A DNA stretch of 64,000 nt. It comes from Blastocatellia bacterium (lineage in GTDB: Bacteria > Acidobacteriota > Blastocatellia > RBC074). This document shows, one piece after another, positions 1 through 64,000 of this stretch (the stretch's first letter is position 1; the number at the start of each line of letters is the position of its first letter). A model generated the notes under the pieces. The model had not been told where the DNA came from. It did no database searches and was given only the letters and a program-made list of their open reading frames with translations. A program made the translations under genes and the position numbers. The stretch spans positions 527-64,526 of the forward strand of contig JAYVZE010000179.1 in assembly GCA_043783625.1 (NCBI GenBank). Direction: 5' to 3'.

Positions 1-486
1 AACCAGTTAAGAAATAAACTTTCCAGTGCTCAATCAAGCTCTCCAGAACAGAAAAGGGAAGCACTTGATAAGATTGCCAAGCTTTCTAAGGCTCTTAGTG
101 AGTTACGGGAATCTGCCCAATCGTCGCAATCAGAGGTGGATGAAGCTGTCACTAACGGAAAAGAAAAAGAATTTAAGGTTTCAGCACCAAAACTGATTAA
201 TGAAAAAGGCGAAGTAGATCATCAGGCGGTTAACGAGCAATCAATTAAATACCAACAAGAAGTTATTGATGCACAATTCAGAATACAGTTAATGCAGTTA
301 CAACTAAGTAAGCTACATAATCAAGGCAATCAAAATGCAGACCGATATAAGTTGAATCAAATTAACACTGAGCGTGAACAAATAAATCAAGAGATCGAAA
401 AAATGAATAGTAAGATTTCAGAAGCTTCGGCGAAACTCGAAGGGCTGAAATCAAAAGATGCATTAGGTAAACCTCCCTTAAGATAA
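1..486 (+). CDS. Coiled-coil protein, C-terminal part (reading frame is open from window position 1; 5' end lies outside the window)
   Basis: Frame 1 is open from nt 1 to the stop at 484-486. Q/E/K/S-rich heptad-like sequence. Low-GC codon usage unlike the core genes downstream. Confidence 0.5.
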   Translation, partial: NQLRNKLSSAQSSSPEQKREALDKIAKLSKALSELRESAQSSQSEVDEAVTNGKEKEFKVSAPKLINEKGEVDHQAVNEQSIKYQQEVIDAQFRIQLMQLQLSKLHNQGNQNADRYKLNQINTEREQINQEIEKMNSKISEASAKLEGLKSKDALGKPPLR

Positions 487-545
487 AATCATAACAAAGA
501 CTCTATCTTTCTACGCAACCAGCCCTATACTAGCTATGAAAATTC

Positions 546-2297
546 ATGTCAGAAAATATAGATGTTATTAATGTATGTAATAGTCCTGGATTGAACACTA
601 CAGCTATTAATAGTTTTCACTGGACTAGGATTCAGTTAGTATTTGCAGCGGTTTCTGTCATTTTAATCAATTCAATATATTTTTTCCGGCTTGATCAGGT
701 TGTCGGGCAATTCGGGGATGATGCCTGGTATATTGTCCTAGCCAGGTCAATTGCAGAGCAGGGAACCTATCAACTAATTAGTTCACCTATTCAAGGAATT
801 CAGCCTGTTTACCCGCCACTCTTCCCACTTTTGTTGGCAGGGATTCTACGAGTATTCTCACTCAAAACCGAAGAGTTCTGGTTGCTGAAAGGACTGTCAA
901 TTATTGCCATGAACTTGGTTGGACTGGGTACTTTTATATATTACCGGAAAGTTAAAGATTATCCATTGCATATTAGCTGGCTTTTGTCATTGATGATTAC
1001 GATTATGCCAGCGTTTGTTTTTCTTGCTACTTCAACAGTAATGTCGGAATGTGTATTTACTTTTTTTCAGATTTGGGCTGTCGTCTATTCAGAAAAAGCA
1101 CTCAGAAATAAAACTCTCCGACTCACTACTATTTTAGCGATGATTGGCTTATGTAGTGCTGCTTTCTTTACCAGGTCACTAGGGATTACATTAATAGTAG
1201 CAGTGATCATACAGCTCTGGCGAGTAGTAAACTGGCGTTATGCCATGTTATTTGGGATAGGGTTCGGGATAATACTTACTTCCTGGGTACTCTACTGCCA
1301 ACAGGTTTATCCAAACAATGATTTAAAGAATAATCATGGCGGTAGCATTGTTACTACTTACTTAGAAAATTTATCCTATAGGACTGCTGGTCGAAGTGTT
1401 ACAGGACGAGCAACGGCAAACGATTATCTATTACGTGTTAGCAATAATTTTCAGACGATAGCGGGAAGAGACATCCTTGGAATTCTGATCCCTGCGACTT
1501 TACATGACGAGACACGAAGTGGCGAAGAAGTATTCGGATTAGGTGGAACCGTTGATAAGCCAATCCCGTTTGCAACGCAGGCGGTTGTGATTTCAGTAAT
1601 ACTTTCTTTCTTCCTTCTGATTGGATTTGTTAGACAATGTATTCATCAAATAACAATCTCAGAAATCGTGGTCGTTTTGACCATTATTTGTGTGATAACC
1701 TGGCCTTGGGCTACGTTTCGATTTATTTTACCAATCGCACCATTTATGCTTTCGTACTGGGTGCAAGGCATTAGAGAAGTTGTTATATGGGTAAACAAAA
1801 AAATTAATCAAGACTACGATAGTTATGCATTAGTGAGAATATCATTGATATGTTTCACTGTCTTTTTTCTACTTGAGCATATTCGTTATGTAAGGCTTCT
1901 ACAAACCGATCAGAAGTCTTTAGTATGGGTAAATGCAAATAAATATGCGGATGAAACTTGTTCCTGGATGAGTAAAAATTTACCAGAGGGGAGCGTTGTA
2001 GCTTCAACAAATCCAGCAAAAATATTTCTCTCAACTGGTCATTTAGCGGTAGCTGGTGATCTGTCTATACAATCATGGAGTTATTGGAAAGAATCGGATG
2101 TCAGGTATATGGCGATCCTGGCTCCTAATTCTAAGGGAATGCTTGATCGAACTCCTGAAAAGTATAAAACTGTCTATGATACCGGGACAGTACCAAGCCT
2201 TCGCGTTATTGATCTCGGTGAGCCGAAAACCAGAGACTCATGGGAAGAATATGAAAAATCATTAGTTGAGTATTATCTAAAGCAGTCGAGAAATTAA
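546..2297 (+). CDS. GT-C fold membrane glycosyltransferase (ArnT/PMT-like), paralog 1
   Basis: 583 aa, polytopic membrane protein. First-loop motif GQFGDDAWYIVLARSIAEQGTY is typical of the acidic DD loop in GT-C (GT39/GT83-like) enzymes. About 55% identical to the next ORF. Confidence 0.55.
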   Translation: MSENIDVINVCNSPGLNTTAINSFHWTRIQLVFAAVSVILINSIYFFRLDQVVGQFGDDAWYIVLARSIAEQGTYQLISSPIQGIQPVYPPLFPLLLAGILRVFSLKTEEFWLLKGLSIIAMNLVGLGTFIYYRKVKDYPLHISWLLSLMITIMPAFVFLATSTVMSECVFTFFQIWAVVYSEKALRNKTLRLTTILAMIGLCSAAFFTRSLGITLIVAVIIQLWRVVNWRYAMLFGIGFGIILTSWVLYCQQVYPNNDLKNNHGGSIVTTYLENLSYRTAGRSVTGRATANDYLLRVSNNFQTIAGRDILGILIPATLHDETRSGEEVFGLGGTVDKPIPFATQAVVISVILSFFLLIGFVRQCIHQITISEIVVVLTIICVITWPWATFRFILPIAPFMLSYWVQGIREVVIWVNKKINQDYDSYALVRISLICFTVFFLLEHIRYVRLLQTDQKSLVWVNANKYADETCSWMSKNLPEGSVVASTNPAKIFLSTGHLAVAGDLSIQSWSYWKESDVRYMAILAPNSKGMLDRTPEKYKTVYDTGTVPSLRVIDLGEPKTRDSWEEYEKSLVEYYLKQSRN

Positions 2298-2402
2298 GTA
2301 AATTTATTATTACCGATTTAATCGGTAGATTACTTTTCTTTACTAAGCCTTACTTTTTTCTCTAAATATTTCAACGCCCCCAGCCCTGAAATAAAATAAG
2401 AC

Positions 2403-4163
2403 ATGCCAGACAATATAGCTGCCATAGAGCATCATGAACATCCGTTAGCTACAAAATATAGGAATAGCTTAACTCACTGGATTAAGTCATTCCCGGTTTT
2501 GGGCATCGTTACCGCTATCGTTGTTAATCTAATTTATTTCTTTCGCATTAATCATATAATTGGACAGTTTAATGACGATGCCTTTTATATTGTGTTAGCA
2601 AAATCAATTGCAGAATATGGTACTTATCAACTAATCTCCTCTCCGATTCAGGGTATTCAGCCAGTCTATCCGCCTGGATTTCCTTTCATGCTGGCAGTCA
2701 TCTTACGAATAGTTTCTCTCAACCCAGATGAACTTTGGATGCTCAAGGGAGTGTCTATTGTGGCAATGAACTTTTTGGGGATAGGAATGTTCCGCTACTG
2801 TCGAAAGGTTAAAGAATATCCGTTGTTAATTAGTTGGCTGGCGTCAGTAATGGTTTCAATAGTTCCGGCCTTCGTTTTCATCGCTACTTCGTATGTATTA
2901 TCTGAATGTGTCTTTGCGTGTGTGCAGTTATGGGCGGTGATTTATCTGGAGAAATCAATCCTAAAAAATAAAGTAAGATTTTCTACGATTGGAGGTTTAT
3001 TATTATTAGCGGCTGCTACTTATTTTACTCGTACATTAGGAATAGCATTGGTTATTGGTATTGTCTTTCAGCTCTGGCGTTTTGCTCCAAAAAAATATGC
3101 CCTGACATTTATTATCGGGATGGGTTTAATGATTGGAGCCTGGGCAGTTTATACTAAGAATTTATACCCGAATCAGGCTCTGCGAGCCAATCATGGTGGG
3201 CACATTGTCGTCGAATATAAAGGACAATTAATTTATAAAGTTGCTGGTGACAATTTGTCGGGATTGGCTACCGCCTCAGACTATTTTTATCGTGTAGCAG
3301 GAAATACCGGCAGTATTATTGGACGAGACATGCTCGGATTATTTATTCCCGCAACTCTCCGTGATGAGACGCGGAGTGGTGAAGAGGTCTTCGGGTTAGG
3401 TGGGGTAGAATCATTGGCAAAAACTATCCCTTTTGCCTGGCAGGCAACAGCTATCTCGTGGATATTTTCTCTAATTATTCTCATCGGATTTATTGCTCAA
3501 TGCCGAATGCGTCTGACAAGTGTTGAGGTATTAGTTCCGATTACTCTTCTACTGATTGTAATTTGGCCCTGGCTGACCTTTCGATTTGTGCTTCCGTTAG
3601 TACCATTTTTGATCGCATATTTTATTGACGGTACGAGGGTGATGTCACAGAGGCTTACTGAAAGATTCAAAAGAGATTTCGATAATTTTGCGATAGCGCG
3701 AATTGCCCTCTTTTGTTTTGCTTTCTTTTTTGCTTTTGAGCATGTGCGTTATATTAGTATTTTTCAGACGAAACCATCAGCTATCCCGAATGTGAATTTT
3801 GGACTTCATCTGGATGAAACTTGTCGTTGGATACAAAACAACCTACCCGCTGACGCGATTGTCGCCTCGACGAATCCTGCCAAAGTATATTTGATGACCA
3901 ACCGCTTAGCCGTTTCAGGTGAATTGACAGAGCAAGCGTGGGATTATTGGCGTCAGAAGGGGATACGGCACATGGCAGTCTTGAGAGCGATTAAAGATGG
4001 ACCATTAGAAACGAATGAAGGTAAATACAAGACGATCTTTGCCACTGCTACGACACCGAGCTTACATGTGATTGATCTTGGGGATTCGGCGACAAGAGCA
4101 TCCTGGAAAGATTTCAAGGCTTGGTGTGATGAATTTGAGCGAGTACAGTCCGGGCGCAATTGA
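2403..4163 (+). CDS. GT-C fold membrane glycosyltransferase (ArnT/PMT-like), paralog 2
   Basis: 586 aa, collinear with 546..2297 (GQFNDDAFYIVLAKSIAEYGTYQLISSPIQGIQPVYPP, RDETRSGEEVFGLGG). This is a tandem duplication. Confidence 0.55.
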   Translation: MPDNIAAIEHHEHPLATKYRNSLTHWIKSFPVLGIVTAIVVNLIYFFRINHIIGQFNDDAFYIVLAKSIAEYGTYQLISSPIQGIQPVYPPGFPFMLAVILRIVSLNPDELWMLKGVSIVAMNFLGIGMFRYCRKVKEYPLLISWLASVMVSIVPAFVFIATSYVLSECVFACVQLWAVIYLEKSILKNKVRFSTIGGLLLLAAATYFTRTLGIALVIGIVFQLWRFAPKKYALTFIIGMGLMIGAWAVYTKNLYPNQALRANHGGHIVVEYKGQLIYKVAGDNLSGLATASDYFYRVAGNTGSIIGRDMLGLFIPATLRDETRSGEEVFGLGGVESLAKTIPFAWQATAISWIFSLIILIGFIAQCRMRLTSVEVLVPITLLLIVIWPWLTFRFVLPLVPFLIAYFIDGTRVMSQRLTERFKRDFDNFAIARIALFCFAFFFAFEHVRYISIFQTKPSAIPNVNFGLHLDETCRWIQNNLPADAIVASTNPAKVYLMTNRLAVSGELTEQAWDYWRQKGIRHMAVLRAIKDGPLETNEGKYKTIFATATTPSLHVIDLGDSATRASWKDFKAWCDEFERVQSGRN

Positions 4164-4640
4164 GCGGATTTTCAGTTTTGACTGTTTCTGCGTTTACGAA
4201 CATGACATTAATCATGGCAACAAAACTCCGAAACTGGTTGTCATCAAATGACTTATTCGAGTTGGGAAATTGAAATGTCAACAGGAACTGGTAATTGGCT
4301 CAGCTTTATAGGTGTTATAGTCGTCGAGCCATCAAACTCGGCGTCACTTGTAAAATGCTGAAACACGGTTAAGCATAACGAATCACTGATCTTATAGCTT
4401 GACAAGGCACACCAGAACAATTACATTCGATTTTTCTTATCTTGATGTAGGATGTAATTAGCTGATGCTGCGCAAAGTACACGTTTTACCTGCCTCTCTG
4501 TCGGTTCGAGCCTCCATTGTTGCTCTGCTTACTGACTTTCCATTTTATCTTTAGGATTCGGGGCTAATTGACTGGCAATTTAGACGCCTTCGGGGGTAAG
4601 ATACGTGTTGCGATTTGGAGTCGCTGCTTTGTATTAACAA

Positions 4641-5510
4641 ATGGAAATTGTTTTAGCCGAAAGTCTGGGGTTTTGTATGGGCGTCAAGCGCGCCGTCGAC
4701 CTCGCTTATCGTGCGCTTGAAAAATCCAATGGATTACCTGTTGTCACGCTCGGTCCGATTATTCATAATGCGCAGGAAATTGAGCGGCTTGAATCCGATG
4801 GAATTCGGTTGGCAAGTGAAGATACTCATCCCAGCGAAGGCATCGCAATTATTCGGGCGCACGGAGCCGCTCCACAGGTTTATGAAAAGCTGAAAGCCAG
4901 TGGAATGCGAATTATGGATGGTACCTGCCCGTACGTTCATTATTCGCAGCGCAAGGCTATTGAGTTATTTGAAGCAGGCTACGAGGTGGTGATTGTGGGT
5001 GATCGTCAGCATCCTGAAATCCTTGGAATTCTCGGCTATATTAACGATCAGGCTCACGTCGTGAAAACGATTGAAGAAGCCCAGGAATTGCCCTTAATGG
5101 AACGTGCCGGGGTGCTGGCGCAGACGACGATTAGTCCACAGAAATATCAGGCAATCATTGATGTTATTCGGAAAAAAGCCCAAGAGGTGAAGCTTGCAGA
5201 GACCATCTGTGACGCGACCGAAGAAAATCAATCTGCCATTCGTCGGCTGGCGGCGGAAGTTGATTATATTTACGTTATCGGCGGCAAGCATAGTGCCAAC
5301 AGTAATAAACTGGTGGAGGCCGCTAAAAATTTATGTCCACAAGCGACTTTAATTGAAACCGAGAATGAGATCAATCCTGCTGACTTACGCGGAGTCAAGC
5401 GTGTTGGCGTTAGTGCCGGAGCTTCGACGCCCGATTGGATGATTCAACGAGTTGTCAGGCGGCTACAATCTCTCGAAACGGAATTAGAGTCGGAGTTAGC
5501 GTTAGGCTAG
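4641..5510 (+). CDS. ispH: 4-hydroxy-3-methylbut-2-enyl diphosphate reductase IspH/LytB
   Basis: 289 aa with N-terminal MEIVLAESLGFCMGVKRAV. Conserved Cys ligands and overall LytB collinearity. Confidence 0.85.
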   Translation: MEIVLAESLGFCMGVKRAVDLAYRALEKSNGLPVVTLGPIIHNAQEIERLESDGIRLASEDTHPSEGIAIIRAHGAAPQVYEKLKASGMRIMDGTCPYVHYSQRKAIELFEAGYEVVIVGDRQHPEILGILGYINDQAHVVKTIEEAQELPLMERAGVLAQTTISPQKYQAIIDVIRKKAQEVKLAETICDATEENQSAIRRLAAEVDYIYVIGGKHSANSNKLVEAAKNLCPQATLIETENEINPADLRGVKRVGVSAGASTPDWMIQRVVRRLQSLETELESELALG

Positions 5511-5569
5511 ATGGTTATTTATTCACGAGATAAATCCGCTCAGGCTAATTATTAAACTCGACGAAAAGT

Positions 5570-7441
5570 TTGTTTGCAAATTTGCGATTTGAGGCAGGCG
5601 CCTCAAATCTTTTTGGAGGAATCCTTTTTTCAATGTCAACCGAAACCAATAACCAATTAGCTTCCAGCGGTGCAGCGGAAGCTTTAGAACCAACCCAAAC
5701 TGTTACGCCCGATGCTCCAGATGCCGATGATTATGGCGATGTAGATTTTGGCGCAATACTCGACCAACACGAAAAACAAAGCCAACTGGAAGTCAGTGAA
5801 GGTGAAGTCGTCAAGGGAACCGTCGTGAAAATTACCGGTCAGGACGTCATCATTAATGTCGGCTTCAAATCAGAAGGCATTGTTCGCATCAGCGAATTTA
5901 AAGACGGCGATGAAGTTTCCATCAAAGTCGGCGACGAAGTTGATGTGCTGGTCAAGCAACTGGAAAACCATGACGGCTATGTCGAGCTTTCGCGTGCGGA
6001 TGCTGTGCGGATGCAAACGTGGGATTTGATCGAAAACGCTCATCGAGACAATGTCACGATCATTGGTCGCGTCACGGATCGAATCAAAGGCGGCTTGCGT
6101 GTGGACATCGGTGGTATTCAGGCGTTTCTGCCTGGCAGCCAGGTAGATGTTCGTCCCGTTCGTAATCTGGATATTTATCGCAACAAGGATATGGAATTCC
6201 TTGTCTTGAAGGTCAATAAAAAGCGCAGCAATATTGTACTTTCGCGCAAAGCCTTGCTGGATGCTCAAATCGCCGGTAAGAAAGACGAAACTCTCAAACA
6301 TCTTGAAGAGGGAATTATCGTCGAAGGCGAAGTTAAAAATATTACTGAATACGGTATCTTTATTGACCTTGGTGGTCTGGATGGACTGCTGCATATCACG
6401 GATATGTCGTGGGGACGGATTCAGAATCCTTCGGAGCTGTTCAAGGTCGGCGATAAGATTCAGGTCAAGATTCTCAAGTTTGATCGTGACCGTGAGCGCG
6501 TCAGTTTAGGCTACAAACAACTGATCCCTGATCCGTGGGCCACTGTCACCGAACGCTACGCCATTGGCACGCGCGTTTCCGGTAAAGTCGTTTCGCTCAC
6601 CGATTATGGTGCTTTTGTTGAGCTTGAAAACGGTGTCGAAGGACTCGTTCATGTTTCTGAAATGAGCTGGTCGAAGCGTGTCAAGCATCCTTCCAAGATG
6701 CTCAATACCGGGCAAGACATCGAAGCTGTTGTTCTTGAAATTGATACCAATAATCGTCGTATCAGCCTCGGTATCAAACAGATTGAAATCAATCCGTGGG
6801 ATACGTTGCAGGAACGTTATGCGGTCGGAACTCGTGTCACTGGCAAGGTTCGTAACCTAACTGATTTCGGAGCTTTCGTCGAAATTGAAGAGGGCATTGA
6901 TGGATTAGTCCATGTCTCGGATATTTCGTGGACGAAGCGCATCAAGCATCCTTCCGAAGCTCTCAAGAAAAATCAGGAAGTCGAAGCGATCATCACGGCT
7001 ATTGATACTGAAAGCCGTCGTTTGTCGCTCTCAATCAAAGACCTTGAGCCGAATTCCTGGGATCGTTTCTTTGAAGAGAAGAAGCTGGGTGATGTTGTCT
7101 CCGGTAAGATTTCACGCTTTGCTAACTTCGGTGCGTTCGTTGAATTAGACGACGGTATCGAAGGGCTCTGTCACGTCTCTGAACTTTCAGAAAATCATGT
7201 TGAGAAGCCTGAAGATGCAGTCCAGGTTGGACAGAGTCTGCAATTCAAGATTCTCAAAATGGATCCTGAAGCCAAGAAAATCGGTCTTTCCGTTCGTGCA
7301 GTTGGAAAAGATGAACCCATTATTGACGTTCGCAGCTACACCACGAGTGACAGCGGAATGGCAAGTCTGGGTGACCTTTTTGACTTCAACCGTCCGGCTG
7401 AGGCTGAAGCGTCTGAAGATGGCGGCGAAACGAAAGAGTAG
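5570..7441 (+). CDS. rpsA: 30S ribosomal protein S1 (multiple S1 domains); true start is probably the ATG at 5633, preceded by GGAGG
   Basis: Repeated S1 domain signatures (GxV.G.V..I..fGaFV.l..g..GL.HvSe). GGAGGA lies at 5615-5620, upstream of the ATG at 5633. Confidence 0.9.
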   Translation: MFANLRFEAGASNLFGGILFSMSTETNNQLASSGAAEALEPTQTVTPDAPDADDYGDVDFGAILDQHEKQSQLEVSEGEVVKGTVVKITGQDVIINVGFKSEGIVRISEFKDGDEVSIKVGDEVDVLVKQLENHDGYVELSRADAVRMQTWDLIENAHRDNVTIIGRVTDRIKGGLRVDIGGIQAFLPGSQVDVRPVRNLDIYRNKDMEFLVLKVNKKRSNIVLSRKALLDAQIAGKKDETLKHLEEGIIVEGEVKNITEYGIFIDLGGLDGLLHITDMSWGRIQNPSELFKVGDKIQVKILKFDRDRERVSLGYKQLIPDPWATVTERYAIGTRVSGKVVSLTDYGAFVELENGVEGLVHVSEMSWSKRVKHPSKMLNTGQDIEAVVLEIDTNNRRISLGIKQIEINPWDTLQERYAVGTRVTGKVRNLTDFGAFVEIEEGIDGLVHVSDISWTKRIKHPSEALKKNQEVEAIITAIDTESRRLSLSIKDLEPNSWDRFFEEKKLGDVVSGKISRFANFGAFVELDDGIEGLCHVSELSENHVEKPEDAVQVGQSLQFKILKMDPEAKKIGLSVRAVGKDEPIIDVRSYTTSDSGMASLGDLFDFNRPAEAEASEDGGETKE

Positions 7442-7468
7442 TTTCTTTATCACGGGCTGATAGTTTGA

Positions 7469-8458
7469 GTGCAAATTTCAAGCTATCAGCCTCTTCACTT
7501 TTCAGCGATGACTAGAAAAAAATTGAGCTGGATTATCATTTTTGGTGTGCTTGCGCTTGGAGCTTTTAGCTTCCTGCTCGTACTTGGAGCGTTGACGCTT
7601 TCTGACGGTGGCGGCTTTGGGTTTGGCGGCGATAAAATCGCGGTGATTCCAGTTGAAGGTGTCATCGGGTCTGAAATGGCAAAAACTGTCAGCCGTCACC
7701 TTCGTCAATATGGGGACGATCCTCGGGTCAAAGCGATCATCTTGAAAGTTGATAGCCCTGGTGGGGGGGTTACTGCTTCGGAAGAAATCTACCGCGAAGT
7801 CAAACGTGTCAAAGACGAAAAGAAAAAGAAAATTGTCGTCTCAATGGGAACTGTTGCAGCTTCAGGGGGCTATTATATTTCTGCTCCAGCCGAGCGGATT
7901 TTTGCCAATTCCAGCACTGTCACAGGTAGTATCGGAGTCATTGCAGAATGGATGAATTTAAAAGACTTGGCGGAGTGGGCTAAAGTTAAATCAATCGTCT
8001 TTAAGAGTGGTGAATTTAAAGATACTGGAAATCTGACGCGAGAAATGACTGAGCGTGAAAGACAATATTTCCAGGGTGTGATTAATGAGCTTTACAATCA
8101 GTTTGTCCGGGTAGTGTTGGAAGGTCGCAACGGGCGTGGCGCAGAAGGGCTAAAACTTGACGAAGCCAAGTTACGTGCCTTAGCTGATGGTCGTATTTAC
8201 ACGGGAGCATCTGCTGTTGAGAATGGATTGGTAGATCAGGTTGGTGATTATCGTGATGCCTTGAAGTATACGGCTGGATTGATTGGGATGAAGGGCGAGC
8301 CGACTATTGTAACTCCACCAGAACCGCACGAAGGTTTTTCTTTACTTGATCTGGTAGGATTGTCAAAAGTTGGAAAACTCTTATCAAAACCAGAAGAATG
8401 GGCGGGGAAGGTTGGCGAGATAGATACTTCAATCAAATTTAAATACCAGTGGCAGTAA
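7469..8458 (+). CDS. sppA: Signal peptide peptidase SppA (S49 family, 36K type); alternative start at 7502
   Basis: N-terminal TM segment. S49 motif MGTVAASGGYYISAPA with catalytic Ser. Expected length for the short SppA type. Confidence 0.8.
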   Translation: MQISSYQPLHFSAMTRKKLSWIIIFGVLALGAFSFLLVLGALTLSDGGGFGFGGDKIAVIPVEGVIGSEMAKTVSRHLRQYGDDPRVKAIILKVDSPGGGVTASEEIYREVKRVKDEKKKKIVVSMGTVAASGGYYISAPAERIFANSSTVTGSIGVIAEWMNLKDLAEWAKVKSIVFKSGEFKDTGNLTREMTERERQYFQGVINELYNQFVRVVLEGRNGRGAEGLKLDEAKLRALADGRIYTGASAVENGLVDQVGDYRDALKYTAGLIGMKGEPTIVTPPEPHEGFSLLDLVGLSKVGKLLSKPEEWAGKVGEIDTSIKFKYQWQ

Positions 8459-8492
8459 TAAATATTTTGCGAAAAAGATAGAGGTAAAAGCG

Positions 8493-8777
8493 ATGACGAA
8501 AGCTGAATTAGTAGAAGAGGTGGCACGAGCCGCTGAGCTAACCAAAAAAGATTCTGAAGTAATTGTAGATGAAGTTTTTAAGAATATTATCCAATCGCTT
8601 AATCGTGGCGAAAAAATAGAACTGCGTGGCTTTGGCTCTTTCCGGGTTCGTCAGCGTGGTGCTCGTCGTGGGCGTAATCCGAAAACAGGTGAACCCGTAG
8701 ATATTCCAGCCAAAAGTGTTCCCTATTTTAAGCCGGGCAAAGAATTGAAAGAATTAATTAATGCTGATGAGGAATAG
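8493..8777 (+). CDS. HU/IHF family DNA-binding protein (IHF beta-like)
   Basis: 94 aa. GFGSFRVRQRGARRGRNPKTGEPVDIPAKSVPYFKPGKELKE matches the IHF/HU beta-arm signature. Confidence 0.8.
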   Translation: MTKAELVEEVARAAELTKKDSEVIVDEVFKNIIQSLNRGEKIELRGFGSFRVRQRGARRGRNPKTGEPVDIPAKSVPYFKPGKELKELINADEE

Positions 8778-8797
8778 TATTTTCGCTGAGTAAGAAA

Positions 8798-9280
8798 ATG
8801 GATTTTCTCTGGAGTCCCTGGCGCAGCCATTATGTTGCTTCTACGAAGAAGCCATCGGGCTGCGTTTTTTGTCATATCGCCCAAAGCTCACCCGAATCTG
8901 ATCCAGCCTCATTTGTGCTTTGGCGTGGTCGCTTCAACTTTATTATCCTCAATCTTTTCCCTTACACGACGGCTCATTTGATGATTGTTCCGTTTGAGCA
9001 TATTGCTGATTTATCAAGTTTGGAGAAATCAGCTTCCGATGAAATGATGGATTTAGCGAAGCGAGTCCAGCGTGCAATGATGGAAGAATATCACCCTAAT
9101 GGGTTTAACTTAGGGATGAACCAGGGGAGTGCAGCGGGGGCTGGAATCGCTGGACACCTTCATTTACATCTTTTGCCGCGCTGGAATGGGGATGCTAATT
9201 TTATGACGACTATCGGAGAAACGCGAGTTCTTCCTGAAAGTCTTGAAGATACTTTCCGTAAATTAGCCAAGCATTTTTAA
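8798..9280 (+). CDS. HIT family protein (histidine triad nucleotide-binding/hydrolase)
   Basis: HLHLHLLPR histidine-triad motif near the C-terminus. 160 aa. Confidence 0.7.
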   Translation: MDFLWSPWRSHYVASTKKPSGCVFCHIAQSSPESDPASFVLWRGRFNFIILNLFPYTTAHLMIVPFEHIADLSSLEKSASDEMMDLAKRVQRAMMEEYHPNGFNLGMNQGSAAGAGIAGHLHLHLLPRWNGDANFMTTIGETRVLPESLEDTFRKLAKHF

Positions 9281-9290
9281 TCGAAAATAA

Positions 9291-9343
9291 AAAAACGCAG
9301 AAGCCAAAAAGTAAACCTTTTGGCTTCTGCGTTTTTTTATTTT
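9291..9343. terminator. Bidirectional intrinsic terminator between the convergent HIT and PEP-CTERM genes
   Basis: A-run, then ACGCAGAAGCCAAAAAG, a loop, then CTTTTGGCTTCTGCGT, then T-run. This is a perfect 16-bp stem. Confidence 0.75.
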
Positions 9344-9367
9344 CGGCCCCTGACAAGGAACGTAGAA

Positions 9368-10069
9368 TTATGATTTTTTTCTACGTGCTCTAGCTGCGAT
9401 ACCAGCCAGACCCGTTCCGATCAGGATTAATGTTGCTGGTTCGGGAACAGAAGCAGGTGTGCCTTTAAAGATAGAACCAGTTAGGGTTGTAACTTGCAGA
9501 CCAGAAGGTGTTGGCGCAAATGGAGTATTGGCAACCACAAAATCAATGGTATTTTCGCCAAACTTAAATCCAGTTTTAATCAAAAAAGAACTTAAGGCCG
9601 CTGGTACATATCCAGAACCACCACTTGTTGGCAGGTCAATTCCTGTGTCAACACCATTGATGAAAATCCTGACACGATCATCTGCAAAGACAGTACCGTT
9701 GATCGTCGCAGTGGATAGATCATATCCTTGTGTCGGGTCAATTGTAAAAGTCGTCCGATAGGTGTAAGTACCCATGGGAACGTCAAGCAATCCACCAGGA
9801 CCTGGCACGATCCATTTTGATCCGGAAGTGTTAGCTGCCCAACCTGATCCAGGTGACGCATTATCATTGCCAAGCACATAGGCACTCTGTGTACCTGTTC
9901 CAACTACCAGCTTGTAGTGGCTGTCAACCGTACCACCAGCATTATTTGTGCCAGCATCATTAACACCAGTTGTGAAAAGTTTAATTGGGTCTGCTTTCAC
10001 TGTATGAAAAGCAGCCATGCCAAGAAAGACTAAAGTGAGAAGTGATAGTCTCTTGAACGTGAGGATCAT
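9368..10069 (-). CDS. PEP-CTERM sorting-domain secreted protein
   Basis: N-terminal signal peptide. C-terminal VPEPATLILIGTGLAGIAARARRKKS, that is PEP followed by a TM helix and a basic tail. Confidence 0.8.
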   Translation of the reverse strand: MILTFKRLSLLTLVFLGMAAFHTVKADPIKLFTTGVNDAGTNNAGGTVDSHYKLVVGTGTQSAYVLGNDNASPGSGWAANTSGSKWIVPGPGGLLDVPMGTYTYRTTFTIDPTQGYDLSTATINGTVFADDRVRIFINGVDTGIDLPTSGGSGYVPAALSSFLIKTGFKFGENTIDFVVANTPFAPTPSGLQVTTLTGSIFKGTPASVPEPATLILIGTGLAGIAARARRKKS

Positions 10070-10420
10070 AATTACTCCTTTTAGGGGGCAGCAAGGTATA
10101 CCTTACAAACAACCCATTCAAAATCCTGCGGTGAATAAACTCCGGCAGGAATATTCGCCATTGGTTGAATCCTTAGTCTGACATTACTGATAGGTACAAC
10201 TCAGCGAAATCAGAAGAAAGGAAGGTGAGTTCAAAAAAGCTGTCCGTGTAAAGGCGATAACTTACCTTAATAGGGCAGAATCAATTCAAGTTAATTATAT
10301 TTTACTAAGGCCGGTAACCGCATCTTGCACAGACATCATCAGTTTACAACAGAAATATCATAAATTTCAATGGGAAACTGTCAGAAAAATCTTTAATGAA
10401 GGTAAGTTAGGTTTAGCATT

Positions 10421-11317
10421 TTAAAGAGGAAAGAGTTTGGGGAAGAATTGCCCCGCTATTTTTTCTCCTCTTGAGATGATCGGCACACCTTGAAGTAATG
10501 GTTGATCTGAAGCAGAGCAGACTCCGTCCTTAAAAACGTTGATGACCGTCGCCCGTCTTTGCCGTTCTGTCAGGTTGGAATACGAACCGTGAATCATCCG
10601 TGGAGGATGAAAAGTTCCCTGACCTTTTTTTAATTCTATCGCTGTAGGTTTGAAGGCTTGCTTCTGCTCGTCGGTCAGGATTGATTGGATCGCATCCATA
10701 TTTCCGGCAAGTCCTACTTTGGGCAAATCAGGCCAGCGATGCGATTTGGGAATATAGTTTAGACAGCCGTTGTCCTGCGTGGCATCATCCAACCCGATCC
10801 AGCAGGTCAAATGTGCTAACGGCTGCGTTCGCGTCCAGTATGAATAATCCTGATGCCAGGCGACGACTCCGCCGTGATGTGCTGGTTTACAGAATAACTG
10901 GTCGTGCCAGAAGCGGACATCTCCACCAAGTAACTGCGAAGCCGCCATCACAAATTGTGGATGCCAGAGAAGATCGTGGAATCCTGGCGTGAGGCGCCAC
11001 GCTCCGAGTGCGTGAAATAATATTTTTGTCAGGTCTTCTGATTCGTTGGAATGGAATTCGTAAAACAGATGATGGGCAGGATGTTTCGGGTCAATAATCT
11101 CAGTCAATTCGTCGCGAAGCTTTTCGATTTGGGTTTCGTTCAGAATTTGAATCCCGGACAAGTAACCAAACTCATGAAAAAATTCAATTTGCTCAATGGA
11201 TAGACGATATTGATCCCACTCGTCCGGCGTTATTGGAGCCTTAAAAAAATCGCTTATGGGTGTCTGATAATTTGATAAATCTTCACTCATTTCTTCATCA
11301 GCTAATTTTAGTTGCAA
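10421..11317 (-). CDS. Phytanoyl-CoA dioxygenase (PhyH) family Fe(II)/2-oxoglutarate oxygenase
   Basis: 298 aa. HQDYSYW HxD motif plus a distal His. Overall PhyH-like sequence. Confidence 0.6.
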
Positions 11318-11885
11318 GTATTAATCCAGTTGACCAGTTGAGTTTCGTTATCTGAAAATCCTGTCTTTGTTCTAATGTTTGGATTAATTTCGCTACTTTT
11401 GGTGGATGGTCAACCGGCCAATTTGATTGTGGCAGCATATCGTCAATCACATAAAGTCCGCCGACTTTGAGCAACGAAAGTGTTTCTTCCAGTACGAAAT
11501 ATTTGCCGGGCCAAGTGTCCGCAAAAATTAAATCGAAGGATTCATTTTGTGCGACTAATTCGCGGATGAAGCTTTCACCATCTGCGATGTGAAAGTTGAT
11601 ACGCTGGTCTTTGGCTAAATATTTTTGCGCTATAGCAACAAAATTTTCATCCTGCTCAATTGTCACTAATTTTGCGCTCGCATCCATTCCATCCAATATC
11701 CATGCAGTTGCCAAGCCTGTACCTGTACCAAGTTCAAGAAATTTTCCTAAAGGCTTGGAAGCGGCTAATGTTCTGAGCAGTGAACCAGTCAAGTGATCCG
11801 ACGCCATCGTAAAACCAATCGCTTGCGTGGCCTCTTCAATTGATTGTAAGACGGATGGTGGGTTCAGGTTTATTGCGTCCTTCAT
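11298..11885 (-). CDS. Class I SAM-dependent O-methyltransferase
   Basis: [14 protein letters not shown] motif I followed by an acidic motif II. 195 aa. Overlaps both neighbours. Confidence 0.65.
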
Positions 11886-12250
11886 TCGCTGTTCCTTTCA
11901 AATCCATAGTCTCTTTCGACTCTACAGATGCGGAGTTTGAATGACCGATACCAGATTTCATAACCTTTTTGTTGCGCCACTTTGTGCTCAGCTTGTTGAT
12001 GCCAATGGCGAATCGCCTCTTCGCTTTCCCAATATGAAACTGTGATGCCTAAACCCTCACGGGCGGATTCTACGCCCAGAAATCCAGGCATGGTCGCAGC
12101 GAGTTCAACCATCCGATCTGCCATCGCGCCGTAGCCATTTTCGCCTTCGGTGCGCAGGCTTGAGAAGATCACCGCGTAGTAAGGAGGTTCAGGAGTTTTT
12201 GCCAGCATAATTTTATGAACAGGCGTTCGCCTTTTTTCGCTTTTTATCAA
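11882..12250 (-). CDS. Antibiotic biosynthesis monooxygenase (ABM/Dabb) domain protein
   Basis: 122 aa. ABM-like ferredoxin-fold sequence. 4-nt overlap with the methyltransferase gene. Confidence 0.5.
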   Translation of the reverse strand: MIKSEKRRTPVHKIMLAKTPEPPYYAVIFSSLRTEGENGYGAMADRMVELAATMPGFLGVESAREGLGITVSYWESEEAIRHWHQQAEHKVAQQKGYEIWYRSFKLRICRVERDYGFERNSE

Positions 12251-12935
12251 CCGGAGTCAGTTGATTTCCCTGCAACTGATACGTGGTCGTTTCAATGTTC
12301 AGGCTGTTGTCGGTTTCGTCTGCCACACAGCGTTCGACCTCAAGTTTTCCATCAACAATATTTGATTTAATAATGCCACCTTTGGCTTTGTCTCCGCCTT
12401 CGTATTCCGTCACGCGCTGAAGCTTACCTTCTTCTATTGCGTACACTAATCCTCTGGAAAATGCTCCTTCGCCGCCAGTCGTGTAAGTCACATTGACAAT
12501 TGCTTCGTCTTTGCCGTCTCCATCCAAATCGCCATAAATTGTCTGAACATTATTATCACTGCCTTTGACAGAGGCATCGCCTAATTTGTAGCTCAATTTT
12601 TTGAAATTAATAGTGCGAATATCAGTCAACGGGGAAGGGCTGGGACTGGGAGAAATCGAAGGAGACGGCGAAGGAGAAATAGCTTCACTTGGTGACGGCG
12701 AAGCTTTTATTCCAGTGTTCGGCACCGAGAGTTTTGCGACTTCGGCTTCGTGGTTACGCAATAAAAAAAAAAGGGTAATCAGCCCCAGCACTACTGCGCC
12801 AATTGTTGAGGCGAACAAGATATTACTGGTGCGATGGCTGCGAATAATGCGCTCAGGATCAACATTCTTATAGCCGCATTTCAAGCAAAACGTTGAAGCT
12901 TCTGGTAGCTCCGTCCCGCATTTCATACAAAACAT
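12213..12935 (-). CDS. Zinc-ribbon membrane protein with an SP-repeat linker
   Basis: N-terminal CxxC...CxxC zinc ribbon, a TM helix, then an SPSPSPSISPSPSPSP low-complexity linker. Confidence 0.45.
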   Translation of the reverse strand: MFCMKCGTELPEASTFCLKCGYKNVDPERIIRSHRTSNILFASTIGAVVLGLITLFFLLRNHEAEVAKLSVPNTGIKASPSPSEAISPSPSPSISPSPSPSPLTDIRTINFKKLSYKLGDASVKGSDNNVQTIYGDLDGDGKDEAIVNVTYTTGGEGAFSRGLVYAIEEGKLQRVTEYEGGDKAKGGIIKSNIVDGKLEVERCVADETDNSLNIETTTYQLQGNQLTPVDKKRKKANACS

Positions 12936-12992
12936 ATTTCGTGAATTCTCCTGTGAGGTTTTTCTTTTCGGGCAATGACAGTTCTGACAATG

Positions 12993-13760
12993 TTAGTTTG
13001 AAGTTGGAGGTTTTCCTGTGAGCAAGGGTAACAACTTTTCTTCTACTTCATCAAGATAATGCCGCAGATAAGTATTCTCGCCACGTGTTCGCAGGATGTC
13101 TAATGAAACTCCGTTCCAGCATTTTTGTTCGCGCTCGAAATCAATTTCTAATTCCTCAACAATTCGCTTTGGATTACGCGCCGGATCAGAAGTGTTTGAA
13201 GAATAACGAAGGCGATGAGCTTCTTCACACGGATCAAAATTAAGCCGCTGTCGAATTGCCAAAAGCTGACGTTCTTCTTGTTCGTTCTCGCTATGAAATC
13301 CATTTAAAATCCAATTTTCACGTTTAGGATATTGCACAGCAAGTGCCACAGGAAATTGGTCTTCTATTTCAGTAATCGCCTGATGAATCCCTTGCCTTCG
13401 CTCTTTCTGACTGTCGAGATCGCGTGATAAAACGAGGGCTATAATTTCTCGATCTGGTTGTTCTGCTTTTATTTTCAGTACAAGGCGAATAGCTTTTCGC
13501 GTCACTGCTGTATCAATTCCTTGTGGCTCGTTATTGACATGTCCACGATAACGGGGAAGCCTGTAGTTTTGGTATAAGCTATGAATATTCCTCCATCGAG
13601 TACAACTCTGATTACCTTCGATGGAAGTCCACGAACGGCTATGCGGCAGAATAGTTTCATCCAACCAATCAGGGCTTGCTTCAAGCAAGACGCGATCCGC
13701 CAGCGCACAAACCATTCGCGCATCTGATTCATTTTCCGCCACCACAATAAACTCAGGCAT
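12993..13760 (-). CDS. DUF4276-like protein, partner of the upstream ATPase (AbiLii-like)
   Basis: 255 aa. 8-nt overlap with the ATPase gene. Size and pairing are typical of DUF4276/AbiLii partners of AAA_21 ATPases. The family name is recalled from memory, not searched. Confidence 0.5.
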   Translation of the reverse strand: MPEFIVVAENESDARMVCALADRVLLEASPDWLDETILPHSRSWTSIEGNQSCTRWRNIHSLYQNYRLPRYRGHVNNEPQGIDTAVTRKAIRLVLKIKAEQPDREIIALVLSRDLDSQKERRQGIHQAITEIEDQFPVALAVQYPKRENWILNGFHSENEQEERQLLAIRQRLNFDPCEEAHRLRYSSNTSDPARNPKRIVEELEIDFEREQKCWNGVSLDILRTRGENTYLRHYLDEVEEKLLPLLTGKPPTSN

Positions 13761-14961
13761 TCACCGGCTCCGCTGTATTTTCAATGACCCAGTTTTCACC
13801 CTCGGCGTCCCATAATTCGCCTGTCGTCAAAACTCCTAAAGCGCGTCCAGCATCAGGATGTTCGCTTAATCGTTTGGTATGACTGACGCCGTCTTGATCC
13901 ATATCCATCACCCAGACATCTTCTGGTGCAAGCTCATCAATGATGTAAGGCGAATGACTGGTTAGAATAATTTGCTGATCATGTTTTTCGGCGAAGTTTT
14001 TGAGCGTTTGCATTAATTGACGTTGTGCAAGGGGATGAAGTCCTGTCTCAATATCTTCAAGTAAAAAGATTTTGCTGTCTGTAGAACCATAAAGCAATGT
14101 AAGCAAACCAAGACTCAGCAGGGTTCCTTCACTTATTGAACTAGCTGGTAAGTCATTTGCTGAAACAGTGTCAAAAAATAGTGCTTGCCCGGTTACAGGT
14201 CTTTCCTCAGGGACTGGAAAAACTGACTCGCCATACTTGATAGTTTTAGTTTCTTTCAAGATTACTTTAGCGGGTTTTACTCTAACACGTTTAATGGTTG
14301 GAACAATTTGCTGCAAGGCCGCAAGAATGAGATCGAACTGCTCTTCGTCCGCACCTTTTAGGTAGGAAATTACTGAGGCCAATCCATGTCCTTCTGAAGT
14401 AAACTGGGGTGGTATTTCTTCAGAATAAGACGCAGCGGATAAATTGGAAGAGGTAGCTTTTAAATATTTATATTTTCCTACTTTAAGTAAAGGGGACTGA
14501 ATTTGACTTCCAAATCGGACGGGAGCTTCGACGTCAATGGGTGTTGCAACGAATCCCTCATCATATCCAATTCCTTCTTCCAATATATCTATCCCACCTT
14601 TGATCAAAAATCCCCATGCGGGTATTTTTACGCTGGAATGATTATATTCTGGATAAACTTGTTCCTGGCTTGATGAATATAAAGATGCTTTCCAGTACCT
14701 TTCTTGATCTGTTCCTTCCACACATATTTTTAACTGAAAACTATTTTCTCTGATCATTTTGAGTGATGGGTCGAGATATTTATTATCAAAAGAAAACGGA
14801 GCAGTGATCGCTTGGGACAAATTATCCATAAGTAATTTGATGGACTGAATCAGATTACTTTTACCTGCACCATTCGGGCCAACAAGTGCAGTCACGCGCC
14901 CCGGTTCAATGACCGTATGCGCGTGACTTTTGAAATTCGTGAGTTCGATTTTGGTAATCAT
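13753..14961 (-). CDS. ABC-type (AAA_21/AAA_15-like, OLD-family-like) ATPase (AbiLi-like)
   Basis: Walker A GPNGAGKSN at the N-terminus. C-terminal Walker B/D-loop FLLEDIETGLHP and H-loop LTSHSP. 402 aa. Confidence 0.7.
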   Translation of the reverse strand: MITKIELTNFKSHAHTVIEPGRVTALVGPNGAGKSNLIQSIKLLMDNLSQAITAPFSFDNKYLDPSLKMIRENSFQLKICVEGTDQERYWKASLYSSSQEQVYPEYNHSSVKIPAWGFLIKGGIDILEEGIGYDEGFVATPIDVEAPVRFGSQIQSPLLKVGKYKYLKATSSNLSAASYSEEIPPQFTSEGHGLASVISYLKGADEEQFDLILAALQQIVPTIKRVRVKPAKVILKETKTIKYGESVFPVPEERPVTGQALFFDTVSANDLPASSISEGTLLSLGLLTLLYGSTDSKIFLLEDIETGLHPLAQRQLMQTLKNFAEKHDQQIILTSHSPYIIDELAPEDVWVMDMDQDGVSHTKRLSEHPDAGRALGVLTTGELWDAEGENWVIENTAEPVNA

Positions 14962-14974
14962 CGTTCTCTCCGTC

Positions 14975-15661
14975 TTACTGACTTTTCGCCTGCTGATTGA
15001 CTTTCAATTTATCCGCAAAAATCTTGCGGAATTTCTTGATTTTCGGCGCAATCACGTAGCTGCAATATCCGGCGTTTGGATTGTTGACGTAGTATTCCTG
15101 ATGATATTGTTCAGCCGAATAAAACTCTGAAACTTGCGCGACTTCGGTCACGATGGGGCTGGTGTAGGCTTTGGCTGCCGTCAGTTCGGCGATGAATTTT
15201 TCTGCGATTTCTTTTTGTTCGGGCGAGTGATAATAAATTGCAGAACGGTACTGCGTCCCGACGTCATTGCCCTGACGATTTAATGTCGTTGGATCGTGCA
15301 GAATGAATAGCACTTCGAGGATTTCACGATAGGAAGTGACTTTGGGATCGAAGGTGATCTGAACGACTTCGGCATGTCCACTGTCGCCGGAAGAAACCTG
15401 TTGATAGGTCGGATTTTTGACGTGACCGCCAGTGTATCCAGAGACAGCTTTTTCCACGCCGCGCAATTCATCGAACGGAGCTTCGATGCACCAGAAACAC
15501 CCGCCCGCTACCGTCGCAATTTCTTTTGTGTTGTCCATTTTTTTGTTTTTATCCTTTTTCTCTGAAGGTTCTTTGGTTTTTTGAATCGGTTCGGTGGCAG
15601 TCGCGCTGCATCCCAAAGCTGTTAAGGTTACGAAGCAGATTAAGATCAGAATTTTTTTCAT
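14975..15661 (-). CDS. msrA: Peptide methionine sulfoxide reductase MsrA, lipoprotein-type signal
   Basis: GCFWCIE catalytic motif. N-terminal signal with an ALGC lipobox. Confidence 0.85.
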   Translation of the reverse strand: MKKILILICFVTLTALGCSATATEPIQKTKEPSEKKDKNKKMDNTKEIATVAGGCFWCIEAPFDELRGVEKAVSGYTGGHVKNPTYQQVSSGDSGHAEVVQITFDPKVTSYREILEVLFILHDPTTLNRQGNDVGTQYRSAIYYHSPEQKEIAEKFIAELTAAKAYTSPIVTEVAQVSEFYSAEQYHQEYYVNNPNAGYCSYVIAPKIKKFRKIFADKLKVNQQAKSQ

Positions 15662-15783
15662 AGCTAGTTTCCTTTGTTTCGTGAAAAAATTAATTCACCA
15701 ATCAATAATTTAGGAAGGAAATCATTATATCGCAAAAATGCGCTGAAAGATTCCTGTGAGCTTTACGATTTAGATTTTGAGAT

Positions 15784-16284
15784 TTAGATGGAGTTACAAA
15801 AATAAACCAGATGCTGAAACCCGCGCCAGAAAATTTCTTTTTCGATTTGTAATCCGTTTTTTTCTGCGACGCGGCGCGAAGGCTCATTTTCAGGGCGGAT
15901 CATCGAAATCATCCGGCTTCGATGAAGTTGCTGAAAGCCATATTCAAAACAGGCGCGTGCGGCTTCCGGGGCGTAGCCTTTCCCCCAATAATTTCGATTC
16001 ACGTGATAGCCGACTTCCAGTTCCATCGCTCCGTCAACTTCCTGATGGAGCAGCCCGCAATCACCGATTAATGTTTCTTCACTTTTCAAAATCATCGCCC
16101 ACAATCCATAGCCGTTTTGCTCATAGCTTTTGAATTGTCTTTCCATCAAAGCGGTCAGCATTTCACGATCCAGCGGCTGCGGATAATACAGCATCGTTTC
16201 CGCATCACTCCAAATCAAGAGCATCGCGTCAACATCATTAGGCGTTAGTTCGCGCAAGTAGAGGCGTTCTGTTTCGAGAATCAT
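15784..16284 (-). CDS. GNAT family N-acetyltransferase
   Basis: 166 aa. RimJ/RimL-like GNAT motifs (WGKGYAPEAARA). Confidence 0.7.
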   Translation of the reverse strand: MILETERLYLRELTPNDVDAMLLIWSDAETMLYYPQPLDREMLTALMERQFKSYEQNGYGLWAMILKSEETLIGDCGLLHQEVDGAMELEVGYHVNRNYWGKGYAPEAARACFEYGFQQLHRSRMISMIRPENEPSRRVAEKNGLQIEKEIFWRGFQHLVYFCNSI

Positions 16285-16290
16285 AATTGG

Positions 16291-16350
16291 TGCGCCAGCA
16301 TCTTGCTGGCATTTTTGGGAGGGGGAAACTTGCCAGCAGGATGCTGGCGT
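16291..16350. repeat. REP/MITE-like palindromic element, copy 1 (GCCAGCATCTTGCTGGC arms)
   Basis: Left arm GCGCCAGCATCTTGCTGGCATTT and right arm GCCAGCAGGATGCTGGCGTACC are near reverse complements. The same element recurs at 52408..52480. Confidence 0.7.
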
Positions 16351-16356
16351 ACCGCG

Positions 16357-16977
16357 CTACGGCGTTTTCGGAATCGGAGCGCGTAATTCTACCCGACCTA
16401 AAATCTGTCGTGCCAAATCGCGTCCGGCGCGTTGGTAGGAATACGCGCTGACTCGACCGTATTGATCGGCGTAAATGGAAGCGGAACCAAGTCCCAGATT
16501 CTTGCCTGTCTTGGGTTCGTAGATCGTGTAGCGGACTTCGTATTGCTGACCAAACGTTTGAAATTCTAACTGAACCACATAAAAACGGTTTTCGTCTTTC
16601 GCCATCTTAATGGCGTCGGAGCGGCTCATATTTCCGGTGTCACGAACTTCCAATCCGCGCACTGCACGCAAGAGTTCAATCCGGCAAGCCCCGCGCACAT
16701 AATCGGCGACACCCATGCCAGCGTTCATGTCCGCCCAATCTGTGCCGAGAATAATGCCGCGTTGTCCGGCTTTCTTTTCTTCTTTCTTCTTGTCGTCTTC
16801 GAGGTCTGGTTCAGGCAGGTCAGACTTGGGAAGTTCGGGAGTTTTGGATGGCACAGGAACACCCTGAACAGGAGGAAGGTCAGGTGCTTTTTTTTGTTTG
16901 CGACCTGATTGCCCGACGGCGGAAACAGTAAGAAGAGCCAATAAAAATAGAGTGATGATTAGCTTTAAATTTCTCAT
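16357..16977 (-). CDS. Secreted hypothetical protein (start adjusted to the signal-peptide Met MRNLKLIITLF)
   Basis: The ORF is open to 17070, but a signal peptide begins at the internal Met. The 16980-17105 region is GC-rich hairpins, not coding-like. Confidence 0.5.
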   Translation of the reverse strand: MRNLKLIITLFLLALLTVSAVGQSGRKQKKAPDLPPVQGVPVPSKTPELPKSDLPEPDLEDDKKKEEKKAGQRGIILGTDWADMNAGMGVADYVRGACRIELLRAVRGLEVRDTGNMSRSDAIKMAKDENRFYVVQLEFQTFGQQYEVRYTIYEPKTGKNLGLGSASIYADQYGRVSAYSYQRAGRDLARQILGRVELRAPIPKTP

Positions 16978-17112
16978 AAGTACTCCTTTTCGAGGATGGG
17001 AAAAATATTCATAGCTCCCCTCCTGTCTTAGGAGGGGGTAGGGGGTGGTCGGAATTTGAATACAGACCACCCCGTCCTTCGGACACCCCTCCTAAAACAG
17101 GAGGGGAATTTT

Positions 17113-18195
17113 TTATCGTTGAATTCGCGCTGATCCGCCTTTGGCAAAAGCGCGAACCTGATCCACCGTTGCCATGGTCGTATCACCGGGGAACGTTGTC
17201 AATAAAGCTCCGTGCGCCCAGCCTAATCGTAAAGAATCTTCAGGGGTTTCGCCTGAAAGTAAGCCGTAAATAAAGCCTGCCGCGAAGCCATCTCCGCCGC
17301 CGACACGATCTACTACATTCAGCTCACAGGTTGGAGCCACCAACGTTTGACCGTTGATCCAGGTCACTGCGCCCCAGCTATGATGATTGGTGGAATGAAC
17401 TTCGCGCAACGTCGTCGCCACCGCTTTGATGTTGGGATGCTGCGCGGTAACGCGATCAATCATCGCAAAAAATGTGCTGGGATCAAGCTTGGAAGTGGCA
17501 TGAACTTCAGGGCCGGGAATTCCTAAACCTAATTGTAAATCTTCTTCGTTTCCGACTAAGACATCTACGTTGTCAACGATGCGGCGCAGCGTCGCTACGG
17601 CACGATCTCCGCCGCCGAAGATATTCCAGAGCTTGGCACGGAAGTTCAAATCGAATGACACCATCGCACCTTGTGCTTTAGCAGCTTGCATTCCTTCGAT
17701 GATTAATTCTGAGGTCGTGGCCGACAGGGCGGCGAAAATTCCGCCGCTGTGAAACCATTTCGCGCCGCCGGAAAAAATTTGATCCCAATCGAAATCGCCC
17801 GGTTTTAACTGCGCTGCCGCTTCGTTGGCGCGATTGTAAAACACCACCGGGGCGCGGACTCCGTGTCCCCGGTCGCTCAGGACGGTCGCCATATTCGGAC
17901 CTGTCACGCCGTCGTGTTTGAAGCGTTTATAGAATCCTTTGACGCCCATCGCTTTGACCCGTTCGGCAATTAAATCGCCAATCGGATAATCCACCATGGC
18001 GGAAGCGATGGCGGTATTTAAATCGAAACAATCAGCTAAATTTGCCGCGACGTTGAATTCGCCTCCACTGACGTGAATTGCGCAGTTTGTAGCTTTACGA
18101 AAAGGGATAATGCCAGGGTCTAAACGGTGAATAAGGGCGCCGAGAGAAACTAAATCAAGTGCGCCATCCTGACGAATTGGTAAACCGGATGTCAT
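17113..18195 (-). CDS. PfkB/ribokinase-family sugar kinase (KDG kinase-like)
   Basis: 360 aa. PfkB signature GGGDGFAAGFIYGLL near the C-terminus and N-terminal GG motif. Confidence 0.7.
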   Translation of the reverse strand: MTSGLPIRQDGALDLVSLGALIHRLDPGIIPFRKATNCAIHVSGGEFNVAANLADCFDLNTAIASAMVDYPIGDLIAERVKAMGVKGFYKRFKHDGVTGPNMATVLSDRGHGVRAPVVFYNRANEAAAQLKPGDFDWDQIFSGGAKWFHSGGIFAALSATTSELIIEGMQAAKAQGAMVSFDLNFRAKLWNIFGGGDRAVATLRRIVDNVDVLVGNEEDLQLGLGIPGPEVHATSKLDPSTFFAMIDRVTAQHPNIKAVATTLREVHSTNHHSWGAVTWINGQTLVAPTCELNVVDRVGGGDGFAAGFIYGLLSGETPEDSLRLGWAHGALLTTFPGDTTMATVDQVRAFAKGGSARIQR

Positions 18196-18498
18196 GCTGT
18201 GCTCCTTACAAAATAATATTTTGATCGGCAGTTTTGAAATATACCTTGACGATCATTGATGGGACTAATGCTTGAAAAATCTGTTCATTGGCTATCTTTC
18301 TGTAACTTTTGTCAGTGACTCTCTGACTTATTTAATAGCCAATTAATTCGATTAACTCAGCATTATGTGGTTCAATTTAACACGAGTCGTATACATCTCA
18401 TAATTTGTTGGCGATGGTCAATTGTTCAGGCGTTAAATTTTTTCAGGTTTTGAGGTGCGACCAGCAGCAATATTAATTAATTTTACCGATCAGAATTT

Positions 18499-20025
18499 AT
18501 GTTATTAGGAATTGATTTTGGCACTACGAGAACAGTTGTGACAGCGGTGAATCGCGGCAACTATCCCATTGTTACTTTTACCAGCGAAGCCGGAGACCCG
18601 TGCGAATGGTATCCGTCCGTGTTGGCGACACGCGGCAACGAATGCGCGTTCGGGTTTGAAGCGCTGGCGAAACAGGGCGATCCGAATTGGGCGATCCGTC
18701 GTTCCTTTAAACGTGAACTTTCAAGTTTGGGAACCAGCAGCCGCCTGCGCGTTGGCACGCACGAGATGAGTGTTTTTGAATGGGTAACTTCTTTTCTCGA
18801 ACAGTTGCATCACGATTTGCGCCATCACTCCAACCTGACTTTGAAGAAAAAAGAAAAGCTCGAAGCGATGATTTCAGTGCCGGCGAACGCGAACAGCAAT
18901 CAGCGCTTCATCACACTGGAAGCCTTTCGCCGCGCCGGTTTTATTGTGCGTGGAATGATGAACGAACCGTCAGCGGCGGGCATTGAATACGCCCATCACA
19001 TTCTGGGGGCCGAAGCGAAAATCAAGCGTGAACATTTATTAGTGTACGATTTAGGCGGCGGCACTTTTGATTCGGCAGTGATTAGTTTAATGGATCATTC
19101 GCATGAAGTTTTAAGTAATGAGGGCATCGGAAAGTTAGGCGGCGACAACTTCGATGTGCTGTTATTAAACCTCGCGCTCAAGCAGGCCGGGATTGAAAAT
19201 CTTTCCGATTCGCAACTCGTTCCGTTGCTCGAAGAATGCCGCGAGAAAAAAGAAAGTTTGCGACCGAATACTAAAAAAATCGTCCTTGATATGGGGCGGG
19301 GAATTCCGGGAGCCGAAGAAGTCGTCGTCTTAACCAGTGATTTTTATGAAGCCTGTCGTCCGTTGATTGAAAGCACTTTGGATGCGATGGGACGCGCCAT
19401 TGAAAAAGGTTTGGGCGATGCGGAAATAGATTTGAAATCGCTGGCGGCGGTGTATCTGGTGGGCGGATCAAGCGATTTTCCTCCGGTGGCGCGTTTGTTG
19501 AAAGAACGTTACGGCAAACTCGTTAAGCGTTCGCTTTATCCGCATGCTTCCGTTGCCATTGGCTTGGCCGTAGCCGCTGACACCGAAGCCGGACATACTC
19601 TGCGTGAACGCTTCACGCGGCATTTTGGTGTCTGGCGTGAATTTGAATCCGGTCGCCAGATTGCGTTCGATAATTTGTTTGCCAAAGACACCGTCTTACC
19701 GGGCAAAGGCGAAGCCAAATTAATTCTGCAACGTCGTTATATTCCCGCGCATAACGTCGGACATTTTCGCTATCTTGAATGCAGTGGATTGGATGAACAT
19801 TCCCAGCCGCAGGGCGACATTACGCGCTGGGATGAAATTTATTTCCCCTTCGATCCGGCTGTGCGTGACGAAGCGGATTTGTCCATCATCCCCGTCGCCC
19901 GCGCTTCCGGTTTGCATAACTTAATCGAAGAAACCTACACCTGTGATTCCAATGGAATTATTGAGGTCGAGATAAAAGATTTGACGAATCAATTTAGCCG
20001 TAGCTTTATGTTACGAAGTCAATAA
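18499..20025 (+). CDS. Hsp70-family (actin-like ATPase) protein, short HscC-like form
   Basis: MLLGIDFGTTRTVV N-terminal phosphate-1 motif and the DLGGGTFD motif. 508 aa, no C-terminal lid. Confidence 0.65.
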   Translation: MLLGIDFGTTRTVVTAVNRGNYPIVTFTSEAGDPCEWYPSVLATRGNECAFGFEALAKQGDPNWAIRRSFKRELSSLGTSSRLRVGTHEMSVFEWVTSFLEQLHHDLRHHSNLTLKKKEKLEAMISVPANANSNQRFITLEAFRRAGFIVRGMMNEPSAAGIEYAHHILGAEAKIKREHLLVYDLGGGTFDSAVISLMDHSHEVLSNEGIGKLGGDNFDVLLLNLALKQAGIENLSDSQLVPLLEECREKKESLRPNTKKIVLDMGRGIPGAEEVVVLTSDFYEACRPLIESTLDAMGRAIEKGLGDAEIDLKSLAAVYLVGGSSDFPPVARLLKERYGKLVKRSLYPHASVAIGLAVAADTEAGHTLRERFTRHFGVWREFESGRQIAFDNLFAKDTVLPGKGEAKLILQRRYIPAHNVGHFRYLECSGLDEHSQPQGDITRWDEIYFPFDPAVRDEADLSIIPVARASGLHNLIEETYTCDSNGIIEVEIKDLTNQFSRSFMLRSQ

Positions 20026-20091
20026 TTGTCAGGAGGTCAACACCCTCCCGGCTAACTATCAACAACGATATTTGTTTCCCCCCAACATTTT

Positions 20092-21330
20092 ATGGCTGCA
20101 TCTATCCTCCCCATTGCGAATGACCAATATCGGACTGATTCGGTCAGCTCCTTGATGCGTAACGAGGCGGTTTTACAAACCTTCAGTTTTATCAAAATTT
20201 CAGCGTCCGAATTTACCGATGAGCAAATTCGGATTTGTGAAATCCCCGCTCCTCCGTTTCAGGAAGAACTGCGTGGACAATACATCGCGTCTCGTTTTCG
20301 TGAGCTTGGATTATCCGATGTTCACACTGATACCGAAGGCAATGTGATCGGCTTTTATCACGGCGACATCGAAGGACAATTAGTGGTGGTTTCTGCCCAT
20401 CTGGACACCGTTTTTCCTGCCGAGACTGATTTTAAAGTTAAGAGATTCTCCAATAAAATTCTGGCTCCGGGGATCGGTGATAATGCTTCAGGCTTAGCCG
20501 CGATGATCGCCATGATCCGGTTATTGAATGTCGGAAATTTCAAGCTGCGGGGATCAATTGCTTTTGTGGCGACAGTGGGCGAAGAAGGCGAAGGCGATTT
20601 GCGCGGCGCGAAGCATTTATTTTACACCGGAACGCTCAGCGGAAAAATCTCGCAGTTCATTTCGTTTGACGGCCCGGGCAATGATTTTATTACGCATCAG
20701 GCATTGGGTTCGCGGCGGTATCGCATTGCCTTTGAAGGCCCCGGCGGCCACAGTTGGACAGATTTTGGAACCGTGAATCCTGCCCATGCCATCGGACGTG
20801 CGATTGCCCGACTCGCCGAATTTCCAGTCCCGCAGAATCCGCGTACGACTTACAATGTCGGTCGAATTGAAGGCGGAACTTCGGTGAATGTGATTCCCGA
20901 ACGCGCCAGCTTTGACGTAGACATTCGCTCCACCGATGAATATGAATTATCGCGCGTCGAAGACTTTCTGCTCTCTTCGGTCAATCAGGCGATGCGCTCA
21001 GAAAATTCTTTGCGAGCCGGTGCGCATCACAGCTTGAGGCTGGATGTGAACCTGATCGGACATCGCCCGTCAGGTGAAACCTCCGAGCATACGCCACTCG
21101 TGCAAACAGCTATCGAAGCGACCAAAGCCGTCGGCGTTCAGCCCTGGCTGAATTGCGCTTCGACGGACGCGAATATTCCCATCAGCCTCGGCATTCAAGC
21201 CATCACCATCGGAGCCGGAGGCAAAGGCGGCGACGCCCATCGCCTGACCGAATGGTATGAGCCAACCGGCAGAGACCTCGGTTATCAGCGAGCCTTATTG
21301 TTGATTTTGGCGACGGCGGGATTGCGGTAG
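20092..21330 (+). CDS. M20 family metallopeptidase (peptidase T/ArgE-like)
   Basis: HLDTV and GIGDNASG, GEEGEGDL metal-binding motifs. 412 aa. Confidence 0.7.
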   Translation: MAASILPIANDQYRTDSVSSLMRNEAVLQTFSFIKISASEFTDEQIRICEIPAPPFQEELRGQYIASRFRELGLSDVHTDTEGNVIGFYHGDIEGQLVVVSAHLDTVFPAETDFKVKRFSNKILAPGIGDNASGLAAMIAMIRLLNVGNFKLRGSIAFVATVGEEGEGDLRGAKHLFYTGTLSGKISQFISFDGPGNDFITHQALGSRRYRIAFEGPGGHSWTDFGTVNPAHAIGRAIARLAEFPVPQNPRTTYNVGRIEGGTSVNVIPERASFDVDIRSTDEYELSRVEDFLLSSVNQAMRSENSLRAGAHHSLRLDVNLIGHRPSGETSEHTPLVQTAIEATKAVGVQPWLNCASTDANIPISLGIQAITIGAGGKGGDAHRLTEWYEPTGRDLGYQRALLLILATAGLR

Positions 21331-21349
21331 GCGATAGGTGTCCGTCAAT

Positions 21350-21798
21350 TTAGTCTTCGAAAGTTTCGATAGGTGGATGTTTTTGTGCGGCGTAAAGCAC
21401 CTCGCGCAAATTGATTACTTCAGAGCGATTCATTTGTAACGCTTCGACGGTTGCCCTTCCCGTGGCTGTTAATCCGACAATCAAACTTGCGTCTTCATTC
21501 CACGCAAAATGGTCATCCCAGTTTTGTAGACGCGGATGAAATGATGAAATAATGAAGTGATTTTGTTTGTAATCGCATCTGGCGCGAATTCTTTAGTGTA
21601 TTTATGCCCGTTACAACCCTGACATGCAAAAGCAAGATTTTCGGCTGTGGTGGAACCACCGGCAATGCGCGGCTTGATATGTTCGACTGAAAATGGTTGC
21701 GGAGAAAAACGGGCTTGGCTGCGACAATATTCGCAAACTTTTCAGGCGCGTAACTGCACCAGCCGTCGCAATCCAGCCGGAATATATTTGTTAGACAT
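21350..21798 (-). pseudogene. HNH endonuclease gene disrupted by two frameshifts
   Basis: The minus strand reads MSNKYIPAGLRRLVQLRA then stop. A shifted frame gives CEYCRSQARFSPQPFSVEHIKPRIAGGSTTAENLAFACQGCNGHKYTKEF, an HNH motif. A third frame gives AWNEDASLIVGLTATGRATVEALQMNRSEVINLREVL. No intact ORF of 60 aa or more is present here. Confidence 0.6.
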
Positions 21799-21803
21799 GA
21801 TGA

Positions 21804-22199
21804 TTACGCGTAGTCAGGGAATTCAATCCCTAATTGTTCCATCACCACTGTCAACGTGACGCCACGCAATTGAGCTAATTGAGCTAGTGATTTCATCCGT
21901 TTGACATGTAAGGCTTCAAGACGTTGCTGCAAGATCAACAATTCCTGATATTCATCAGCGGTGAGCGTTTCTTCTGTTCGCTTTTCACCTAATTCTACGA
22001 GCCTCTTTCGTTCTACTTGAGATAATGATTGATTGATCGTAGCAAAGAGTGCCGATTCGTCAGCCTTGAGTATTGGCGCATGGCGACGCGCACGAAAGGC
22101 TGTCACTTCATCAGCGAAACGATCTAGTTCCGCGAGGCTTAATTGCTCAATGACTTGCGAGAGCTGTGGATTTGAGATTTGCTGAATATTTTGCGCCAT
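21804..22199 (-). CDS. Hypothetical coiled-coil protein downstream of rtcB
   Basis: 131 aa, no recognisable motif. It occupies the position where rtcA often sits. Confidence 0.4.
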   Translation of the reverse strand: MAQNIQQISNPQLSQVIEQLSLAELDRFADEVTAFRARRHAPILKADESALFATINQSLSQVERKRLVELGEKRTEETLTADEYQELLILQQRLEALHVKRMKSLAQLAQLRGVTLTVVMEQLGIEFPDYA

Positions 22200-22301
22200 A
22201 AGAAGTTTCTCCTTATCGCTGGCATGCTCTCATGCACAGGGAGCACAAATCAATAACGTTTCAAAAACAATGACGAATTTGATTGATCCGCGCTGATTCT
22301 T

Positions 22302-23531
22302 TTATCCCTTCACACACACCACCTGCTTCAACGTATGCGCAATTTCCACCAAATCATGTTGCGCATTCATCACCGCTTCGATGTCTTTGTACGCCGCCGG
22401 AGTTTCGTCAATCACGTCTTCGTCCTTTCGGCATTCAACGCCTTCGGTAGCTTTCGCGTGATCCGCTGTAGTGAATCTGCGCTTGGCTTCGTTGCGCGAC
22501 ATCGCACGACCTGCGCCGTGGCTGCACGAATTGAAGCTTTCGGGATTTCCAAGTCCGCGCACGATGTATGAACGTGCGCCCATCGAACCGGGAATAATCC
22601 CGTAATCGCCGAGCGCGGCACGTACTGCGCCTTTGCGCGTCACCAGCACTTCTTCGCCGTAATGCGTTTCGCGGGCGACGTAGTTGTGATGGCAATTGAC
22701 GACTTGCAATTCGGCTTTGAATGGCTTCACTTCGCCGCTGTCCGTGATGGCGTCAATTAATTGTTCCATCATCAGCTTGCGGTTGTACATCGCAAAATCC
22801 TGCGCCCAACTGACGGCGTGAACGTAATCATCGAAATGCTCCGTGCCTTCGTTGAAGTACGCGAGGTCTTTGTCAGGCAAATTCGCAATATGATTTCGCA
22901 TATCGTTTTTCGCCATTTCAATGAAGAACGTGCCGATGCGATTGCCTACGCCGCGTGATCCGCTGTGCAACATGAACCAGACTTTATCGGATTCATCGAG
23001 GCAGACTTCAATAAAATGATTTCCACTACCAAGCGTACCCAGGTGATTGATCGTATTGCCACGATCCAGCTTCGGAAATTTTTCGCAAATTTCTCTGTAG
23101 CCAATTTCCAACTGCGCCCATACACCTTTTTGACGTTTCGGGATTTCTCCCCATCCGCCCTTATCGCGCCGTCCACCGTGATCGGTACGCCCGTGCGGAA
23201 TCGCTTGTTCAATCGCCTTACGAATCTTGCGGAGGTTGTCCGGCAAATCATTTGCGGTCAATGAAGTCTGTATTGCGGCGAGTCCACAGCCAATATCAAC
23301 ACCAACAGAAGCTGGGATAATCGCAGCCTTCGTTGCAATCACGCTGCCGATAGTGGCTCCAATTCCGAGATGTACGTCTGGCATTGCGGCTACCCATTTG
23401 AAAACAATCGGTAGCTTGGCGATATTTTGCAGTTGACGTTTTGCTTCATCTTCCATCTTGACGCCTTTTGTCCAGGCTTTGATGGGAACGCTGTTGGTTG
23501 TTTCGATGAGGTTGTATGTTGTGTTTGCCAT
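22302..23531 (-). CDS. rtcB: RNA-splicing ligase RtcB (3'-phosphate/5'-hydroxyl RNA ligase)
   Basis: 409 aa. MPDVHLGIGATIGSV, GVDIGCG and NSCSHGAGR motifs. Normal length, no intein. Confidence 0.9.
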   Translation of the reverse strand: MANTTYNLIETTNSVPIKAWTKGVKMEDEAKRQLQNIAKLPIVFKWVAAMPDVHLGIGATIGSVIATKAAIIPASVGVDIGCGLAAIQTSLTANDLPDNLRKIRKAIEQAIPHGRTDHGGRRDKGGWGEIPKRQKGVWAQLEIGYREICEKFPKLDRGNTINHLGTLGSGNHFIEVCLDESDKVWFMLHSGSRGVGNRIGTFFIEMAKNDMRNHIANLPDKDLAYFNEGTEHFDDYVHAVSWAQDFAMYNRKLMMEQLIDAITDSGEVKPFKAELQVVNCHHNYVARETHYGEEVLVTRKGAVRAALGDYGIIPGSMGARSYIVRGLGNPESFNSCSHGAGRAMSRNEAKRRFTTADHAKATEGVECRKDEDVIDETPAAYKDIEAVMNAQHDLVEIAHTLKQVVCVKG

Positions 23532-23547
23532 ATTTTTGTACTTCTAG

Positions 23548-24321
23548 CTAACCATTCCGTAGCCGCCATAATCTCAGGCTGATACTTTTTTCGCTACGAC
23601 CAAGCACTGTCATTGATTCCTTGATTAAATGACTAAGAATGAACGAGTCTTCTTCAGAAGACCAAAATTTTCGATTATCAATTTTTTTCATTGAATGAGG
23701 TCTGACCCATTCAGTCACTTGTCTGGCTTTCTCAATTTTTCGAGGTAATCCAAGACACCCTTTGTAATACATTGACGCCGTGAGAACTTGAGCATCTTCT
23801 TTGTAAACAGCTACGTTATAGACACCATCTCTAATGTTCCTTGAAGTGGTTTTTAATTTGCCCGTAACTTCTTCAATAAAACTGATGAAGCCTTTAGCCA
23901 GTGCCGTGCTATCGGTTGTGAGTGATAAGAACGGAAATCCATTTGCAGTTAAGCCCAAAGCACCATCTGCATCAATTATCCCACGATAATAATCAAGCTT
24001 AGAGAAGTTAACTTGTGGTGGAGCGATTACACTGGACTTTTGCCCTTCTGGCATTCCAAGCGCAATAAGCTGTTGGCGAAACTCAAAGCTATAAACTGTC
24101 CATTGTGCTGACTTATAAGCATCCTTAAAGTTCGTCTTTCTCGTTCGCTCCGTGACGGATGAGAAATAAGGAATCAGCTCTGCAAACTTTTCTAGGAGAC
24201 ATTTATCCTGCCAGCCAAGTTCAATTGCTAACGATCCTTTCTGTCCTTTGATTCGACGTAAGTGACCATCGGCTTGGATAAAGCCGAAAAGATACGCATA
24301 TTGAGGGCTGCTCAAGTTCAT
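23548..24321 (-). CDS. Free-standing double-motif LAGLIDADG homing endonuclease
   Basis: Two LAGLIDADG motifs, YLFGFIQADGHL and YYRGIIDADGAL. 257 aa. Stop lies 16 nt upstream of the rtcB start. Confidence 0.8.
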   Translation of the reverse strand: MNLSSPQYAYLFGFIQADGHLRRIKGQKGSLAIELGWQDKCLLEKFAELIPYFSSVTERTRKTNFKDAYKSAQWTVYSFEFRQQLIALGMPEGQKSSVIAPPQVNFSKLDYYRGIIDADGALGLTANGFPFLSLTTDSTALAKGFISFIEEVTGKLKTTSRNIRDGVYNVAVYKEDAQVLTASMYYKGCLGLPRKIEKARQVTEWVRPHSMKKIDNRKFWSSEEDSFILSHLIKESMTVLGRSEKSISLRLWRLRNG

Positions 24322-24364
24322 GTGATTTATTTAGAAATCGGAAGCGCGACAGGGCTGCGAGAAA

Positions 24365-25294
24365 TCATAATATTTCTGCCGTATAGTCTTCGTCAATTTC
24401 TTCTGCAATCTCTCTGAGGTCATCAATATGCTTTTTTATGAAGAATATGAAAATCTCTGCGTCTTCGTTATTGAGCTTCGATGTACTCGGTGATGAGAAA
24501 TATTCCTTTAGCGCGTTAAGCGGATACAAAATACGGCGAACCTCATATTCAACGGTATCATGAGCCTCAAGTATCCCTCGCCTAGTCATCTCATCTCTGA
24601 ACTTTGTTAGTACATTAGAAATAAGCTCAACGTGCATTCCTCCATATTCTGTGAGTGTATCCTTCCCAATACTTTCATAAATTTTCTCGAAGTAGTAACC
24701 CAAGGTTTGCGGGAAAATATGAGCGAGCTTCACTTCTCTATATGTTTGACGGTGTTCCATTTCCTCTTCCTTTAGTTTCTCTATTACATTCTTGAGTGTC
24801 GCGTTTAAGATTTCAGTTTGAGATTTAATCAACTCCAGCACGTCAACCGTAATATACTTGTTAGTGCCATCTGAATAATTGGTCATCAAGTCGAATGTTG
24901 TGTGACTCATGGAAATCCTAGATATGAAATTAAAGGATTTGTCCTTGCCTCGTTTTGTCGGATGCCCAACAGAATTATTTCTGATTTCTCGAATCTCATT
25001 TAGTTTTTCATCTGGCGTATACGGAATAGTTAACGCTTCAGCAAGATGCTCGACGGCATCTTGCTGAACGAACAAAACTTGGAGGATACCGTAAAGGATC
25101 AAGTACTTTTTGCCATGATCGTCAGGTTCTTCACTCTCTTCATACGCTCTTACAGCAAGTGTCGTATCGCCAATTACATCAAGCGAGCTGCACAACTTAC
25201 TCCATCTAGCTGTATTTTGTAGCAGTATGTGCTGTTTTCTTGGGTTATTAATCAAATCGCGTATTTGCGACTCTAATTCATGCGTATTACTCAT
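24365..25294 (-). CDS. Uncharacterised protein with an HEPN-like Rx5H motif (possible RNase/Abi-like effector)
   Basis: 309 aa. REIRNNSVGHPT fits R-x(4-6)-H. Sits between the Y-RNA region and the LAGLIDADG/rtcB genes on the same strand. Confidence 0.4.
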   Translation of the reverse strand: MSNTHELESQIRDLINNPRKQHILLQNTARWSKLCSSLDVIGDTTLAVRAYEESEEPDDHGKKYLILYGILQVLFVQQDAVEHLAEALTIPYTPDEKLNEIREIRNNSVGHPTKRGKDKSFNFISRISMSHTTFDLMTNYSDGTNKYITVDVLELIKSQTEILNATLKNVIEKLKEEEMEHRQTYREVKLAHIFPQTLGYYFEKIYESIGKDTLTEYGGMHVELISNVLTKFRDEMTRRGILEAHDTVEYEVRRILYPLNALKEYFSSPSTSKLNNEDAEIFIFFIKKHIDDLREIAEEIDEDYTAEIL

Positions 25295-25794
25295 AAATAA
25301 TTTTATTAGACTCGAACCGACAACCGTCTTGCGACGTACAGATAGTTTGGAAAACGCGATTCCCTTGCTTGTTTTTCCCCGCCTGAAAAATCAGGCCGCT
25401 ATAGGTTCTGCCTCAACCTCTATCCGTGACCGCCACACAATCGTTTTTGGTGCGCCTCTTCCTTTTCGGCGACGCGAGCGTATTGTCATCGTTTTAGATA
25501 ATTCATCAATCTTTTTTTCAAACGGCAGGCATTCAGCCTCCCTTGTTTTCAAGCCCCGAAGTGGGCGAGATACAATAGCCCAGGGCATCGCCCTGGGTGA
25601 ATGATACCGTGAGCCACAAGCCCTGCAAGGGCGAGATACCAATCAATTATTTCGCCCATTCAGGGCTTGCAAAATATTTATTGTGCTTCCCAGGGCGATG
25701 CCCTGGGCTATTGCATCCCGCTCTTTCAGAGCTTTAAGGCGACACTTCTACGCAATGAAAATATTTCAATCATTCCCTAAAAATAATGGTCGCG

Positions 25795-26017
25795 CTGTGA
25801 TCCGTCGTAACGTCCGGCGCGCAGGCAACAGTTTTTGAAACCGACGATTCGAACCGCAGGGACAAGGATCATTACGACCGAGTTTTTCGAGTAGCTCTTT
25901 GTCGCCGTGAACGATGCGGATGCCGCGTTTGACGTTGGTTTCAGAAGGGAATCCCCGTCTGCGTTTGCTGGTTCGTTCGCTGAAAAAAGGATTCGTCGAA
26001 ATTAGTTATTCTTGCCA
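25795..26017 (-). pseudogene. Small SEC-C metal-binding motif ORF, apparently frameshifted
   Basis: One frame gives [16 protein letters not shown] +1 shift continues [10 protein letters not shown]. Together these match the SecA C-terminal motif [19 protein letters not shown]. The ATG at 26017 opens a third frame that stops after 25 codons. Confidence 0.35.
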
Positions 26018-26100
26018 TATCAACCTCAATTTTTTGTGTGTCGCGCAGAACGAACTATATTCAGAGTTCGCGCTCTTGCGTGTTTCATTTGTAGCGTGAA

Positions 26101-26123
26101 GTAAAACCACGCTGAAGCGTGAA
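26101..26123 (-). terminator. Intrinsic terminator/attenuator after the Y-RNA region
   Basis: Minus-sense TTCACGCTTCAGCGTGGTTTTAC: a CACGC/GCGTG stem followed by a T-run. Confidence 0.45.
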
Positions 26124-26195
26124 CTCCGAACGCCTGATTTTCAAAGAATTCAATTAACACGGCGACAAGGATTTGAGAAACGTTTTTTGAGCTAT

Positions 26196-26267
26196 TGCTG
26201 TTACCAGCAAGCGGAAATTGAATCCGCAACCTTCCGTATCGCTACGGACGCTCTACCATGTAGTTCC
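26196..26267 (-). ncRNA. tRNA-like 3' module (D-loop-like, anticodon-like stem, T-arm, acceptor-like hairpin closed by GTAA)
   Basis: Minus-sense GGAACTACATGGTAGAGCGTCCGTAGCGATACGGAAGGTTGCGGATTCAATTTCCGCTTGCTGGTAACAGCAA. T-arm GCGGA-TTCAATT-TCCGC. Acceptor-like stem TTGCTG-GTAA-CAGCAA. Confidence 0.5.
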
Positions 26268-26388
26268 TCTGGCATTCGCCGATGGATGAGTTTCGAGTTT
26301 TGGGTTTTGAGTTTCGCGGTACATTCCTCGAAACCTAAAACTTGAAACTCGAAACAAATTTAATGACGACAAGTGAGTGTGAAACGTT

Positions 26389-26452
26389 GTTGTTGCTCTA
26401 TCTCCTGAGCTACTGCGCTTTCACGCAGGCAGGGATTCGCACCCTGCGACCC
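26389..26452 (-). ncRNA. Y-RNA (YrlA-like) tRNA-mimic module 2: circularly permuted T-arm/acceptor/D-arm
   Basis: Minus-sense GGGTCGCAGGGTGCGAATCCCTGCCTGCGTGAAAGCGCAGTAGCTCAGGAGATAGAGC. T-arm, then acceptor stem CTGCGT/GCGCAG closed by a GAAA loop, then D-arm GCTC-AGGAGATA-GAGC. Flanked by long GTTTCGAG-unit hairpins. Confidence 0.6.
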
Positions 26453-26589
26453 ACAAGTTAGATGTAGTTCCACTAGCATTCGTCACTAAGATAGTTTCGA
26501 GTTTCGAGTTTTGGGTTTCGAGGTGCTCTCCCCGAAACGCAAAACTCGAAACTAAATTTTTACGACGACAAGAAGTGATGAAACGTTTT

Positions 26590-26655
26590 CGCGCTCTACT
26601 ACTGAGCTACTGCCCCATAAGTTTGGTGGAGCAGGCGGGATTCGCACCCGCGACC
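26590..26655 (-). ncRNA. Y-RNA (YrlA-like) tRNA-mimic module 1: circularly permuted T-arm/acceptor/D-arm
   Basis: Minus-sense GGTCGCGGGTGCGAATCCCGCCTGCTCCACCAAACTTATGGGGCAGTAGCTCAGTAGTAGAGC. 3' acceptor strand CTGCTCC-A-CCA pairs with the downstream GGGGCAG (G3-U wobble). D-arm GCTC-AGTAGTA-GAGC follows. Confidence 0.6.
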
Positions 26656-26761
26656 TAGTCATTGAAAGATGTAGTTCCATCGGGCATTCGTCGTAAGTTA
26701 GTTAAAAGTGATGAGCAATGAGTGATGAGTTTTTTCTCAAAACTCGGAGCTATTTTTTATG

Positions 26762-26827
26762 GCGACAAAATCGGTGAGAGTTCTCCCCCGTAAATGGAGG
26801 AGGCGGGGGTCGAACCCGCTATAACCA
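26762..26827 (-). ncRNA. Y-RNA-like tRNA-mimic module 0: T-arm plus a loop-closed acceptor stem, degenerate D-arm
   Basis: Minus-sense GCGGGTTCGACCCCCGC CTCCTCC A TTTAC GGGGGAG. The acceptor strands pair (G3-U) across a 6-nt loop. Confidence 0.45.
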
Positions 26828-26942
26828 ATGTACTCCCAACCAGCATTCGCCAGGATGTAAAGTCTATCGAGTCTGTTGAGTCCATAGAGTCTGGCGAGTC
26901 ACTTGTCGTGACGACTCCAAAGACTCTACGGACTCTAAGACT

Positions 26943-28496
26943 TCATAGACTCACATTTTCAATCACGCCGATCCAATGATCTGCGCCGATTTTTCCGCTG
27001 GCGAATTCGGCAATGACTTCAAAAACCTGATCGGAAAATCCGCCAATGTTCATGATGTCGGTGCTTTCTTTCGCCTGCGTAGTTCCGTACGGTTGAATGT
27101 CAATGCATACCATTTTGGCGTTAGCATTACGCGCTTTGAACTGCTTCCATTCTTCCATCGTCTGCGTTGCGCCGTAGCGTTTTGAATCTACCCACGATTC
27201 GTTATCCGAAACGTAGATGATTAAATCTCCGCTGGCTTTGCGTTTGTTCAGTGCTGCCAACGGTGCGCTGCAATTGGTTCCACCTGAAGGCAGGTTCGCC
27301 AATTTCTGTGCATTCGTCATCACACTGTCACGCGGATTCAACGTAGCTTTCACCACTTCGTCCGAGAACGGAATGACTTCAGCATTTGGATTTTTGCGCA
27401 GGATCGCAGCAGCTACGAGAGCAGCTACGTCAATGCAACGAACCTTGCTGGTTGCGCCTTTGCGATGACCAGTCACGGGGGATTGCATCGAGCCTGACAC
27501 GTCAGGGCAAACATAAATTTTGCCGTTGAATTCAGGCACGTTGCTGATGGAAATTTCCATCGCATCCTGCAATGCTTCACGCACGACAGCAGGAACGTCT
27601 TCACTGGCGTTTGTGTACGCCGTCATTAACTGATACGGGAACACGCGAGCTTTTTTAATGGCGTGAGAATCACGTAAGCGATTCGCAATCAATTCAGGCA
27701 TTCCGTCCTGCGAGAAAACGTCGTGACGCAGAAACGTATTCAGATTCATGCGCGTCATTTGCCACGGTGCGGTTCGCGCAATTGCAGCCCATTCGTATTT
27801 GCTGAGTTCAAGCGAAGTCAACATTTGGAATGGCACATTCGGAATTTCCGCACGATCCCCCTGTTTGAATTTTTCGTAAGTTTTCACCAGCGCAGGCAAT
27901 TCGTCAGCGTTGATGTCGCGTCCGATGAAATATCCAAATAATGCCTCACGGCTTTTGCTGTTGGGCGTTGGATGAATCATCTTCACAATGTCAGCGAACG
28001 AAGGCGCAGCTCCGATGGAAGCTTTGAAAACAGCTTCGTCATCGCGTGAAGCGAACCATTCGCGGATCAAACGTTTTGGTGCAGAGCCGAGCGATTTACG
28101 ACCAACCACACCAGAGCGCAAAATTTGCACAAAGGTGCGCAGCATTTTCCCGCTATCAATGACACGTGGAAAAATTGCTTCGAGTAACTTCACGTCACGC
28201 ATGGCGAGGATGGCGCACAGCAACGCGGGCATATCTTTCATGAAGCCGCGCTGACGCGCAAAAATTGCCGTTTGCGCAATGAATTTCGGTTCAAGTTCCT
28301 GACAAAGCGCAATCACTTTGGCAAGCTGTTCTTCGGCCTCGGCGTAAAAAGTCGAATTCAAACACCCGGTCGCAGCGTACTGCGCGAGCATCTGTTTGGG
28401 CGTGAAGGTGTATGCCTGACCGCACGCTTCGTTGACAGTATCGGTTTTCGGCAGTAACTTACCGATGATTGAAGTAAACAAATTCTTGTTTGCCAT
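26943..28496 (-). CDS. rsr: Ro60-related protein Rsr (TROVE domain plus C-terminal vWA with MIDAS)
   Basis: 517 aa. C-terminal vWA with MIDAS DxSxS (VCPDVSGSM). Helical TROVE-size N-terminal region. Located next to tRNA-like Y-RNA modules, rtcB and rtcR. Confidence 0.7.
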   Translation of the reverse strand: MANKNLFTSIIGKLLPKTDTVNEACGQAYTFTPKQMLAQYAATGCLNSTFYAEAEEQLAKVIALCQELEPKFIAQTAIFARQRGFMKDMPALLCAILAMRDVKLLEAIFPRVIDSGKMLRTFVQILRSGVVGRKSLGSAPKRLIREWFASRDDEAVFKASIGAAPSFADIVKMIHPTPNSKSREALFGYFIGRDINADELPALVKTYEKFKQGDRAEIPNVPFQMLTSLELSKYEWAAIARTAPWQMTRMNLNTFLRHDVFSQDGMPELIANRLRDSHAIKKARVFPYQLMTAYTNASEDVPAVVREALQDAMEISISNVPEFNGKIYVCPDVSGSMQSPVTGHRKGATSKVRCIDVAALVAAAILRKNPNAEVIPFSDEVVKATLNPRDSVMTNAQKLANLPSGGTNCSAPLAALNKRKASGDLIIYVSDNESWVDSKRYGATQTMEEWKQFKARNANAKMVCIDIQPYGTTQAKESTDIMNIGGFSDQVFEVIAEFASGKIGADHWIGVIENVSL

Positions 28497-28583
28497 AACG
28501 TGTAAATCTCCTCTTCGGACAATATTTGCCAGGACAATTTTTTAAGGAATTTCCCGGCTTGTTCATTCCGACGCTGTTAGTAA

Positions 28584-28600
28584 TGCGAGAGCCGTGCCAG
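28584..28600 (-). promoter_or_regulatory. Sigma54 (-24/-12) promoter driving rsr and the downstream operon
   Basis: Minus-sense CTGGCACGGCTCTCGCA, which is TGGCAC-N5-TCGCA with GG-N10-GC spacing. Lies about 85 nt upstream of the rsr start. The RtcR activator is encoded nearby. Confidence 0.6.
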
Positions 28601-28792
28601 AATGATTCTGAATGGATTTGATAACGGTAAAGCATTGATAAAAAACAGGATGAGGATAAATAGCGGATTTGCACAGTAAAAACTCTAAGCGTGAAATTGA
28701 TTTTAAAAGATAAGAAATTAGATTATATTCTAAGGCTGAACGATGCGATGAATTATGATTCGTGTTCAGTATAGATTTGAAAGGAACCCCGC

Positions 28793-30253
28793 ATGACTAA
28801 TTTCAACTGGCTTCTGGATGGAAGCATCGTCGGCGTCTATTTGTTGATTACGATGATCGCCGGACTTTGGGTGCGTAAGTACGTTGGCAAGGTCGAACAT
28901 TTTTTGGTCGCCGGACGTGAGATGGATTTATTTCTTGGCATCGCATCGCTGGCAGCTACGGAGTTCGGCATCGTGACTTGTATGTACACGGCGCAGAACG
29001 GCTACAAATTTGGTTTTGCCGGAGCGACTCCCGGAATCCTGATGGCGGCTGCGATGTTGATTGTCGGGCTGACGGGGTTTTGCATTAAGCCGTTACGCGA
29101 TTCGGGCGTGATGACTTTGCCGGAATTGATTGATAAAAAATTCGGGCCGAATATTCGCTGGGCGGCGGGAGTCGTGATCGTTCTCGGCGGCTTGTTGAAT
29201 ATGGGAGTTTTCCTGCGCGTCGGTGGGCAGTTTCTGGTTTTAGTCGCGGGAATGGACGTTCGATATTTAGAAGTGATGATGACGGCGTTGTTGATTGGCG
29301 TGGCAGTCTACACAATCCTCGGCGGAATGCTGTCAGTTTTGGTGACGGACTTCCTGCAATTCATTGTGATGAGTGCCGGATTGATTGCGGTGACGGTTTT
29401 AATTTTGGTCAATGTCGGATGGGAAAAATTGGTGACGACAGTTGAAGTCAATTACGGCGCGGCGGGCTTCAATCCATTTATCAATCCTGAAATGGGATGG
29501 GGCTATGTGGTCTTCAATGCGTTGCTGAATACGGCAGCGGTGTTGACGTGGCAGACAACCATTGCGCGGGTGTTGGCGGCGAAAAATACGGAGACCGGAC
29601 GAAAAATTTATACGCGGACAAGTTTCTTTTTTGTCTGCCGATTTTTGATCCCGGGTATTTGGGGAATCGCGGCGCTGGCGGCTTTGGGGCCGCAGGTTGA
29701 TTCGCTCGAAGCGATGCCGAAATATCTGGCAGTGGCGGTTCCGGCGGGCTTGATGGGATTGCTCGTAGCGGCCATGTTGGCGGCGGATATGTCCACGGAT
29801 TCCTCTTATATGTTGTCGTGGGGAAGCGTGATTTATAACGATATTATGGCTCCATTTCACAAGGGGCAATGGTCAGAGAAAAAGGGTTTGCTGATTAACC
29901 GTTTCATCGTCGCCATCATCGGCGTTTTCCTGCTGATTTACGGATTATGGTACAAGCTGGAAGGCGGCTTGTGGGATTATCTGACGTTGACGGGAACAAT
30001 TTATCTGGCGAGTATTTCGGTTTTGCTCATTGCGTGTTGTTACTGGGATCGTGCGAATAGCTGGGGCGCGGCGGCGGCGATTGTGGTCAGTGCGGTTATT
30101 CCGGTGGCATATTTGGTGATGGAAAAAATGGACAGTACCAAAGCCTTTACGAAAAGTGTCGGCCCGCATTATTCAGGCATCGCAGCCTTTGCTGGTGCGG
30201 CTCTGGCGATGATCATCGGATCATTAATCAAACCGCAGGCACAGAAAAATTAA
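28793..30253 (+). CDS. Sodium:solute symporter family (SSF) transporter
   Basis: 486 aa, about 13 TM segments. SSF-like motifs (GREMDLFLGIASLAATEFG). Confidence 0.7.
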   Translation: MTNFNWLLDGSIVGVYLLITMIAGLWVRKYVGKVEHFLVAGREMDLFLGIASLAATEFGIVTCMYTAQNGYKFGFAGATPGILMAAAMLIVGLTGFCIKPLRDSGVMTLPELIDKKFGPNIRWAAGVVIVLGGLLNMGVFLRVGGQFLVLVAGMDVRYLEVMMTALLIGVAVYTILGGMLSVLVTDFLQFIVMSAGLIAVTVLILVNVGWEKLVTTVEVNYGAAGFNPFINPEMGWGYVVFNALLNTAAVLTWQTTIARVLAAKNTETGRKIYTRTSFFFVCRFLIPGIWGIAALAALGPQVDSLEAMPKYLAVAVPAGLMGLLVAAMLAADMSTDSSYMLSWGSVIYNDIMAPFHKGQWSEKKGLLINRFIVAIIGVFLLIYGLWYKLEGGLWDYLTLTGTIYLASISVLLIACCYWDRANSWGAAAAIVVSAVIPVAYLVMEKMDSTKAFTKSVGPHYSGIAAFAGAALAMIIGSLIKPQAQKN

Positions 30254-30264
30254 GGAGGATCATC

Positions 30265-30414
30265 ATGGGAAATCATTGGTTTTGGTTTTTATTGACGATG
30301 GCTTGTGTCATCTGGTATTCGACCGTCACCGTGTATGTGGCGATCAAAGGCGCAGCCGATATTAAAGGGATGCTGGCAAGATTGTCGGAAAATTACGGCG
30401 AAGATAAGGAATAA
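30265..30414 (+). CDS. Small membrane protein (49 aa), possible symporter-associated small subunit
   Basis: ATG lies 9 nt after the symporter stop, preceded by AAGGAGG. Encodes MGNHWFWFLLTMACVIWYSTVTVYVAIKG, a single TM helix. Below the ORF-track size cutoff. Confidence 0.35.
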   Translation: MGNHWFWFLLTMACVIWYSTVTVYVAIKGAADIKGMLARLSENYGEDKE

Positions 30415-30427
30415 ATATTTTCCGTCA

Positions 30428-30637
30428 TCGTCGCAGCACGACGTCTGAATTTAGCCGTGTGGTTTCAACCCACGGTAACGCGGTGTTTAGATTTTCCGTC
30501 GCGTCAGCGACGATTGAAAGAAATATTAATTTCAGCCGTCGCTGACGCGACGAAAAAATAAAATGTAAACGTCTACCGTGGGTTAAAACGCCACGGCTAA
30601 AGTCAGGCGTCGCGCTGCGACGGGGAATGAAAACACC
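30428..30637. repeat. Nested inverted-repeat (MITE-like) element upstream of rtcR
   Basis: Outer imperfect inverted repeat of about 50 bp (TCGTCGCAGCACGACGTCTGAATTTAGCCGTGTGGTTTCAACCCACGGTA and its partner). Inner perfect inverted repeat CGTCGCGTCAGCGACG/CGTCGCTGACGCGACG followed by an A-run. Confidence 0.55.
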
Positions 30638-30663
30638 CACTCAATAGACTTCACTTTTTTCTC

Positions 30664-32265
30664 ATGCCGCAAAAACGAACAGTAGTTTTTGGAATCCTCG
30701 GAATTAAAAAAGATTCCGGCAAAGGTGTTGCACGCCGGGAGAAATGGCGTCCGACAATTGCGCTTTGTTCGCACGAAGATTTGCTCATCCATCGCTTTGA
30801 ATTATTAACCCAGCCGACCCATCACGAATTAGCCAAACAAATTATCGCTGACATCAAAGACGTTTCTCCTGAAACTGAGATCAAGACGCATCTGGTACAA
30901 TTTGATGACGCATGGGACTTTGAAGAAGTCTACGGGCAATTACACGATTTTTTCCGTAATTATTCCTTCAAGCCGGACAAGGAAGATTATCTGGTGCATC
31001 TTTCGACGGGGACGCATACACTTCAGATTTGCCTGTTTTTATTAACTGAATCGCGTCATTTGCCCGGACAATTGATTCAAACTTCACCGCCGAAATATCG
31101 TCGCGGAAAGGTGAGTGATCCGGGCACGTACAACATTATTGATTTGGATTTATCGAAGTACGGCTTACTGACTTCGCGCTTTCAGCAGGAGCAAAAAGAA
31201 GCGACTTCGTTTTTGAAATCCGGCATCGAAACGCGCAACAAACAATTCAATAAATTAATTGCCCGCATCGAACAGGTAGCGATTGCTTCACGCGATCCGC
31301 TGTTATTAATGGGGCCGACGGGAGCAGGAAAATCACGATTGGCGAAACGTATCTTCGCCCTAAAAAAAGCCAGACATCAGATGAGCGGAAATTTTGTCGA
31401 AGTGAATTGCGCGACGATTCGCGGCGACGGTGCAATGTCAGCTTTGTTCGGGCATATCAAGGGCGCGTTCACGGGTGCGATCAATCCACGTGACGGTCAT
31501 CTTCGTGCGGCGAATAATGGCGTTCTATTTTTAGATGAAATCGGCGAGCTGGGATTAGACGAACAGGCGATGTTGCTGCGTGCGCTGGAAGACAAAGTAT
31601 TTCTGCCACTCGGCTCCGACAAAGAAGTCAAAAGCGAATTTCAATTAATTGCCGGAACCAACCGCGATTTATCGGAACGCGTAAGCAGCGGAAAATTCCG
31701 CGATGATCTGTTGGCGCGAATAAATTTATGGACATTTAGCTTGCCATCCTTGCGCGAACGCAAAGAAGACATCGAACCGAATTTGCAATTTGAACTGGAT
31801 CAATTCGCCGAACGCAACGGGACGCGGGTGACGTTCAGCCGCGAAGCTTTGAATCATTTTGTAAAATTCGCAACGTCGAACGAAGCCAGTTGGAACGGGA
31901 ATTTTCGTGATTTAAATGGCGCGATTATTCGGATGGCGACATTCGCCGAAAGCGGCAGAATTTCAGTGGAAGTTGTGAACGAAGAAATTGAACGGCTTCG
32001 TGCTGCGTGGCAAAATTCCAGCGCGACGTTTGGCGAAGGTTTGGAAAATTTATTGGATGAAAATGTGATTGCGGAACTAGATTTATTTGATCGAATGCAG
32101 CTCCTGAAGGTGATTGAAATTTGTCGTGAATCGCGTTCGCTTTCTGAAGCCGGACGCAAACTGTTTCATTCTTCCCGTGAACAGAAAAAAACTGCCAACG
32201 ATGCAGATCGGTTGCGAAAATATTTGATGAGATTTGGATTGCGTTGGGAAGGAATTAAAGAATAG
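30664..32265 (+). CDS. rtcR: Sigma54-dependent transcriptional activator RtcR (N-terminal CARF-like domain, AAA+ sigma54-interaction domain, C-terminal HTH)
   Basis: 533 aa (E. coli RtcR is 532 aa). Walker A GPTGAGKS, GAFTGA motif, Walker B FLDEIGEL. The N-terminal 180-aa non-receiver domain is consistent with CARF. Confidence 0.75.
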   Translation: MPQKRTVVFGILGIKKDSGKGVARREKWRPTIALCSHEDLLIHRFELLTQPTHHELAKQIIADIKDVSPETEIKTHLVQFDDAWDFEEVYGQLHDFFRNYSFKPDKEDYLVHLSTGTHTLQICLFLLTESRHLPGQLIQTSPPKYRRGKVSDPGTYNIIDLDLSKYGLLTSRFQQEQKEATSFLKSGIETRNKQFNKLIARIEQVAIASRDPLLLMGPTGAGKSRLAKRIFALKKARHQMSGNFVEVNCATIRGDGAMSALFGHIKGAFTGAINPRDGHLRAANNGVLFLDEIGELGLDEQAMLLRALEDKVFLPLGSDKEVKSEFQLIAGTNRDLSERVSSGKFRDDLLARINLWTFSLPSLRERKEDIEPNLQFELDQFAERNGTRVTFSREALNHFVKFATSNEASWNGNFRDLNGAIIRMATFAESGRISVEVVNEEIERLRAAWQNSSATFGEGLENLLDENVIAELDLFDRMQLLKVIEICRESRSLSEAGRKLFHSSREQKKTANDADRLRKYLMRFGLRWEGIKE

Positions 32266-32309
32266 ACCGCTGATGACGCGGATTTGGCAGGTTTTCGCGG
32301 ATTTGATTT

Positions 32310-34157
32310 TTGAGCTTAATCAATAAGGAAAATGAGGCTAACGTGAAAAAACATAACAGCGATAGAGTTTCTTTATCTCGCCGTGAGTTGATTCGCGGCT
32401 CGGCTTGTGCGGTAACTACTGCTGCGCTTTCGGCAATCCCCAATATTGCGAAAACGATTTCTGAAACTGGAAAAGAAGTTGTCCATGAATTTCCTCTTGG
32501 TACGGTGCACTTGACGGGCGGATTGCTCAAACAACAATCTGATCGTATTCACGCGCATTATCTGGCGTTATCTAATGACCGATTACTGAAGGTTTTTCGG
32601 CAACGGGTTGGGCTACCAGCTCCCGGCGCAGATATGGGTGGTTGGTATGACACGAACGGATTCGTGCCGGGGCTGACGCTGGGGCAATATATTTCAGGCT
32701 TGGCGCGGATAGGGGCAGCCACCGGAGATGAAAATTGTCATCATAAAGTTCGCGCTCTGGTGGCGGGCTTTGGTGAGTTTCTATCGCAGACGGAAAATCC
32801 TTATGCGGGTCAGGGAGCAGAAAAAATGTGGGCGGCGTATGTAATGGATAAATACGTTGTCGGGTTGGTAGATGCCTATCGGCTGAGCGGAGTCGAGCAG
32901 GCGAAAAAAATGCTTCCCGAAGTCATTCAGAAATGTCGTCCTTTTATTTCTCCGGTCAGCAAAGATCGCATCGGGAAAAAAGATCCGCCTTATGATGAAA
33001 CGTATGTGTTGCCAGAAAACCTCTTCGCTGCTGCTGAAATTACGGGTGACAGCAAATATTACGACCTCGCTGTTCATTATTTGTTAGACCGCGAATGGTT
33101 CGATCCGCTGGCGGCAGGGAAAAATGTATTGCCGACTAAACACGCATACAGTCATACGATTGCGCTGAGTTCAGGCGGGCAGGCATATCTGTCAACAGGG
33201 AATTCCAAATACAAAAAAGCACTGGAAAATGCGTGGCGATTTATGGAAGTGCAGCGTTTTGCTTCGGGCGGCTGGGGGCCGGAAGAGCAATTTGTAGAAC
33301 CCGGTCAGGGAAAATTATTTGAAAGTTTGTCGAATTCTACTGCACATTTTGAAACACCCTGCGGTGCGTATGCTGATATAAAATTAGCGCGTTACTTAAT
33401 TCGCCTGACAGGTGATTCTCGCTATGCCGACGGGTTGGAGCGAACGCTTTACAATACAATTCTTGCTACGCGTTTACCTGATAGCGATGGCGGGTATTCG
33501 TACTATTCAAATTATGGAACCAATGCCATCAAGAAATATTATCACCGCAAATGGCCTTGCTGTTCGGGCACGTTAATACAGGGCGTAGCCGATTATGTGC
33601 GCAATATTTATTTTCACGATGAAGATTCGTTGTACGTGAATTTATTTGCTTCTTCGACCGTTCGCTGGAAGCGGTTGAGCGGCACTGTTTTGATGGAACA
33701 AACAACAAATTATCCAGGCGAAGATACCAGCCGAATGGTTATTCGCTCAGGCGGTAAATTTGCGCTCAAAGTGCGAATTCCCGCGTGGAGCAGCAATGCT
33801 ACCATTCGCGTCAATGGTCGTGCGGCAACTATTGCCAAAGCTGGTCAATATGCCGTGATGGAGCGTAATTGGAAAACTGGCGATACGATTGAAATTATAA
33901 TCCCGCAACCTTTACGAACGCTGGCGATTGACGAAAGTCATCCTGACATCGTTGCGATGATGCGTGGAGCAGTGATGTATGTTGGAATTAATCCGTGGGA
34001 AGGATTAGCAGAAACAGCCGTAGCAATTCCTTCAGCACTAAGTGCAGTTAAGAGCACTGACACTTATGCGATGCGCGTTAATAATCAGGATTTAGTTTTT
34101 GTACCTTATTTTGATGTGCAACTGGAAAGCTACCAGACATATTTCAAGATAAAGTGA
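32310..34157 (+). CDS. Glycoside hydrolase family 127-like (DUF1680, beta-L-arabinofuranosidase-like) with Tat signal; start may be the GTG at 32343
   Basis: SRRELIRGSACAVTTAAL twin-arginine signal. Cys-rich KWPCCSGT motif typical of GH127. 615 aa. Confidence 0.55.
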   Translation: MSLINKENEANVKKHNSDRVSLSRRELIRGSACAVTTAALSAIPNIAKTISETGKEVVHEFPLGTVHLTGGLLKQQSDRIHAHYLALSNDRLLKVFRQRVGLPAPGADMGGWYDTNGFVPGLTLGQYISGLARIGAATGDENCHHKVRALVAGFGEFLSQTENPYAGQGAEKMWAAYVMDKYVVGLVDAYRLSGVEQAKKMLPEVIQKCRPFISPVSKDRIGKKDPPYDETYVLPENLFAAAEITGDSKYYDLAVHYLLDREWFDPLAAGKNVLPTKHAYSHTIALSSGGQAYLSTGNSKYKKALENAWRFMEVQRFASGGWGPEEQFVEPGQGKLFESLSNSTAHFETPCGAYADIKLARYLIRLTGDSRYADGLERTLYNTILATRLPDSDGGYSYYSNYGTNAIKKYYHRKWPCCSGTLIQGVADYVRNIYFHDEDSLYVNLFASSTVRWKRLSGTVLMEQTTNYPGEDTSRMVIRSGGKFALKVRIPAWSSNATIRVNGRAATIAKAGQYAVMERNWKTGDTIEIIIPQPLRTLAIDESHPDIVAMMRGAVMYVGINPWEGLAETAVAIPSALSAVKSTDTYAMRVNNQDLVFVPYFDVQLESYQTYFKIK

Positions 34158-34163
34158 GAAAAA

Positions 34164-34742
34164 CTATTTTCTACTGCCGGGTTTGATCGCAGTTGTTCCT
34201 TCCTGGCACATCGGACATTCTTCAGCTTTGTAACTTGGTACTTCCAGCGTCGCCAGCGCATGACGCGGTACGCCTAAATCTACTGCGCCGTTGCTACGGT
34301 CAATTAATGAACCTGCTCCCACAACTATGCCGCCGAGAGCGTTGACGACTTCCATGACTTCACGGGTCGAGCCTCCGGTGGTGACGACATCTTCCACAAC
34401 AAAACATTTTTCGCCGGAAGCGATTTGAAATCCGCGCCGCAGCGTCATTGTTTCCTGTCGTTCGGTGAATAAAGCTCGAACGCCGAGGGCGCGGGCGACT
34501 TCGTGCGCGACTACGACGCCGCCGAGAGCGGGCGCGATGACTAAATCAATGTGTCCAATGCGTTCATCGGCTTTGGCTTTGGCAGCTAAAATGGAACAGA
34601 GCTTTTCCGCCGTCGCGGGATTTTGCATGACTAAGGCGCATTGTAAATAACGCGAACTGTGCAAGCCGGAGGAGAGTAAAAAATGTCCGGTGAGTAACGC
34701 GCCGCTGTCGGAAAATATTTGTAAAACTTCTTCGTTAGTCAT
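34164..34742 (-). CDS. pyrE: Orotate phosphoribosyltransferase PyrE (start adjusted to the internal Met MTNEEVLQIF)
   Basis: PRTase motif CFVVEDVVTTGGS. The ORF is open further upstream, but homologous sequence begins at the ATG at 34740-34742. Confidence 0.75.
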   Translation of the reverse strand: MTNEEVLQIFSDSGALLTGHFLLSSGLHSSRYLQCALVMQNPATAEKLCSILAAKAKADERIGHIDLVIAPALGGVVVAHEVARALGVRALFTERQETMTLRRGFQIASGEKCFVVEDVVTTGGSTREVMEVVNALGGIVVGAGSLIDRSNGAVDLGVPRHALATLEVPSYKAEECPMCQEGTTAIKPGSRK

Positions 34743-34840
34743 CTTGATTATAGAATTTTTTTGAACCACAAAAAGCGCAAAAGACGCAAAAAAGAAATTC
34801 AAGGTGTCTGTGCTTTTTGCGCTTCTTGTGGTTTCACTTT

Positions 34841-36112
34841 TTATTCGTTCGTAAATTTTCGTACAACTAAAGCCGAATTTTTCGATCCAAAGCCAATGCA
34901 ATTGCACAGCGCAGTTTTGATTTCTCCAGCGCGTGATTGGTTTGGAACGTAGTCCAGATCGCATTCGGGATCGGCTTCATCAAGGTTAATCGTCGGCGGC
35001 AGGAATCCGTTCATCATTCCGCCAATGGTCGCAGCTAAGCCTGCGGCTCCTGACGCGCCTTGCGGATGCCCGATTAATGATTTCGTTGCACTCATCGGAA
35101 TTTTGTACGCCGTATCGCCAAATGCAATTTTAATGGCGCGTGTTTCAATGCGGTCATTCAAATCTGTCGCTGTACCGTGCAGGTTAATGTAATCAATTTC
35201 ATCAATGGAAACTCCGGCATCAGCAAGAGCCATTCCCATTGCACGGGCGGGTTCAATTCCTGATTCATCAAGACGCACACGATGATGCGCATCGCAGGTT
35301 GAGCCGTAGCCAATAATTTCGGCATAAATCCTGGCTCCACGATTCACGGCGTGTTCGTATTCTTCTAAGACAAATAGATAAGAACCTTCGCCCACGACAA
35401 ATCCATCACGTCCTTTGCAAAATGGACGGGAAGCGCGATGCGGTTCTTCATTCCATGAAGGCGTCATCAGCCTCATCATGCAGAAGCCAAGCATAATACT
35501 GTGCGCGAGCGGAGCATCTACGCCACCGGAAAGAATCGTTTTGATTTTGCCGAGCTGAATATTTTGGACTGCGTAATTCAACGCATCAGTCGAAGACGTA
35601 CAACCCGTCGAAACCAAGTGGCTGAATCCTTTTAATCCATACGCCATGGAAATTTCGCTGGGTAGCGAACCCGGCGTTGCAGTTGGAATAGAATAGATAC
35701 TGGCTTTCTTGGCTTCGTTTTCAAAATAGTAGCGATATTGTTTCTCAACGAAACTTAAACTGGCGCCACCGCTGCCGAGAACTACGCCAATGCCTCGGCG
35801 ATCATCCAGTTCCATTTCTTTTGGATTGATTCCCGCATCTGCAAAAGCTAATCCTGCGCCTGCAATTCCGTACGCGACTGCTGGAGAAACATGCTGACGG
35901 TCTTTGGGGGGGATGAAATCATCTGCATTGAAATTTCGGACTTCGCCGGCAATACGCACCGGTAAATCAGAAACATCAAATCTAGTAATAGGGCTGACAC
36001 CGCTGATGCCTGCCTGAATGGATTGCCAGTATAAATCTTTGCCTGAACCGTACGGGCTGATGCTGCCGATTCCCGTGATAACTACGCGACGTAGCATTTG
36101 ATTAGATGCCAT
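34841..36112 (-). CDS. fabF: 3-oxoacyl-ACP synthase II (FabF/KAS II)
   Basis: 423 aa. Active-site Cys region SGGVDAPLAHS... and catalytic His in GHPQGASGAAG. Confidence 0.85.
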   Translation of the reverse strand: MASNQMLRRVVITGIGSISPYGSGKDLYWQSIQAGISGVSPITRFDVSDLPVRIAGEVRNFNADDFIPPKDRQHVSPAVAYGIAGAGLAFADAGINPKEMELDDRRGIGVVLGSGGASLSFVEKQYRYYFENEAKKASIYSIPTATPGSLPSEISMAYGLKGFSHLVSTGCTSSTDALNYAVQNIQLGKIKTILSGGVDAPLAHSIMLGFCMMRLMTPSWNEEPHRASRPFCKGRDGFVVGEGSYLFVLEEYEHAVNRGARIYAEIIGYGSTCDAHHRVRLDESGIEPARAMGMALADAGVSIDEIDYINLHGTATDLNDRIETRAIKIAFGDTAYKIPMSATKSLIGHPQGASGAAGLAATIGGMMNGFLPPTINLDEADPECDLDYVPNQSRAGEIKTALCNCIGFGSKNSALVVRKFTNE

Positions 36113-36234
36113 AGTGAATTTGGACCTCAGAATTATTAGATGTACGACCTGCTAAATATACAAGCTAACACCTTTGACTGCAAAATGATTGGGAATGAAA
36201 AATGAGAAGTTAAATTGAAGATTATCCGAAAAGT

Positions 36235-36283
36235 GATGTCAACATTTGATGACACTGCTTCAAGGTGTCATCAAATGTTGACT
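36235..36283. promoter_or_regulatory. Perfect 18-bp inverted repeat (candidate operator) upstream of fabF
   Basis: ATGTCAACATTTGATGACAC ... GTGTCATCAAATGTTGAC with a 10-bp spacer, about 125-170 nt upstream of the fabF start. Confidence 0.5.
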
Positions 36284-36623
36284 GTGACAAAAAATGTCTG
36301 TCATCTTTTGGAGACACTAGGATAGATCAAAAAGCCAGCCAAGGCCGGTTGTGATTGTTATTTGTATAAATAAGTGCTTTATTTATAAATATTTATGTGT
36401 TGTTGGGCAAGTGTTACGGATTTGTGGCACGGTCATTGCACTACCTATAGCGCAGACGAGAGATGAAGAAGATAAAAAAGACGATCTTTGATTATTAATC
36501 TTTAGAAATTCTTTCGTAGCAGGGAAGGCGTTCTTGACGCGCAAATCCTCCTCACACCTAATAAACACCTCACCTGGTTATTAGTTGGATTTGAGGCTCG
36601 GAACGCTTCCCGGCTATTTTCTG

Positions 36624-36740
36624 TGAATCAGGAAAGCGCCTTGGAATTATTTACGCATTTATAATCATCCTCACACTTTTGCTGATAGTTCTTCACCAAC
36701 TATCAGCAATGATTATCACTCTGATGCGCTTTCCTGCAAG
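36624..36740. ncRNA. Candidate structured small RNA: long imperfect hairpin with internal bulges (6S-like architecture); strand not determined
   Basis: Closing stem CAGGAAAGCGC/GCGCTTTCCTG. Internal helix ATAATCAT/ATGATTAT. Apical stem TTGCTGATAGTT-CTTCACC-AACTATCAGCAA. Confidence 0.3.
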
Positions 36741-37248
36741 ATTTTGAGTTAGGAGTTTTGCTCCTCTTGATCTTGTAGCTGCTGGCTAGAAAGGACACGG
36801 GGGTCGGATTTTAGTTGCAGTTACATACTTCGATTCGCAGGTCGCGCTAATTTGGAGAACGGGGCACACCACATTAGCGTGGCTTGTGAATCGGAACTAA
36901 ACAAGAGAGTTGAGCAACCCTGATTGATAACAAGTTTTATAAGGTTTTTAGGTAAGGCATCCCAGGCCGAACCCGCTGCTAGCTGAGCAGACCCCAAATC
37001 TGACTTACGGTGGCATTGAGCCTCTCCCAGAAACGACCGCTATTAGGATTCTTCCTGCTTAGAATCCGGGAGGCTCACAAGACAAAAGCCAGCAATGGCG
37101 CTAAAATTGTCCTCACCCCAGCAGCAGATTAAGCGTAAGCAAATCTGCTGCTTTTGCGTTTGGCGGCAGATTTTATCCTCCAGATTCTCATTCAAAATTA
37201 TGCTAAGCTATAACTCGTTTCCATTTCACGAAAAGAGAGTTCAGCGCG

Positions 37249-38568
37249 ATGGCAAAATTTCTTCATATTGCAGATATTCATTTAGGCATCAGTCGGTATC
37301 GGCGTTTTAGTACGGCAGACCGGACACGCGATTTTTTTGCTGCCTGGGATGATTGCATTAATAAATATGCCATTGAAGAAGCCGTAGATTTTGTGCTCAT
37401 CGCAGGAGATTTTTTTGATACTCGGCGAGTTGAACCACAAGGCATGAATCATGCAATGTTCAGCCTGATGAAATTAAAATCCAACGGAATCCCCGTCATC
37501 GTCATTGAAGGAAACCATGATCAGCGTGAATCAACGATTCAATTTAGCTGGCTTCGTAGCCTTTCAAAATGGGGTTTTATCAAATTATTAGAACCGCTTG
37601 ATGATGAAGCAGGGAATCTGAATTTAAAAGCCTGGGATGATGAAGCAAAAAGTGGTTCCTATGTGGATATAAAAACCACCGATAGTAATTTTCGGATTTT
37701 TGGCACGACCTGGTATGGCGCGACAGTGGCGAAACAGCTTCCGGCGTTGGTGGATGAAATCGGAAAAATCAGGCTTGCCGAACATTTCAATATCATGATG
37801 CTGCACACCGATGTCGAAGGTCAGCTCAATCGTCATATTCCAGGGCTTCCAGTGGCAAAAATCAACGCATTGAAATCTGTCGTAGATTATCTCGCGCTGG
37901 GACACACCCATAAAAACTTTGAAATTGACGGCTGGGTTTACAATCCCGGCTCGCTGGAAGCCTGTAGCATTGATGAATATGACAACATTCGTGGAGCCTA
38001 TTTAGTCGAAGTCAAAGACGGCAAGCATGAAGCCAGATTAATGCGGGATTATCGGCAGCGTCCGTTTGTCCGTCTAAAATTTGAAGTTAATGGAAAAGTT
38101 GAACCTGAAGAATTACGTGAAGCTTTGTGGCTACAATTGCGAGGGGAGGTAACTCCGCATAATCTGGAAAATGATTCAACACTGGCTCCGGTACTTGAAC
38201 TGACGCTGACCGGACAGCTTGGATTTAAAACTTCACTACTAGAGTTAAATCAGCTCCGCGAAGAAATCAAAGCTGAATTTCACCCATTTATTTGTATTGT
38301 CAGGGACAATACAATTCCGGTGGAATACGCTGTCGCCACCGGAACTACTGAACATCACTCCCGCGAAGACCGGGAACGCCGGGTGCTTGAAAGCTTAATC
38401 GCCAGAGACGCACGCTTTCAGGCTTCAGCCGCTGAAATGACAGAATTGATGATGGAGGCCAAACGTCTGGCCATTGCGGAAGAGCATCCTGAAAAAATTA
38501 CAACTCTGATTGAGCAACGTCTAGCTCTGATTAAATCTAAAGGTGCCGAAAACCAGTCGGTCACTTAG
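37249..38568 (+). CDS. Mre11/SbcD-like metallophosphoesterase DNA repair exonuclease
   Basis: [14 protein letters not shown] and GNHD calcineurin-like motifs. 439 aa. No adjacent SbcC gene. Confidence 0.7.
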
Positions 38569-38733
38569 AGAAAATGACGGGGCTGGAATTTCTATCTGGC
38601 AATTCGAGGTAAATTCGTAGACAATGATTTCTGCCTATGCTTGGAGGCTGGCTGACGTTCCTGTTCCCACCGAACGATCAGCAAACACTACATTATTTGA
38701 TTCCAGGAATTTTATCCCCGCACTTGCGTTGTT

Positions 38734-40011
38734 ATGGAAACCGCTTTCACTATTTTAATTTTCCTTGTTCTTGCCCAAAGCTTTACGGCCTTATTTGCCG
38801 TCATCCGCTTAACGCGCTATGTCTGGCGTTCGCTCTCACAATCGGGTGAGCGGTATGTTCCTAAAACTGCCTTAATTGTTCCGTGTAAAGGGCTTGAGCC
38901 TGATTTTAATGAAAATATTATTGCTTATTTAGCGCAGGATTATCGTCATTATGAGCTGATTTTCGTCACCGAAAGCGAAGCTGATCCGGCGTATCAGGTG
39001 ATTCGCCGAATCCTTCAGGAAAGCAGCCGTTCCGCCTGGTTAGTCACTGCCGGTGAAGCACATAATCGTGGACAAAAAGTTCATAATCTTTGCGCCGCAC
39101 TCGACATGCTGGATTCAGTAGATCGTAAAACAGAGGTTCTCGTTTTTGCGGATTCGGATGCTCGACCTGATGCGTACTGGTTGCGCGATCTGGTGGCTCC
39201 GTTGTCTGATCCGAAAGTAGGGGCTACGACTGGATTTAGGTGGTACCTGCCACAAGGAGGCTTTGCGTCGCAGCTTTTATCGGTCTGGAATTCCGGTGCG
39301 CTTAGTTTATTAGGAGAAAACTCATCGTTTGCGTGGGGCGGTTCGACGGCGATCAATCGTGATACGTTTGAAGCCCTCAAGATCAAACAGCATTGGGAAA
39401 GCGGAGCCGTCAGCGATGATTATGTTTTGACCAAGCGCGTCCAGGCTGAAGGACTGAAAATTAAGTTCGTTCCGCAATGCCTGATGGCTTCTGAAGGCTG
39501 GGTGAGTTTCCGCCAACTGCTGGAATTCACGACGCGCCAGATGATTATCACGCGAGTTTATGCTCCACAGGTCTGGACTGTCGCCGCTATCGTCCATACG
39601 CTTTTTAATTTTTCATTTTGGGGTGGCTTACTTTTTTGTGCGCTGGGAAAGGATACTGTAGGGCTTCTTCTGCCGATGTTAATTGTAACGTGTGGTCTGG
39701 GTTCGTTGACGGGAATGCTTCGGGCGTATCTGGCTTCGCGGCTGCTGCCTGAAGAGTATCAGGATCAATTTAAGTCTACGCGCTGGGCTTCCGCGTTGCT
39801 GAGTCCGCTGGTTTCGTTGATTTATTTGTATAATTTAGGAGCTTCCTTGCGAACCAGAAAAATTTTGTGGCGCGGGATTGGCTACGAACTGATAACAGCC
39901 AAAGACACTGTTATTTGGCAGCGCCCGGAACCAATTTATGCGAATGGAAAGCCCGAAAAACAAGCCACTCCATCAGGAGCAACCGCACGTTCACGGTCAT
40001 TAGATTCGTGA
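38734..40011 (+). CDS. GT2 family membrane glycosyltransferase (ceramide glucosyltransferase-like, Glyco_transf_21)
   Basis: N-terminal TM segment. DSD and QxxRW-like region (TRQMIITRVY). C-terminal TM segments. 425 aa. Confidence 0.55.
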   Translation: METAFTILIFLVLAQSFTALFAVIRLTRYVWRSLSQSGERYVPKTALIVPCKGLEPDFNENIIAYLAQDYRHYELIFVTESEADPAYQVIRRILQESSRSAWLVTAGEAHNRGQKVHNLCAALDMLDSVDRKTEVLVFADSDARPDAYWLRDLVAPLSDPKVGATTGFRWYLPQGGFASQLLSVWNSGALSLLGENSSFAWGGSTAINRDTFEALKIKQHWESGAVSDDYVLTKRVQAEGLKIKFVPQCLMASEGWVSFRQLLEFTTRQMIITRVYAPQVWTVAAIVHTLFNFSFWGGLLFCALGKDTVGLLLPMLIVTCGLGSLTGMLRAYLASRLLPEEYQDQFKSTRWASALLSPLVSLIYLYNLGASLRTRKILWRGIGYELITAKDTVIWQRPEPIYANGKPEKQATPSGATARSRSLDS

Positions 40012-40076
40012 AAAATGACGAAAAGCGGTTGACACAATTCGCTGCTTTTTGTATTCTCACGCTCGCCTTTCAAGGC

Positions 40077-40156
<80 letters not shown>

Positions 40157-40262
40157 ATAAAATCAATTGTTTGCAGCCGTTCATTTTTCCCGAACGGTTG
40201 CAAACAACACAATCCGCAACACACTAATTTTTTTCTTTCCTTTCTCATTTCAATTAAATCTT

Positions 40263-40481
40263 TCAAGCTGCTTTTTTCTCACGAAGAATTTTTCGTAGTG
40301 CTTCGTTGACGGCTTCAGAAGTCGGAAATGCTTCGGCTACATCCGGGGCAAGTGTGACGGTACATAGTTCTACTTTTTTGCCGCGCCTGAATATTTCCCA
40401 GCGGTTGAAATCCGTTTCCGGCTCGACATCATCATTGAGGTCGAAATTGTCGTCTTCAAGCAAAGTAATTTTCTTGTTCAT
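40263..40481 (-). CDS. brnA: BrnA-like antitoxin
   Basis: 72 aa. Overlaps the BrnT gene by 26 nt. RHH/BrnA-like C-terminal region. Confidence 0.55.
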   Translation of the reverse strand: MNKKITLLEDDNFDLNDDVEPETDFNRWEIFRRGKKVELCTVTLAPDVAEAFPTSEAVNEALRKILREKKAA

Positions 40482-40743
40482 ATCTTTCTCTTTCTGAGGC
40501 AGTCGCCAGTCTTGCCGAAATGAGGCGCATTACATTCGATTGTGGCTGGGTGTAGACCACAAGCAACAACCGCCCTTGATCTGATCTGCCGATACATCTG
40601 AATCGTTCCTCGCCAATGGAATGAAGCGTATCGCGCAAGCTGAATTGAAAGTCGTCATCAAAAACCGTAGACGCTTCATCAAATGAAACGCCGTGTTTGG
40701 TCAGATTGCTTTCCGCTTTCGCCGGATACCATTCAAATTTCAT
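40456..40743 (-). CDS. brnT: BrnT-like (DUF497) ribonuclease toxin
   Basis: 95 aa, MKFEWYPAKAESNLTKHGVSFDEA...RLISARLAT. The toxin-first order matches BrnTA. Confidence 0.6.
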   Translation of the reverse strand: MKFEWYPAKAESNLTKHGVSFDEASTVFDDDFQFSLRDTLHSIGEERFRCIGRSDQGRLLLVVYTQPQSNVMRLISARLATASERERYEQENYFA

Positions 40744-40765
40744 CGCTTCGATTCACTGGATACTG

Positions 40766-41107
40766 CTATGCCTTTTGCAATTCTTTCGTGTCCTCGATTT
40801 GACGGACACGCGCTTTGACATGCACTAAGTCACGGATATGAGCATCAAGTCTTGCGTCCATATCTTCAACGTGGATTTCAATGTTGGCTAAGCGTTGGTC
40901 TACGCGGTCAACTTTTTCTTCAAGCCGTGTCAACGATGAAGTGTTGGCATCAATGCGTTGCCGCAGATCAACATATCGTTGCCGGGAATCTTCCGTCATA
41001 GTCCCCATTTGCTCCATCAATGATGATCGAAAGGAATTCACCAAATCAATGAGATGGTCAAGCTTCTGGTCGGTGCTTAAAGGCGGTAATTCTTCGGTCG
41101 TATTCAT
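40766..41107 (-). CDS. Hypothetical coiled-coil protein (island)
   Basis: 113 aa, heptad-rich. Confidence 0.35.
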   Translation of the reverse strand: MNTTEELPPLSTDQKLDHLIDLVNSFRSSLMEQMGTMTEDSRQRYVDLRQRIDANTSSLTRLEEKVDRVDQRLANIEIHVEDMDARLDAHIRDLVHVKARVRQIEDTKELQKA

Positions 41108-41376
41108 TTCTTCACCTCTTTCTTTCGTGCTGTAACGGCTTTAGTGATAGGTTCCACAACCTTCTTTGGTCTGCCTGCCTTGCGCTCCGCCACAAGTGCA
41201 AGATCAGATTCTTTAATGACATGATCGCGTCCAATAAGTTGAGACGGTAAACGCCCTGTACTTATCAATGCCCTAATCCGCATCGGCGAAATTCCTAATC
41301 TTCCCGCCGCTTCTTTTGTTGAAAGTAATTCGGTTTCCATACCAAGTAAGGTACTAAAAATAAAACTATATCGCAA
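41104..41376 (-). CDS. Helix-turn-helix DNA-binding protein (excisionase/MerR-like)
   Basis: 90 aa. LSTKEAAGRLGISPMRIRALISTGRLPS HTH. Basic C-terminal tail. Confidence 0.5.
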   Translation of the reverse strand: MRYSFIFSTLLGMETELLSTKEAAGRLGISPMRIRALISTGRLPSQLIGRDHVIKESDLALVAERKAGRPKKVVEPITKAVTARKKEVKK

Positions 41377-41621
41377 GTGATTTATTATATTGACAATCTA
41401 AATCGCATACGATATAGTTCTTTCTATCAGAGAAAAACAATACTTTTACGGAGAAAAATATATGACTATCGAGACGAAATCACACAACGGACGCAAGCTG
41501 TACATCGTAAGCATCGGCGCAAAGTGCTTTGGGTACTTGAATGTTGAGAAAGCCTTGACAGCGATTGCGCAGGTTCTTCAAGGTGCGACGCCGGATTCCG
41601 GCTTAGCCGACACCTATTCAA

Positions 41622-42104
41622 TTGCGGGATGGGATTTATAAAAACTATGGGCTTGGAAAGTGTTCATGCACTCGCCAAGCCCTTCTACTAAACGGTCAGA
41701 ATATGACCAACTTTTACAGAGGAATTATGAACCAACCATTAGCGAAAAGACAGCCAAAATTGACTAAACCTACAGCAATGAAAATCCTGCGCTACGAAGA
41801 TATTCTTTTACTGAAACCACCGCGCCATGGTGAAAGTCTGGCGATGTGCGTCATTGAAAGCGATGCTTTGAAGGATGCCGGAATTCTCAAGAATGATTAT
41901 CTGGTTTATCGCTGGAGTGCGAACGCTGCCACGGGCGATGTCGTCGTCGTTGAAACCACGTTCGGGGTCACTGTGAAGCTGTTCGATCCCACGATGGACG
42001 GCGCGTGGCTGCGCTGTGCCAACGCTGAACACGAAGATCGTTTCTATTGGAATGATGATTTTTTGATTCGTGGTGTCGGTCAGGAAATCAAGCGCGTTCT
42101 GTAG
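41622..42104 (+). CDS. S24 peptidase-like (LexA/CI-type) repressor C-terminal domain protein
   Basis: GESLAM (Ser) ... VKLF (Lys) dyad spacing typical of S24 autopeptidases. Divergent from the HTH gene. Confidence 0.45.
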   Translation: MRDGIYKNYGLGKCSCTRQALLLNGQNMTNFYRGIMNQPLAKRQPKLTKPTAMKILRYEDILLLKPPRHGESLAMCVIESDALKDAGILKNDYLVYRWSANAATGDVVVVETTFGVTVKLFDPTMDGAWLRCANAEHEDRFYWNDDFLIRGVGQEIKRVL

Positions 42105-42124
42105 CTGGATAACGGTCATTGAAT

Positions 42125-42167
42125 TAAAAAAGCCTGTGATGCTCAATTGAGGTCACAGGCTTTTCTG
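42125..42167. terminator. Bidirectional intrinsic terminator between convergent island genes
   Basis: AAAAAAGCCTGTGA, a loop, then TCACAGGCTTTTCTGTT. Confidence 0.65.
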
Positions 42168-42187
42168 TTATTGAAAGGCGGTTTCGG

Positions 42188-42778
42188 TTAGATATAAACG
42201 CCGATGCCAGCACTTTTGACGGCAACCCACGAAGCCATTGCCACTGACAGCACTAAATCATCGTGCGTTCCTTCCCGCCACGCGCCGTACTGCTCATTGG
42301 CATTAATTGTAATTTTCATCTGAAAATTTCTGAGTTCCTGCATCAATACTTTAGCATCCGGCAATTCTTCAGCAACCTTCAAACGTTCGGTTTGCAGGAG
42401 CAGTTGCACCACTGAAATTAAATCACGCTTGGGAACATTAGTTTTGTCAGTGTCTCCGTTGACCGTGCTACCGCCTGTAATCTGAATCGGTCGCAACGTG
42501 CAATGAAGTTTCTTCTTACGAAACAAATCAACGACGGGTGCGCCTACGCCTGTCTGGTCAACTGCCAGCCACGTATTGTTTGAGAAAATTGGATTCTTCA
42601 GCATCTTGCAAACATCTTCCACGATGTCAGGATACGACGTGCCAAGCGGGTAACGGTGCAAATGCCGGATATGGTAAGACTTTACATTCGGGTCTTGTTC
42701 CTCAAGAATTGAAAGCGCGGTCGGATCGTGGCTTTGTCCTAAATCAAGACCGATGAAATAACGGTGTGATGGATTCAT
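42188..42778 (-). CDS. Terminase large subunit, C-terminal RNase H-like nuclease domain (separate frame from the ATPase domain)
   Basis: YFIGLDLGQSHD, AVDQTG and THDDL acidic catalytic motifs of the Terminase_6C type. Confidence 0.6.
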   Translation of the reverse strand: MNPSHRYFIGLDLGQSHDPTALSILEEQDPNVKSYHIRHLHRYPLGTSYPDIVEDVCKMLKNPIFSNNTWLAVDQTGVGAPVVDLFRKKKLHCTLRPIQITGGSTVNGDTDKTNVPKRDLISVVQLLLQTERLKVAEELPDAKVLMQELRNFQMKITINANEQYGAWREGTHDDLVLSVAMASWVAVKSAGIGVYI

Positions 42779-43532
42779 TGTTTGATTTCTCCAACTGGAA
42801 TAATGGTTTCACTTCGTCACTGACCATCTTGTCAATGTCTTCATAGCGAAAAACGGAATCAATCGTTCCTAAAAACTCACACAAATATTCTGAGCGGAAA
42901 AAGTAGTCACCGATTTGACGGCGTTCGGCTTCCAGCCAGTTCTTATCAATGCGTGGACAATCGTAAGCCGTAATTTTAAAGCGTTGCCAGTCATCGCCGC
43001 CCTTCGTCCAAGCCTCATAGAATGCGCCGCGTTGACCATACGGACTCGACAACATCACTAACCGTCCGCGCCCTACCGCGAGCATTGGACGCAGCGCAGA
43101 AATGAGTGCGTCACTGATAAAAGCCGCTTCGTCAATGACCACTAAACGCGGCTTGGAATAACCGCGAATGGTTTCCTGATTATCCGGTAAGCTGACAATG
43201 CGCGAGCCGTTGACCAATTCCAGACGGAGCGCAGATTCTTCGGCAATAGGTTCATTAACGGTCTTCAGCATTTCTTTAACCTTGCGGAATAGTTCGCCGG
43301 ATTGCCGCTGCGATGGACTCACCAATAAAATCAAGCCTGCATCAAAGATGGCTGTCCACACTGCCAGCAATGCCGTGATGGTGGATTTACCAGCTTGCCT
43401 TGTACAACACAAAAGTAATTGTTCGGCATTAGAACGCAACAACTCCGCCTGCCATTGATCCGGTTCAATCCCAAACGCCTGTGCGAGTCGTACCGCGTCC
43501 AGACTCATCTTGAATCGTTCGGCGATGGTCAT
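42744..43532 (-). CDS. Terminase large subunit, N-terminal ATPase domain
   Basis: Walker A TRQAGKST. Walker B LVVIDEAAF. 262 aa. Overlaps the nuclease ORF by 35 nt in a different frame. Confidence 0.6.
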   Translation of the reverse strand: MTIAERFKMSLDAVRLAQAFGIEPDQWQAELLRSNAEQLLLCCTRQAGKSTITALLAVWTAIFDAGLILLVSPSQRQSGELFRKVKEMLKTVNEPIAEESALRLELVNGSRIVSLPDNQETIRGYSKPRLVVIDEAAFISDALISALRPMLAVGRGRLVMLSSPYGQRGAFYEAWTKGGDDWQRFKITAYDCPRIDKNWLEAERRQIGDYFFRSEYLCEFLGTIDSVFRYEDIDKMVSDEVKPLFQLEKSNNESITPLFHRS

Positions 43533-44005
43533 AGTCCGTTCGCCTCCAACGCTTCCACTACAGCCACGCGAGCGTGAGGAAACGGCTTGAGCGCAGTCAC
43601 AATCACCGCCTGCATTTTCTCAATGGAAATGGTGGTGACATTGATCGTGGGAGCTTCATTTAATTCGCCTAAAAGTTTGGCTTTGAGTTCAATTTGTTTC
43701 TCAATGCGAGCAATCGCTTTCAAGGCTAAATCGTGATTGGCGGCTTCTCTGACTTCTCGCAGAATGGTCAAAGATTCGCTGTTGATGTGCTTCAATTCGG
43801 CAATGAGCTTATCGCCGTTGGCAACTTCACGGGATTCTTTGGACTTCGCTAAGACGGCAAACAAACAGTTTGATTTATGTCGGTCAAGGGTGGATGACGA
43901 AACTTGAAAGCGTCCCGCGATGTCCCGCAAAGATTGCAGATTGATTAAGGATTCATCAATTTTCGTCATCTGCGGATGTTGGCAGATGGTACAGATTCGC
44001 GGCAT
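43529..44005 (-). CDS. Putative DNA-binding protein, possible terminase small subunit
   Basis: 158 aa. N-terminal CxxC zinc-ribbon/HTH-like region. Position immediately upstream of TerL. Confidence 0.3.
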   Translation of the reverse strand: MPRICTICQHPQMTKIDESLINLQSLRDIAGRFQVSSSTLDRHKSNCLFAVLAKSKESREVANGDKLIAELKHINSESLTILREVREAANHDLALKAIARIEKQIELKAKLLGELNEAPTINVTTISIEKMQAVIVTALKPFPHARVAVVEALEANGL

Positions 44006-44353
44006 TTAATTTCCCTCATTTTTAGTGACTAAATCCAGAGCATCATCAATGGAACTGACGACGGCAACTTGTCCCGTCCAGTTGTCATGCCAGTGGCTTT
44101 CATCCGGGGTGAGTTTTCGCGCCGATGGTGGTTTGTTGCCGTCTTTGATTTCCATCAAGATATTTATTCCGGCTCTGCCTACCAGCAGGTCAGGAACGCC
44201 GCGCCCTGTGGCTGCCAACGATTGCACGGAGCAGCCGGCAGCACGCAAGGCTTTGACGACTTCTTTTTGATTGGCATCAACTTTAGCTTTGAGTCGCATT
44301 AATGCCGTCCTTTCGGTTCGTTGGAGTCGAGCAACCATAAAGTAATTGCCCAA
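44006..44353 (-). CDS. VRR-NUC (PD-(D/E)xK) nuclease domain protein
   Basis: GVPDLLV ... ILMEIK motif pattern. 115 aa. Confidence 0.5.
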   Translation of the reverse strand: MGNYFMVARLQRTERTALMRLKAKVDANQKEVVKALRAAGCSVQSLAATGRGVPDLLVGRAGINILMEIKDGNKPPSARKLTPDESHWHDNWTGQVAVVSSIDDALDLVTKNEGN

Positions 44354-44400
44354 AGAATTGTAAGGATGAGGTAAGTCTTCATCGTGAGGTTTCCTTTCAA

Positions 44401-44766
44401 TTAAAATGGGTCAGTATCAGGATGATTTGCCGTTGGTCGCACCTCCACAAATGACCGTTGTTTTGACTTCCCGTTTTCCTGACACCAGGAATCATCATCA
44501 AGTTTTGTACTGCAAAAGAAACCACGTGAATTGGTGCGGAATGGTTTGTGATGCACCGGACAATTTGCCGATGGTGCTTGCGCGTCAAGGGCTAATTGAT
44601 TGGTGGCTCTCGCCGTCGTTTTCTGTTGTGGTTGATGATTTGCCGGAATGAAGCCAGCCGCTACCCATTCATCCAAACTCTTTTGAATTTCCTGTGGTGT
44701 CGCACCTTCCAATTCAATGATGACGCTGGCATTTCTGAAGGTTCCTGAAACAATAATTTTGGTCAT
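44401..44766 (-). CDS. Hypothetical protein (island)
   Basis: 121 aa ORF with coding-like composition. Confidence 0.3.
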   Translation of the reverse strand: MTKIIVSGTFRNASVIIELEGATPQEIQKSLDEWVAAGFIPANHQPQQKTTARATNQLALDAQAPSANCPVHHKPFRTNSRGFFCSTKLDDDSWCQENGKSKQRSFVEVRPTANHPDTDPF

Positions 44767-44779
44767 ATTTTCCTTTCGT

Positions 44780-45097
44780 CTAAGCCGTCACTGTTGAGCT
44801 TTTCGCAGTCTCCGCGTTGGTTGATGAGGCTTGATTCCGGCAAGCTTCACACGCGCCATTCCTCAATGGATCGTGGCAGTATTTGCAGTAGTTCATCCGT
44901 TCATTTGCCGGAATAACTTCGTGTCCATCGTAGTGACCGTCTGCACACCAGAAATGATATGCGCCGGATGTTGATAGTTGTCTGGCACAGGCCGGACAAC
45001 TTCGCGGGTGTGGTTCAATTCCAACTTGTAAAGATTCCTTAACGGTTGCAGGTTCAGCTTCGATTTCAGTTTGTTTTTGTAAGGCAAAATTCAGCAT
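44780..45097 (-). CDS. Cys/His-rich hypothetical protein (possible zinc finger)
   Basis: 105 aa with CPAC...C...H...H...C..C...C..C pattern. Confidence 0.3.
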   Translation of the reverse strand: MLNFALQKQTEIEAEPATVKESLQVGIEPHPRSCPACARQLSTSGAYHFWCADGHYDGHEVIPANERMNYCKYCHDPLRNGACEACRNQASSTNAETAKSSTVTA

Positions 45098-45120
45098 ATT
45101 TTTACCAGCTATTGTTTTTA

Positions 45121-45330
45121 GCGTGGGATCGGTGGGATCAATGGGATCAAGCCTTTATTTACAGGCTTTTTCTTTGATCCCATTGCTGTTTTTGCGTGGG
45201 ATCACGTGGGATCAAGATTCCCTCTGCTATTGTTTCCTTAGCCCCTTGATCCCACGTGATCCCACCATTTTTTACCCGTGGGATCAACGCAAACCCTTGT
45301 GTTTATTGAGTTGATCCCATTGATCCCACG
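45121..45330. repeat. Iteron array (GTGGGATCA-core repeats in both orientations): candidate replication origin of the island
   Basis: About 12 copies of TGGGATCA or TGATCCCA within 210 bp, immediately upstream of the primase/helicase gene. Each unit contains GATC. Confidence 0.7.
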
Positions 45331-45338
45331 CTAAAACA

Positions 45339-47099
45339 TTATTCCCCCTCAAAAACCGCAGACGAAATAGCATAAAAAGCAGACATTGCCTTGCTCTCTG
45401 GATCGCGTCGCTTGAATTGATAGCCGTGATTTTTGATGAGAAAGTTTTTTGAATCCAACGCTTTTGCTACCGATTTCGAGTCGTAACCTTTACAGGCTTC
45501 CATCTGGAAAACATCTTTGGAAATATAATAAATTGTCCCGTCTCCGGACTCTTCACGGCATCCGGCGATTTGCTGAAGTGTTCGGATGTCATCGGTTGCT
45601 TCACCATTAATTTTCCGAAACCGCGCGTCCTGATTTTCTTGAATGAATTTTCTAACTTGCTGAATCGCTTGTTCTTCATCGCTGGAACCTGTACCGCGTC
45701 CGGCTAACCATTCTTTGAACATCTGCGCAGCGGCATTGATGGCATCGCCTTCCTTCCATCCGGTAATTCCAGCTTCGGTTGCCGCTTCCCCGGCGAAGCC
45801 AACCAGCGCGAAATAATCCGCCACGCGTCCAGCCTCTTCTTTAGCATCCGCTGGCAAATTGGTTGTTAGGAATTCAGCCTTGACGTTTCGCCAGGCTGTC
45901 ATCAAGTCGCTTTCCGGTTGCGTCACTAACTTGTTAATGAAGGCTCTGATTGGTGTCCCGAAATATCGCTTTGACGCTTGTTGCAAATGATCCGCTAAGG
46001 CTTTGGCAGAATCCATTTCGTACAGATTCTCAAATAATCCAAAGCCTTTTTCGGCGTCCGCTGGCAGGTCAATCAAACGAACTTCCATGCCGCCGCGAAT
46101 CCGTTTCCCGCCGTCCTTTAAATGATCAGCCAGGCTGATTTCACCGGATGACAAAAAGAGCGTTCGCCATTCCGCAACCTTACGCAATCCGCCGATTTTA
46201 TTTTGGCGCATCTTGGCTTGCCCATTGGCGAGCATGTACGCCGTTTCGCCAGCTTGACGCGGATCAACTTCAGCCAATTCATCTAAACAAAGCAGCGCGT
46301 CATTGTGTGATTCGGCTAACGATTCAATACCATTGATCGTGGCTCGCCAGCGTCGTAAGAATCCCTTATCTGAACCGCCGCCCCAGACTGAACCGCCAAC
46401 CAATAACGCCGTAGTTTTGCCTTTGGATGTTGAGCTACGGAAATGAAAGCCCGCTCCCTGTAGGTTTAATTTGCCCAGCAATGACGCCGCGAAGCCGGCA
46501 GAGACAGCCAGCATCAAGCGTGAATTACCGGAACAGTAGCGGGCAACTTCTGACTTCCATTCGTCCAGCGTTCCGGCTTGTTGCATTAAGTGGTTTCCGC
46601 CTTCGGGTGATTGATGAAAGATGGCTTCACCATCATCGGAGCCAATACAATCATCCGCGAAAACAAATACGCCACGATGCCAGCCCGTGCGAGAAACCAC
46701 TAAGACGCGCTGGTCAGATTGTCCCGCCAAATAAGTATGGAGAAGTTTCGGATTGAAGACATTAACGCCTTGATCCGCAAGGAACGCTTCATACTCGCCG
46801 CGTTGTCCGGCTCTGAGTGATGCAGGCATTGCCCATTGGTGTTCTTTGCCGTCTGGATCAATAAATCTGAGAAGCCGCCCCCAATTGGCGTTGCGTTCAT
46901 CGCGGGTCATCGCCTCAATCCACAGCGGCGAACAAACCATGTGTTCATTGCCATCGGAGTCTTTCGCAAAAACACCATCCGGCTTCGCCTCAAAAGTGTA
47001 GCCGCCAGCCGTCGTTGTTTGCCTCTTCTTTCCAGCGGATTGTTGCCTTGCGGTCTGGAGCCAACCTGTCACAAAAGCCTCGCCCTTTGCACCAAGCAA
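45339..47099 (-). CDS. DUF927-type (primase C-terminal, SF3-like) replicative helicase
   Basis: 586 aa. Walker-like TSKGKTTALLVGGSVWG. Typical partner of the Toprim primase in satellites and integrative elements. Confidence 0.6.
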   Translation of the reverse strand: MLGAKGEAFVTGWLQTARQQSAGKKRQTTTAGGYTFEAKPDGVFAKDSDGNEHMVCSPLWIEAMTRDERNANWGRLLRFIDPDGKEHQWAMPASLRAGQRGEYEAFLADQGVNVFNPKLLHTYLAGQSDQRVLVVSRTGWHRGVFVFADDCIGSDDGEAIFHQSPEGGNHLMQQAGTLDEWKSEVARYCSGNSRLMLAVSAGFAASLLGKLNLQGAGFHFRSSTSKGKTTALLVGGSVWGGGSDKGFLRRWRATINGIESLAESHNDALLCLDELAEVDPRQAGETAYMLANGQAKMRQNKIGGLRKVAEWRTLFLSSGEISLADHLKDGGKRIRGGMEVRLIDLPADAEKGFGLFENLYEMDSAKALADHLQQASKRYFGTPIRAFINKLVTQPESDLMTAWRNVKAEFLTTNLPADAKEEAGRVADYFALVGFAGEAATEAGITGWKEGDAINAAAQMFKEWLAGRGTGSSDEEQAIQQVRKFIQENQDARFRKINGEATDDIRTLQQIAGCREESGDGTIYYISKDVFQMEACKGYDSKSVAKALDSKNFLIKNHGYQFKRRDPESKAMSAFYAISSAVFEGE

Positions 47100-47827
47100 A
47101 TCATCAATGCCTTTGCAATTCGTTTGGTTACATCCGGCATTTCAAGGATGCGAACGATTGCGCCGCGCCCGGTCAGTTCCTTCATCAATCCATTGCGAGC
47201 GGCTTTGACCTGTTGATTGTTCGCCGCGTCCGCATCGAAGATGATTTCAGTTTCGCGCTTGTCCCACAAAATATGATCGAAGTCATTAATTGCGCCTGTA
47301 GTCGCTTGCGATTTGCCGGAATTATTTTTCGCCTTGCCGTTCCTTCCTTTCCAGTTCCAAACCCCAGCCAAGCCAACTACTAAAATTCGTTCATGACGTT
47401 CAACGAAATAGCGTTGTAAAGCGAGTGTCTTTTTTTCGCCTTCCACAAAGACAGCTTTTATGGAGATGTCTTTCAACCAATCGGCTTTGGCTTGTGGTGA
47501 GAAATAAAAATCATTCCGGTCGTATCCAGATGACATATATTTCTTCGTTTCCTTAGTTGTGCCGCCTGATTGTTCTAAGGTCGGATGATCCCGCCGCAAG
47601 CGGTAAATGCGGTCATTGGTACTTTCCGGCATTCGATACGGAAAAATCAGACCGGAATAATCTTCGCCGCGTTTCAACTTCGCGCTAACCTTCGCCGCGC
47701 CTTCCACCGAATCAACGCGAACAATGCCAGCGGTTTCGGCAATTTCCGGCGTGATGAAAGAATCTGCCAAACTTTTCAGGTCATTCGGCGTGAGTGTGCT
47801 AACTGTTTGGGTTGTTGCTGCGCTCAT
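47069..47827 (-). CDS. Toprim-domain DNA primase
   Basis: VEGEKK (Toprim Glu) and FDADAAN (DxD). 252 aa. Overlaps the helicase ORF by 31 nt in another frame. Confidence 0.55.
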   Translation of the reverse strand: MSAATTQTVSTLTPNDLKSLADSFITPEIAETAGIVRVDSVEGAAKVSAKLKRGEDYSGLIFPYRMPESTNDRIYRLRRDHPTLEQSGGTTKETKKYMSSGYDRNDFYFSPQAKADWLKDISIKAVFVEGEKKTLALQRYFVERHERILVVGLAGVWNWKGRNGKAKNNSGKSQATTGAINDFDHILWDKRETEIIFDADAANNQQVKAARNGLMKELTGRGAIVRILEMPDVTKRIAKALMICLVQRARLL

Positions 47828-48095
47828 TTTGCACCGCCTCTCAAAAGCACGTTCGCCAGTGTTCGCGCCGTAGATAATTCTTCGTTGTAGTCAAGCCCCG
47901 CCGCGCCTAGTGCCAGGATTCGGCATAACAACGCGTCGAAGACGGATATTTTTTGTTGGGTAAACTTGTACATTTCGATTTGCTCCTTTCGGTGCAAAAC
48001 GCAGGTGACAAATCAGGTGGTTTACGGTAGAATTCATCCACGATATTTAGATTAATTCTGACCGCGAGCCTGTTCATCAAAAACGTCTCGCGGTT

Positions 48096-48311
48096 TTATT
48101 TTTTTGCCAGCCGTTCGCTTTTCTGGATGAATTCATCAATATGCTTTTGCCCATAAAAGACACGTCCGCCGATGCGGTAATAGCCAATTCTTTTAGCCTT
48201 ACGCCAGCGGAGCAAGGTCAATCGGTTTTTCATTCCTAAAACTTTCAGGGCTTCGGGTTCGCTGTATCTGCGTTCGGTTTGTGATGTTGGTTGCAATGTT
48301 GCGCTAGTCAT
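48096..48311 (-). CDS. AlpA-like/excisionase-type HTH regulator
   Basis: 71 aa. MKNRLTLLRWRKAKRIGYYRIGGRVFY is typical of AlpA/Xis-family winged HTH. Confidence 0.55.
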   Translation of the reverse strand: MTSATLQPTSQTERRYSEPEALKVLGMKNRLTLLRWRKAKRIGYYRIGGRVFYGQKHIDEFIQKSERLAKK

Positions 48312-48559
48312 AATCCGATTTCCTCTCTACAATGAAAACAAAGGGTTTTCCTACTTAAATCAAATCAGGGGTCTTTCCCGCTTGAGTTGATTAAAGGGTT
48401 TATTCTTGGTTAAGGGCTTTCCGGCTTCTTGGTCGTTGTGGGAAAGCCCTTGTTATTTCGTGATGCTTTTTGCTTCACGGGTGTAGTTTCGCTATTAACC
48501 TTAAAGATTCCAATTCCCTTAAAAAATATTTTTATTTGGGAACGTTCCCTAAAGATAGA

Positions 48560-49186
48560 CTACTTTTTAGGGATACTAGCCGGATCAATTCCCAGCCTTT
48601 TCAGTGCAATCTTTTTCATCTCCTCAAATGGAGAACGGTATGGTTCAGCCAGATAAGGCTGCCTATTTTTATCGCTTTCAGTCGCTCTTAAAATCTTTTC
48701 TTTAGTTGGAAGCGTTAGCATTTGTTGGCAGTATTCAAAAAATTTATTCCGCCCTAATCCGGGTTCCGCTTTGCCTTTTTTCTTTGGGTAATGTAGAGCA
48801 ACGTGTACCTCTGTTAGTCCCTTAATAATTTTCCTACCATCCCGACACCCCGAACATTTATTCGCCTCGTCAAAAGCGGTCATCATTTGTCCCCAACGCT
48901 CTTTTTCTACTTGATCCATTTTCGAGAATTGGGCAATATCTTGAAAAATATCGCCAACTAATCCAGCTACGCAGATTTCCCACTCTTTGGTAAACCTGTC
49001 TGGATATGACCACGGATCGTAGGGAGTCGAAAATTCTACTGACATTCCATTGTATTGATATTTTCGGGTGTAGCTTGATTCCCACCTATTTTCAATTTCG
49101 TTCGCAACCAAGTCACCGTGAATTTCTGCTAAAGTGCCTTGCTTTGCGAGCTTCATTGCTTCTTTTGTCGGTTTTTTGTTAGCCAT
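48560..49186 (-). CDS. Hypothetical protein (island)
   Basis: 208 aa, no motif recognised. Confidence 0.3.
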   Translation of the reverse strand: MANKKPTKEAMKLAKQGTLAEIHGDLVANEIENRWESSYTRKYQYNGMSVEFSTPYDPWSYPDRFTKEWEICVAGLVGDIFQDIAQFSKMDQVEKERWGQMMTAFDEANKCSGCRDGRKIIKGLTEVHVALHYPKKKGKAEPGLGRNKFFEYCQQMLTLPTKEKILRATESDKNRQPYLAEPYRSPFEEMKKIALKRLGIDPASIPKK

Positions 49187-49294
49187 TTATCAATCCTTCC
49201 ATTGGTATTCCTTCAAGGTTTTCGGCTTGCCACGGCGTGAAGGTTGCGCCGCTGTCCTTCGGGTAATTACTCCGAAGTGAGCAAGCCGAAATGG

Positions 49295-50476
49295 CTAATT
49301 GACGTACTTCAAATCTGTTTCCAGTGTGTTTTGCTCATGCCATTCATCTAAGGCTTGCGCCCCGCGCCGCGTAATCTGTGGCGTGTGGTCAACGTAGATC
49401 GAAAACGCCGTCAACGTGGAGTGACCGGATAGTTTCATAATCTCAGCAATCGGCATCCCTGAAGCTACCCAACGCGTAATGCAAACGTGTCTCAAATCGT
49501 GAAAATGAAGGTCAATTAAGCCAGCGGCTTTTAATGCAGAAGCCCAGGCATTTTTAAAATTGTCGTTAATCCCAAAGACCAAAACGTCAGGGTCATCGGG
49601 AGCAACCGCCCTGAGCTTTTCCAGTTCTGCAAGTAACCGTTTGGTGAGACCTACGCGGCGTTCCTTTGAGGTTTTGGAATTCATTGCCGTGACTGTGACG
49701 GACTTGTTTTCAAAATCCACGTCGCGCCATTTAAGCTTGATGATTTCACCACGCCTCATGGCTGTATCGAGCGCACAAATAATGATCGGCTTCAAATGTG
49801 AACGTTGCCCTGTACACGCTGCCATCAATCCGGCTTCGTCGGTCATCGTTAAATGTCTATCCCGGCGTTTCTCATCCGCTTTACTGATAAGCCCGGATGA
49901 TTGCTCGAAAGGGGAAATTAGAAGCCAGCCTTGATGCTTGGCAAAGACGAACATTGACCGCATCGTTTCAAGTTCACGGTTGACGCTGGTAATACTGCGC
50001 TCAGTTCCGCGAATGGTTGGCGCCTTGAGCCTTGCCAATTTGAAGGCTTCCAAATCGGATGGTGTCAGGCTCTTGATTTTTCGATGCCCGAAGGATGCCT
50101 TGATGGTTTTGACGTAACCCAAAGGCGCACGCCAACTACGACGCCCGGCTACTTTGCGCTCTTGATGGTATTCGGCGGGTTTGATTTTCGCCTCGACGTA
50201 TTTATCACAAAGATATTTGACTGTGAGTTTTTCGCCGTCCAACGGTTTCTGACCATAATCCTTTAATGTCCGTCGCAAATGATCCAATGCTTCAGATGCT
50301 TCGGTCTTCGTGTCCGCATTGCGAGTCAGGTTTTTGCGTTTTCCTTCAGGTGTGGTGAAGGTCAGGCGAGCAATCCAACGCTTGCCTTGTTTGAAAACAT
50401 ATCCGGTACTTGCCTTCATTTCGGGAATCCTTTCAGTGTCAGTTAATTTTTGGAACAACACATTAAAACAACACAT
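49295..50476 (-). CDS. Tyrosine-type site-specific integrase
   Basis: C-terminal catalytic region HDLRHVCITRW ... LSGHSTLTAFSIYVDH (R-H-R-Y pattern). 393 aa. Adjacent to attR. Confidence 0.85.
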   Translation of the reverse strand: MCCFNVLFQKLTDTERIPEMKASTGYVFKQGKRWIARLTFTTPEGKRKNLTRNADTKTEASEALDHLRRTLKDYGQKPLDGEKLTVKYLCDKYVEAKIKPAEYHQERKVAGRRSWRAPLGYVKTIKASFGHRKIKSLTPSDLEAFKLARLKAPTIRGTERSITSVNRELETMRSMFVFAKHQGWLLISPFEQSSGLISKADEKRRDRHLTMTDEAGLMAACTGQRSHLKPIIICALDTAMRRGEIIKLKWRDVDFENKSVTVTAMNSKTSKERRVGLTKRLLAELEKLRAVAPDDPDVLVFGINDNFKNAWASALKAAGLIDLHFHDLRHVCITRWVASGMPIAEIMKLSGHSTLTAFSIYVDHTPQITRRGAQALDEWHEQNTLETDLKYVN

Positions 50477-50608
50477 TCGACTGTAGCATAGGCAACTGTC
50501 AAAGTAGCAAAATGTAGCGGACGTAGAGACAGAAAAAGCCTGTAAGCAATAACTTACAGGCTTAAATGTTGCTGGATGTAGTTTGATTGTAACTGGCTAA
50601 CCTACGGC

Positions 50609-50656
50609 TGTTAACCGAAGGGTTGTAAGTTCGAATCTTACCTGAGGAGCCAATTA
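50609..50656 (+). repeat. attR: duplicated 3' 48 nt of tRNA-Asn
   Basis: CGGCTGTTAACCGAAGGGTTGTAAGTTCGAATCTTACCTGAGGAGCCA is identical to 40109..40156. The flanks are also similar. Confidence 0.85.
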
Positions 50657-50771
50657 ATTCAATAGTTTACGGCATCGAAAAGATGCCGTTTTCTTTTGAG
50701 GGACGCTACACTGCCTGATCGTCGCTGAAAAACTTCATCTTTGCTTTGCCAACCACTGATGCCGAATTGGA

Positions 50772-52388
50772 TCATTTAGCCTCCGTTTTTCCGAACCACG
50801 AATCCCAGTACATTTTCGCGCCCATTTTGATGAGCTTCCAGGTTTTTGACCATTGAATCTCACCGCCTTCACCGTAGATAATTTTCTTCAATAATTGATC
50901 GCGCAAATATTTTCCTTCGCGCTTGAGCATGAATTCTTTGGCAAATGGTTTGGCGACATCAAAGAAGCTGAAATTCGGATCCATCACGATGCCGATGCCT
51001 TCCAGCGTCATCAAGGCGCGAATAATGTAGGTGAAATTCGGCGGGAGGCGAAAAGGATATTTGTACATCACTTCTGCCATCTCATACGTCAATTCCTTGA
51101 AGCGAATTTCTCCCAGTTTTAAGTTGAAATAATTCTTAAATAAGTCAGCAATGACGGGACGCATTTCTTCAACATCAACATCAGCGGGCAGGAATTCAAG
51201 ATTGATTAAATCCTGCACCAAGCCGTTCACGTCTTTTTCTACGAGGTGAAAAAACGCATCAATCATCTTGGTTTGCAGCTCGTTCGGAATGCGTCCGACC
51301 ATCCCGAAATCGAAGAATGCAAGGCGTCCGTCAGGCATCACGCGAATATTTCCCGGATGCGGATCAGCGTGGAAAAAACCGTCTTCCAGTAATTGCTTGA
51401 GATAGGTTTTGGACATCAGCTTGATGACTTCCTGCGGAGCGATTCCACGCGCTCGCAATTCGTCTAATTCCAAAACTTTAGTGCCGTGAATAAATTCCAT
51501 GGTGAGCACTCGTGAAGACGAATGCGACCAGTAAATTTGCGGGACATGAATGAAATTCCATCCCTTAAAATTCTGCCGGAAGACTTCGGAATTTTGCGCT
51601 TCCTGACAATAATCCAACTCTTCAAAAATCACGGCGGCAAACTCTCCAATCGTCCCTTTCCAGTCAATGCCGCGCGTCAGATTCGGATAGCGATTCATGA
51701 AGTCGGCAATGCGTCGCAGCACAGCTAAATCAAGGTTGACGACTCCGGCCAGGTTCGGACGTTGGACTTTGATGGCGACTTCCGCGCCTGAATGCAAGCG
51801 TCCCTGATAAACCTGTCCCAGCGAAGCCGCCGCAATCGGTTCAGGATCAATCGAAGCGAATAACTTGTTAATCGGATAACCCAATTCGCGTTCGATAATT
51901 TCCATCGCTACTTCGTTGGGGAAGCGCGGCACGTTGTCTTGTAATTTGCTTAGCTCCTTGACATAGACCAGTGGGAGCAGGTCAGCACGCGTGCCGACAG
52001 CCTGTCCGATTTTGATAAAGGTCGGACCGAGTTTCAGCAATTGACGATGGAGCCATTCGGCTTGCCATTGCAAATGTTTTTCTTCGGATTCGCTCTTTTT
52101 TCCGATGAACCAGCCACGATGATAGGCGTAAAGAAAAAGGTGATAGAGCGCAAATGTCCACGCAATTTGGGCAGCTCTCCAGCGTTCATGCCAGCCACCG
52201 ATTTCCAGATTTGGATCGTACGTCGCTGGCGGTTCAGGAGGCGTGTAAGGCGATAAAGCATTCACTTCCAGTGATTCTTCAGGAGCCGCAGCAACCGGAA
52301 CTAAATCAATGACTTGATTATTTCTGGATGATGGGAGTTCCGCGATTTCGTACCTTGCAATAGTCATATCAAACGCCTCGAAAAACAT
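50772..52388 (-). CDS. ABC1/UbiB-family atypical protein kinase
   Basis: 538 aa. [10 protein letters not shown] ... HADPHPGN ... DFG motifs. Confidence 0.75.
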
Positions 52389-52407
52389 TCAATGCGTAAC
52401 TAACTGG

Positions 52408-52480
52408 TGCACCAGCATCTTGCTGGCATTTGGTGGGAATACCCACCGTAAAACCTCGCCAGCAAGATGCTGGCGTACCA
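52408..52480. repeat. REP/MITE-like palindromic element, copy 2
   Basis: CACCAGCATCTTGCTGGCATTTGG ... CGCCAGCAAGATGCTGGCGTACC. Same arms as 16291..16350, different core. Confidence 0.7.
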
Positions 52481-52492
52481 AAACTATACGCC

Positions 52493-53464
52493 TCAGACGT
52501 AGGTAAAGTTGCGACTCGCCACCGTCGTCGCAAAATATTCGACGGTCGTGTCACGATCTTTGCCGATTTGCGTTTTCAATTCTTCCAGTCCTGAGAATTT
52601 TCTTTCGCCTCGTAGTCGGTGCAAAAAACGAATCCGAATGGTTTTGCCGTACAACGAATTTTCAAAGTCAATGACATGCGTCTCGACCTTAGATTCAAGA
52701 TCAAGTCCGATGGTTGGACGCTTGCCGACATTCGTCACACTGCGATGCCAGACGCCATCAATCAGGGCGAGTGTGACGTAGACTCCGTCCGCAGGCAGGA
52801 CGCGATTTTGTACCGCCAGATTCGCTGTTGGAAAAGAAATCGTGCGACCCAGCTTACGTCCTTCGATGACAATTCCTTCAATGCCGTAAGCGCGTCCCAG
52901 CATTCGACGGGCTAAATTGACGCGCCCGGATTTCAAGAGATGGCGAACGGAAGTCGAACTGATGCGATGGTTATGCAACCTGATTTCCGGCACTTCGGAG
53001 GCGAGAAATCCATGTCGTTCGGCTTCAACTTTGAGTAATTCAATATTGCCGCGCCGATCCTTGCCAAAGGCGAAACCTTTGCCTAAATGAACTTCCTGCG
53101 CACCTAAAGTTTGCACCATAAACCGTTCAATAAATTCTTCCGCCGAAAGTGCAGCGAGTTCACGGCTGAATGGCACGACGAGAACTTGTTGCATGCCGAG
53201 CTGCTTTAATCCTTCCATTTTCTGCGCAAACGTTTGTAACAGGGGCGGTGCAGATTCGGGTCTTAAAACCTGACGTGGATGCGGATCAAAAGTAATTAAA
53301 GTGGGCGTGGCTCCAGTTAAGAAAGCCCGTTCGACGACGGTTTTGACAATCGCCTGATGGCCCAGATGCAAGCCGTCAAAGACTCCGATGGTGAGAACAG
53401 AAGGGCGTTTGAGGTCAGGATTTTGGAGATCGTGAATAATATTCATAGTAGCAGTTCGCAGCAA
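52493..53464 (-). CDS. ribF: Bifunctional riboflavin kinase/FMN adenylyltransferase RibF
   Basis: N-terminal [11 protein letters not shown] nucleotidyltransferase motif. C-terminal riboflavin kinase domain. 323 aa. Confidence 0.85.
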
Positions 53465-53540
53465 GAAAGTTCGCAGTTCGCAGCGAAGAAAGTTCGCAGG
53501 AAAACTGCGAACTGCGAACTAAATACTGCGAACTTTCTGA

Positions 53541-54314
53541 TTATAATTCAATCGTTAATTGATCGTAAGCTAGTTCGACGTTTGAGGGTAATTGACTGGC
53601 GACTTCAGAATGTTTGAAATCGTGGCTGATATGCGTGAGCAGCGTCCGGTGCGGCGACAGGAATTTGATGTATTCAAGCGATTGTTCCAGATGCAAATGT
53701 GTCGGATGCGGTTTATGGCGCAGCGCGTCGAGGATCAATAAATCCAAACCTTTGAGAGCTTCCAACGCTTCATCGGAAATAAGATTGCAATCCGTCACGA
53801 AGGCAAAAGTTTGCTTTCCATCACTGATGCGAAAAGCGGTGACTTCACCTTTGCCGTGAACGACAGGAATTGGTGTCACGCTCAGCCCGCAGATTTCCAG
53901 CGCTTCATAATTATTTAGAATCAACGGATTGATTTGCGGGAGTCCGCCGCCGACGTGCTTCGCCTCAAAGATGTAATAAAATACCCGTCGAATTTGGTTC
54001 CAGGTGCTTTCGCTGGCGTGAACGTTAATGGCTCCGTGCTTGAAATTGATAGGGCGAATGTCATCCAATCCGAAGACATGATCTGCATGACAATGCGTAA
54101 CGAGTAGGGCATCCAGCTTCGTCAATTTGGCACGCAAAGCCTGCTGGCGAAAATCCGTCGAAATATCAATGACTACGATTTGATTTTCATGTTCGATCAT
54201 TAATCCGGTACGCAAACGATTGTCACGTGGATCAGTGGAGGTACACGTTTCACAAACGCACCCGATCATCGGGACGCCAACGGATGTTCCTGTGCCGAGA
54301 AAAGTTAATCGCAT
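53541..54314 (-). CDS. MBL-fold metallo-hydrolase (PhnP-like)
   Basis: [10 protein letters not shown] HxHxDH motif. 257 aa. Confidence 0.7.
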
Positions 54315-54416
54315 AACGGGTTAGTGCTGAGAAGAAAGTGCTGAGTGCTGAGAAATCAAGTATCAGGTATTTTCTTAAAACTCAGCACTCAGTACTTTTT
54401 TCTCAGCACTTCTAAA

Positions 54417-54908
54417 TTATTTTCCTCGTAGCGAAACGAACTGCATTTGCAAATCACGCAGTAGCGTTGAGAAAAATTCTTCTTCCTGTGGATTCAGATT
54501 CCCCTGCGTTTTTTCACTCAAAATCATGAGCAACCCGATGCCTTGTTGCGCGGCAGGCAAATTGACTTCGGCTTTGCCCGTCGCGGGATGCTCCATTAAT
54601 CCCAGATGAATGAACGCCAGCGAAGTTGCCAGGCTGTAAATCAGCTCCATAAATGGGGTCATTTCCGGTTCTTCGCCGTCATCCGCGAAATCTGCGACAG
54701 GTTCCATGACTGGCTCCGGCGCAAGCTGGGCAGCGGAACTGGTCGAGAAAATTTCTTCCTGACGAATAGGCGCAGGTTCTGCCACAGGTGGCGGAGTTGC
54801 TGCGACTGGTTCCGGTTCGGGTTCTGGCAGGTTGTCGCGCATTGATCCATCTGGATTAAACAGGCGGCGGTCAGTGACTTTTAATTCAATATCTTGTTCT
54901 TGAGACAT
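54417..54908 (-). CDS. DUF1844-like hypothetical protein
   Basis: 163 aa. Acidic, Pro-rich N-terminal half and conserved hydrophobic C-terminal half. Confidence 0.4.
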   Translation of the reverse strand: MSQEQDIELKVTDRRLFNPDGSMRDNLPEPEPEPVAATPPPVAEPAPIRQEEIFSTSSAAQLAPEPVMEPVADFADDGEEPEMTPFMELIYSLATSLAFIHLGLMEHPATGKAEVNLPAAQQGIGLLMILSEKTQGNLNPQEEEFFSTLLRDLQMQFVSLRGK

Positions 54909-55009
54909 AACGAGGGTAAATTGCTCCTTGGTTTTGGGTGAAAATCAAAGAAGTATCTTACCACAATTGCGCAGAGATTTTGCGTCCACCAAAGCCGAAG
55001 ATTCGTTAG

Positions 55010-56095
55010 TTGGTCTTGCTTATGCTCATTCTTGGCATCGAAACTTCGTGTGATGAAACGGCGGCGGCTGTCATTGAAAACGGTAATCTCGTCAAATCGA
55101 ATGTAATTCATTCGCAAATTTCTACGCATCAAAAATTCGGCGGCGTCGTTCCCGAAGTGGCTTCGCGCGAACATCTCGACAAAATCAGTTCGGTCGTTAA
55201 TGAAGCTCTCACGCGGGCGGCACTGACTCCGCAGAACATTGACGGTATCGCAGTCACACAGGGGCCGGGGTTGATTGGTTCGTTGTTGGTCGGGATCAAT
55301 TACGCGAAGGGAATGGCGTTCGCTACGAAAAAGCCAATCGTCGGAATCAATCACATCGAAGGGCATGTTTATTCGACGGCGTTTGAATTTCCGGCACCGG
55401 AATATCCGGCTCTGGCGTTGGTCGTTTCCGGCGGACATACGAATATATTTTTGATTCCTGAGCCGGAGAAATACAAATTAGTTGGCAGGACGCGCGACGA
55501 TGCGGCGGGCGAGGCTTTTGATAAAGTTTCGAAATTGCTGGGACTCGGTTATCCGGGCGGCCCTGTCGTAGATCGTCTGGCGAAACTTGGCAACAAACGC
55601 GCCATTAATTTTCCCGTGGCAGAAATTAAGGAACAGAAATTCGATCTTTCGTTCAGCGGATTGAAAACGGCGGTGCTGCGATATGTGAAGGAAAATAATG
55701 TTCAGAGTTCAAGCTTCAGCTTGCCTCCTGCGCAGGAGATTCTTGATATTTGTGCGAGCTTTCAATACGCCGTCGTACGCGCACTGATCCGCAGCCTGCG
55801 CCGCGCTGCGCAGGAACATCCGGTGAAGACTCTGATTTTAGCAGGCGGTGTCGCGTGCAATTCAGAACTCCGCGTAGCCTTTCAGCAGCTCGCCGATGAA
55901 CTAAAAATCCCCGCGCATATTCCTTCGCCAGTTTACACGTCGGATAACGCCGCGATGATCGCGGCGGCGGGCTATCCAAAATTGCTGCGCGGAGAAAATG
56001 CAGGATGGGAAATGAGCGCGGATGTGACTTTGCGATTGCCGAATGTTGATGTTGAGGTTTTGGAGCCGGGGAAGAAGAAGCGGTATCGGTGGTAG
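55010..56095 (+). CDS. tsaD: tRNA N6-adenosine threonylcarbamoyltransferase TsaD
   Basis: [16 protein letters not shown]-terminus. HIEGH and GGVACN motifs. 361 aa. Confidence 0.9.
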
Positions 56096-56102
56096 GATGT
56101 AT

Positions 56103-56280
56103 TTTTTCTATTAGCCCAGCCCATTTATGGCTGGGGAAAAGTTGTAGAAAGCACCATCAGCCCGATTTATCGGGCTTCTCTGGTGCTTTAGCTGAAGCTG
56201 ATTGCAAGCCCGGTGAACCGGGCTAAGAGAACTATTTCGCATCTGACCCAGCCGTAAACGGGCTGGGCTAATAGAAAAAA
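56103..56280. mobile_element. MITE-like element with 21-bp perfect terminal inverted repeats
   Basis: Terminal inverted repeat TTTTTTCTATTAGCCCAGCCC / GGGCTGGGCTAATAGAAAAAA. Internal hairpins AGCCCGAT-TT-ATCGGGCT and AGCCCGGTGAACCGGGCT. Confidence 0.55.
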
Positions 56281-56316
56281 TGACGCATCTATTTCTCATC
56301 AATTCAGGAATAAGCA

Positions 56317-56793
56317 ATGTCAAAGAAGAAAAATAAATTAGCTACGCCAGCATCCCCTGAAGACGAAAAAGTCTTTGCAAATATTGAGGAATATGGCTGC
56401 CATGTTGTGAACATACTCGAAGGTAGAAATAATCCTCCGTTCGCTTTTTCGATTGGGCTTTATCATCGTTTTCAGCATCCCGAAATATTGATCGTTGGTC
56501 TAAAGCCTGACTTGATGCACAGCATGATTAATTGGATGCGAGACGAAATTTCCGAAGGGAAAAGATTCGAACCTGAGCAAATGTAGGAAGGTTTTCTCGA
56601 AGGTTTCGAGGTGACTTTTAGGAAAGTTGTGGTCACGCATTATCAGGACTATCTTGGATATGCGAACTGGTTTTATCAGAGCTACGATTACCCCGTACTT
56701 CAATGTATTTATCCGACTACCAAAGGATATTTTCCATGGGACAAAAAATATCCGAAAGACTTGATTGATTGGCAGAGATTTTTGAATAAGTGA
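56317..56793 (+). pseudogene. DUF4262-like gene interrupted by an in-frame TAG at 56584..56586
   Basis: ORFs 56317..56586 and 56611..56793 are in the same frame. Together they form one DUF4262-like protein (HVVNILEG...PFAFSIGLYHRFQHPEILIVGL ... VVVTHYQDYLGY). Confidence 0.5.
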
Positions 56794-56811
56794 AGTGCCA
56801 ATAATTTGAAA

Positions 56812-57008
56812 AATTGTCGCCAACGGCGACCAACAAGATAGCCTATGGTGCAGGCGTTGCGCCGAAACCATAGGTTCGTGATGACGATTGAACCCGTCGC
56901 TGAAGGCGACGAACAGTGAATGGTGTACGTCGCCTTCAGCGGCGGAAAATGTGGCTGGCGTACCCGGCGATTCTCGCCGGGCTATAATGTTGGTCGCCGT
57001 TGGCGACA
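56812..57008. mobile_element. MITE-like element with 19-bp terminal inverted repeats and internal hairpins
   Basis: Terminal inverted repeat TCGCCAACGGCGACCAACA / TGTTGGTCGCCGTTGGCGA. Internal dyads CGCTGAAGGCGACG/CGTCGCCTTCAGCG and CCCGGCGA-TTCT-CGCCGGG. Confidence 0.55.
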
Positions 57009-57084
57009 GAAACACCGATTCGTTAATGTGGGAACATAATGCAAAAACGCAAACTGGAAAGTTTGCGCTACAAAGGAAAAACTA

Positions 57085-57879
57085 ATGCAATTACCTGATG
57101 GATCAAACAAAAATATTCTCGAATTATTCAAACTCGATGGACGCAAAGCCCTGATTACAGGCGGTGCGAAGGGCTTAGGGCGGGTGATGGCGCAGGCTTT
57201 TTCGGAAGCTGGAGCCGAAGTCGCCATTGCCAGCCGGAATCTTGCGGATTGCGAAAAGGCGGCGGCGGAAATTTCGGCTTCGACGGGAAATAAAGTTTTT
57301 GCGGCGGCGTTGGACGCTACCAGTGAAGCCGATGTCATCAAGCTCAAGGAAAATCTGGATAAGCATTTTGGCGCGATTGACATTCTTATCAACAATGCCG
57401 GAATCAATATTCGCGGCAACATTCAGGATTTATCGAAGGAAGATTTTGAGTCCGTGATGGCGACAAATGTGACGGGGCCGTTTTTGGTTTCCAGAGCGTT
57501 CGGCCCTGCAATGTGCGAACGCGGATGGGGACGCGTCATCAATCTCGGTTCGATTATGTCGGTAATTTCGATGGCGGGGCGGACGCCGTACGCTTCCTCG
57601 AAAGCGGCAGTATTGGGTTTCACACGGACGCTGGCTTTGGAATGGGCGGCGAACGGCGTGACAGTCAACGCGATTTGTCCGGGGCCTTTTGCGACGGAAA
57701 TGAATTTGCCGTTGCTGAATGATCCTGAAAAATACCAGGCATTTCTCAAAAGTATTCCCGTCGGACGCTGGGGGCATCTGCACGAAATTGCGGGGCCGGC
57801 TTTGTTTTTGGCATCGGATGCGGCGGGATTCGTGACGGGAAGTTCGCTGTTGGTGGATGGCGGATGGACGGCGTGGTAA
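57085..57879 (+). CDS. SDR family oxidoreductase (3-oxoacyl-ACP reductase/gluconate dehydrogenase-like)
   Basis: TGGAKGLG Rossmann motif. NNAG. Catalytic YASSK. 264 aa. Confidence 0.8.
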
Positions 57880-58028
57880 AAGGTTTTTCGTGGTCGGTGG
57901 TCAGTGATCGGGGGTCGGTAGCAGGCATCTCTGCCGACCCCCGACCACTGACCACCGACCACCATTAATAAATGCCGCTTGAATCCTCAGTGGCGCGTTG
58001 TTACTATACGAATGTCTTCGTACGATGA

Positions 58029-59777
58029 GTGCGATTTCCCCCTGCTCGTTTCCAGTTTTCAAGGCTCGAAAAGCCTTTCACCAATGAAGGAGTAATAGTG
58101 AAAAATAACTGGCTAAGATTTTTACTGATCGGTGTAGTTCTGGTGATGGTTGCCAGTGGTGCGGCTCTACGTCCAACTTCTGCCGTGCAAAAGACGGATG
58201 AGGATCGTGCGTCTGAACAAAAGCTGATGACGCAATTCGTCGAAGCGCAGGAAATTATTCGTGAGAAATATCTCGAAGAAATAGATTATGAAATCCTGAC
58301 GAAAACGGGAATTCTGGGAATGTTGCGAACGCTTGATCCGCACTCTTCTTACTACGATAAAAAATCTTTTGATGATTTGCGCAACGATCAACGAAGCCAG
58401 TATTTCGGGATCGGCTCCGTGATTGGCATGCGCGATGGAAAAGTTTTTATTCAAGAGCCGTTCCGCGATACTCCTTCGACGCGGGCAGGCTTGCGCTACG
58501 GCGATCAGATTGTTGGCATTGATGGACAGAACACCGAAACGTGGGATTCCAATCAGGTCACGAAAAAATTGCGCGGAGAGCAGGGCACGAAAGTGAATGT
58601 TTCCGTTCGTCGCCCAGGCGTCGCGGAACCTGTGACCGTCACGATTGAACGCGATGCGATTGCACAGCTTTCCATTACCGGAACATATCTGGCGCGTCCC
58701 GGCATCGGCTACATCAATATGCCGCGCGGTTTTCATTCGACGACGAATGACGAATTGACGGCGGCGATTGCGAATTTGAAAGAGCAGGGCGCGACTTCGA
58801 TGATTCTTGATTTACGCGATGATCCGGGTGGATTTCTGGATCAGGCGATCAAGGTTTCCGATAAATTTTTACAGCGCGGACAAACGGTTTTGTCAGTTCG
58901 TTATCGGGAAGGGAAATTTCAGGATCGTGAATTACAAGCGGAATCTGGTTCGCCGGAATCATTTCCTCTCGTTCTTCTCATCAATAAAAATTCGGCTTCG
59001 GCTTCAGAAATTGTGGCAGGAGCCATTCAGGATCACGACCGTGGTTTGATTGTTGGCGAAAATAGTTTCGGAAAAGGCTTGGTGCAAACCATCATCCCGC
59101 TCAATGGTGGAGCCGGATTGACGTTGACGACGGCGCGTTATTACACGCCCAGCGGTCGGTTGATTCAGCGCGATTATTCGAGCAGTTCGATGTACGATTA
59201 TTTTACGCATCGTTCCGGCGCAGAGGCTACGGACGAAGCGAAGAAAAATGCGAAGCAGTGGATGACAGATTTACGCCGTCCGGTGTTTGGCGGTGGCGGC
59301 ATTAATCCTGATGTAAAAGTCAAAGATACGCGCATTGAAAATATTCAGGACATCACGAATCAAACGCAGATCGTTTTGTTAAGTCCGATTTTCCTTTTCA
59401 CTCGTGAATTGGTGGGCGGACAGGTTCCAGTGGCGAAAGATTTTAAATTGAATGGCCCGCCGAATTTCGATCACGCTCTGAAGTCTAATGAATTTGTGAT
59501 TACGGATGAAATTGCGAAAAATTTTCGTGAAGCAATTAATTCGTTTTTAGGGAAGCATCCAGAAATTACGATGACTCCGGCACAGATAGATGAGCATTTT
59601 GCCTGGGCTAAAAATCGGGTGCGATATGAAGTTTTGCTGGCGGCTTATGGCAGCGATAAGGCGCAGCAGGCAATGATTGAAACGGATGCGCAGATGCAGA
59701 AAGCGATCAGCGAATTACCGAATGCCGCCGCGTTAGCGGATCGCGCGCGCCGTAATCGCAGCGTTTCCAAAAAATAA
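58029..59777 (+). CDS. S41 family C-terminal processing (tail-specific) protease with PDZ domain; likely start is the GTG at 58098 after GGAG
   Basis: PDZ region GDQIVGIDG. S41 catalytic region NSASASEIVAGAIQDHDRGLIVGENSFGKG. N-terminal TM/signal. Confidence 0.75.
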   Translation: MRFPPARFQFSRLEKPFTNEGVIVKNNWLRFLLIGVVLVMVASGAALRPTSAVQKTDEDRASEQKLMTQFVEAQEIIREKYLEEIDYEILTKTGILGMLRTLDPHSSYYDKKSFDDLRNDQRSQYFGIGSVIGMRDGKVFIQEPFRDTPSTRAGLRYGDQIVGIDGQNTETWDSNQVTKKLRGEQGTKVNVSVRRPGVAEPVTVTIERDAIAQLSITGTYLARPGIGYINMPRGFHSTTNDELTAAIANLKEQGATSMILDLRDDPGGFLDQAIKVSDKFLQRGQTVLSVRYREGKFQDRELQAESGSPESFPLVLLINKNSASASEIVAGAIQDHDRGLIVGENSFGKGLVQTIIPLNGGAGLTLTTARYYTPSGRLIQRDYSSSSMYDYFTHRSGAEATDEAKKNAKQWMTDLRRPVFGGGGINPDVKVKDTRIENIQDITNQTQIVLLSPIFLFTRELVGGQVPVAKDFKLNGPPNFDHALKSNEFVITDEIAKNFREAINSFLGKHPEITMTPAQIDEHFAWAKNRVRYEVLLAAYGSDKAQQAMIETDAQMQKAISELPNAAALADRARRNRSVSKK

Positions 59778-59803
59778 TCCTGCGTAAAAATTTAAGCAGA
59801 TTT

Positions 59804-59837
59804 GAGGGCGGTTGTGTGAAGCATCCGCCCTTTTTAT
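59804..59837 (+). terminator. Intrinsic terminator
   Basis: GAGGGCGG, a loop, then CCGCCCT, then TTTTAT. Confidence 0.6.
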
Positions 59838-59846
59838 AGATGTAAA

Positions 59847-61565
59847 ATGCCCCTACTATCTCGCCGGAAAATTCTTCCTGTTTTATTTCTCTTGCTTACC
59901 CTGATCGGCATCTGGATATTTTTTCATCGTCTCTCAAGCGTTGCGATGGACACATACATCCCGGATTCTGCGTTAGGATTTTTAGTTGTTAACGATGTTC
60001 CGCAGGTCATCAATAAATTGACTGCAACGCAAGGCTGGCAGGATTTAGCTCCGGCGTATGGATTGGATGGAAAATTTGCATACACCGGATGGTTAGCGAC
60101 GCTGGGGCGATGGACAGGCATCGGAACTGCTGAAAGCTTACTTTTTTTCAGAGGTCAGTTCGCGCTGGTCATCACGGGGATTGAACTGCGCGGCGATGAA
60201 GTCAAACCGCGCTGGGCATTAGTCGCAGAAACGCACGGCAGCGAAGCGGCAATAAAATCGCTAATTTCCGAACGCGTCGCGCAACTGGCGACCCGCGCTT
60301 ACAAAAATCCAGTGCAAGAATCCAGCGAATACGCAGGCGTGCCGATCACTATTTTTCGCGCTGGCACTCAAAGCCTGCTCACCGCGAATATCAAATCCGA
60401 ATGGATTCTTGCCAACGATCCCGAAGCTTTACGCGCCTGTATTGACACGCGAATGGGACGCGCTCCCGCTGTCAGCTCCAATGCCCTATTGCCTGCGGCG
60501 CGTCAGGCGGTGGATAAGGACGGAGAAGTTTTCGCGTTTGTGAGCCAACAAGGAGCTTCGCGGTTCTCGCAGTTTTTGGCGCATCTCTACGCCGGAAAAT
60601 TATTGGAAGCGACGCCGCTCGCTGGATTACTGGAAAGTCTGGTGTCGGATATTTCCAACGGAATGGTGGAGGGAATGGCCTACAGCGCAACGTTCGAGCG
60701 CGGCGCTGTGACCGACCAATATACCGTTTTATGCAAGCCGGATGTAGCGGATGGGTTGAAGGCTGCGATGAAAATTTCCGGTAATAAATCACCGGAGAAA
60801 AGTGCTTTGATAAAACAGGTTCCGGCGGCGATTGAAGGCGTAACGTGGTTCAACTTACAAGACCCCAGCCGGAGCGTTGATAGTGTTGAGAAAATTGTGA
60901 CGACGCGGATCGGGGTCGCACAGAGTTTTCTTTTTCATAAATTTTTCACGACTGCCAAAAAAATATTTTTGGGTTTGGAGCAGGGCGAAAACGGCAGCTC
61001 CGCGATTGGCAGCGAAGTCGTCCGCATGAAATTTGCCGAACGGGAAGATGAACCAGTTTGGTTAGCGAAAATCGTCGAAAAATCTGCTATCGAAAAAATT
61101 GCTATGCGGTTGATTTCTCAGCCGAATAAAGGAATAAAAAGTGAAGAATATAAGGGCTTTGCCTTAAAAATATCCGGTGATAATAAAAAAGCTTTTACCG
61201 TGATTGAGCAATTTCTGGCGTATGGTTCAAGTGGCAGTCTGAAGCAATTTATTGATGAGAAGCAGAAGAATTTAGCCTGGTTGCAGAGTTCGAAATTTAC
61301 TGCGGTGCAAGCGCAACTTGAAGAAAGCGAAGGTGCTGTCATGAGCTTTCACTCAGTGACCGATGAATCAATAAAAATGATGGACTCGCTGAAGAAAAAA
61401 TTGAACGCGAAGGCGGAGAGCAAGATTGTGAGTTCGGCTGTCAGTGAAAAAATCCCACTGGCTGCCAGCCGTACTATCGTCAATGATGCAGGACTCCAAA
61501 TTGTTGCTCGCTCAGCTTTTGGTAACTTTCCTCTGGTCACTTCTTTCGTAGATTCGATTTTCTAG
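59847..61565 (+). CDS. Hypothetical membrane-anchored periplasmic protein
   Basis: 572 aa. N-terminal TM helix. No catalytic motif recognised. Confidence 0.4.
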   Translation: MPLLSRRKILPVLFLLLTLIGIWIFFHRLSSVAMDTYIPDSALGFLVVNDVPQVINKLTATQGWQDLAPAYGLDGKFAYTGWLATLGRWTGIGTAESLLFFRGQFALVITGIELRGDEVKPRWALVAETHGSEAAIKSLISERVAQLATRAYKNPVQESSEYAGVPITIFRAGTQSLLTANIKSEWILANDPEALRACIDTRMGRAPAVSSNALLPAARQAVDKDGEVFAFVSQQGASRFSQFLAHLYAGKLLEATPLAGLLESLVSDISNGMVEGMAYSATFERGAVTDQYTVLCKPDVADGLKAAMKISGNKSPEKSALIKQVPAAIEGVTWFNLQDPSRSVDSVEKIVTTRIGVAQSFLFHKFFTTAKKIFLGLEQGENGSSAIGSEVVRMKFAEREDEPVWLAKIVEKSAIEKIAMRLISQPNKGIKSEEYKGFALKISGDNKKAFTVIEQFLAYGSSGSLKQFIDEKQKNLAWLQSSKFTAVQAQLEESEGAVMSFHSVTDESIKMMDSLKKKLNAKAESKIVSSAVSEKIPLAASRTIVNDAGLQIVARSAFGNFPLVTSFVDSIF

Positions 61566-61577
61566 TTTTGAAAGCCC

Positions 61578-62939
61578 ATGGTCAAAAAACAACTCACACT
61601 CGTTCCTCTGATTGGCATTATTTATTTTACTGTCAGCGGCGGAGCGTTTGGGTTGGAAAATATTATCTCAGGTGCGGGGCCGGGTTTTGGCTTACTTTTA
61701 CTCCTCATTACGCCGTTGATGTGGAGCTTGCCGATTGCTTTAGTCACGGCAGAATTGTCGGCGATGATGCCGATTGACGGCGGTTATTATCGCTGGGTTT
61801 ATTTTGCGCTGGGACGTTTCTGGGGCTTTCAGGAAGGCTGGTGGACGTGGTTGTTTACCTTCGTAGACATGGCGGTATATCCGGTTTTGTTTTCGACTTC
61901 GCTGAAATTCTTCTGGCCCGGAATGACTGGTTGGCAGCAATGGCTGGTGAATCTGGCGGTCATTGTCACGGCTTTAATCATTAACTGGCGTGGCTCAAAA
62001 TCAGTGGGAAGCACTGCCATCATTGCTTTTGTGATTATCACGGCGGCATTTTTGCTGCTCACGATTTTGGCTGCTACGAAGTTGACACAGACTCCCTGGG
62101 TTCCATTCACAGGCTCGGGAAAATCTTTATCCGTGACGCTCGGAGCCGGGTTGACGGCTGTGATGTGGAGCTACATGGGATGGGATAATGTCAGCACTTT
62201 TGCCGGAGAAGTGAAAAATCCAAGCCGTACCTTTCCGTTGGCGTTGATGATTTCTGTTTGCTTAGTGACCTTGCTTTATTTTATTCCGATAGTGGTGACG
62301 CTTGGCGCGACGACGAACTGGCAGCAGTGGGACAGTGATAATTTTACTATTTCCACCGTGGCGGGACAGTTGATTTCGCCCTGGCTTGGTTCTGCCATTG
62401 CCTTGAGTGTGATGTTCAGCGTGTGGAGCATGTTTGTCAGCCAATTGCTATACACTTCACGGTTGCCTTTTGCGATGGCGGAGGATGGACTGTTACCGAA
62501 AGTAATTACGAAAACTACAGCTCAAAATGGAACCCCTTATGTTTCATTGATTCTTTGCGCAGTAATTTATAGTGTCTTCACGATGTTGAGCTTCAAACGC
62601 TTGTTAGTGATTGATGTTTTGATTTATGCGATTGCGTTGATTATAGAATATGTCGCACTGATGAGGCTAAGAAAAACACACCCCGACATGACTCGCCCTT
62701 TCAAGATTTCGGGCGGAGCCTGGGGTATCGGAGCGGCGTTCATTTCGCTCCTGATTTTTGTCGGGGCTTGTGCCGTGTTTTCTATCCTCGGCGAAGAGGA
62801 TAGCTGGAAGCAAGTCTTAATAGTGATAGCAATGCTAACCACTGGGCCTGTCGTTTATGCGATACAAGCCCGGTTCAACCCGGCACCCCGTCAATTAAAA
62901 TGGATTGACTTGCTTCACCAGCCAGAGCCGGAAAAATAA
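61578..62939 (+). CDS. APC superfamily amino acid permease
   Basis: 453 aa, 12 TM segments. Conserved GxG (YFTVSGGAFGLE) amino-acid-transporter motif. Confidence 0.7.
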   Translation: MVKKQLTLVPLIGIIYFTVSGGAFGLENIISGAGPGFGLLLLLITPLMWSLPIALVTAELSAMMPIDGGYYRWVYFALGRFWGFQEGWWTWLFTFVDMAVYPVLFSTSLKFFWPGMTGWQQWLVNLAVIVTALIINWRGSKSVGSTAIIAFVIITAAFLLLTILAATKLTQTPWVPFTGSGKSLSVTLGAGLTAVMWSYMGWDNVSTFAGEVKNPSRTFPLALMISVCLVTLLYFIPIVVTLGATTNWQQWDSDNFTISTVAGQLISPWLGSAIALSVMFSVWSMFVSQLLYTSRLPFAMAEDGLLPKVITKTTAQNGTPYVSLILCAVIYSVFTMLSFKRLLVIDVLIYAIALIIEYVALMRLRKTHPDMTRPFKISGGAWGIGAAFISLLIFVGACAVFSILGEEDSWKQVLIVIAMLTTGPVVYAIQARFNPAPRQLKWIDLLHQPEPEK

Positions 62940-63076
62940 AAAATCAAATTGACTGCCAAGTCCGCTCCGAGTGCAGCCGATGGTAGACACAATTGAGAAA
63001 ACAAAAGGTATCACTTACCAACTGCGGAAACTCTGGCTGAAGTCAGCACTCTCAATACCTGTCAATCGCATTTCGT

Positions 63077-63343
63077 TTATTCCCAAAAAAAGCTAATGGT
63101 GAACAGGACAATACTCCAGAGCCACACTGGTAGAAAAAAGAAGTGCCCTCCCCCATGCGGATGAAACCAGTGCCCAGCCTCAGATATTTTGCGATATGTG
63201 ACATCAAGGGCGACCCAAATTGGGGCGGCAATCAGTACTGCCGTAGAATCCCCATGAATAGGAGTATTGAAAAGCCAGCTTACACCATATATCAGCATGA
63301 CTATTGGAGAAACCATTAAAAATCCTAGTCTGTTGAATATCAT
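63077..63343 (-). CDS. Small hydrophobic protein (2-3 TM segments)
   Basis: 88 aa. AT-rich codon usage. Confidence 0.3.
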   Translation of the reverse strand: MIFNRLGFLMVSPIVMLIYGVSWLFNTPIHGDSTAVLIAAPIWVALDVTYRKISEAGHWFHPHGGGHFFFLPVWLWSIVLFTISFFWE

Positions 63344-63722
63344 CGTATAACCTCTTTGTTGGGCGCAAATTTGCTGTCACTACGGTTTTAGCTTGTGTTA
63401 TTTTGAGTTATATCCAAAACCATAAGCCATAACCAGCAAGATCAATACAAAGATAATGATCTTTATCAGCAACCTAAAAGAAACGTAAATCCCAGATTCT
63501 CTGCTCAAGCTCATGTAATCTCCGATGGAAGGCTACCAACTTTCTTTTATGATCCTGAATTTGATAACGACATTAAGGAGCAGCCAAGTAGAAATTTTCT
63601 TGATCGTCGATTATTTCTGATCCCTCTTTCTGCGTATTTCATAGTACTATTGAAGAAAATTAAGTCACTGACGGACACCGTTCCGTTGGAATAACTATTG
63701 GGCATATTTTCAAGCAGTTAAA

Positions 63723-63983
63723 TTATTGCGTAGTTTTATTTAACCGTTTTTGCTCATCTACTAAAAATTGCGGTGTGTATTTCCACCATAATTTTTTTTC
63801 TACCGCTACAGAAATACCATTTGGACACATTAACCCGTAAGTTCCTTCCATGGTTCGTACCTTAGCTCGGACATAATTATTGTCCCATTCATGTTCAAGA
63901 ATTAAAGCACTTCCGTAAGGAACATAGCATTTAGACATTTGATTAAATACTGTATCTCGGTTTTGAGCACCTCCATCCTCCAA
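63723..63983 (-). CDS. Hypothetical protein
   Basis: 86 aa ORF in an AT-rich terminal region. No motif recognised. Confidence 0.25.
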   Translation of the reverse strand: MEDGGAQNRDTVFNQMSKCYVPYGSALILEHEWDNNYVRAKVRTMEGTYGLMCPNGISVAVEKKLWWKYTPQFLVDEQKRLNKTTQ

Positions 63984-64000
63984 AATTGTAACTGTTGTAC

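Follow-up and report, generated by a model that had tools for sequence, protein, structure and literature searches.

The window analysed here, that is, the whole stretch of 64,000 nucleotides, contains a real and widely conserved two-gene module, formed by an ABC-type ATPase and a small partner protein, which is most likely a putative anti-phage or toxin-type system. With somewhat better than even confidence, we read the pair as one co-translated OLD-like conflict unit, in which an ABC ATPase is combined with a separately encoded Toprim-type nuclease, the architecture of HEC-01, AbiL, MADS3-4 and PARIS.

The sizes of the two genes and the 8-nt overlap between them, as given in the original prediction, were confirmed by the ORF coordinates (Table 1). 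Both ORFs are real genes and not chance ORFs, since relatives were found for both and since the ATPase gene lies directly upstream of the partner gene in 82 of the 82 loci compared, which are spread over six phyla. Distantly related branches of the partner family keep this arrangement as well. The same 8-nt overlap was present in most of these loci and, with the start of the partner gene placed inside the end of the ATPase gene, it suggests translational coupling. In the window the pair is surrounded by unrelated housekeeping or accessory genes, as had been described (GNAT, MsrA, a Zn-ribbon protein, ABM, an O-methyltransferase and PhyH), and neither a DNA methyltransferase nor other MADS genes were found around it.

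Table 1. Location of the features of the ATPase-partner module in the window (residue and codon numbers refer to the protein or gene named).
Feature	Positions	Strand	Evidence or remarks
ATPase gene, 402 aa	13753..14961	minus	ORF listing; AAA_21/AAA_15 family, HEC-01A/mad3-like
ATPase, Walker A GPNGAGKS, residues 28-35	14857..14880	minus	G28, N30, G33 and K34 invariant in 60 relatives
ATPase, hypervariable central block, codons ~35-301	14059..14857	minus	blastn against syntenic Blastocatellia loci L003, L163 and L164
ATPase, most variable protein segment, residues 41-160	14482..14841	minus	β-rich insert after the Walker A helix; Blastocatellia comparison
ATPase, long predicted β-hairpin, residues 223-265	14167..14295	minus	AF2 strands 223-243 and 246-265; block pLDDT 96-98
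ATPase, ABC signature-like motif SEGT, residues 277-280	14122..14133	minus	G279 and T280 invariant, S277 nearly so, in 60 relatives
ATPase, Walker B and D-loop IFLLEDIETGLHP, residues 298-310	14032..14070	minus	D303, E305, H309 and P310 invariant in 60 relatives
ATPase, H-loop TSHSP, residues 334-338	13948..13962	minus	H336, S337 and P338 invariant in 60 relatives
ATPase, conserved C-terminal tail LTTGELWDAEGENW, residues 378-391	13789..13830	minus	L378, T380, G381, E382, E389 and W391 invariant in 60 relatives
Gene overlap ATGCCTGA, 8 nt	13753..13760	minus	Reads aATGCCTGA; partner ATG inside the last ATPase codons/stop region
Partner gene, 255 aa	12993..13760	minus	ORF listing; unannotated family, putative divergent Toprim-like nuclease
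Partner, Glu9	13734..13736	minus	Invariant in 76 members; directly after predicted strand β1 (residues 3-8)
Partner, Asp114-x-Asp116 (DxD)	13413..13421	minus	Invariant in 76 members; directly after predicted strand 106-113
Partner, Glu148, in motif (K/R)RE-x-W-x-L-x-G-F	13317..13319	minus	Invariant in 76 members; after predicted strand 138-142

The 402-aa protein belongs to the AAA_21/AAA_15 (OLD-type) ABC ATPases. In the HMM search it was matched by PF13304 at 7e-28 (98.9 bits, gathering cutoff 27) and by PF13175 at 1e-24 (88.2 bits, gathering cutoff 32.1), which bears out the OLD/AAA_21 family proposed for it, and the Walker A and Walker B/H-loop motifs reported earlier are in place. At least 199 relatives were obtained at E<=1e-10. 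The top PADLOC models were those of HEC-01A (PDLC04178, 2.7e-35, and PDLC04182, 7.1e-35), an assignment judged by E-value and not by the PADLOC per-model thresholds. They were followed by mad3 (5.2e-33) and then by AriA (~1e-28), PDC-M07A, PDC-M25A and AbiLi, the last being in rank 17 among the PADLOC matches (2.6e-23). MAD3 was the top NCBIfam match, with 100.1 bits, under its cutoff of 420. Membership of the SMC, RecF or RecN paralogues was rejected: the RecF and SMC models covered just the Walker A end (residues 1-46) and stayed far under their cutoffs, and RecN likewise matched the Walker A end alone.

The AF2 model of the ATPase (overall pLDDT 87.7) has the ABC head fold, with intact Walker A, signature-like, Walker B/D-loop and H-loop motifs, and no coiled coil was present in it. 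In Foldseek searches the model retrieved Rad50, PtuA, SMC and RecN heads at ~1e-13. Towards the C-terminal end the pLDDT drops to a mean of 67 (residues 371-380) and 49 (residues 381-390), with values below 50 at residues 383-387 and 396-402. The tail motif that lies in this region was also found in the ATPases upstream of distant members of the partner family, and it is a candidate partner-contact peptide.

The central part of the ATPase gene is hypervariable. When it was compared by blastn with three syntenic Blastocatellia loci, homology was obtained solely outside a central block, which had no DNA similarity to any of them. The boundaries of this block are sharp and lie at position 14858 on one side and at 14058-14066 on the other. 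Among the Blastocatellia, DNA identity is 77-86% for the ends of the ATPase gene and for the partner gene; the flanks of the pair are 76-95% identical, as against 46-54% for the ATPase. Variation is highest at residues 41-160, where identity across all five Blastocatellia genomes is 11-30% and the length varies, against 82-95% for residues 1-40; strands were predicted by AF2 at residues 76-139. The same segment is the least conserved block of the ATPase in cyanobacteria too. As the variable blocks have no DNA similarity to one another, a DGR-type mechanism of diversification is improbable. A search of the window for a local source of diversification gave no silent cassettes, no second copies and no meaningful repeats.

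The partner protein matched no model in Pfam, PADLOC v2.0.0, NCBIfam or PHROGs; there was no Pfam match to RloB (PF13707), no match at E<=1 to DUF4276 (PF14103) or to any PADLOC family, and no meaningful match of the partner profile to PDB sequences. Its proposed membership of DUF4276 therefore failed in the HMM search. The AbiLii assignment fell as well, as the PADLOC AbiLii model matched neither the window protein nor any of 76 relatives. The two families had moreover been equated, and this was wrong: AbiLii belongs to the RloB family (PMC10440598), and it is Mad4, of the Toprim superfamily, that is the DUF4276 homologue (PMC12065111). Since the partner matches no PADLOC v2.0.0 model, a PADLOC run would be expected to call no system at this locus.

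Twenty-nine close relatives of the partner were found, and 1,205 cluster representatives (clusters at 50% identity) at E<=1e-3. Conservation was analysed in 76 diverse members, which are 30-74% identical to the window protein. The ~100 C-terminal residues are helical and have conserved motifs of their own (DPCEEAHRLR, R210 and W215). Ordinary Toprim domains lack a helical C-terminal part with such motifs. In the AF2 model (pLDDT 84), the predicted parallel strands have E9, D114, D116 and E148 at their C-terminal ends, and conserved acidic residues at such strand ends are the Toprim signature (PMC12065111). A Toprim fold would in addition call for a three-layer α/β arrangement with the sheet order 2-1-3-4, in which the Glu follows β1 and the DxD follows β3.

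The matches of the relatives to known families point weakly in the same direction, towards Toprim-type partners and not towards an unrelated family. HEC-01B was the family matched most often (up to 16 of the 76 relatives, best 6.5e-6), and PDC-M25B (11 of 76, best 4.1e-7), PDC-M31B and RloB (5 of 76, best 4.1e-5) were matched too, the one RloB match inspected reaching 12.9 bits against a cutoff of 31.5 bits. One relative matched mad4, and one of the 76 matched DUF4276 (E=0.016). DUF4435/AriB was matched neither by the window protein nor by the 76 relatives. These links are weak (E 1e-7 to 1e-2, RloB under 31.5 bits) and concern a minority of members, and the weak HEC-01B and RloB matches inspected all fall on the DxD region. 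The second-ranked PDB match of the partner model in Foldseek, 2P62/PH0156, is marginal; 2P62 is also the PDB match given for a DUF4435 AriB homologue (PMC11381338). From the invariant Glu9, DxD and Glu148, together with the weak HEC-01B, PDC-M25B and RloB matches of its relatives over the DxD region, the partner is probably a divergent Toprim-like effector and a putative nuclease, which would have a Toprim fold and nuclease activity.

Among the known systems, HEC-01 (the PADLOC 'Hma-embedded candidate 01', with the ABC ATPase HEC-01A and the TOPRIM protein HEC-01B) has the same two-gene architecture, and it is the one on which the window ATPase scores best and whose small protein is most often matched by the partner relatives. 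However, the window partner itself has no HEC-01B match, the matches of its relatives are weak (E>=6.5e-6) and limited to the DxD region, and with ~250 aa and an extra helical C-terminal part it is larger than the HEC-01B profiles (~190-220); besides, the pair occurs in chromosomal, non-Hma contexts. In the sole published assay HEC-01 gave no protection in E. coli against any phage tested. In an alignment with BpOLD, the equivalent acidic residues of HEC-01B and HEC-04 coincide with its metal site. The resemblance to AbiL that had been proposed stands in part. AbiL (AbiLi and AbiLii, on Lactococcus plasmids) and RloA/RloB (in type I R-M loci) also combine an AAA_21-type ATPase with a small Toprim-related protein encoded after it, whereas HEC-01A and mad3 outscore AbiLi for the window ATPase, the partner is not AbiLii and the pair is not plasmid-borne. 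With the Mad3-Mad4 pair of MADS (ATPase plus DUF4276) there is an end-to-end alignment of the window ATPase to the PADLOC mad3 model (residues 1-386), but the partner is not DUF4276, MAD3 scores under its equivalog cutoff and MADS genes are lacking nearby.

PARIS, formed by the ABC ATPase AriA and the DUF4435 Toprim nuclease AriB, offers a mechanistic template, as AriA senses a viral trigger and frees AriB (PMC11464382). The window ATPase matches AriA; nevertheless, it is smaller (402 aa against ~55 kDa), its partner lacks a DUF4435/AriB match and the pair is absent from the phage and satellite genomes searched. The closest solved defence ATPases are the PtuA proteins of Septu and retrons, by structure (8eea at 3e-13, 9o4a and 9e90) and by sequence (8ee4 at 7e-8), but the TM-scores are just ~0.45-0.55, the inserts differ and the effector in those systems is the HNH nuclease PtuB, whereas here the partner is a putative Toprim-like protein. 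Class 1 and 2 OLD nucleases and Gabija GajA follow the same logic of ABC ATPase plus Toprim, although fused in one protein and not encoded by separate genes. The OLD-family structure 6p74 was the top PDB sequence match of the window ATPase (2.9e-8, N-terminal residues 1-49 only), and neither a TOPRIM_OLD match nor a UvrD-like GajB gene was found here.

The module is patchily distributed in Acidobacteriota, Cyanobacteria, Rhodothermales, Bacteroidota, Chloroflexota, Desulfobacterales and Methylococcaceae, and several of the copies in the 82 loci are disrupted. Frequent neighbours are integrase, PIN/VapC or PemK toxin-antitoxin genes, Uma2 and XisH/XisI, and the Nostocales copies are cargo of an integrase-bearing element. 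Type I R-M genes were not found beside the pair in the 82 loci examined; one BsuBI/PstI restriction gene lies ~7 kb from the pair in locus L001. In seven Blastocatellia genomes the pair occupies a fixed locus between msrA and the malic enzyme gene, with gaps of 12-22 nt, in a tightly packed housekeeping array and not in a defence island. No terminator-like site was detected on the coding strand between msrA and the pair, and the counts of promoters and terminators were not above those of shuffled sequence. A metagenome search with MsrA, for presence or absence of the pair at the msrA locus, returned distant taxa only, without synteny. A tblastn search of plasmids with both proteins gave no match, and viral contigs likewise yielded no relative of the partner.

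In the mechanism that we propose, oligomers of the ATPase would hold the partner inactive, and an invader-derived molecule would be sensed by the hypervariable β-rich insert that separates Walker A from the signature motif. Sensing would be coupled to ATP binding or hydrolysis and would free or activate the partner, whose Glu9, Asp114-x-Asp116 and Glu148 may coordinate metal and cleave nucleic acid, either tRNA or DNA, so that phage replication would be halted or the cell killed. A further reading, tentative and rather doubtful as a whole, takes the pair as a distinct, abundant (~1,200 clusters at 50% identity) and hitherto unannotated ATPase-plus-Toprim immune branch, in which the ATPase interior from Walker A to Walker B would be an exchangeable specificity cassette. 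At one and the same chromosomal site, every Blastocatellia genome would then have its own version of the cassette, not alignable with the others and bounded at codons ~35 and ~300 in a way that resembles recombination. Such a receptor-polymorphism strategy would be comparable to the exchange of target-recognition domains in HsdS. In Nostocales the nifD element, which is excised during development, would have taken up the module as cargo.

Several points weigh against the conflict-system reading itself: the nearest named candidate, HEC-01, did not protect E. coli, the partner is outside all four model libraries and its Toprim links are weak and restricted to a minority of members, the Blastocatellia site is a housekeeping array, and no relatives were found on viral contigs or plasmids. 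A toxin-antitoxin style addiction or selfish module, in which a Toprim-like toxin is neutralised by the ATPase and the pair is kept by post-segregational killing or drift, with no dedicated antiviral role, is improbable but is the alternative to which we give most weight. ATPases of this type neutralise TOPRIM_OLD toxins, and such pairs behaved as antitoxin and toxin in toxicity-neutralisation assays (PMC10440598); the lack of phage defence by HEC-01, the common classical toxin-antitoxin neighbours (PemK, PIN/VapC and XisH/XisI) and the tight translational coupling of both genes fit this too. Pure addiction, however, leaves unexplained the sharply bounded hypervariable insert that differs in each genome, and in Blastocatellia the pair has a stable, syntenic place in the chromosome; it was not found on plasmids. 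Toxin-antitoxin and abortive-infection roles are in any case compatible with each other.

We give little credence to a housekeeping machine for nucleic-acid repair or processing (similar to SbcCD/Rad50-Mre11 or to RNase M5) whose genes would be expressed in a stress response together with msrA and the malic enzyme gene. The fixed syntenic site with its short gaps, the missing terminator-like site after msrA, the promoter and terminator counts and the Rad50, SMC and RecN heads among the best structural matches would agree with it, but the spread over several phyla in unrelated contexts, with disrupted copies, does not, and neither do the low identity of the ATPase relative to its flanks, the unalignable insert or the integrase-bearing element of Nostocales. 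The ATPase also lacks a coiled coil, and its HMM affinity is to HEC-01A, mad3, AriA and PtuA and not to RecF, RecN or SMC. Equally unlikely is that the partner is a non-catalytic α/β adaptor or regulator, whose acidic residues would serve to bind either the ATPase or a ligand, with the ATPase acting as effector or signalling to factors encoded elsewhere. Its helical C-terminal part, foreign to ordinary Toprim domains, and the lack of significant HMM or structural matches of the window protein to a catalytic Toprim would suit such a role. Against it, all 76 members, diverse as they are, keep the E...DxD...E residues at strand ends, the weak matches that recur are all to families of Toprim-type partners that accompany this kind of ATPase, and the equivalent HEC-01B and HEC-04 residues fall on the BpOLD metal site.

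If the conflict-system reading is correct, a large family of ~250-aa proteins missed by Pfam, PADLOC, NCBIfam and PHROGs would join the Toprim-type effectors of OLD-like defence, and such systems would be under-counted in soil Acidobacteriota and Cyanobacteria. The bounded variable block at a fixed locus would be a natural experiment on which part of the ATPase reads the invader, a question that also concerns HEC-01, AbiL and MADS3-4, and a narrow, allele-dependent specificity may be a reason why HEC-01-type systems might fail in heterologous assays.

The overlapping genes of the original prediction, an ATPase gene and a shorter partner gene, were confirmed in the ORF listing, and the three motifs that it had read in the ATPase were all found there (see the table). 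The genes share 8 nt (aATGCCTGA), which places the ATG of the partner within the final codons of the ATPase gene. A public Logan assembly contains an identical pair with the same surroundings, and the named relatives of the pair are Blastocatellia (Acidobacteriota) MAGs. No defence genes adjoin the pair in the window.

Features of the window (motifs in ATPase residue numbers)
Feature	Position	Strand	Source
ATPase ORF, 402 aa	13753-14961	minus	ORF listing
Partner ORF, 255 aa	12993-13760	minus	ORF listing
GPNGAGKS	ATPase residues 28-35		
IFLLEDIETGLHP	ATPase residues 298-310		
TSHSP	ATPase residues 334-338		
Array of GNAT, msrA, ATPase, partner and Zn-ribbon genes	12935-16284	minus	
Partner-to-Zn-ribbon interval	12936-12992		
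233-aa secreted protein, C-terminal PEP-CTERM-like sorting signal (VPEPATLILIGTGLAGIAARARRKKS)	9368-10069	minus	by eye

As had been expected, the ATPase matched the Pfam families AAA_21 (7e-28) and AAA_15 (1e-24), and matches to the SMC_N, RecF and Rad50 models were confined to its Walker A end. The top PADLOC models were HEC-01A (2.7e-35) and mad3 (5.2e-33, full length), followed by AriA, PDC-M07A, PDC-M25A, NsnB, AbiLi (2.6e-23), Old, PtuA and GajA. Identification as Mad3 was rejected, since the score with the NCBIfam MAD3 model was 100 bits where the cutoff is 420. From 60 relatives a confident AlphaFold2 model was obtained (pLDDT 87.7, pTM 0.88); it resembled, at ~1e-13, the ABC heads of Rad50, SMC and RecN as well as PtuA, the defence ATPase of Septu and retron systems. 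No coiled coil was present in this model, which has a β-rich insert behind the Walker A helix (strands between residues 76 and 139) and a long β-hairpin (residues 223-265). A highly conserved LTTGE.W…GE.W motif (residues 378-391) runs into the C-terminal tail, where model confidence is low.

At the syntenic Blastocatellia loci, identity to the window was 76-83% for MsrA and 46-54% for the ATPase; for the partner it was 75-83% in four genomes and 44-47% in two. The malic enzymes of the other genomes are 86-95% identical among themselves. The low ATPase identity is restricted to part of the protein: all-against-all comparison of five closely related genomes gave pairwise identities of 82-95% for residues 1-40, 11-30% for residues 41-160 (where lengths differ), 35-47% for residues 161-295 and 72-90% for residues 296-402. 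At the DNA level, the window and the syntenic locus L003 are 81% identical across msrA and as far as ATPase codon ~35; no similarity was detectable over the following ~800 nt, and 77% identity restarts at 14058 (Walker B) and continues through the partner gene. In the syntenic loci L163 and L164 similarity restarts at 14061 and 14066, respectively. Microcoleus and Nostocales ATPases, too, are least conserved in this segment, although less extremely so. The window was found to contain neither silent cassettes for the variable block nor second copies, and it has no meaningful repeats. The two metagenomic contigs carrying the closest partners (L163:1-412 and L164:1-499; 89% and 82% identity) terminate inside the ATPase gene, and many other partner-carrying contigs are just 1-2 kb long. 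Ends within this gene are expected if strains differ at that point, and suggest assembly breaks at a strain-variable region.

The partner had no PADLOC match at E<=1 and no meaningful match in Pfam, NCBIfam or PHROGs; by the profile test proposed for it, it is thus not the predicted DUF4276 protein. A word-indexed search returned 29 relatives, and an exhaustive profile search 1,205 cluster representatives at E<=1e-3 (388 of them <1e-30), so the partner belongs to a large, annotation-free family of ~250-aa proteins. Among 76 members, 30-74% identical to the window protein, residues E9, D114, D116, E148, W150, G154, E162, R210 and L232 are invariant. In the AlphaFold2 model (pLDDT 84, pTM 0.83), an α/β core precedes a helical C-terminal part; E9 directly follows strand 3-8, D114-x-D116 directly follows strand 106-113, and E148 lies after strand 138-142. 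A Glu after β1 and a DxD after β3 form the Toprim signature described for RloB and DUF4276 (PMC12065111). When the 76 members were scanned separately, weak matches recurred to several HEC-01B models (up to 16 members, best E 6.5e-6), PDC-M25B (11, 4.1e-7), Pfam RloB (5, 4.1e-5), PDC-M31B (3, 7.8e-5) and, in one member each, mad4 (0.0084), DUF4276 (0.016) and DUF3226 (0.041). These fall well under family thresholds (31.5 bits for RloB) and, in ten members inspected, mostly map to residues ~85-185, where the DxD strand and, after it, the Glu motif lie. On this convergent weak evidence, with no decisive match, we regard the partner as probably Toprim-like but very divergent.

A scan at one genome per species yielded 155 partner relatives, and 80 loci were kept. 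With two metagenomic loci added, 82/82 have a co-oriented ATPase relative as the next gene upstream, most junctions sharing the 8-nt ATGNNTGA overlap; three more distant partner branches are also paired with an ATPase. Hosts are in the majority Cyanobacteria, besides Acidobacteriota, Rhodothermales, Bacteroidota, Chloroflexaceae, Desulfobacterales and Methylococcaceae. Relatives were searched for on viral contigs and plasmids, and none were found there. About six copies appear split or truncated, in either the partner or the ATPase ORF (L030:7001-7774, L077:6944-7768, L082:7001-7765, L062:6448-7777, L048:10-1324 and L074:3420-4621); they may be pseudogenes or assembly errors.

Gene neighbourhoods vary from clade to clade. 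In Cyanobacteria, Uma2 nucleases, PIN/VapC with antitoxin, PemK and XisH/XisI are frequent neighbours. In Nostocales, an XisA-like tyrosine recombinase gene (433-472 aa) lies directly upstream of the pair (e.g. L046:3567-7768; also L039, L040, L044, L047, L058, L064, L066 and L077). Because a NifK-like gene (PF00148, 1.7e-130) and what we take to be a nifD 3' end adjoin the recombinase gene, the Nostocales pair is likely cargo of the nifD element, which is excised during development. In Blastocatellia a single order is fixed (GNAT, msrA, ATPase, partner, malic enzyme, Zn-ribbon; gaps 12-22 nt), and the putative conflict module stays embedded in this housekeeping array. The window array is tightly packed and co-directional, with 13 nt between msrA and the ATPase gene, and its coding strand lacks a terminator-like site between msrA and the pair. 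Where the window has just 57 nt between the partner and Zn-ribbon genes, all other syntenic loci (L163:1172-2613, L003-L006, L010 and L011) have a gene for an ACT-domain malic enzyme of 475-476 aa; hence the window genome has lost or moved this gene. One Blastocatellia-type locus (L004, contig CAZWAK010000005.1; GNAT, msrA, pair, malic enzyme; partner 74% identical to that of the window) is titled 'uncultured Heliobacteriaceae bacterium', and its bin may be mislabelled or contaminated.

The original prediction of an AbiL-like module was right as to class and wrong as to partner family; its equation of AbiLii with DUF4276 was also mistaken, AbiLii being RloB (PMC10440598). Membership in DUF4276, AbiL, MADS and PARIS was rejected, the pair having failed each test, and for HEC-01 the A component is matched by the ATPase but the B component is unmatched by the partner. 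The module probably works like HEC-01, AbiL, MADS3-4 and PARIS: the partner would be held inactive by an ATPase oligomer, an invader component would be recognised by the variable insert of the ATPase, and ATP-dependent release would let the partner cut nucleic acid. These steps are proposed by analogy with PARIS, in which AriA senses the trigger and then releases the Toprim nuclease AriB (PMC11464382), and with TOPRIM_OLD toxins neutralised by ATPases (PMC10440598); what the analysis itself shows is that the genes are real and paired, that the ATPase belongs to its assigned family, that acidic residues of the partner are conserved and that a block of the ATPase is variable. Against the proposal count the protection by HEC-01 against 0 of the phages tested, the housekeeping-like look of the Blastocatellia locus and a Toprim assignment short of decisive. 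The architecture of the pair is already familiar from known systems and its function is putative; what is worth following is the size of the annotation-free partner family and the cassette-like hypervariable interior of the ATPase.

Follow-up and report, generated by a model that had tools for sequence, protein, structure and literature searches.

A probable RtcR/sigma54-controlled Rsr, Y-RNA and RtcB RNA-repair operon with a variable gene slot in a Blastocatellia-type acidobacterium

The rsr gene, the Y-RNA array and their control region

The DNA studied is a stretch of 64,000 nucleotides (hereafter, the window) from a Blastocatellia bacterium (GCA_043783625.1, contig JAYVZE010000179.1, positions 527 to 64,526 of the forward strand). 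Its minus strand carries a string of genes that the initial annotation had traced from a sigma54 promoter through rsr to a decayed HNH nuclease gene, and this string is real. The operon begins with rsr and four YrlA-like Y RNAs, continues with a small SEC-C gene and a tRNA-like RNA, and reaches rtcB after a slot of variable content; downstream of rtcB lie a 131-aa gene and then a dead HNH gene. A search of the whole 64-kb window found no rtcA, bearing out its reported absence.

The first gene, rsr (26943..28496, minus strand), encodes a 517-aa Ro60 orthologue with the expected TROVE domain (Pfam TROVE, 32.5 bits) and a vWA domain (vWA_Ro60, 81.2 bits), both above the Pfam cut-off, and is 65-89% identical to Blastocatellia proteins described as 'RNA-binding protein / TROVE'. 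It is followed on the same strand by four YrlA-like Y RNAs with permuted tRNA-like modules (26756-26853, 26559-26694, 26360-26486 and 26156-26282), which match Rfam YrlA with 26.2, 58.8, 61.1 and 35.4 bits (E 7e-3 to 5e-13), all below the gathering score of 69. Very stable spacer hairpins separate the modules (fold z = -5.9 and -7.8), and the arrays of relatives hold 2-4 of them. The 1.6 kb of structured noncoding RNA originally proposed for this region therefore holds in part: the four permuted tRNA-like modules are there, but the Y-RNA array spans 26156-26853 only, and the remainder includes a SEC-C protein gene, a REPIN-like element and a 3'-truncated tRNA-like RNA.

The regulator placed 2 kb away is a bona fide RtcR. 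The rtcR gene (30664..32265, plus strand) encodes a sigma54 activator with a CARF-type RtcR N-domain, an AAA+ domain and a lid, recognized by Pfam (RtcR, 256 bits; Sigma54_activat, 159 bits), NCBIfam (RNA_repair_RtcR, 797 bits, cut-off 650) and PADLOC (RtcR--CARF_AAA_HTH, 836 bits). Between rtcR and rsr lies a sodium:solute symporter gene (28793..30253, plus strand; Pfam SSF, 105 bits), which is outside the repair system. The symporter occupies the same place in the related loci L086 and L193, while rtcR directly adjoins rsr in L088, L090, L091 and L103. Pattern matching located a sigma54-type -24/-12 element, TGGCACggctcTCGCA (28584..28599, minus strand), 88 nt upstream of the rsr ATG. The pattern occurs twice in the window against 0.24 expected matches, and a matching element stands 77-149 nt upstream of rsr in L086, L087, L088 and L090, the four closest relatives examined. 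The claimed promoter thus corresponds to a site that is present and kept in position; judging from its sequence and placement, TGGCACggctcTCGCA probably functions as a promoter, from which the gene string would be co-transcribed. A sigma70-like site (24367-24396, minus strand; 10/12 matches) just upstream of a LAGLIDADG gene in the slot could allow independent expression of that gene. Note that promoter-like sites showed no overall enrichment.

A split SEC-C gene and a clipped tRNA-like RNA

The small SEC-C-motif gene (25777..26018, minus strand) yields a protein of 79 aa when it is stitched across two +1 frameshifts. Both shift sites read TTT-C, with the TTT at 25983-25985 and 25838-25840, and the same frame split is found in 7/7 clade loci. 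Variation falls largely on third codon positions: 41/48 in the middle segment, read in frame +1, and 15/18 in the last segment, read in frame +2. The stitched protein contains a full SEC-C motif (33.7 bits) and is 71-83% identical to contiguous SEC-C proteins of 55-127 aa from other phyla. This candidate resembles prfB-type programmed +1 frameshifting in that each shift would take place at a short, defined motif where re-pairing of the P-site tRNA is possible (UUU to UUC), and in that diverged loci retain the shifts. Unlike the prfB type, its sites have neither an in-frame stop codon nor an obvious upstream Shine-Dalgarno stimulator, and two putative shift sites are found within 80 codons.

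Next to this gene lies a long REPIN/MITE-like hairpin (25545..25740, no strand assigned; -116 kcal/mol, z = -12.5) built from two inverted Acido-Lenti-1 motifs, one on the plus strand (25689-25733, 42.1 bits, above the Rfam gathering score of 37) and one on the minus strand (25552-25597, 34.6 bits). The element has no blastn counterpart in L086, L087, L088, L090, L091 or L103.

The conserved tRNA-like RNA (25310..25485, minus strand) measures 196 nt when intact; the window copy lacks its 3' end and stops in the T-loop. It is 94% identical to the copy in L086 and 92% to that in L087, exceeding the identity of rsr, and it scores 164 bits with our model R1, against 207-229 bits for intact tRNA-like RNAs. 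Copies in relatives have a 7-bp acceptor stem and a T-arm (GUCGG-UUCGAGU-CCGAC), and some encode CCA. The RNA matches no Rfam family, ARAGORN makes no tRNA call on it, and the lost 3' piece is absent throughout the window. The truncation is due to insertion of the slot genes, which would have removed the last ~12 nt.

Genes in the slot and around rtcB

A 309-aa protein is encoded 15 nt after the clipped RNA, in the orientation of the operon (24365..25294, minus strand). It belongs to a large, uncharacterized, stand-alone family (518 homologues; 2489 representatives at 50% identity) with no Pfam domain among the homologues listed and no conserved neighbour or partner gene. Family members elsewhere occur among toxin-antitoxin genes and integrases, and in 0/85 other loci from many phyla is rsr, rtcB or rtcR nearby. 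Residues R102, R105, H111 and D79 are invariant and define the motif R105-N-x4-H111. The initial annotation had called this a HEPN-motif protein. The invariant Rx5H motif is compatible with that description, but profile, sequence and fold searches (the AlphaFold2 model has a pLDDT of 90.7) recovered no link of the family to HEPN. Like the AbiV, Swt1-like and DUF4145 HEPN RNases, the protein has its Rx5H, with N after R, at a helix end, an acidic residue within the long helix before it, and a stand-alone island-type gene; it differs in lacking detectable profile or fold similarity to any HEPN family and in having an inserted three-strand sheet and, at the C-terminus, a large additional helical domain. 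The published HEPN layout and the HEPN abortive-infection and toxin RNases (Anantharaman 2013, PMC3710099) provide the frame for this comparison. We regard the protein as a candidate metal-independent HEPN-type RNase or other defence or toxin enzyme, acquired as cargo; its coupling to repair, if any, would be opportunistic and not ancestral.

The second slot gene (23548..24321, minus strand), 16 nt upstream of rtcB, encodes the free-standing LAGLIDADG endonuclease recognized from the outset (Pfam LAGLIDADG_3, 37.5 bits). The protein has two LAGLIDADG motifs and a C-terminal Myb/SANT-like HTH, and it matches a PHROG endonuclease family (E 6e-18). Over 99% of its length it shares 51-53% identity with the endonuclease of an rtcB group I intron in Bacillus phages. 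Since the intron housing these closest relatives interrupts phage rtcB at GGG|NHFIE, the gene is, on sequence grounds, a selfish, rtcB-tracking homing endonuclease, and its selfishness explains its place beside rtcB. The phage proteins (BSP36, 278BB001, Goe17/20/27) are alike over their full length, including the C-terminal HTH, and both genes are physically tied to rtcB; however, the phage gene sits inside the intron interrupting rtcB, whereas the window gene stands free upstream of an uninterrupted one. The rtcB gene itself (22302..23531, minus strand) is intact and was correctly named (Pfam RtcB, 437 bits, full profile). It contains neither intein nor intron, its product is 78-94% identical to those of relatives, and the motif GTGNHFIE of the relatives reads GSGNHFIE in the window.

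Downstream, the 131-aa gene (21804..22199, minus strand) has no family match in Pfam or NCBIfam and recurs in related operons: its product is 68% identical to that of the L096 gene immediately preceding rtcA, and a partial copy exists in L088. The HNH gene (21353..21797, minus strand) is indeed decayed, with an in-frame TGA and one frameshift. Its stitched translation matches Pfam HNH (44 bits) and HNH_5 (36 bits), and homologues with 38-40% identity lie within tRNA arrays adjoining rsr in six other loci. The proposal that the three nuclease-type genes form one effector module is not supported: the 309-aa family is unlinked to repair genes elsewhere, the LAGLIDADG gene appears to track rtcB, and the HNH gene is dead.

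The variable slot and its interpretation

The interval between the tRNA-like RNA and rtcB was compared in 14 related operons, all from the same clade, and its content differs or is shuffled across them. Homology between genomes ends 15-41 nt from the first slot ATG and resumes 4 nt before the rtcB ATG. L086 is syntenic with the window and shares its HSP70-like and M20 peptidase flanks, yet its slot genes are different. Neither the 309-aa gene nor the LAGLIDADG gene occurs in 83 related rsr loci, and their GC contents (39% and 41%) compare with 50-51% for rsr and rtcB; among eight slots measured, GC was 35-43% in five and 51-54% in three. A HEPN protein (Pfam-supported) or RNxxxH protein is encoded in 7/14 related operons, in the slot or just after rtcB, including AbiV in L091 and L193, a Swt1-type protein in L096, and DUF4145 after rtcB in L086. 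Overall, we consider it probable that the locus is an RNA-repair operon of the Rsr / Y-RNA / RtcB kind, controlled by RtcR/sigma54, in a Blastocatellia-type acidobacterium, and that horizontal transfer brought two unrelated genes into its slot. RNA ends with 2',3'-cyclic phosphate would activate the CARF domain of RtcR, which would fire the sigma54 promoter, and Rsr, Y RNAs, the slot gene product or products and RtcB would then be produced together. If a slot gene encoded an RNase, its products would be exactly the ends sealed by RtcB.

How closely the cargo is tied to repair admits two further readings. The initial annotation held the 309-aa protein to be a HEPN RNase functionally wired to the operon, cleaving tRNA or other RNA upon RtcR activation to leave 2',3'-cyclic phosphate ends, with Rsr and Y RNAs handling the fragments and RtcB resealing them; such reversible translation shut-off would constitute a module for defence or dormancy in which recovery is built in. 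The invariant R-N-x4-H motif and D79 agree with this proposal, as do the orientation of the gene and its position close behind the clipped RNA; in the predicted model, a helix (residues 96-106) ends at the motif, with an insert and then a long helix after it, which would fit the HEPN layout (PMC3710099). HEPN RNases yield ends that are substrates for ligation by RtcB and proposed activators of RtcR (PMC3710099; PMC7790460), and HEPN-type genes recur in half of the related operons. We nevertheless judge this wiring unlikely for the window: no search ties the family to HEPN, R[NDH]x3-5H arises by chance in roughly 1/10 proteins by our estimate, the family is absent from the vicinity of repair genes elsewhere, the insertion harmed a conserved operon RNA, and deleting the one HEPN candidate tested in Salmonella left RtcR activation unchanged (PMC9879122). 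The slot might instead be a permissive insertion hot spot for mobile defence or toxin cargo that exchanges no benefit with the repair system, HEPN genes being present since they are common in such cargo. Cargo of low GC that differs between close relatives, an IS element occupying the L088 slot, insertion points within the tRNA-like RNA that differ among the window, L087 and L193, and the toxin-antitoxin and integrase surroundings of the 309-aa family all favour this explanation. It is possible but doubtful, because slot genes in nine operons are all co-oriented and tightly packed with the operon, a pattern not expected of neutral insertion, because several cassette families turn up repeatedly in different operons, and because the HEPN-type share looks high, although this is a raw share with no matched background.

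Domestication of the LAGLIDADG protein, which would have given up mobility to serve rtcB as, for instance, a regulator or an RNA maturase-like factor, is very improbable. The gene is free-standing with no surrounding intron, has an extra C-terminal HTH and lies close to the rtcB start codon; however, acidic residues are kept in both LAGLIDADG motifs (QADG, DADG), phage homologues inside the intron share the HTH, and the gene is missing from all 83 related rsr loci. Under our preferred reading of a repair operon with a horizontally filled slot, the recurrence of HEPN genes could mean that the slot serves a dedicated function and is more than permissive. Since HEPN/RNxxxH genes occur in about half of the related operons, an RNase beside a ligase under RtcR is a plausible recurring theme of the clade. 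The RNase-plus-repair conflict module is thus plausible at the clade level, and for the 309-aa protein of the window it is a candidate reading.

RtcB repair systems with tRNA-like cofactor RNAs have been described (band 7-associated tRNA, or b7a-tRNA; Burroughs & Aravind 2016). As far as they are outlined in bioRxiv 10.1101/312249, they likewise encode a tRNA-like RNA with acceptor stem and T-arm beside rtcB and sometimes also rsr, and L087 and L090 share with them a Band_7 gene after rtcB. Unlike the systems so outlined, the window has no Band_7 gene, and its RNA is a truncated form of a 196-nt molecule with large internal domains. In both the window and the Salmonella enterica rsr-yrlBA-rtcBA operon, which RtcR/sigma54 controls (Chen 2013; Hughes 2020, PMC7790460), a CARF-type RtcR activator accompanies a sigma54-type promoter, tRNA-mimicking Y RNAs of the YrlA type come immediately 3' of rsr, and rtcB is encoded on the strand of rsr. 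Unlike the Salmonella operon, the window lacks rtcA, has a symporter gene separating rtcR from rsr, and holds four Y RNAs instead of two, adding to the shared plan a small SEC-C gene, the 196-nt tRNA-like RNA and the variable slot before rtcB.

Core operon and its regulation

The initial annotation, which had read this region as an RNA-repair operon with embedded nuclease genes, proved essentially right in its gene list: rsr, rtcB, the LAGLIDADG gene, the 309-aa and 131-aa open reading frames, the HNH gene and rtcR were all located. The 517-aa product of rsr (26943-28496, minus strand) contains the expected TROVE domain (32.5 bits against a Pfam cut-off of 23), followed by a Ro60-type vWA domain (vWA_Ro60, 81.2 bits against 27.7). 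Since it scores only 82 bits against the 900 of the NCBIfam Rsr equivalog, we regard it as a divergent orthologue. The RtcB domain is full-length in the product of rtcB (22302-23531, minus strand; profile positions 1-426, 437 bits with Pfam), and the metal-binding motif GNHFIE is present there as GSGNHFIE. The sigma54 activator RtcR (30664-32265, plus strand) joins an RtcR/CARF-type N-domain to a sigma54-interaction AAA+ domain and lies above its equivalog cut-off (NCBIfam NF038308, 796.9 bits against 650; Pfam RtcR, 256 bits), confirming that the regulator is encoded nearby; a sodium:solute symporter gene stands between rtcR and rsr. The reported absence of rtcA was upheld by a tblastn search with RtcA from comparison locus L096 (L-numbers designate loci of other genomes), which gave no match in the window; L090 and L096 do encode RtcA.

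A sigma54 promoter was sought as a TGGCAC-N5-TTGCW-like -24/-12 element 5' of the first gene. The anticipated element, TGGCACggctcTCGCA at 28584-28599 (minus strand), is a putative promoter upstream of rsr by this definition; the pattern matches twice in the window against 0.24 expected, and each of the four closest relatives examined retains such an element, placed 77-149 nt 5' of rsr. The second exact match, TGGCACggtcaTTGCA at 36425-36440 (plus strand), lies outside the locus. Scans for promoter and terminator consensus sequences returned matches that were not above chance. A sigma70-like match at 24367-24396 (minus strand; TTGACG, 18 nt, TATTAT; 10/12), located where the 309-aa gene ends, just 5' of the LAGLIDADG gene, could be a sigma54-independent driver of the LAGLIDADG gene and rtcB. 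In the close relatives L087 (6641-9601) and L192 (4669-7629), the gene upstream of rsr encodes a 986-aa TPR-containing sigma54 activator instead of RtcR; the sensor domain of the operon regulator is swapped in these loci.

Downstream of rtcB lie the 131-aa open reading frame (21804-22199, minus strand) and the HNH gene, which is a pseudogene, with an in-frame TGA and a frameshift, its HNH domain reaching 44 bits only after stitching. Genes 38-40% identical to this dead HNH occur in several loci of more distant Acidobacteria in which rsr directly follows arrays of 26-33 tRNA genes (L098, L100, L101, L116, L126, L135, L141, L146 and L162; the same observation also lists L090, 19534-21527). In several of these array loci, rsr is also preceded by a gene for a second type of RtcB (about 51% identical). 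The window has one tRNA gene only, tRNA-Asn at 40082-40156.

Y-RNA array, SEC-C gene and tRNA-like RNA

The 1.6 kb following rsr had been described as structured noncoding RNA with permuted tRNA-like modules. This description holds for a YrlA-like array, but the stretch also contains a SEC-C gene, a REPIN-like hairpin and a conserved tRNA-like element. Four tandem YrlA-like modules (26756-26853, 26559-26694, 26360-26486 and 26156-26282) are all found in the 0.8 kb 3' of rsr. Scores with the Rfam YrlA model (RF02553) are 26-61 bits, with E-values of 7e-3 to 5e-13, all below the gathering score of 69; the best two reach 61.1 and 58.8 bits (E-values of 5e-13 and 2e-12 within a 1.8-kb search). The hallmarks of YrlA are nevertheless present, namely a closing stem with the GNCGAA motif, an internal T-arm, a closed acceptor-like stem, a D-arm and the adjacent rsr, and modules 2 and 3 align to the model through ACGACGAAUGC, the T-arm and the GUAGCUCA..UAGAGC D-arm. 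The permuted tRNA appearance is the known architecture of YrlA (PMC4201824). Relatives carry two to four such modules. The spacers at 26283-26359 and 26487-26558 (minus strand) form long, near-perfect, very stable hairpins rich in CGAAAC repeats (z = -5.9 and -7.8), which are possible processing sites of a polycistronic Y-RNA precursor; the microRNA matches that they return in Rfam are spurious.

The small SEC-C-motif gene (25777-26018, minus strand) encodes a conserved peptide that is divided over three frames, identically in all seven related loci (7/7; relatives include L086 at about 6380-6609, L088 at 12141-12330, L090 at 12806-13044, L091 at about 12220-12458, L094 at 3882-4111 and L103 at about 5720-5952). 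Each frame change is a +1 shift at TTT-C, where UUU would slip to UUC ahead of a Gln or Pro codon. Variable columns concentrate at third codon positions in the middle segment read in frame +1 (41 of 48) and in the last segment read in frame +2 (15 of 18). The stitched protein regains a complete SEC-C motif and is 71-83% identical to contiguous homologues of 55-127 aa from other phyla. Programmed +1 frameshifts are rare in bacteria; judged from these alignments, the gene is a candidate for a double programmed +1 ribosomal frameshift. The second site appears well supported, while the only pointers to the first are a conserved frame-0 ATG with a Shine-Dalgarno sequence and the lack of consistent starts in frame +1.

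The segment at 25545-25740 resembles a REPIN or MITE: a pair of inverted Acido-Lenti-1 motifs folds there into an almost perfect hairpin of 196 nt (-116 kcal/mol, z = -12.5). Genes for Y1-type (RAYT-like) transposases occur near the operon in L086, L087 and L193.

The element at 25310-25485 (minus strand) is an incomplete copy of a tRNA-like RNA whose conservation exceeds that of rsr (94% identity to L086, 92% to L087). Intact copies were found in L086 (7101-7295), L087 (12371-12567), L090 (13069-13266), L091 (12674-12871), L104 (4365-4559) and L191 (3671-3866). In these relatives the RNA is 196 nt long and combines a 7-bp acceptor stem, a D-like arm, a large internal domain, a hairpin with compensatory changes and a perfect T-arm, with CCA encoded in some copies. 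In an alignment of five sequences 93% of cells are paired, against 32-45% in slid controls; covariation is thin, with four compensated pairs. No Rfam family matched the RNA and ARAGORN made no call; a 16-mer scan of viruses retrieved 19 contigs, none of which matched the covariance model, and these were dismissed as chance hits. A "band 7-associated tRNA" was predicted by Burroughs and Aravind (relayed in bioRxiv 10.1101/312249), to which, judging from that secondhand mention, the 196-nt RNA may perhaps be related.

The slot before rtcB and its occupants

The tRNA-like RNA forms one border of a slot that holds differing genes across 14 related operons. In the window it is truncated, ending in ...GGTTCGAGTC, where it is directly joined to the AT-rich leader of the 309-aa gene, and its missing 3' piece CGACCGCGAG is found nowhere in the window. 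Homology with relatives ends 15-41 nt short of the first gene that follows the tRNA-like RNA and restarts 4 nt before the start codon of rtcB, and the content between these breakpoints differs in every genome compared, including L086, which shares the HSP70-like and M20 peptidase flanks of the window and whose Rsr is 89% identical. L086 has a 363-aa protein in the slot (and a DUF4145 gene after rtcB), L087 has genes of 127, 243 and 160 aa, L088 a small open reading frame and an IS element, L091 an AbiV gene, and L104 a 286-aa gene; L096 has DUF5343, a Swt1-type HEPN gene, a 211-aa gene, a homologue of the 131-aa protein and rtcA, and L190-L193 show further combinations, a second AbiV among them. 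Every gene in the slot reads in the direction of the operon, and the genes are tightly packed. GC content is 35-43% in five of the eight slots measured and 51-54% in the other three, and certain cassette families turn up in more than one operon. A conserved protein of about 235-255 aa (N-terminus MSKVVIERPR, DUF2510-like C-terminus) recurs in related operons (L088, 17111-17842; L090, 15054-15749; L096, 4208-4906; L103, 7895-8611; L193, 14784-15491), several of which also carry a 2OG-Fe(II) oxygenase and two a Band_7 gene; all three are absent from the window.

The window copy of the tRNA-like RNA and a fragment in L087 end at the same point in the T-loop, whereas the copy in L193 is split at two other points. 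Because insertions cut the RNA at different positions, a single attachment site is unlikely, and site-specific integration at the T-loop through a single att core was rejected.

The first gene of the window slot encodes the 309-aa protein (24365-25294, minus strand), located between rsr and the LAGLIDADG gene. Profile searches returned no family match. Its family has 518 close homologues and 2489 representatives at 50% identity, with members of about 310 aa in many bacterial phyla and some archaea; the extra part of the longer proteins P0251, P0261 and P0379 is without a Pfam domain. Residues D79, R102, R105 and H111 are invariant, and across 40 members the stretch R105-N-[ND]-S-[IV]-G-H111 shows little or no variation. 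In a confident AlphaFold2 model (pLDDT 90.7), R105-N-x4-H111 closes a short predicted helix (96-106) placed after a long helical hairpin and before a three-strand insert and a long helix. The motif thus has the Rx4-6H form, with a polar residue after the arginine, at the end of a predicted helix. This layout agrees with the description of HEPN domains, in which the motif ends helix 3 with a polar residue after R, an acidic residue lies in helix 2 and inserts are tolerated (PMC3710099). The earlier label of HEPN-motif protein is borne out by the near-invariant Rx5H and its helix-end position, but not by homology, as no profile or fold search linked the protein to HEPN; we consider the case for an HEPN-type RNase to be evenly balanced.

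The second gene (23548-24321, minus strand; 257 aa, Pfam LAGLIDADG_3 37.5 bits) encodes a putative homing endonuclease, with acidic residues kept in both of its motifs (FGFIQADGH and RGIIDADGA) and a helix-turn-helix of Myb/SANT-like type at the C-terminus. Among proteins of annotated collections, those nearest to it come from Bacillus phages: these homing endonucleases are 51-53% identical to it along the entire sequence. The phage gene sits between open reading frames annotated as "RtcB N terminus" and "RtcB C terminus", within a group I intron (Intron_gpI of Rfam, scoring 71 bits where the gathering score is 50) that interrupts the coding sequence of a conserved motif at GGG|NHFIE. Because the phage relatives lie in an rtcB intron, the lineage is tied to rtcB as its homing target. 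In the window the gene stands alone, 16 nt 5' of an rtcB that is intact. Window RtcB reads GSGNHFIE where relatives read GTGNHFIE, adjoining the phage intron site, and this change may represent target-site immunity, which we offer only as a lead. In L102, of the same clade, rtcB carries an HNH-type intein after GVDIGC. The gene rtcB attracts selfish elements (regions compared: codons of about 166-175 in the window gene, 3230-5555 in L170 and 2992-5205 in L102).

Nucleases, repair and known systems

The initial annotation had united these genes in an expanded conflict module, an RNase coupled to sensing and repair. This reading is partly supported. Support comes from the clade, where HEPN-clan genes exceed Pfam cut-offs in four operons (AbiV in L091, 37.8 bits, and L193, 45.9 bits; Swt1-type in L096, 41.7 bits; DUF4145 in L086, 40.9 bits). 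RNxxxH/RDxxxH motifs or sub-threshold HEPN matches occur in proteins of L086 (363 aa), L087 (160 aa), L096 (211 aa), L192 (145 aa) and L193 (179 aa), so that at least one HEPN-clan, motif-bearing or sub-threshold HEPN gene is present in seven of the 14 operons. RNAs with 2',3'-cyclic phosphate and 5'-OH ends are substrates of RtcB. HEPN RNases leave such ends (PMC3710099), and RtcR is proposed to bind ligands of this kind (PMC7790460). The idea of RNase plus repair is plausible for the clade; for the 309-aa gene of the window it is not shown. Genes of the HEPN and Abi types are in any case frequent cargo of islands, and by our own estimate roughly every tenth protein would be expected to contain the motif by itself. 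In Salmonella, deletion of the one HEPN candidate tested was without effect on RtcR activation (PMC9879122). Together these points speak against a fixed coupling of RNase and repair.

The window genes themselves weigh against the module. The genomic context of the 309-aa family elsewhere argues against a repair link: none of 85 other loci has rsr, rtcB, rtcR or a LAGLIDADG gene within 10 kb, no conserved partner emerged (a neighbour is shared by at most four of 80 loci), and the surroundings typically hold toxin-antitoxin genes and integrases. The gene is absent from 83 rsr loci, and it has a GC content of 39%, where rsr and rtcB have 50-51%. That the cassette rides tRNA-targeting elements was also rejected (T-loop-like sequence upstream in 0 of 79 loci, a tRNA within 2 kb in six of 80). 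For the LAGLIDADG gene, the tie of its lineage to rtcB explains its position without a role in RNA repair, and the HNH gene is dead. The slot of the window is filled by a stand-alone candidate RNase and a homing endonuclease that tracks rtcB.

A more ambitious joint reading, which we regard as unlikely, would make the slot, just 3' of the tRNA-like RNA and just 5' of rtcB, a dedicated expression site that repeatedly captures HEPN-type RNases. Co-induced cutting and sealing of RNA would provide a reversible device for shut-off and recovery, in defence or dormancy, and the SEC-C gene, translated only via two UUU-C +1 frameshifts, could gauge tRNA supply or tRNA damage. The clade offers natural variants with candidate RNases inside a repair operon, which would make the relationship of nuclease and ligase directly testable. 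Three independent leads are the 196-nt tRNA-like RNA next to rtcB, which is conserved and unannotated; a small gene with a zinc motif, seemingly in need of two programmed +1 frameshifts; and a homing endonuclease lineage that tracks rtcB from the introns of phages to the chromosome of a bacterium. The locus also cautions that adjacent nuclease genes need not form one functional module.

The core of the locus is a known kind of system, Rsr/Y-RNA/RtcB operons under RtcR having been described already. The Salmonella-type rsr-yrlBA-rtcBA operon carries rtcA, whereas the operon of the window is without it. What is new in the window is the four-copy Y-RNA array, the frameshifted SEC-C gene, the tRNA-like RNA and the cassette slot before rtcB.

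What the first reader, a model, noticed from the sequence alone, without database searches (positions are those of the whole stretch)
24365..25294. Uncharacterised 309-aa protein with HEPN-like Rx5H motif between the Y RNAs and rtcB
REIRNNSVGHPT matches the R-x(4-6)-H HEPN RNase signature. A predicted RNase encoded inside an RNA-ligase/Ro operon fits the toxin (RNA cleavage) plus repair (RtcB) logic proposed for RNA-damage conflict systems. The family assignment is uncertain.
Basis: inference. Interest (0 to 1): 0.65.

Follow-up and report, generated by a model that had tools for sequence, protein, structure and literature searches.

The report
Orphan HEPN-like gene in Rtc operon
The 309-aa gene is real and belongs to a large, unnamed, horizontally mobile protein family whose most conserved feature is an RNase-like R-N-x4-H motif, but it is a passenger in a hypervariable cargo slot of this RNA-repair operon and not a regular partner of RtcB.

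Summary
The protein belongs to a large unannotated family: about 2,500 clusters at 50% identity, found in many bacterial phyla and some archaea. It has no hit in Pfam, NCBIfam, PADLOC, PHROGs or PDB sequences.

An Rx4-6H match alone is not unusual. This protein has five, and shuffled copies average 1.7. Only R105-N106-x4-H111 is conserved: H111 100%, R105 98%, N106 88%, across two subfamilies about 20% identical to each other. In the AlphaFold models the motif sits at the end of a short helix, after a long helical hairpin that carries invariant Q78. That placement fits the published HEPN description. However, Foldseek found no HEPN or any other fold match in PDB or BFVD. HEPN membership is therefore plausible but unproven.

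The proposed toxin-plus-RtcB pairing is not conserved. None of 94 homolog loci carries rtcB, Ro or rtcR, and none of 83 closely related rtcB loci carries this gene. Its GC content is 39%, against about 50% for its neighbours.

New finding: in this Blastocatellia clade, a conserved 190-nt tRNA-like RNA and rtcB flank a variable cargo slot. Alternative cargos include a Pfam-confirmed HEPN (Ymh), several other RNxxxH proteins, and homing endonucleases.

The parts
24365..25294 (-). CDS of the 309-aa protein ('X309'), a member of a large unannotated family
   Evidence: 518 hits in the 90%-clustered database; 2476 representative clusters with E<=1e-3. It has no Pfam, NCBIfam, PADLOC or PHROGs hit.
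24740..25294 (-). Conserved core domain (residues 1-185): helices 4-24, 28-53, 60-87 and 96-109, then a three-stranded beta-meander at 120-151, then helix 152-184
   Evidence: hhalign of the long family against a ~195-aa short family gives probability 98.8%, E 6.5e-17, over residues 1-179. The AF2 core model has pLDDT 94 and pTM 0.88.
24956..24991 (-). Motif REIRNNSVGHPT (residues 102-113). The candidate catalytic residues are R105-N106-x4-H111.
   Evidence: H111, G110 and P112 are 37/37 and R105 is 36/37 in homologs of 33-46% identity. Across both subfamilies H111 is 100%, R105 98% and N106 88%.
24368..24739 (-). C-terminal helical accessory domain (residues 186-309). It is absent from the short subfamily and less conserved than the core.
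25297..25484 (-). Unannotated ~190-nt tRNA-like structured RNA that forms the upstream boundary of the cargo slot. In the window its 3' acceptor strand is replaced by AT-rich sequence running into the X309 ATG.
   Evidence: It is 96% identical to L096. The consensus fold has an acceptor-like stem and a T-arm. It has no Rfam or ARAGORN hit. The covariance model finds 15 full-length copies (175-228 bits), each directly upstream of variable cargo plus rtcB.
23548..24321 (-). Free-standing double-motif LAGLIDADG homing endonuclease gene, co-cargo between X309 and rtcB
   Evidence: Pfam LAGLIDADG_3 3e-9, PADLOC HEase 1.6e-8, PHROG endonuclease 5.7e-18. A 63%-identical copy sits at the same position in L123. 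Its GC is 41%.
22302..23531 (-). rtcB (RNA 3'-phosphate/5'-OH ligase), the downstream boundary of the slot
   Evidence: Pfam RtcB 1.1e-130.
26156..26853 (-). Four tandem YrlA-like Y RNAs (26156-26282, 26360-26486, 26559-26694, 26756-26853)
26943..28496 (-). Ro60/TROVE-vWA gene, first gene of the operon
28585..28599 (-). Sigma-54-like -24/-12 element TGGCACGGCTCTCGC upstream of Ro
   Evidence: one mismatch. It is a consensus match only; this pattern is not enriched in the window.
30664..32265 (+). rtcR (CARF-like RtcR domain plus sigma-54 AAA+ activator)

Best explanation
X309 is a genuine, horizontally acquired, stand-alone gene.

Shown:
- Its family is widespread but patchy and has no conserved partner gene.
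- The family shares a ~185-residue, mostly helical core. The best conserved elements are a helix with YLxxYGxLxxxxxQQxA and, one short helix later, [IV]RxxRNxxx[GA]H.
- The long form carries an extra, less conserved C-terminal helical domain.
- In this genome the gene, together with a LAGLIDADG homing-endonuclease gene, occupies a hypervariable cargo slot. The slot lies between a conserved tRNA-like RNA and rtcB, inside an RtcR / Ro / Y-RNA / RtcB operon of a Blastocatellia-type acidobacterium.

Inferred:
- The core is a divergent HEPN-type domain acting as a metal-independent endoribonuclease. H111 would be the general base, and R105/N106 would stabilise the transition state. The products would carry 2',3'-cyclic phosphate and 5'-OH ends.
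- The C-terminal domain would be a regulatory or sensor module that keeps a solitary RNase in check, as in single-gene HEPN abortive-infection proteins.
- Because of where it sits, it is probably co-transcribed with the RNA-damage-induced operon. Its products would be exactly the ends RtcB seals. This linkage belongs to the slot in this clade, not to the protein family.
For: - Real gene, large family.
- Motif conservation across about 20% identity.
- The motif lies at the end of helix 96-109, followed by a loop. It is preceded by the hairpin 28-53/60-87, which carries invariant Q78 and D79 (92% in the long family). It is followed, after a beta insert, by long helix 152-184.
- This matches the published HEPN layout: Rx4-6H at the end of helix-3, a polar N/D/H after the R, a conserved acidic residue in helix-2, and inserts of up to 60 aa.
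- Solitary gene: no conserved neighbour in 94 loci. Nearby genes often include integrases, toxin-antitoxin and restriction-modification genes, KAP, SIR2 and CHAT.
- Horizontal acquisition: GC 39.2% against 51% for RtcB and 49.5% for Ro, with window ORFs at 47.3 +/- 3.4%.
- Cargo slot: RtcR is 95% and RtcB 87% identical in L096, yet the genes between the tRNA-like RNA and rtcB are entirely different. All 15 loci that have the tRNA-like RNA carry variable cargo after it.
- A Pfam-confirmed HEPN (Ymh, PF09509) occupies the same slot in L119. In 4 of 5 loci with a homing endonuclease next to rtcB, the gene just upstream of the endonuclease has R[NDH]x3-5H. The background rate is 21%, giving a post-hoc P of about 0.008.
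Against: - No profile or sequence similarity to any HEPN family or any solved structure. hhalign against the Ymh cargo is null.
- Foldseek with two high-confidence models finds nothing in PDB or BFVD. All TM-scores normalised to the query are below 0.3, and no HEPN is in the top 50.
- A beta-meander between the motif helix and the putative helix-4 is atypical for HEPN.
- The acidic residue D79 is Q in the short subfamily.
- Bare Rx4-6H matches are common.
- No activity, toxicity or transcript data exist.
Confidence: 0.45

Rival explanations
1. X309 has a novel helical fold unrelated to HEPN. The conserved R/N/H, QQ, R12 and R126 residues form some other site, for example a nucleotide- or phosphate-binding site or a protein-interaction site. 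The resemblance to Rx4-6H is coincidental.
For: No HEPN signal appears in any profile, sequence or Foldseek search. Rx4-6H patterns arise by chance in 83% of shuffles. There is an unusual beta-meander and an extra N-terminal helix with invariant R12.
Against: The motif is the most conserved segment of the family and has the N after R that is typical of HEPN. Its position relative to the helices fits the HEPN definition. HEPN families are notoriously undetectable by sequence.
Confidence: 0.35
2. X309 is a dedicated component of the Rtc/Ro RNA-repair system: a toxin whose damage is repaired by the co-encoded RtcB.
For: It has the same strand and position inside the Ro/Y-RNA/rtcB unit, with a sigma-54-like site upstream of Ro. 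Other loci of the clade carry HEPN or RNxxxH proteins at the same place. HEPN products are RtcB substrates (established biochemistry).
Against: 0 of 94 X309-family loci contain rtcB, Ro, rtcR or the tRNA-like RNA. 0 of 83 closely related rtcB loci contain X309. Its GC is atypical. Many slot cargos have no RNase-like motif.
Confidence: 0.12
3. X309 is the toxin of a classical two-gene toxin-antitoxin pair (HepT/MntA-like).
For: Homologs often lie among toxin-antitoxin genes.
Against: No conserved adjacent ORF of 35 aa or more on either side in 94 loci. No MNT-type neighbour was seen.
Confidence: 0.05

Closest known systems
Solitary HEPN-superfamily defence or abortive-infection proteins (Abi_2/AbiD-AbiF, DUF4145-like, Ymh/PF09509; Anantharaman et al. 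2013, PMC3710099)
   Same: Stand-alone gene of about 200-300 aa, patchy distribution, frequent neighbourhood of restriction-modification, toxin-antitoxin and integrase genes, and a conserved R-[NDH]-x4-6-H at the end of a helix in an alpha-helical core. The local pattern 'L..L.i......l.eIRxiRN...H' resembles the 172-aa RNRSSH cargo protein of L096. My impression that it also resembles the DUF4145 signature rests on memory only; hhalign aligns the two motifs with P=0.016, which is not significant.
   Different: No detectable profile or Foldseek similarity to any of these families. There is a beta-meander after the motif, an extra N-terminal helix, Rx5H spacing with an invariant G-H-P, and a family-specific C-terminal domain.
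Salmonella-type rsr-yrlBA-rtcBA operon controlled by RtcR (PMC7790460, PMC4201824)
   Same: An RtcR sigma-54 activator, the Ro60 ortholog, YrlA-like Y RNAs and RtcB in one locus.
   Different: No RtcA was seen in the operon. There are four tandem Y RNAs, a SEC-C-motif small ORF, an extra 190-nt tRNA-like RNA, and a hypervariable cargo slot with homing endonucleases in front of rtcB.
PrrC/RloC anticodon nucleases versus phage T4 Pnk/Rnl repair
   Same: A HEPN RNase makes 2',3'-cyclic-phosphate and 5'-OH breaks that an RNA ligase can reverse.
   Different: There the nuclease and the repair enzymes belong to opposing genomes. Here a putative nuclease sits in cis with the ligase, and the pairing is not conserved.
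HepT/MntA (HEPN/MNT) toxin-antitoxin modules
   Same: The putative Rx4-6H RNase chemistry.
   Different: No MNT partner, no DUF86 similarity, and about three times larger.

Membership tests
HEPN superfamily | Conserved Rx4-6H motif | tested here: met
   R105-x5-H111: H is 100% and R 98% conserved in 56 sequences from two subfamilies.
HEPN superfamily | Polar residue (N, D or H) immediately after the R | tested here: met
   N106 is 88% conserved and H occurs in several others.
HEPN superfamily | [quoted passage not shown] | tested here: inconclusive
   The secondary structure of the AF2 models fits: H28-53/H60-87, then H96-109 with the motif, a loop plus beta insert, then H152-184.
HEPN superfamily | Structural similarity to solved HEPN domains | tested here: inconclusive
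HEPN superfamily | Profile similarity to a recognised HEPN family (Pfam, NCBIfam) | tested here: not met
   Scans of 40 + 29 + 56 members found no HEPN family even at E<=10. hhalign against a Ymh protein is null.
HEPN superfamily | Second conserved acidic residue in helix-2 (often Ex3[KR]) | tested here: inconclusive
   D79 in QQDA is 34/37 in the long family but Q in the short family. Invariant Q78 lies on the same helix.
HEPN superfamily | Metal-independent RNase activity, usually as a dimer | not testable with these tools
   Needs biochemistry or multimer modelling.
Rtc/Ro RNA-repair operon (core component) | Conserved co-occurrence with rtcB, rtcR or Ro across genomes | tested here: not met
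   0/94 X309-family loci and 0/83 close rtcB loci.
Rtc/Ro RNA-repair operon (core component) | Lies inside the transcription unit in this genome | tested here: inconclusive
   Same strand, between the Y RNAs and rtcB, with gaps of 43 and 16 bp to the downstream genes. Terminator-like hairpins exist upstream. No transcript data.
Type II toxin-antitoxin toxin | Conserved adjacent antitoxin gene | tested here: not met
   No conserved adjacent ORF of 35 aa or more in 94 loci.
Known anti-phage defence systems (PADLOC) | Match to a defence-system protein model | tested here: not met

The most novel reading that the evidence does not exclude
In Blastocatellia-type acidobacteria the RtcR / Ro / Y-RNA / RtcB operon contains a dedicated, rapidly exchanging cassette site. 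The site is bounded by a previously undescribed tRNA-like RNA and rtcB, and cassettes are shuffled with the help of LAGLIDADG or HNH homing endonucleases. It collects alternative RNases: Ymh, several unverified RNxxxH cargo proteins (the 172-aa, 167-aa, 173-aa and 229-aa ones) and X309, a new HEPN-like family. Their 2',3'-cyclic-phosphate cleavage products would both activate RtcR and be resealed by RtcB. That would make it a self-contained, diversifying 'damage-and-repair' immunity or stress module.
Probability: 0.2. Interest if true: 0.8.

Novelty: new variant of a known kind. Interest (0 to 1): 0.6.

Why it matters
If the core is a HEPN RNase, this is a large family that no protein-family or defence-system library yet describes: about 2,500 clusters, in bacteria and archaea, with short forms in Vibrio and Shewanella. 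It has an unusual architecture.

Independently of that, the locus shows something useful for RNA-repair biology. An otherwise conserved RtcR/Ro/Y-RNA/RtcB operon carries an unannotated tRNA-like RNA followed by a hypervariable slot. That slot repeatedly holds HEPN-type or RNxxxH proteins and homing endonucleases.

This gives a concrete, testable system for the long-standing question of which nucleases generate the damaged RNAs that activate RtcR and are repaired by RtcB.

Tried and rejected
- Pfam, NCBIfam, PADLOC and PHROGs scans of X309, of 40 long-family members, 29 short-family members and 56 mixed members found nothing relevant.
- PDB sequence searches with the single protein, three family profiles and a motif-only profile found nothing.
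- Rare longer 'fusion' homologs (P0132, P0140, P0256) have extensions with no Pfam or PDB hit, and one looks like out-of-frame junk. They were not used.
- A 2H-phosphoesterase reading of H-P-T was rejected. The T is not conserved in the short family, and there is only one invariant His.
- A phage origin was rejected: no hit in 50,697 phage genomes or in IMG/VR.
- Plasmid carriage is rare: 3 records.
- My early note that the SEC-C-motif ORF is a frameshifted pseudogene was withdrawn. Relatives read the same frame.
- The other RNxxxH cargo proteins could not be confirmed as HEPN through PDB sequence search or plasmid annotation.
- The supplement of the HEPN paper holds no alignments that could be used for hhalign.

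Full report
**Observation**

The ORF at 24365..25294 (-) encodes 309 aa. Its N-terminus aligns with the starts of homologs. REIRNNSVGHPT is residues 102-113.

RtcR lies at 30664-32265 (+), a Ro60/TROVE-vWA gene at 26943-28496 (-) and RtcB at 22302-23531 (-). Four YrlA-like Y RNA matches lie at 26156-26853 (-). They are below Rfam's gathering score but have E-values down to 3e-12. A double-motif LAGLIDADG endonuclease gene (23548-24321) separates the ORF from rtcB. A sigma-54-like element lies upstream of Ro.

**Is the motif more than chance?**

As a pattern, no. X309 contains five Rx4-6H matches, shuffles average 1.7, and 83% of shuffles have at least one. Conservation singles out one of them.

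- The family is large: 518 hits in the 90%-clustered database and 2476 representative clusters at E<=1e-3. It occurs in many bacterial phyla and in Methanothrix and Methanophagaceae.
- In 37 homologs of 33-46% identity, G110, H111 and P112 are invariant and R105 is 36/37.
- A tblastn search against plasmids revealed a second subfamily of about 195 aa in Shewanella, Vibrio, Marinobacter and relatives.
- That subfamily is homologous over X309 residues 1-179 (hhalign probability 98.8%, E 6.5e-17).
- Across both subfamilies only R12, Q78 and H111 are invariant. R105 is 98% and N106 88% conserved.

**Fold**

AlphaFold2 gives confident models: full length pLDDT 91 and pTM 0.81, and core 1-190 pLDDT 94 and pTM 0.88.

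The layout is:
- helices 4-24, 28-53 and 60-87;
- a short helix 96-109 that ends in the motif;
- a three-stranded meander at 120-151;
- a long helix 152-184;
- a four-helix C-terminal domain found only in the long family and less conserved.

The reference description of HEPN is a bundle of two alpha-hairpins. [quoted passage not shown] A polar N, D or H follows the R. A conserved acidic residue lies in helix-2. Inserts of up to 60 aa are tolerated.

X309 maps onto this well. Helix 1 would be 28-53. Helix 2 would be 60-87, carrying Q77-Q78-D79. Helix 3 would be 96-109, carrying R105-N106...H111. Helix 4 would be 152-184.

There is, however, no independent statistical support.
- No HEPN family or any other family is hit in Pfam, NCBIfam, PADLOC or PHROGs by any of more than 100 members.
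- PDB sequences give no match, even with a motif-only profile.
- Foldseek finds nothing in PDB or BFVD. All TM-scores normalised to the query are below 0.3.

HEPN membership is thus plausible on defining features but unproven. I put it at about 0.45-0.5.

**Genomic association**

The 'RNase inside an RNA-ligase/Ro operon' logic fails as a family-level rule.
- In 94 loci encoding homologs (up to 10 kb flanks; 59 have at least 3 kb on both sides), none has rtcB, Ro, rtcR or the LAGLIDADG gene. None has the tRNA-like RNA described below.
- No neighbour is conserved, not even small adjacent ORFs.
- Immediate neighbours in 80 species are heterogeneous: methylases, Fic, DUF499, integrases and housekeeping genes.
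- Individual contexts include integrases, VapBC/BrnT/PIN toxin-antitoxin genes, a KAP NTPase, SIR2 and CHAT.
- Conversely, 83 loci with RtcB 68-94% identical to this one contain no X309 homolog.
- X309 (GC 39.2%) and the LAGLIDADG gene (41.3%) stand out from RtcB (51%), Ro (49.5%) and the window's long ORFs (47.3 +/- 3.4%).
- There are no phage copies, and plasmid copies are rare.

X309 is a horizontally acquired passenger here.

**What the locus really is**

Comparison with the closest Rtc loci shows that X309 sits in a hypervariable slot.

L096 is syntenic: RtcR 95%, Ro 84% and RtcB 87% identical, with an ortholog of the 131-aa downstream protein. Even so, the genes directly before rtcB are entirely different. 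They are a 172-aa protein with 'AIRHLRNRSSHPE' and an HNH endonuclease.

DNA alignment locates the break. A non-coding segment at window 25309-25518 is 96% identical to L096, more than the flanking genes are, and it ends 15 nt before the X309 ATG.

This segment folds as a ~190-nt tRNA-like RNA. It has a 7-bp acceptor-like stem, a GUCGG-UUCGAAU-CCGAC T-arm and a large internal domain. It has no Rfam or ARAGORN match.

A covariance model finds full-length copies (175-228 bits) in 15 loci of the clade. In every case the copy is directly followed by variable cargo and then rtcB.

| Locus | Cargo between the tRNA-like RNA and rtcB |
|---|---|
| window | X309 + LAGLIDADG |
| L096 | 172 aa (RNRSSH) + HNH |
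| L119 | Ymh (PF09509) + HNH |
| L122 | 167 aa (RNWLAHH) + HNH |
| L123 | 201 aa (YRNLIHPG) + 136 aa + LAGLIDADG |
| L098 | 127 aa + 243 aa + 173 aa (RDALAH) |
| L106, L111 | 229 aa (RCQYLH) |
| L105, L116 | 241 aa |
| L100, L115 | 313 aa |
| L107 | 271 aa |
| L097 | DUF5677 |

In the window copy the 3' acceptor strand is replaced by AT-rich sequence. The cargo junction therefore lies just after the T-arm.

Ymh is a recognised HEPN family. The other RNxxxH cargos could not be verified.

In 4 of 5 loci with a homing endonuclease next to rtcB, the gene just upstream of the endonuclease carries R[NDH]x3-5H. The background rate is 21%, giving a post-hoc P of about 0.008. This is suggestive only.

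**Mechanism proposed**

Shown: a solitary, mobile gene with a conserved R-N-x4-H and QQ core, placed in a cargo slot of an RNA-damage-responsive operon.

Inferred:
- It is a HEPN-type, metal-independent endoribonuclease.
- The C-terminal domain restrains or triggers its activity.
- Because of its position it is probably expressed with Ro, the Y RNAs and RtcB.
- Its products (2',3'-cyclic phosphate and 5'-OH ends) would be RtcB substrates. They could also feed RtcR, whose CARF-like domain is reported to respond to damaged tRNA (abstract of PMC7790460).

The main rival is a novel, non-HEPN helical protein whose conserved polar cluster does something else.

**Verdict**

The gene represents a new, unannotated family that is at best a divergent variant of HEPN. 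The more notable result is the tRNA-like-RNA/rtcB cargo slot that hosts it.

Noticed in passing
window 25297-25484 (-); also L096 7692-7880, L098 6157-6348, L119 5580-5777, L123 2004-2203 and 10 more loci: An unannotated ~190-nt tRNA-like structured RNA. It has an acceptor-like stem, a canonical T-arm, a GNRA hairpin and a large internal domain in the anticodon-arm position. It is conserved at up to 96% identity, more than the neighbouring genes, and always lies between the Y RNAs/SEC-C ORF and the variable cargo before rtcB. It has no Rfam or ARAGORN hit. In the window its 3' acceptor strand is lost.
   Followed up: partly
window 23532-25308 compared with L096-L123: The region between the tRNA-like RNA and rtcB is a hypervariable cargo slot, with at least 11 unrelated gene sets in 15 loci. 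It often includes a free-standing homing endonuclease (LAGLIDADG in the window and L123; HNH in L096, L119 and L122) immediately upstream of rtcB.
   Followed up: partly
window about 25770-25990 (-): A small ORF with a SEC-C-like motif ([14 protein letters not shown]). It is conserved as an ~83-aa ORF in relatives (L105, L106, L116-L119; PF02810 weak hit in L178), between the Y RNAs and the tRNA-like RNA. Its function is unknown.
   Followed up: partly
window 25552-25733 and 30418-30633: The Rfam Acido-Lenti-1 hits (42 bits at 25689-25733 +, 35 bits at 25552-25597 -, and weaker ones at 30429-30622) are the two arms of nested palindromic elements about 180-215 nt long, each with an inner hairpin. 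They look like repeated, MITE- or REP-like elements and not like a single sRNA gene.
   Followed up: partly
window 26156-26853 (-): Four tandem YrlA-like Y RNAs, more than the one or two usually described. All score below the Rfam gathering threshold (61, 59, 35 and 26 bits against 69).
   Followed up: no
window 21804-22199 (-): A 131-aa protein downstream of rtcB with no family assignment (weak EAD11 and PDC-S06 hits). It has a 78%-identical ortholog in L096, where three extra genes separate it from rtcB, which suggests a second variable site downstream of rtcB.
   Followed up: no
P0381 (RtcB homolog, 561 aa): A close RtcB relative carries an intein (Hint and Intein_splicing domains). Together with the free-standing endonucleases, this suggests rtcB in this clade is a recurrent target of homing elements.
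   Followed up: no
window 28793-30253 (+): A sodium:solute symporter-family gene sits between Ro and rtcR. This arrangement is conserved in L096, so rtcR is not directly divergent from the operon it presumably controls.
   Followed up: no

Follow-up and report, generated by a model that had tools for sequence, protein, structure and literature searches.

The window, a stretch of 64,000 nucleotides, contains a locus arranged in the order rtcR, rsr, Y-RNA array and rtcB. On its minus strand, between positions 26159 and 26853, lie four tandem Y-RNA genes, which we call m4, m3, m2 and m1 in their order on that strand (Table 1). The array starts 90 nt 3′ of rsr and on the same strand, which places it within the limits used for YrlA by Chen 2014 (PMC4201824; less than 4 kb from a Ro60 ortholog, same strand). 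The rsr product scored 82 bits against the NCBIfam Rsr equivalog, far under the cut-off of 900, and has thousands of homologs, several of which carry the name 60 kDa SS-A/Ro ribonucleoprotein. The rtcR gene diverges from rsr, an upstream-divergent arrangement also seen in 23 related loci, and rtcB follows the array on the rsr strand, as it does downstream in 33 related loci. A mobile-looking insertion near the array, with ORF309 and a LAGLIDADG ORF, is missing from the relatives, and an NCBIfam search returned no family for ORF309, the LAGLIDADG ORF or ORF131. In some relatives, tRNA arrays lie upstream of rsr.

Table 1 Features of the rtcR/rsr/Y-RNA/rtcB locus, in window coordinates. E-values for Rfam YrlA (RF02553) refer to a search of a 1.6-kb region.
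Feature	Position	Strand	Evidence or details
rtcR, sigma-54 enhancer-binding activator of RNA-repair operons	30664..32265	+	Pfam RtcR 2e-76, Sigma54_activat 1.1e-46
Candidate sigma-54-type promoter TGGCACGGCTCTCGC	28585..28599	-	one mismatch to TGGCAC-N5-TTGC; ~90 nt 5′ of rsr start codon
rsr (bacterial Ro60 ortholog, 517 aa)	26943..28496	-	Pfam vWA_Ro60 1.1e-22, TROVE 6.9e-8
Spacer hairpin, rsr stop codon to m4	26854..26942	-	inverted 9-nt AGTCTATAG repeats; MFE -39 kcal/mol, z -5.1; TRF period 9/18
Y RNA m4, minihelix type	26759..26853	-	YrlA 26.2 bits, E 6e-3; MFE fold z -3.5
m4 Ro-site motif GGCGAAUG	26844-26851	-	
m4 T arm	26803-26819	-	
m4 acceptor hairpin	26783-26802	-	7 bp, GGGGGAG/CUCCUCC, G3:U70, loop AUUUAC
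Spacer m4-m3	26695..26758	-	AGTGATG heptamers and small hairpin; MFE -11.4 kcal/mol, z -3.2; TRF
Y RNA m3	26562..26694	-	YrlA 58.8 bits, E 2.2e-12
m3 Ro-site motif GACGAAUG	26685-26692	-	
m3 T arm	26635-26651	-	loop UGCGAAU
m3 acceptor 3′ strand	26628-26634	-	CUGCUCC
m3 encoded A-CCA	26624-26627	-	acceptor loop runs to 26617
m3 acceptor 5′ strand	26610-26616	-	GGGGCAG
m3 local D arm	26593-26607	-	
Spacer hairpin m3-m2	26487..26561	-	inverted GTTTCGA heptamers; MFE -33.3 kcal/mol, z -7.8
Y RNA m2	26363..26486	-	YrlA 61.1 bits, E 4.9e-13
m2 Ro-site motif GACGAAUG	26477-26484	-	
Spacer hairpin m2-m1	26283..26362	-	inverted GTTTCGA/GAGTTTC heptamers; MFE -28.8 kcal/mol, z -5.9
Y RNA m1, split-D (D-loop-permuted) type	26159..26282	-	YrlA 35.4 bits, E 1.3e-5; MFE and centroid folds a four-way junction
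m1 Ro-site motif GGCGAAUG	26273-26280	-	
m1 D-stem 3′ strand	26250-26253	-	GAGC, preceded by GG-UA
m1 anticodon-arm-like hairpin	26233-26248	-	UCCGUA-GCGA-UACGGA
m1 T arm	26211-26227	-	
m1 acceptor hairpin	26195-26210	-	GUAA loop; all Watson-Crick
m1 D-stem 5′ strand	26189-26192	-	GCUC, after UA
Terminator-like hairpin	26107..26122	-	UCACGC-UUCA-GCGUGG then UUUUACUU; consensus scan; 37 nt 3′ of m1
rtcB RNA ligase	22302..23531	-	Pfam RtcB 1.1e-130

An earlier note on this DNA had read the region as tandem Y-RNA-like genes built on circularly permuted tRNA mimics, and the YrlA matches, the adjoining rsr, the Ro-site motif and the covariation described below bear this out. It had counted three modules; all three were found on the minus strand where it had placed them, together with the fourth, m4. 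In the Infernal search that it had proposed, the Rfam YrlA model matched all four modules over its full length, though only in E-value mode, the gathering score being 69 bits; none of the four modules reaches this score, and among 18 related loci a single module does. At gathering scores Rfam gave no match in the array region, and the Rfam Y_RNA model RF00019 (metazoan/Deinococcus-type) gave none at E <= 10 in 25500-27100. The pattern G.CGAA.{0,1}G...TTGTCG.C, run over both strands of the 64 kb, matched at the four modules only. A naive tRNA scan had been expected to miss or fragment these genes, and indeed ARAGORN called no tRNA in 26125-26935 while the Rfam tRNA model gave chimeric hits across neighbouring modules in relatives. 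We rejected a tRNA identity (RF00005/ARAGORN) on that missing call and because a loop connects the acceptor ends and an anticodon loop is missing.

The folds of all four RNAs share a terminal stem, stem 2, a T arm and an acceptor hairpin, and the helices co-vary in relatives, so that the fold and covariance check proposed earlier also came out in favour of Y RNAs. In each RNA the Ro60-site motif GNCGAAUG stands opposite CUUGUCGNC in the terminal helix, where the 5′ end pairs with the 3′ end, and for this reason we predict that helix to be the Rsr-binding module. The motif, GGCGAAUG in m1 and m4 or GACGAAUG in m2 and m3, pairs with UCGCC or UCGUC; its published form, GNCGAAN0-1G (Chen 2014, PMC4201824), heads all four modules near the 5′ end, and the pairs of the terminal helix co-vary. 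The boxes CGAATGC and GGAACUACAU precede every module, as had been noted. The Ro-binding stems, in contrast, had been sought in the GTTTCGAG hairpins between the modules, whereas the Ro-binding helix is predicted to be that of the CGAAUGC box and CUUGUCGNC at the RNA 3′ end. Stem 2 (GGAAC/GUUUC) leads through a conserved CUACAU into the tRNA-shaped effector module, which runs in the recognized order of T arm, 3′ acceptor strand, loop and 5′ acceptor strand, with UAGCUCA after it in m1, m2 and m3.

m2 and m3 have the full YrlA architecture, that is, a T arm, a closed acceptor-like stem-loop, a local D arm and the Ro-binding stem in place of the anticodon stem. The D arm after the acceptor and the exchange of the anticodon stem, both claimed earlier for the modules in general, therefore stand for these two; in m1 just the 5′ half of the D arm is found there and the Ro-binding stem would enter through the D loop beside an anticodon-like arm; m4 lacks both a D arm and any equivalent of the anticodon stem. 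The m2 acceptor has 6 bp (GCGCAG/CUGCGU) closed by GAAA, the T loop is UGCGAAU, and the local D arm is GCUC-AGGAGAUA-GAGC; the RNA scored 94.3 bits against model R2 and has an ortholog at the identical array position of a related locus (L003, 5986-6110). m3 scored 141.8 bits against R2, and its acceptor is of tRNA-Ala type, with 7 bp (GGGGCAG/CUGCUCC), G3:U70, A73 and an encoded CCA; it is the one module for which A-CCA had been reported. The acceptor G3-U wobble, by contrast, holds for m3 and m4 only, since in m2 the G:U falls on the pair next to the loop and m1 is entirely Watson-Crick. Among 115 distinct related RNAs of this canonical type (model R2), 98.2% of positions were paired, with compensatory changes in 27 of the 31 pairs. 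Position 55 of the T loop is G in m2 and m3, which rules out the pseudouridine 55 of Salmonella YrlA in these two RNAs.

m1 is wired differently. Its D stem is split, GCUC following the acceptor and the partner GAGC lying upstream of the T arm, and thus forms over a long range around an extra anticodon-like arm, which sets m1 apart from the canonical YrlA architecture. A variable loop, AGGUU, lies between the anticodon-like arm and the T arm, and an A-rich linker runs from the D-stem 5′ strand back to stem 2. In the modelled structure m1 would be a nearly complete tRNA body, with the acceptor and anticodon arms both capped by tetraloops, which the Ro-binding stem is predicted to enter via a D loop opened between positions 15 and 18. 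Model R1, built from the m1 orthologs, gave 97.7% pairing and compensatory changes in 26/34 pairs over 18 genome orthologs; 73 distinct metagenome sequences gave 97.6% and 28/34. RNAalifold on a plain MAFFT alignment independently recovered the split-D structure. The D stem itself is nearly invariant, pairing in 100% with compensatory changes in four sequences only (variants CAGC/GCUG and GCGC/GCGC). Split-D RNAs occur at no fewer than 74 metagenome loci; these were found by RNA pattern alone, and rsr lay on the same strand in all 50 loci that hold it. A scan of viral contigs with ACTACATGGN{1,2}AGAGC gave 120 matches, which we attribute to chance, as none of 80 loci checked had a split-D RNA. 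We found no description of this wiring in the literature compared.

m4 lacks a D arm and so also departs from the canonical architecture; its effector is a T arm stacked on the 7-bp acceptor helix and nothing else, and its 5′ linker, ACAUUGG, contains a conserved GG. It scored 105.5 bits against model R3, and in 63 orthologs of the minihelix type 93% of cells were paired, with compensatory changes in 18 of 24 pairs.

Each module type recurs beside rsr in related genomes with strong covariation. In the window and 80 related loci (81 sequences) we counted 227 modules, present in 75 of the sequences at one to six each, and all 230 matches of model R1 in this set lay on the rsr strand. The covariation alignments were fitted to the models and their counts are inflated by sequence kinship, which we mitigated by the RNAalifold run on the MAFFT alignment and by slid controls, in which 33-64% of positions paired against 93-98% in the real alignments. 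Judged from these sequences, the modules are likely to form tRNA-type tertiary contacts, namely the D-loop/T-loop elbow and the Levitt pair 15:48. T-loop G55 goes with A18-G19 in 15/15 RNAs and U55 with G18-G19 in 82/84 (97/99 overall), and the Levitt pair is G:C in 77 and A:U in 6. We conclude from the sequence comparisons that the four RNAs are probably genuine members of the known YrlA kind, with m1 as one new architectural variant, and that m1 and m4 would work like YrlA as such variants; m1-m4 are distinct paralogs.

The hairpins between the genes sit outside the terminal stems of the flanking RNAs. They had been described as 120-140 nt long and made of GTTTCGAG units; they measure 60-90 nt, and only two consist of these units, the rsr-side one being built of AGTCTATAG and the 26695-26758 spacer of AGTGATG heptamers. 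Such hairpins are found in many related loci (32 spacers, median z -4.3), with heptamer units unrelated between loci, and similar ones lie elsewhere in the window (45124-45328, 53451-53520 and 57890-57963), so that a processing role specific to Y RNAs is no more than tentative. GTTTCGAGTTT is confined to the array, apart from one further match with one mismatch at 58048. The heptamer hairpins were rejected as Ro-binding stems because they lie outside complete RNAs, differ in their units by locus and have counterparts elsewhere in the window. Across the window the sigma-54 pattern shows no enrichment, and the promoter call upstream of rsr therefore rests on its position and the neighbouring rtcR. 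The terminator-like hairpin 3′ of m1 probably marks the end of the rsr/Y-RNA transcription unit.

These observations bear on whether the modules could act in cis within the 3′ UTR of rsr mRNA, for instance as Rsr sites for autoregulation or as stabilisers of an rsr-rtcB transcript. The array begins 90 nt past the rsr stop codon, the gap between them has no promoter-like site, sigma-70-like sites are not enriched, and co-transcription would be expected anyway, as the M. smegmatis Y RNAs are processed from a single precursor. In experimentally studied systems, however, such modules accumulate as separate Rsr-bound RNAs; each module here has its own closed terminal stem, the long perfect hairpins between them are typical of processing or protection sites, and some related loci carry modules upstream of rsr, a position at odds with a 3′ UTR role. 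We regard the 3′ UTR explanation as quite unlikely.

Decayed tRNA-gene remnants or att scars beside rsr, without function, are a far poorer explanation still. The acceptor loops do hold relics of tRNA 3′ ends (NCCA in 13/99, NACA in 12/99), tRNA genes of the clade encode CCA, and the tRNA arrays of some relatives and the mobile-looking insertion nearby fit such an origin. Decay would not, however, leave 93-98% pairing with compensatory changes in most pairs over 18 to 115 sequences, an invariant Ro-site motif and 3′ partner, an unbroken preference for the rsr strand and an array order orthologous across genomes.

It is just as improbable that m3 (and m4) supplies the tRNA-like half of a permuted tmRNA in two pieces, or that it is a permuted gene for a decoding tRNA: the permuted-tmRNA model (RF04321) does match the T arm, CUGCUCC-ACCA, loop and GGGGCAG of m3 (33.7 bits, E 1e-4), and the acceptor is of tRNA-Ala/tmRNA type, but this match falls short of the gathering value of 47 and extends over no more than model positions 36-95 of 213, the tag reading frame and pseudoknot region are absent, the sequence runs on into the D arm and Ro-binding stem, m3 has no anticodon arm, and ARAGORN called no tmRNA in the window. 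Decoding is likewise impossible for m1, as its anticodon-like arm ends in a 4-nt loop.

We thus favour, with a probability of roughly 85%, the reading of the region as four Y RNAs of the bacterial YrlA kind, built, transcribed, processed and used as follows. The RNAs are most likely transcribed together with rsr, from the sigma-54/RtcR-type candidate promoter to the terminator-like hairpin. The spacer hairpins probably insulate the folds and may serve as cutting or 3′-protection sites that free single RNAs. By analogy with Deinococcus and Salmonella, the Y RNAs would bind Rsr, either gating its cavity or linking it to partners with an affinity for the tRNA elbow or minihelix, presumably within an RtcR-controlled tRNA-damage response. 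The acceptors of m3 and m4 have 7 bp, the length that permits RNase P cleavage in M. smegmatis YrlA, so cleavage in their loops may leave two-piece RNAs whose 3′ end resembles that of a tRNA. Across Acidobacteriota and Verrucomicrobiota lineages, m3-type and perhaps m4-type RNAs retain the full alanine identity set (G1-G4 with G3:U70, A73 and a 7-bp stem), in many cases with CCA encoded. It is conceivable, if unlikely, that RNase P converts the m3 type (perhaps the m4 type) to a two-piece Y RNA whose free CCA end is charged by alanyl-tRNA synthetase and, separately, that the split-D type is a second, independent grafting of a tRNA body onto the Ro-binding stem, with its own partner. If this were true, the aminoacylated, Rsr-bound tRNA mimic could serve the response to tRNA damage as a sensor, as a decoy or as a delivery vehicle.

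The target of the tRNA-like domain of bacterial Y RNAs is a standing question (Chen 2014, PMC4201824; 10.1101/312249), and this locus with its relatives offers a natural dissection of that domain. What unites all four RNAs is limited to the Ro site, stem 2, the linker CUACAU, the T arm and the acceptor-like helix; they differ in D arm, anticodon arm, acceptor closure and attachment point of the Ro-binding stem. This pattern suggests that the functional core consists of the minihelix of T arm and acceptor together with the elbow. The four effector modules are ready-made variants for pull-down and structural work, and the split-D type suggests that the variable pocket of the D loop can serve to attach a tRNA fold to a carrier helix, which is relevant to tRNA-scaffold design. 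In this large soil clade nearly every Y RNA scores under the Rfam YrlA threshold, so that standard annotation misses them.

The closest known system is that of Salmonella Typhimurium, where YrlA (RF02553; PMC4201824; 10.1101/312249) is likewise encoded 3′ of rsr in an RtcR-controlled rsr/Y-RNA/rtcB locus. Its RNAs also have GNCGAAN0-1G in an end-to-end stem, the T arm, closed acceptor-like hairpin and D arm in this order, and YUAY after stem 2, and m2 shares the 6-bp closed acceptor. In contrast, there are four genes here, all below the Rfam threshold, against two in Salmonella; U55/G18 is replaced by G55/A18 in m2 and m3, the m3 acceptor is of Ala type with 7 bp and an encoded ACCA, the architectures of m1 and m4 differ, and long repeat hairpins separate the genes. 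In Mycobacterium smegmatis (Chen 2014, PMC4201824), YrlB has a T arm only, like m4, YrlA has the 7-bp acceptor cleavable by RNase P, and several Y RNAs arise from one precursor, as proposed here; unlike here, those RNAs lie upstream of rsr and are not RtcR-controlled, and CCA is completed after transcription rather than encoded as in m3. Deinococcus radiodurans Yrn1, which tethers Rsr to polynucleotide phosphorylase (Chen 2014, PMC4201824), shares with m1 the T arm and possibly a closed anticodon-like arm. Unlike in Yrn1, a closed hairpin forms the m1 acceptor, and entry of the Ro-binding stem would be via the D loop. Permuted tRNA genes of Cyanidioschyzon merolae have the T arm and a CCA-bearing 3′ acceptor strand before the 5′ acceptor strand. 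Two-piece tmRNA (RF04321), too, places the T arm and a 3′ acceptor strand with CCA before the 5′ acceptor strand and is of Ala type with G3:U70; the RNAs described here differ from these systems in having no tag reading frame, pseudoknots or anticodon loop, and in the joining of their halves to a Ro-binding stem.

Four units of similar build (m1-m4, in the minus-strand order m4, m3, m2, m1) occupy the minus strand at 26159-26853. In each, G(G/A)CGAAUGC comes first, followed by a stem strand that reads GGAAC or GGGAG and by a conserved (C/G)UACAU. The middle is a T arm and then an acceptor-like hairpin with the 3' acceptor strand first, and the unit closes with the other strand of the stem, GUUUC or CUCUC, and (C/U)UUGUCG(C/U)C. 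ARAGORN found no tRNA or tmRNA across the region and Rfam at gathering scores no match, as the earlier note had foreseen for a tRNA scan; the Infernal search that it proposed with Rfam YrlA (RF02553), run in E-value mode, matched all four units at full length on the minus strand, each below the gathering score of 69. A regular expression for the two terminal boxes matched only at these units in the whole 64-kb window. The original observation is therefore real and not a chance product; the three modules then counted are those followed by UAGCUCA, and the region has four. Judged by sequence, the units belong to the YrlA kind of Y RNA, and we infer their expression, Rsr binding, processing and function.

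Folds of the single units all show two stems, the terminal one and a second, together with a T arm and a closed acceptor hairpin. m3 and m2 have the standard (canonical) YrlA form with a local D arm. The m3 acceptor, GGGGCAG/CUGCUCC with G3:U70 and then A-CCA, shares 5 of 7 pairs with the clade's own tRNA-Ala (GGGGCUA/UAGCUCC-A-CCA). m4, a minihelix, lacks a D arm; its T arm is followed by an acceptor of 7 bp, likewise with G3:U70. In m1 (split-D), GAGC (26250-26253) 5' of the T arm pairs with GCUC (26189-26192) 3' of the acceptor; between these strands lie a GCGA-capped hairpin of 6 bp, a variable loop of 5 nt, the T arm and the acceptor hairpin. The flanking nucleotides can be read on one side as U8-A9, followed by the D-stem 5' strand and A14-R15, and on the other as G18-G19-N-A21, followed by the D-stem 3' strand and R26. 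From this fold and these tRNA-like nucleotides, m1 reads as a whole tRNA body, with the Ro-binding stem entering via a D loop opened at the variable pocket.

The CGAATGC box reported before each module does recur in all units, and since GNCGAAUG at their head is the published GNCGAAN0-1G motif, a probable Ro60 contact (Chen et al. 2014, PMC4201824), the box and its 3' partner are a predicted Ro-binding element. The repeat hairpins, previously suggested as Ro-binding stems, lie between complete RNAs and therefore do not have this role. These three spacers are inverted tandem repeats with a unit of 7 or 9 nt. Many spacers of related loci are just 10-20 nt, and those of 45-160 nt (n = 32) mostly form similar hairpins from unrelated heptamers (median fold-energy z score -4.3). 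We propose that the hairpins insulate neighbouring folds and provide sites for processing or 3' protection. Inverted 7-10-nt tandem-repeat hairpins also occur elsewhere in the window, for example (GTGGTCG)4 opposite (CCGACCA)4, and the spacer type seems to belong to a genome-wide class of intergenic hairpin.

Positions of the RNAs, genes and repeat units in the window and in related loci (L numbers)
Feature	Sequence	Position	Strand	Remark
rtcB (RNA ligase)	window	22302-23531	minus	downstream of array, rsr strand
309-aa and 257-aa (LAGLIDADG_3) ORFs	window	23548-25294	minus	between array and rtcB
Palindromic unit	window	25540-25745		
Acido-Lenti-1 (RF01687)	window	25552-25597	minus	
Acido-Lenti-1 (RF01687)	window	25689-25733	plus	
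SEC-C-like frame	window	25777-26018	minus	downstream of array
Terminator-like hairpin	window	26107-26122	minus	after last RNA (m1)
m1	window	26159-26282	minus	YrlA match 26156-26282, 35.4 bits, E 1.3e-5
Spacer hairpin m2-m1	window	26283-26362	minus	long, near-perfect, z -5.9
m2	window	26363-26486	minus	YrlA match 26360-26486, 61.1 bits, E 4.9e-13
Spacer hairpin m3-m2	window	26487-26561	minus	long, near-perfect, z -7.8
m3	window	26562-26694	minus	YrlA match 26559-26694, 58.8 bits, E 2.2e-12
m4	window	26759-26853	minus	YrlA match 26756-26853, 26.2 bits, E 6e-3
Spacer hairpin rsr-m4	window	26854-26942	minus	long, near-perfect, z -5.1
rsr (bacterial Ro60)	window	26943-28496	minus	directly upstream of array; vWA_Ro60 and TROVE domains
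Candidate sigma-54-type site	window	28585-28599	minus	TGGCAC-N5-TCGC, ~90 nt before rsr start codon
Sodium:solute symporter gene	window	28793-30253	plus	between rtcR and rsr
rtcR (sigma-54 activator)	window	30664-32265	plus	upstream, divergent from rsr
Other repeat hairpins	window	45124-45328; 53451-53520; 57890-57963		
Paired Acido-Lenti-1 unit	L003; L007; L010; L014	7003-7206; 1908-2118; 7736-7937; 6163-6370		
SEC-C-like frame	L007	2174-2400		
~60-nt stem-loop Y RNA	L002; L004; L005; L006; L007; L008	3956-4019; 5678-5736; 5641-5705; 5642-5704; 1581-1640; 5677-5737		
Class II-like Y RNA	L001; L007; L008; L014; L016	6281-6421; 2489-2629; 6636-6774; 6028-6166; 6796-6933		
Chimeric tRNA calls	L005; L008; L017	6001-6123; 6223-6341; 6103-6223		
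tRNA arrays upstream of rsr	L011; L012; L013; L018	30-909; 682-2758; 59-1245; 293-3872		

Along with the window, we searched 80 loci with Rsr relatives (63-89% identity), using a model made from four RNAs of the m1 type. All 230 matches lay on the rsr strand; merged, they gave 227 modules in 75 of the 81 sequences, 1-6 per locus. By type, 99 are canonical, 62 minihelix and 18 split-D, and the remaining 48 include a short stem-loop Y RNA missing from the window. L003 repeats the window's order m4, m3, m2, m1. In the alignments, 98.2% of cells are paired among 115 distinct canonical sequences, with compensatory changes in 27 of 31 pairs, 93% among 63 minihelix sequences (18/24 pairs) and 97.7% among 18 split-D sequences from genomes (26/34 pairs), against 33-64% when partners were slid by 1-3 columns.

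A metagenome scan with the split-D 5' signature gave at least 120 matches. Among the matches listed, 74 of 80 checked loci contain a full-length split-D RNA; 73 distinct sequences align with 97.6% pairing and compensatory changes in 28 of 34 pairs, and rsr lies on the same strand in 50/50 loci containing it, with the RNA 108-1283 nt downstream in 44 of these. The long-range D stem has zero unpaired cells and varies in only four sequences, each time in a compensatory way: CAGC/GCUG in L002 and GCGC/GCGC in L230, L277 and L218. The same structure came from RNAalifold when it was run on 21 split-D RNAs aligned in the ordinary way with MAFFT.

Of the modules that have a local D arm (n = 99), 15 carry G at T-loop position 55, and all 15 have A-G at D-loop 18-19; of the 84 U55 modules, 82 have G-G there. 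In 77 split-D RNAs the Levitt pair 15:48 is G:C, and in 6 it is A:U. Both features fit a tRNA-like elbow such as that seen in the Salmonella YrlA structure (10.1101/312249). The 3:70 pair is G:U in 32/115 canonical and 14/63 minihelix rows, against 1-7 wobbles at each other acceptor position, and G3:U70 is kept while pairs 5-7 change (GGGGCAG, GGGGCCA, GGGGCCG, GGGGCGG), also in MAGs labelled Verrucomicrobia. The 7-bp stem is followed by N-CCA in 13/99 modules and by N-ACA in 12/99, and CCA is encoded in 33 of 36 tRNA genes from the clade. These acceptor features are compatible with descent from tRNA genes and, because RNase P cuts the 7-bp acceptor in M. smegmatis and CCA is added to it (Chen et al. 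2014, PMC4201824), could allow RNase P cleavage and charging.

Other RNAs were seen in the relatives. In many of them the first gene after rsr is a ~60-nt Y RNA (GCCGAAUGC...CUUGUCGGC), a plain stem-loop without a tRNA-like part, which the window, L001 and L003 lack. Another type has a class II-tRNA-like D arm (GCGG-AAUUGGUA-ACGC) and a variable-arm hairpin, and is the last module in L001 and L007, where the window has the split-D RNA. The Rfam tRNA model scores above threshold (41-42 bits) on chimeras of one module's D arm and the next module's T arm, which probably gives rise to false tRNA annotations in these genomes. Several Pyrinomonadaceae MAGs have 9-17 tRNA genes arrayed on the rsr strand directly upstream of rsr, many starting with U1 (TGTGG..., TTCGGG...).

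Downstream of the array, the two Acido-Lenti-1 copies of the window are inverted, ~91 nt apart, and form a ~200-nt palindromic unit (MFE -116.5 kcal/mol, z -11) that recurs in four related loci downstream of or inside rsr/Y-RNA arrays; its arms change sequence in concert, and the pair may be a mobile or bidirectional element and not a single small RNA. The small frame with a SEC-C-like CPCGSNRRF motif, present also in L007, has its FKNCC continuation in a different frame in both, and could encode a frameshifted or degenerate zinc-motif peptide. The 309-aa ORF has no Pfam or NCBIfam match; like the LAGLIDADG_3 ORF, it has a counterpart in 0 of the 80 related loci, and the two probably entered by a recent insertion.

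By its Rsr homologs, the organism belongs to the class Blastocatellia of the Acidobacteriota. The Y-RNA genes of Salmonella lie 3' of rsr (10.1101/312249) and are transcribed under the control of RtcR (PMC4201824); the window has the same arrangement of rtcR, rsr, Y RNAs and rtcB. Its symporter gene, which among the loci compared has tblastn matches (E <= 1e-6) only in the window, L001 and L003, separates rtcR from the promoter on which its product presumably acts. Chen et al. 2014 (PMC4201824) had already described or anticipated YrlA genes in several copies, a Y RNA with only a T arm, and possible aminoacylation. Published YrlA lacks the anticodon loop and has the Ro-binding stem at the anticodon stem (10.1101/312249), and published Yrn1 keeps the ordinary tRNA order (Chen et al. 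2014, PMC4201824), whereas the Ro-binding stem of m1 enters through the opened D loop, a form of which we found no description in the open-access papers covered. Beyond the accounts in those papers are arrays with up to six architecturally distinct paralogs, the widespread and rsr-linked split-D architecture, the G55/A18 elbow variant and the conserved alanine-type acceptor.
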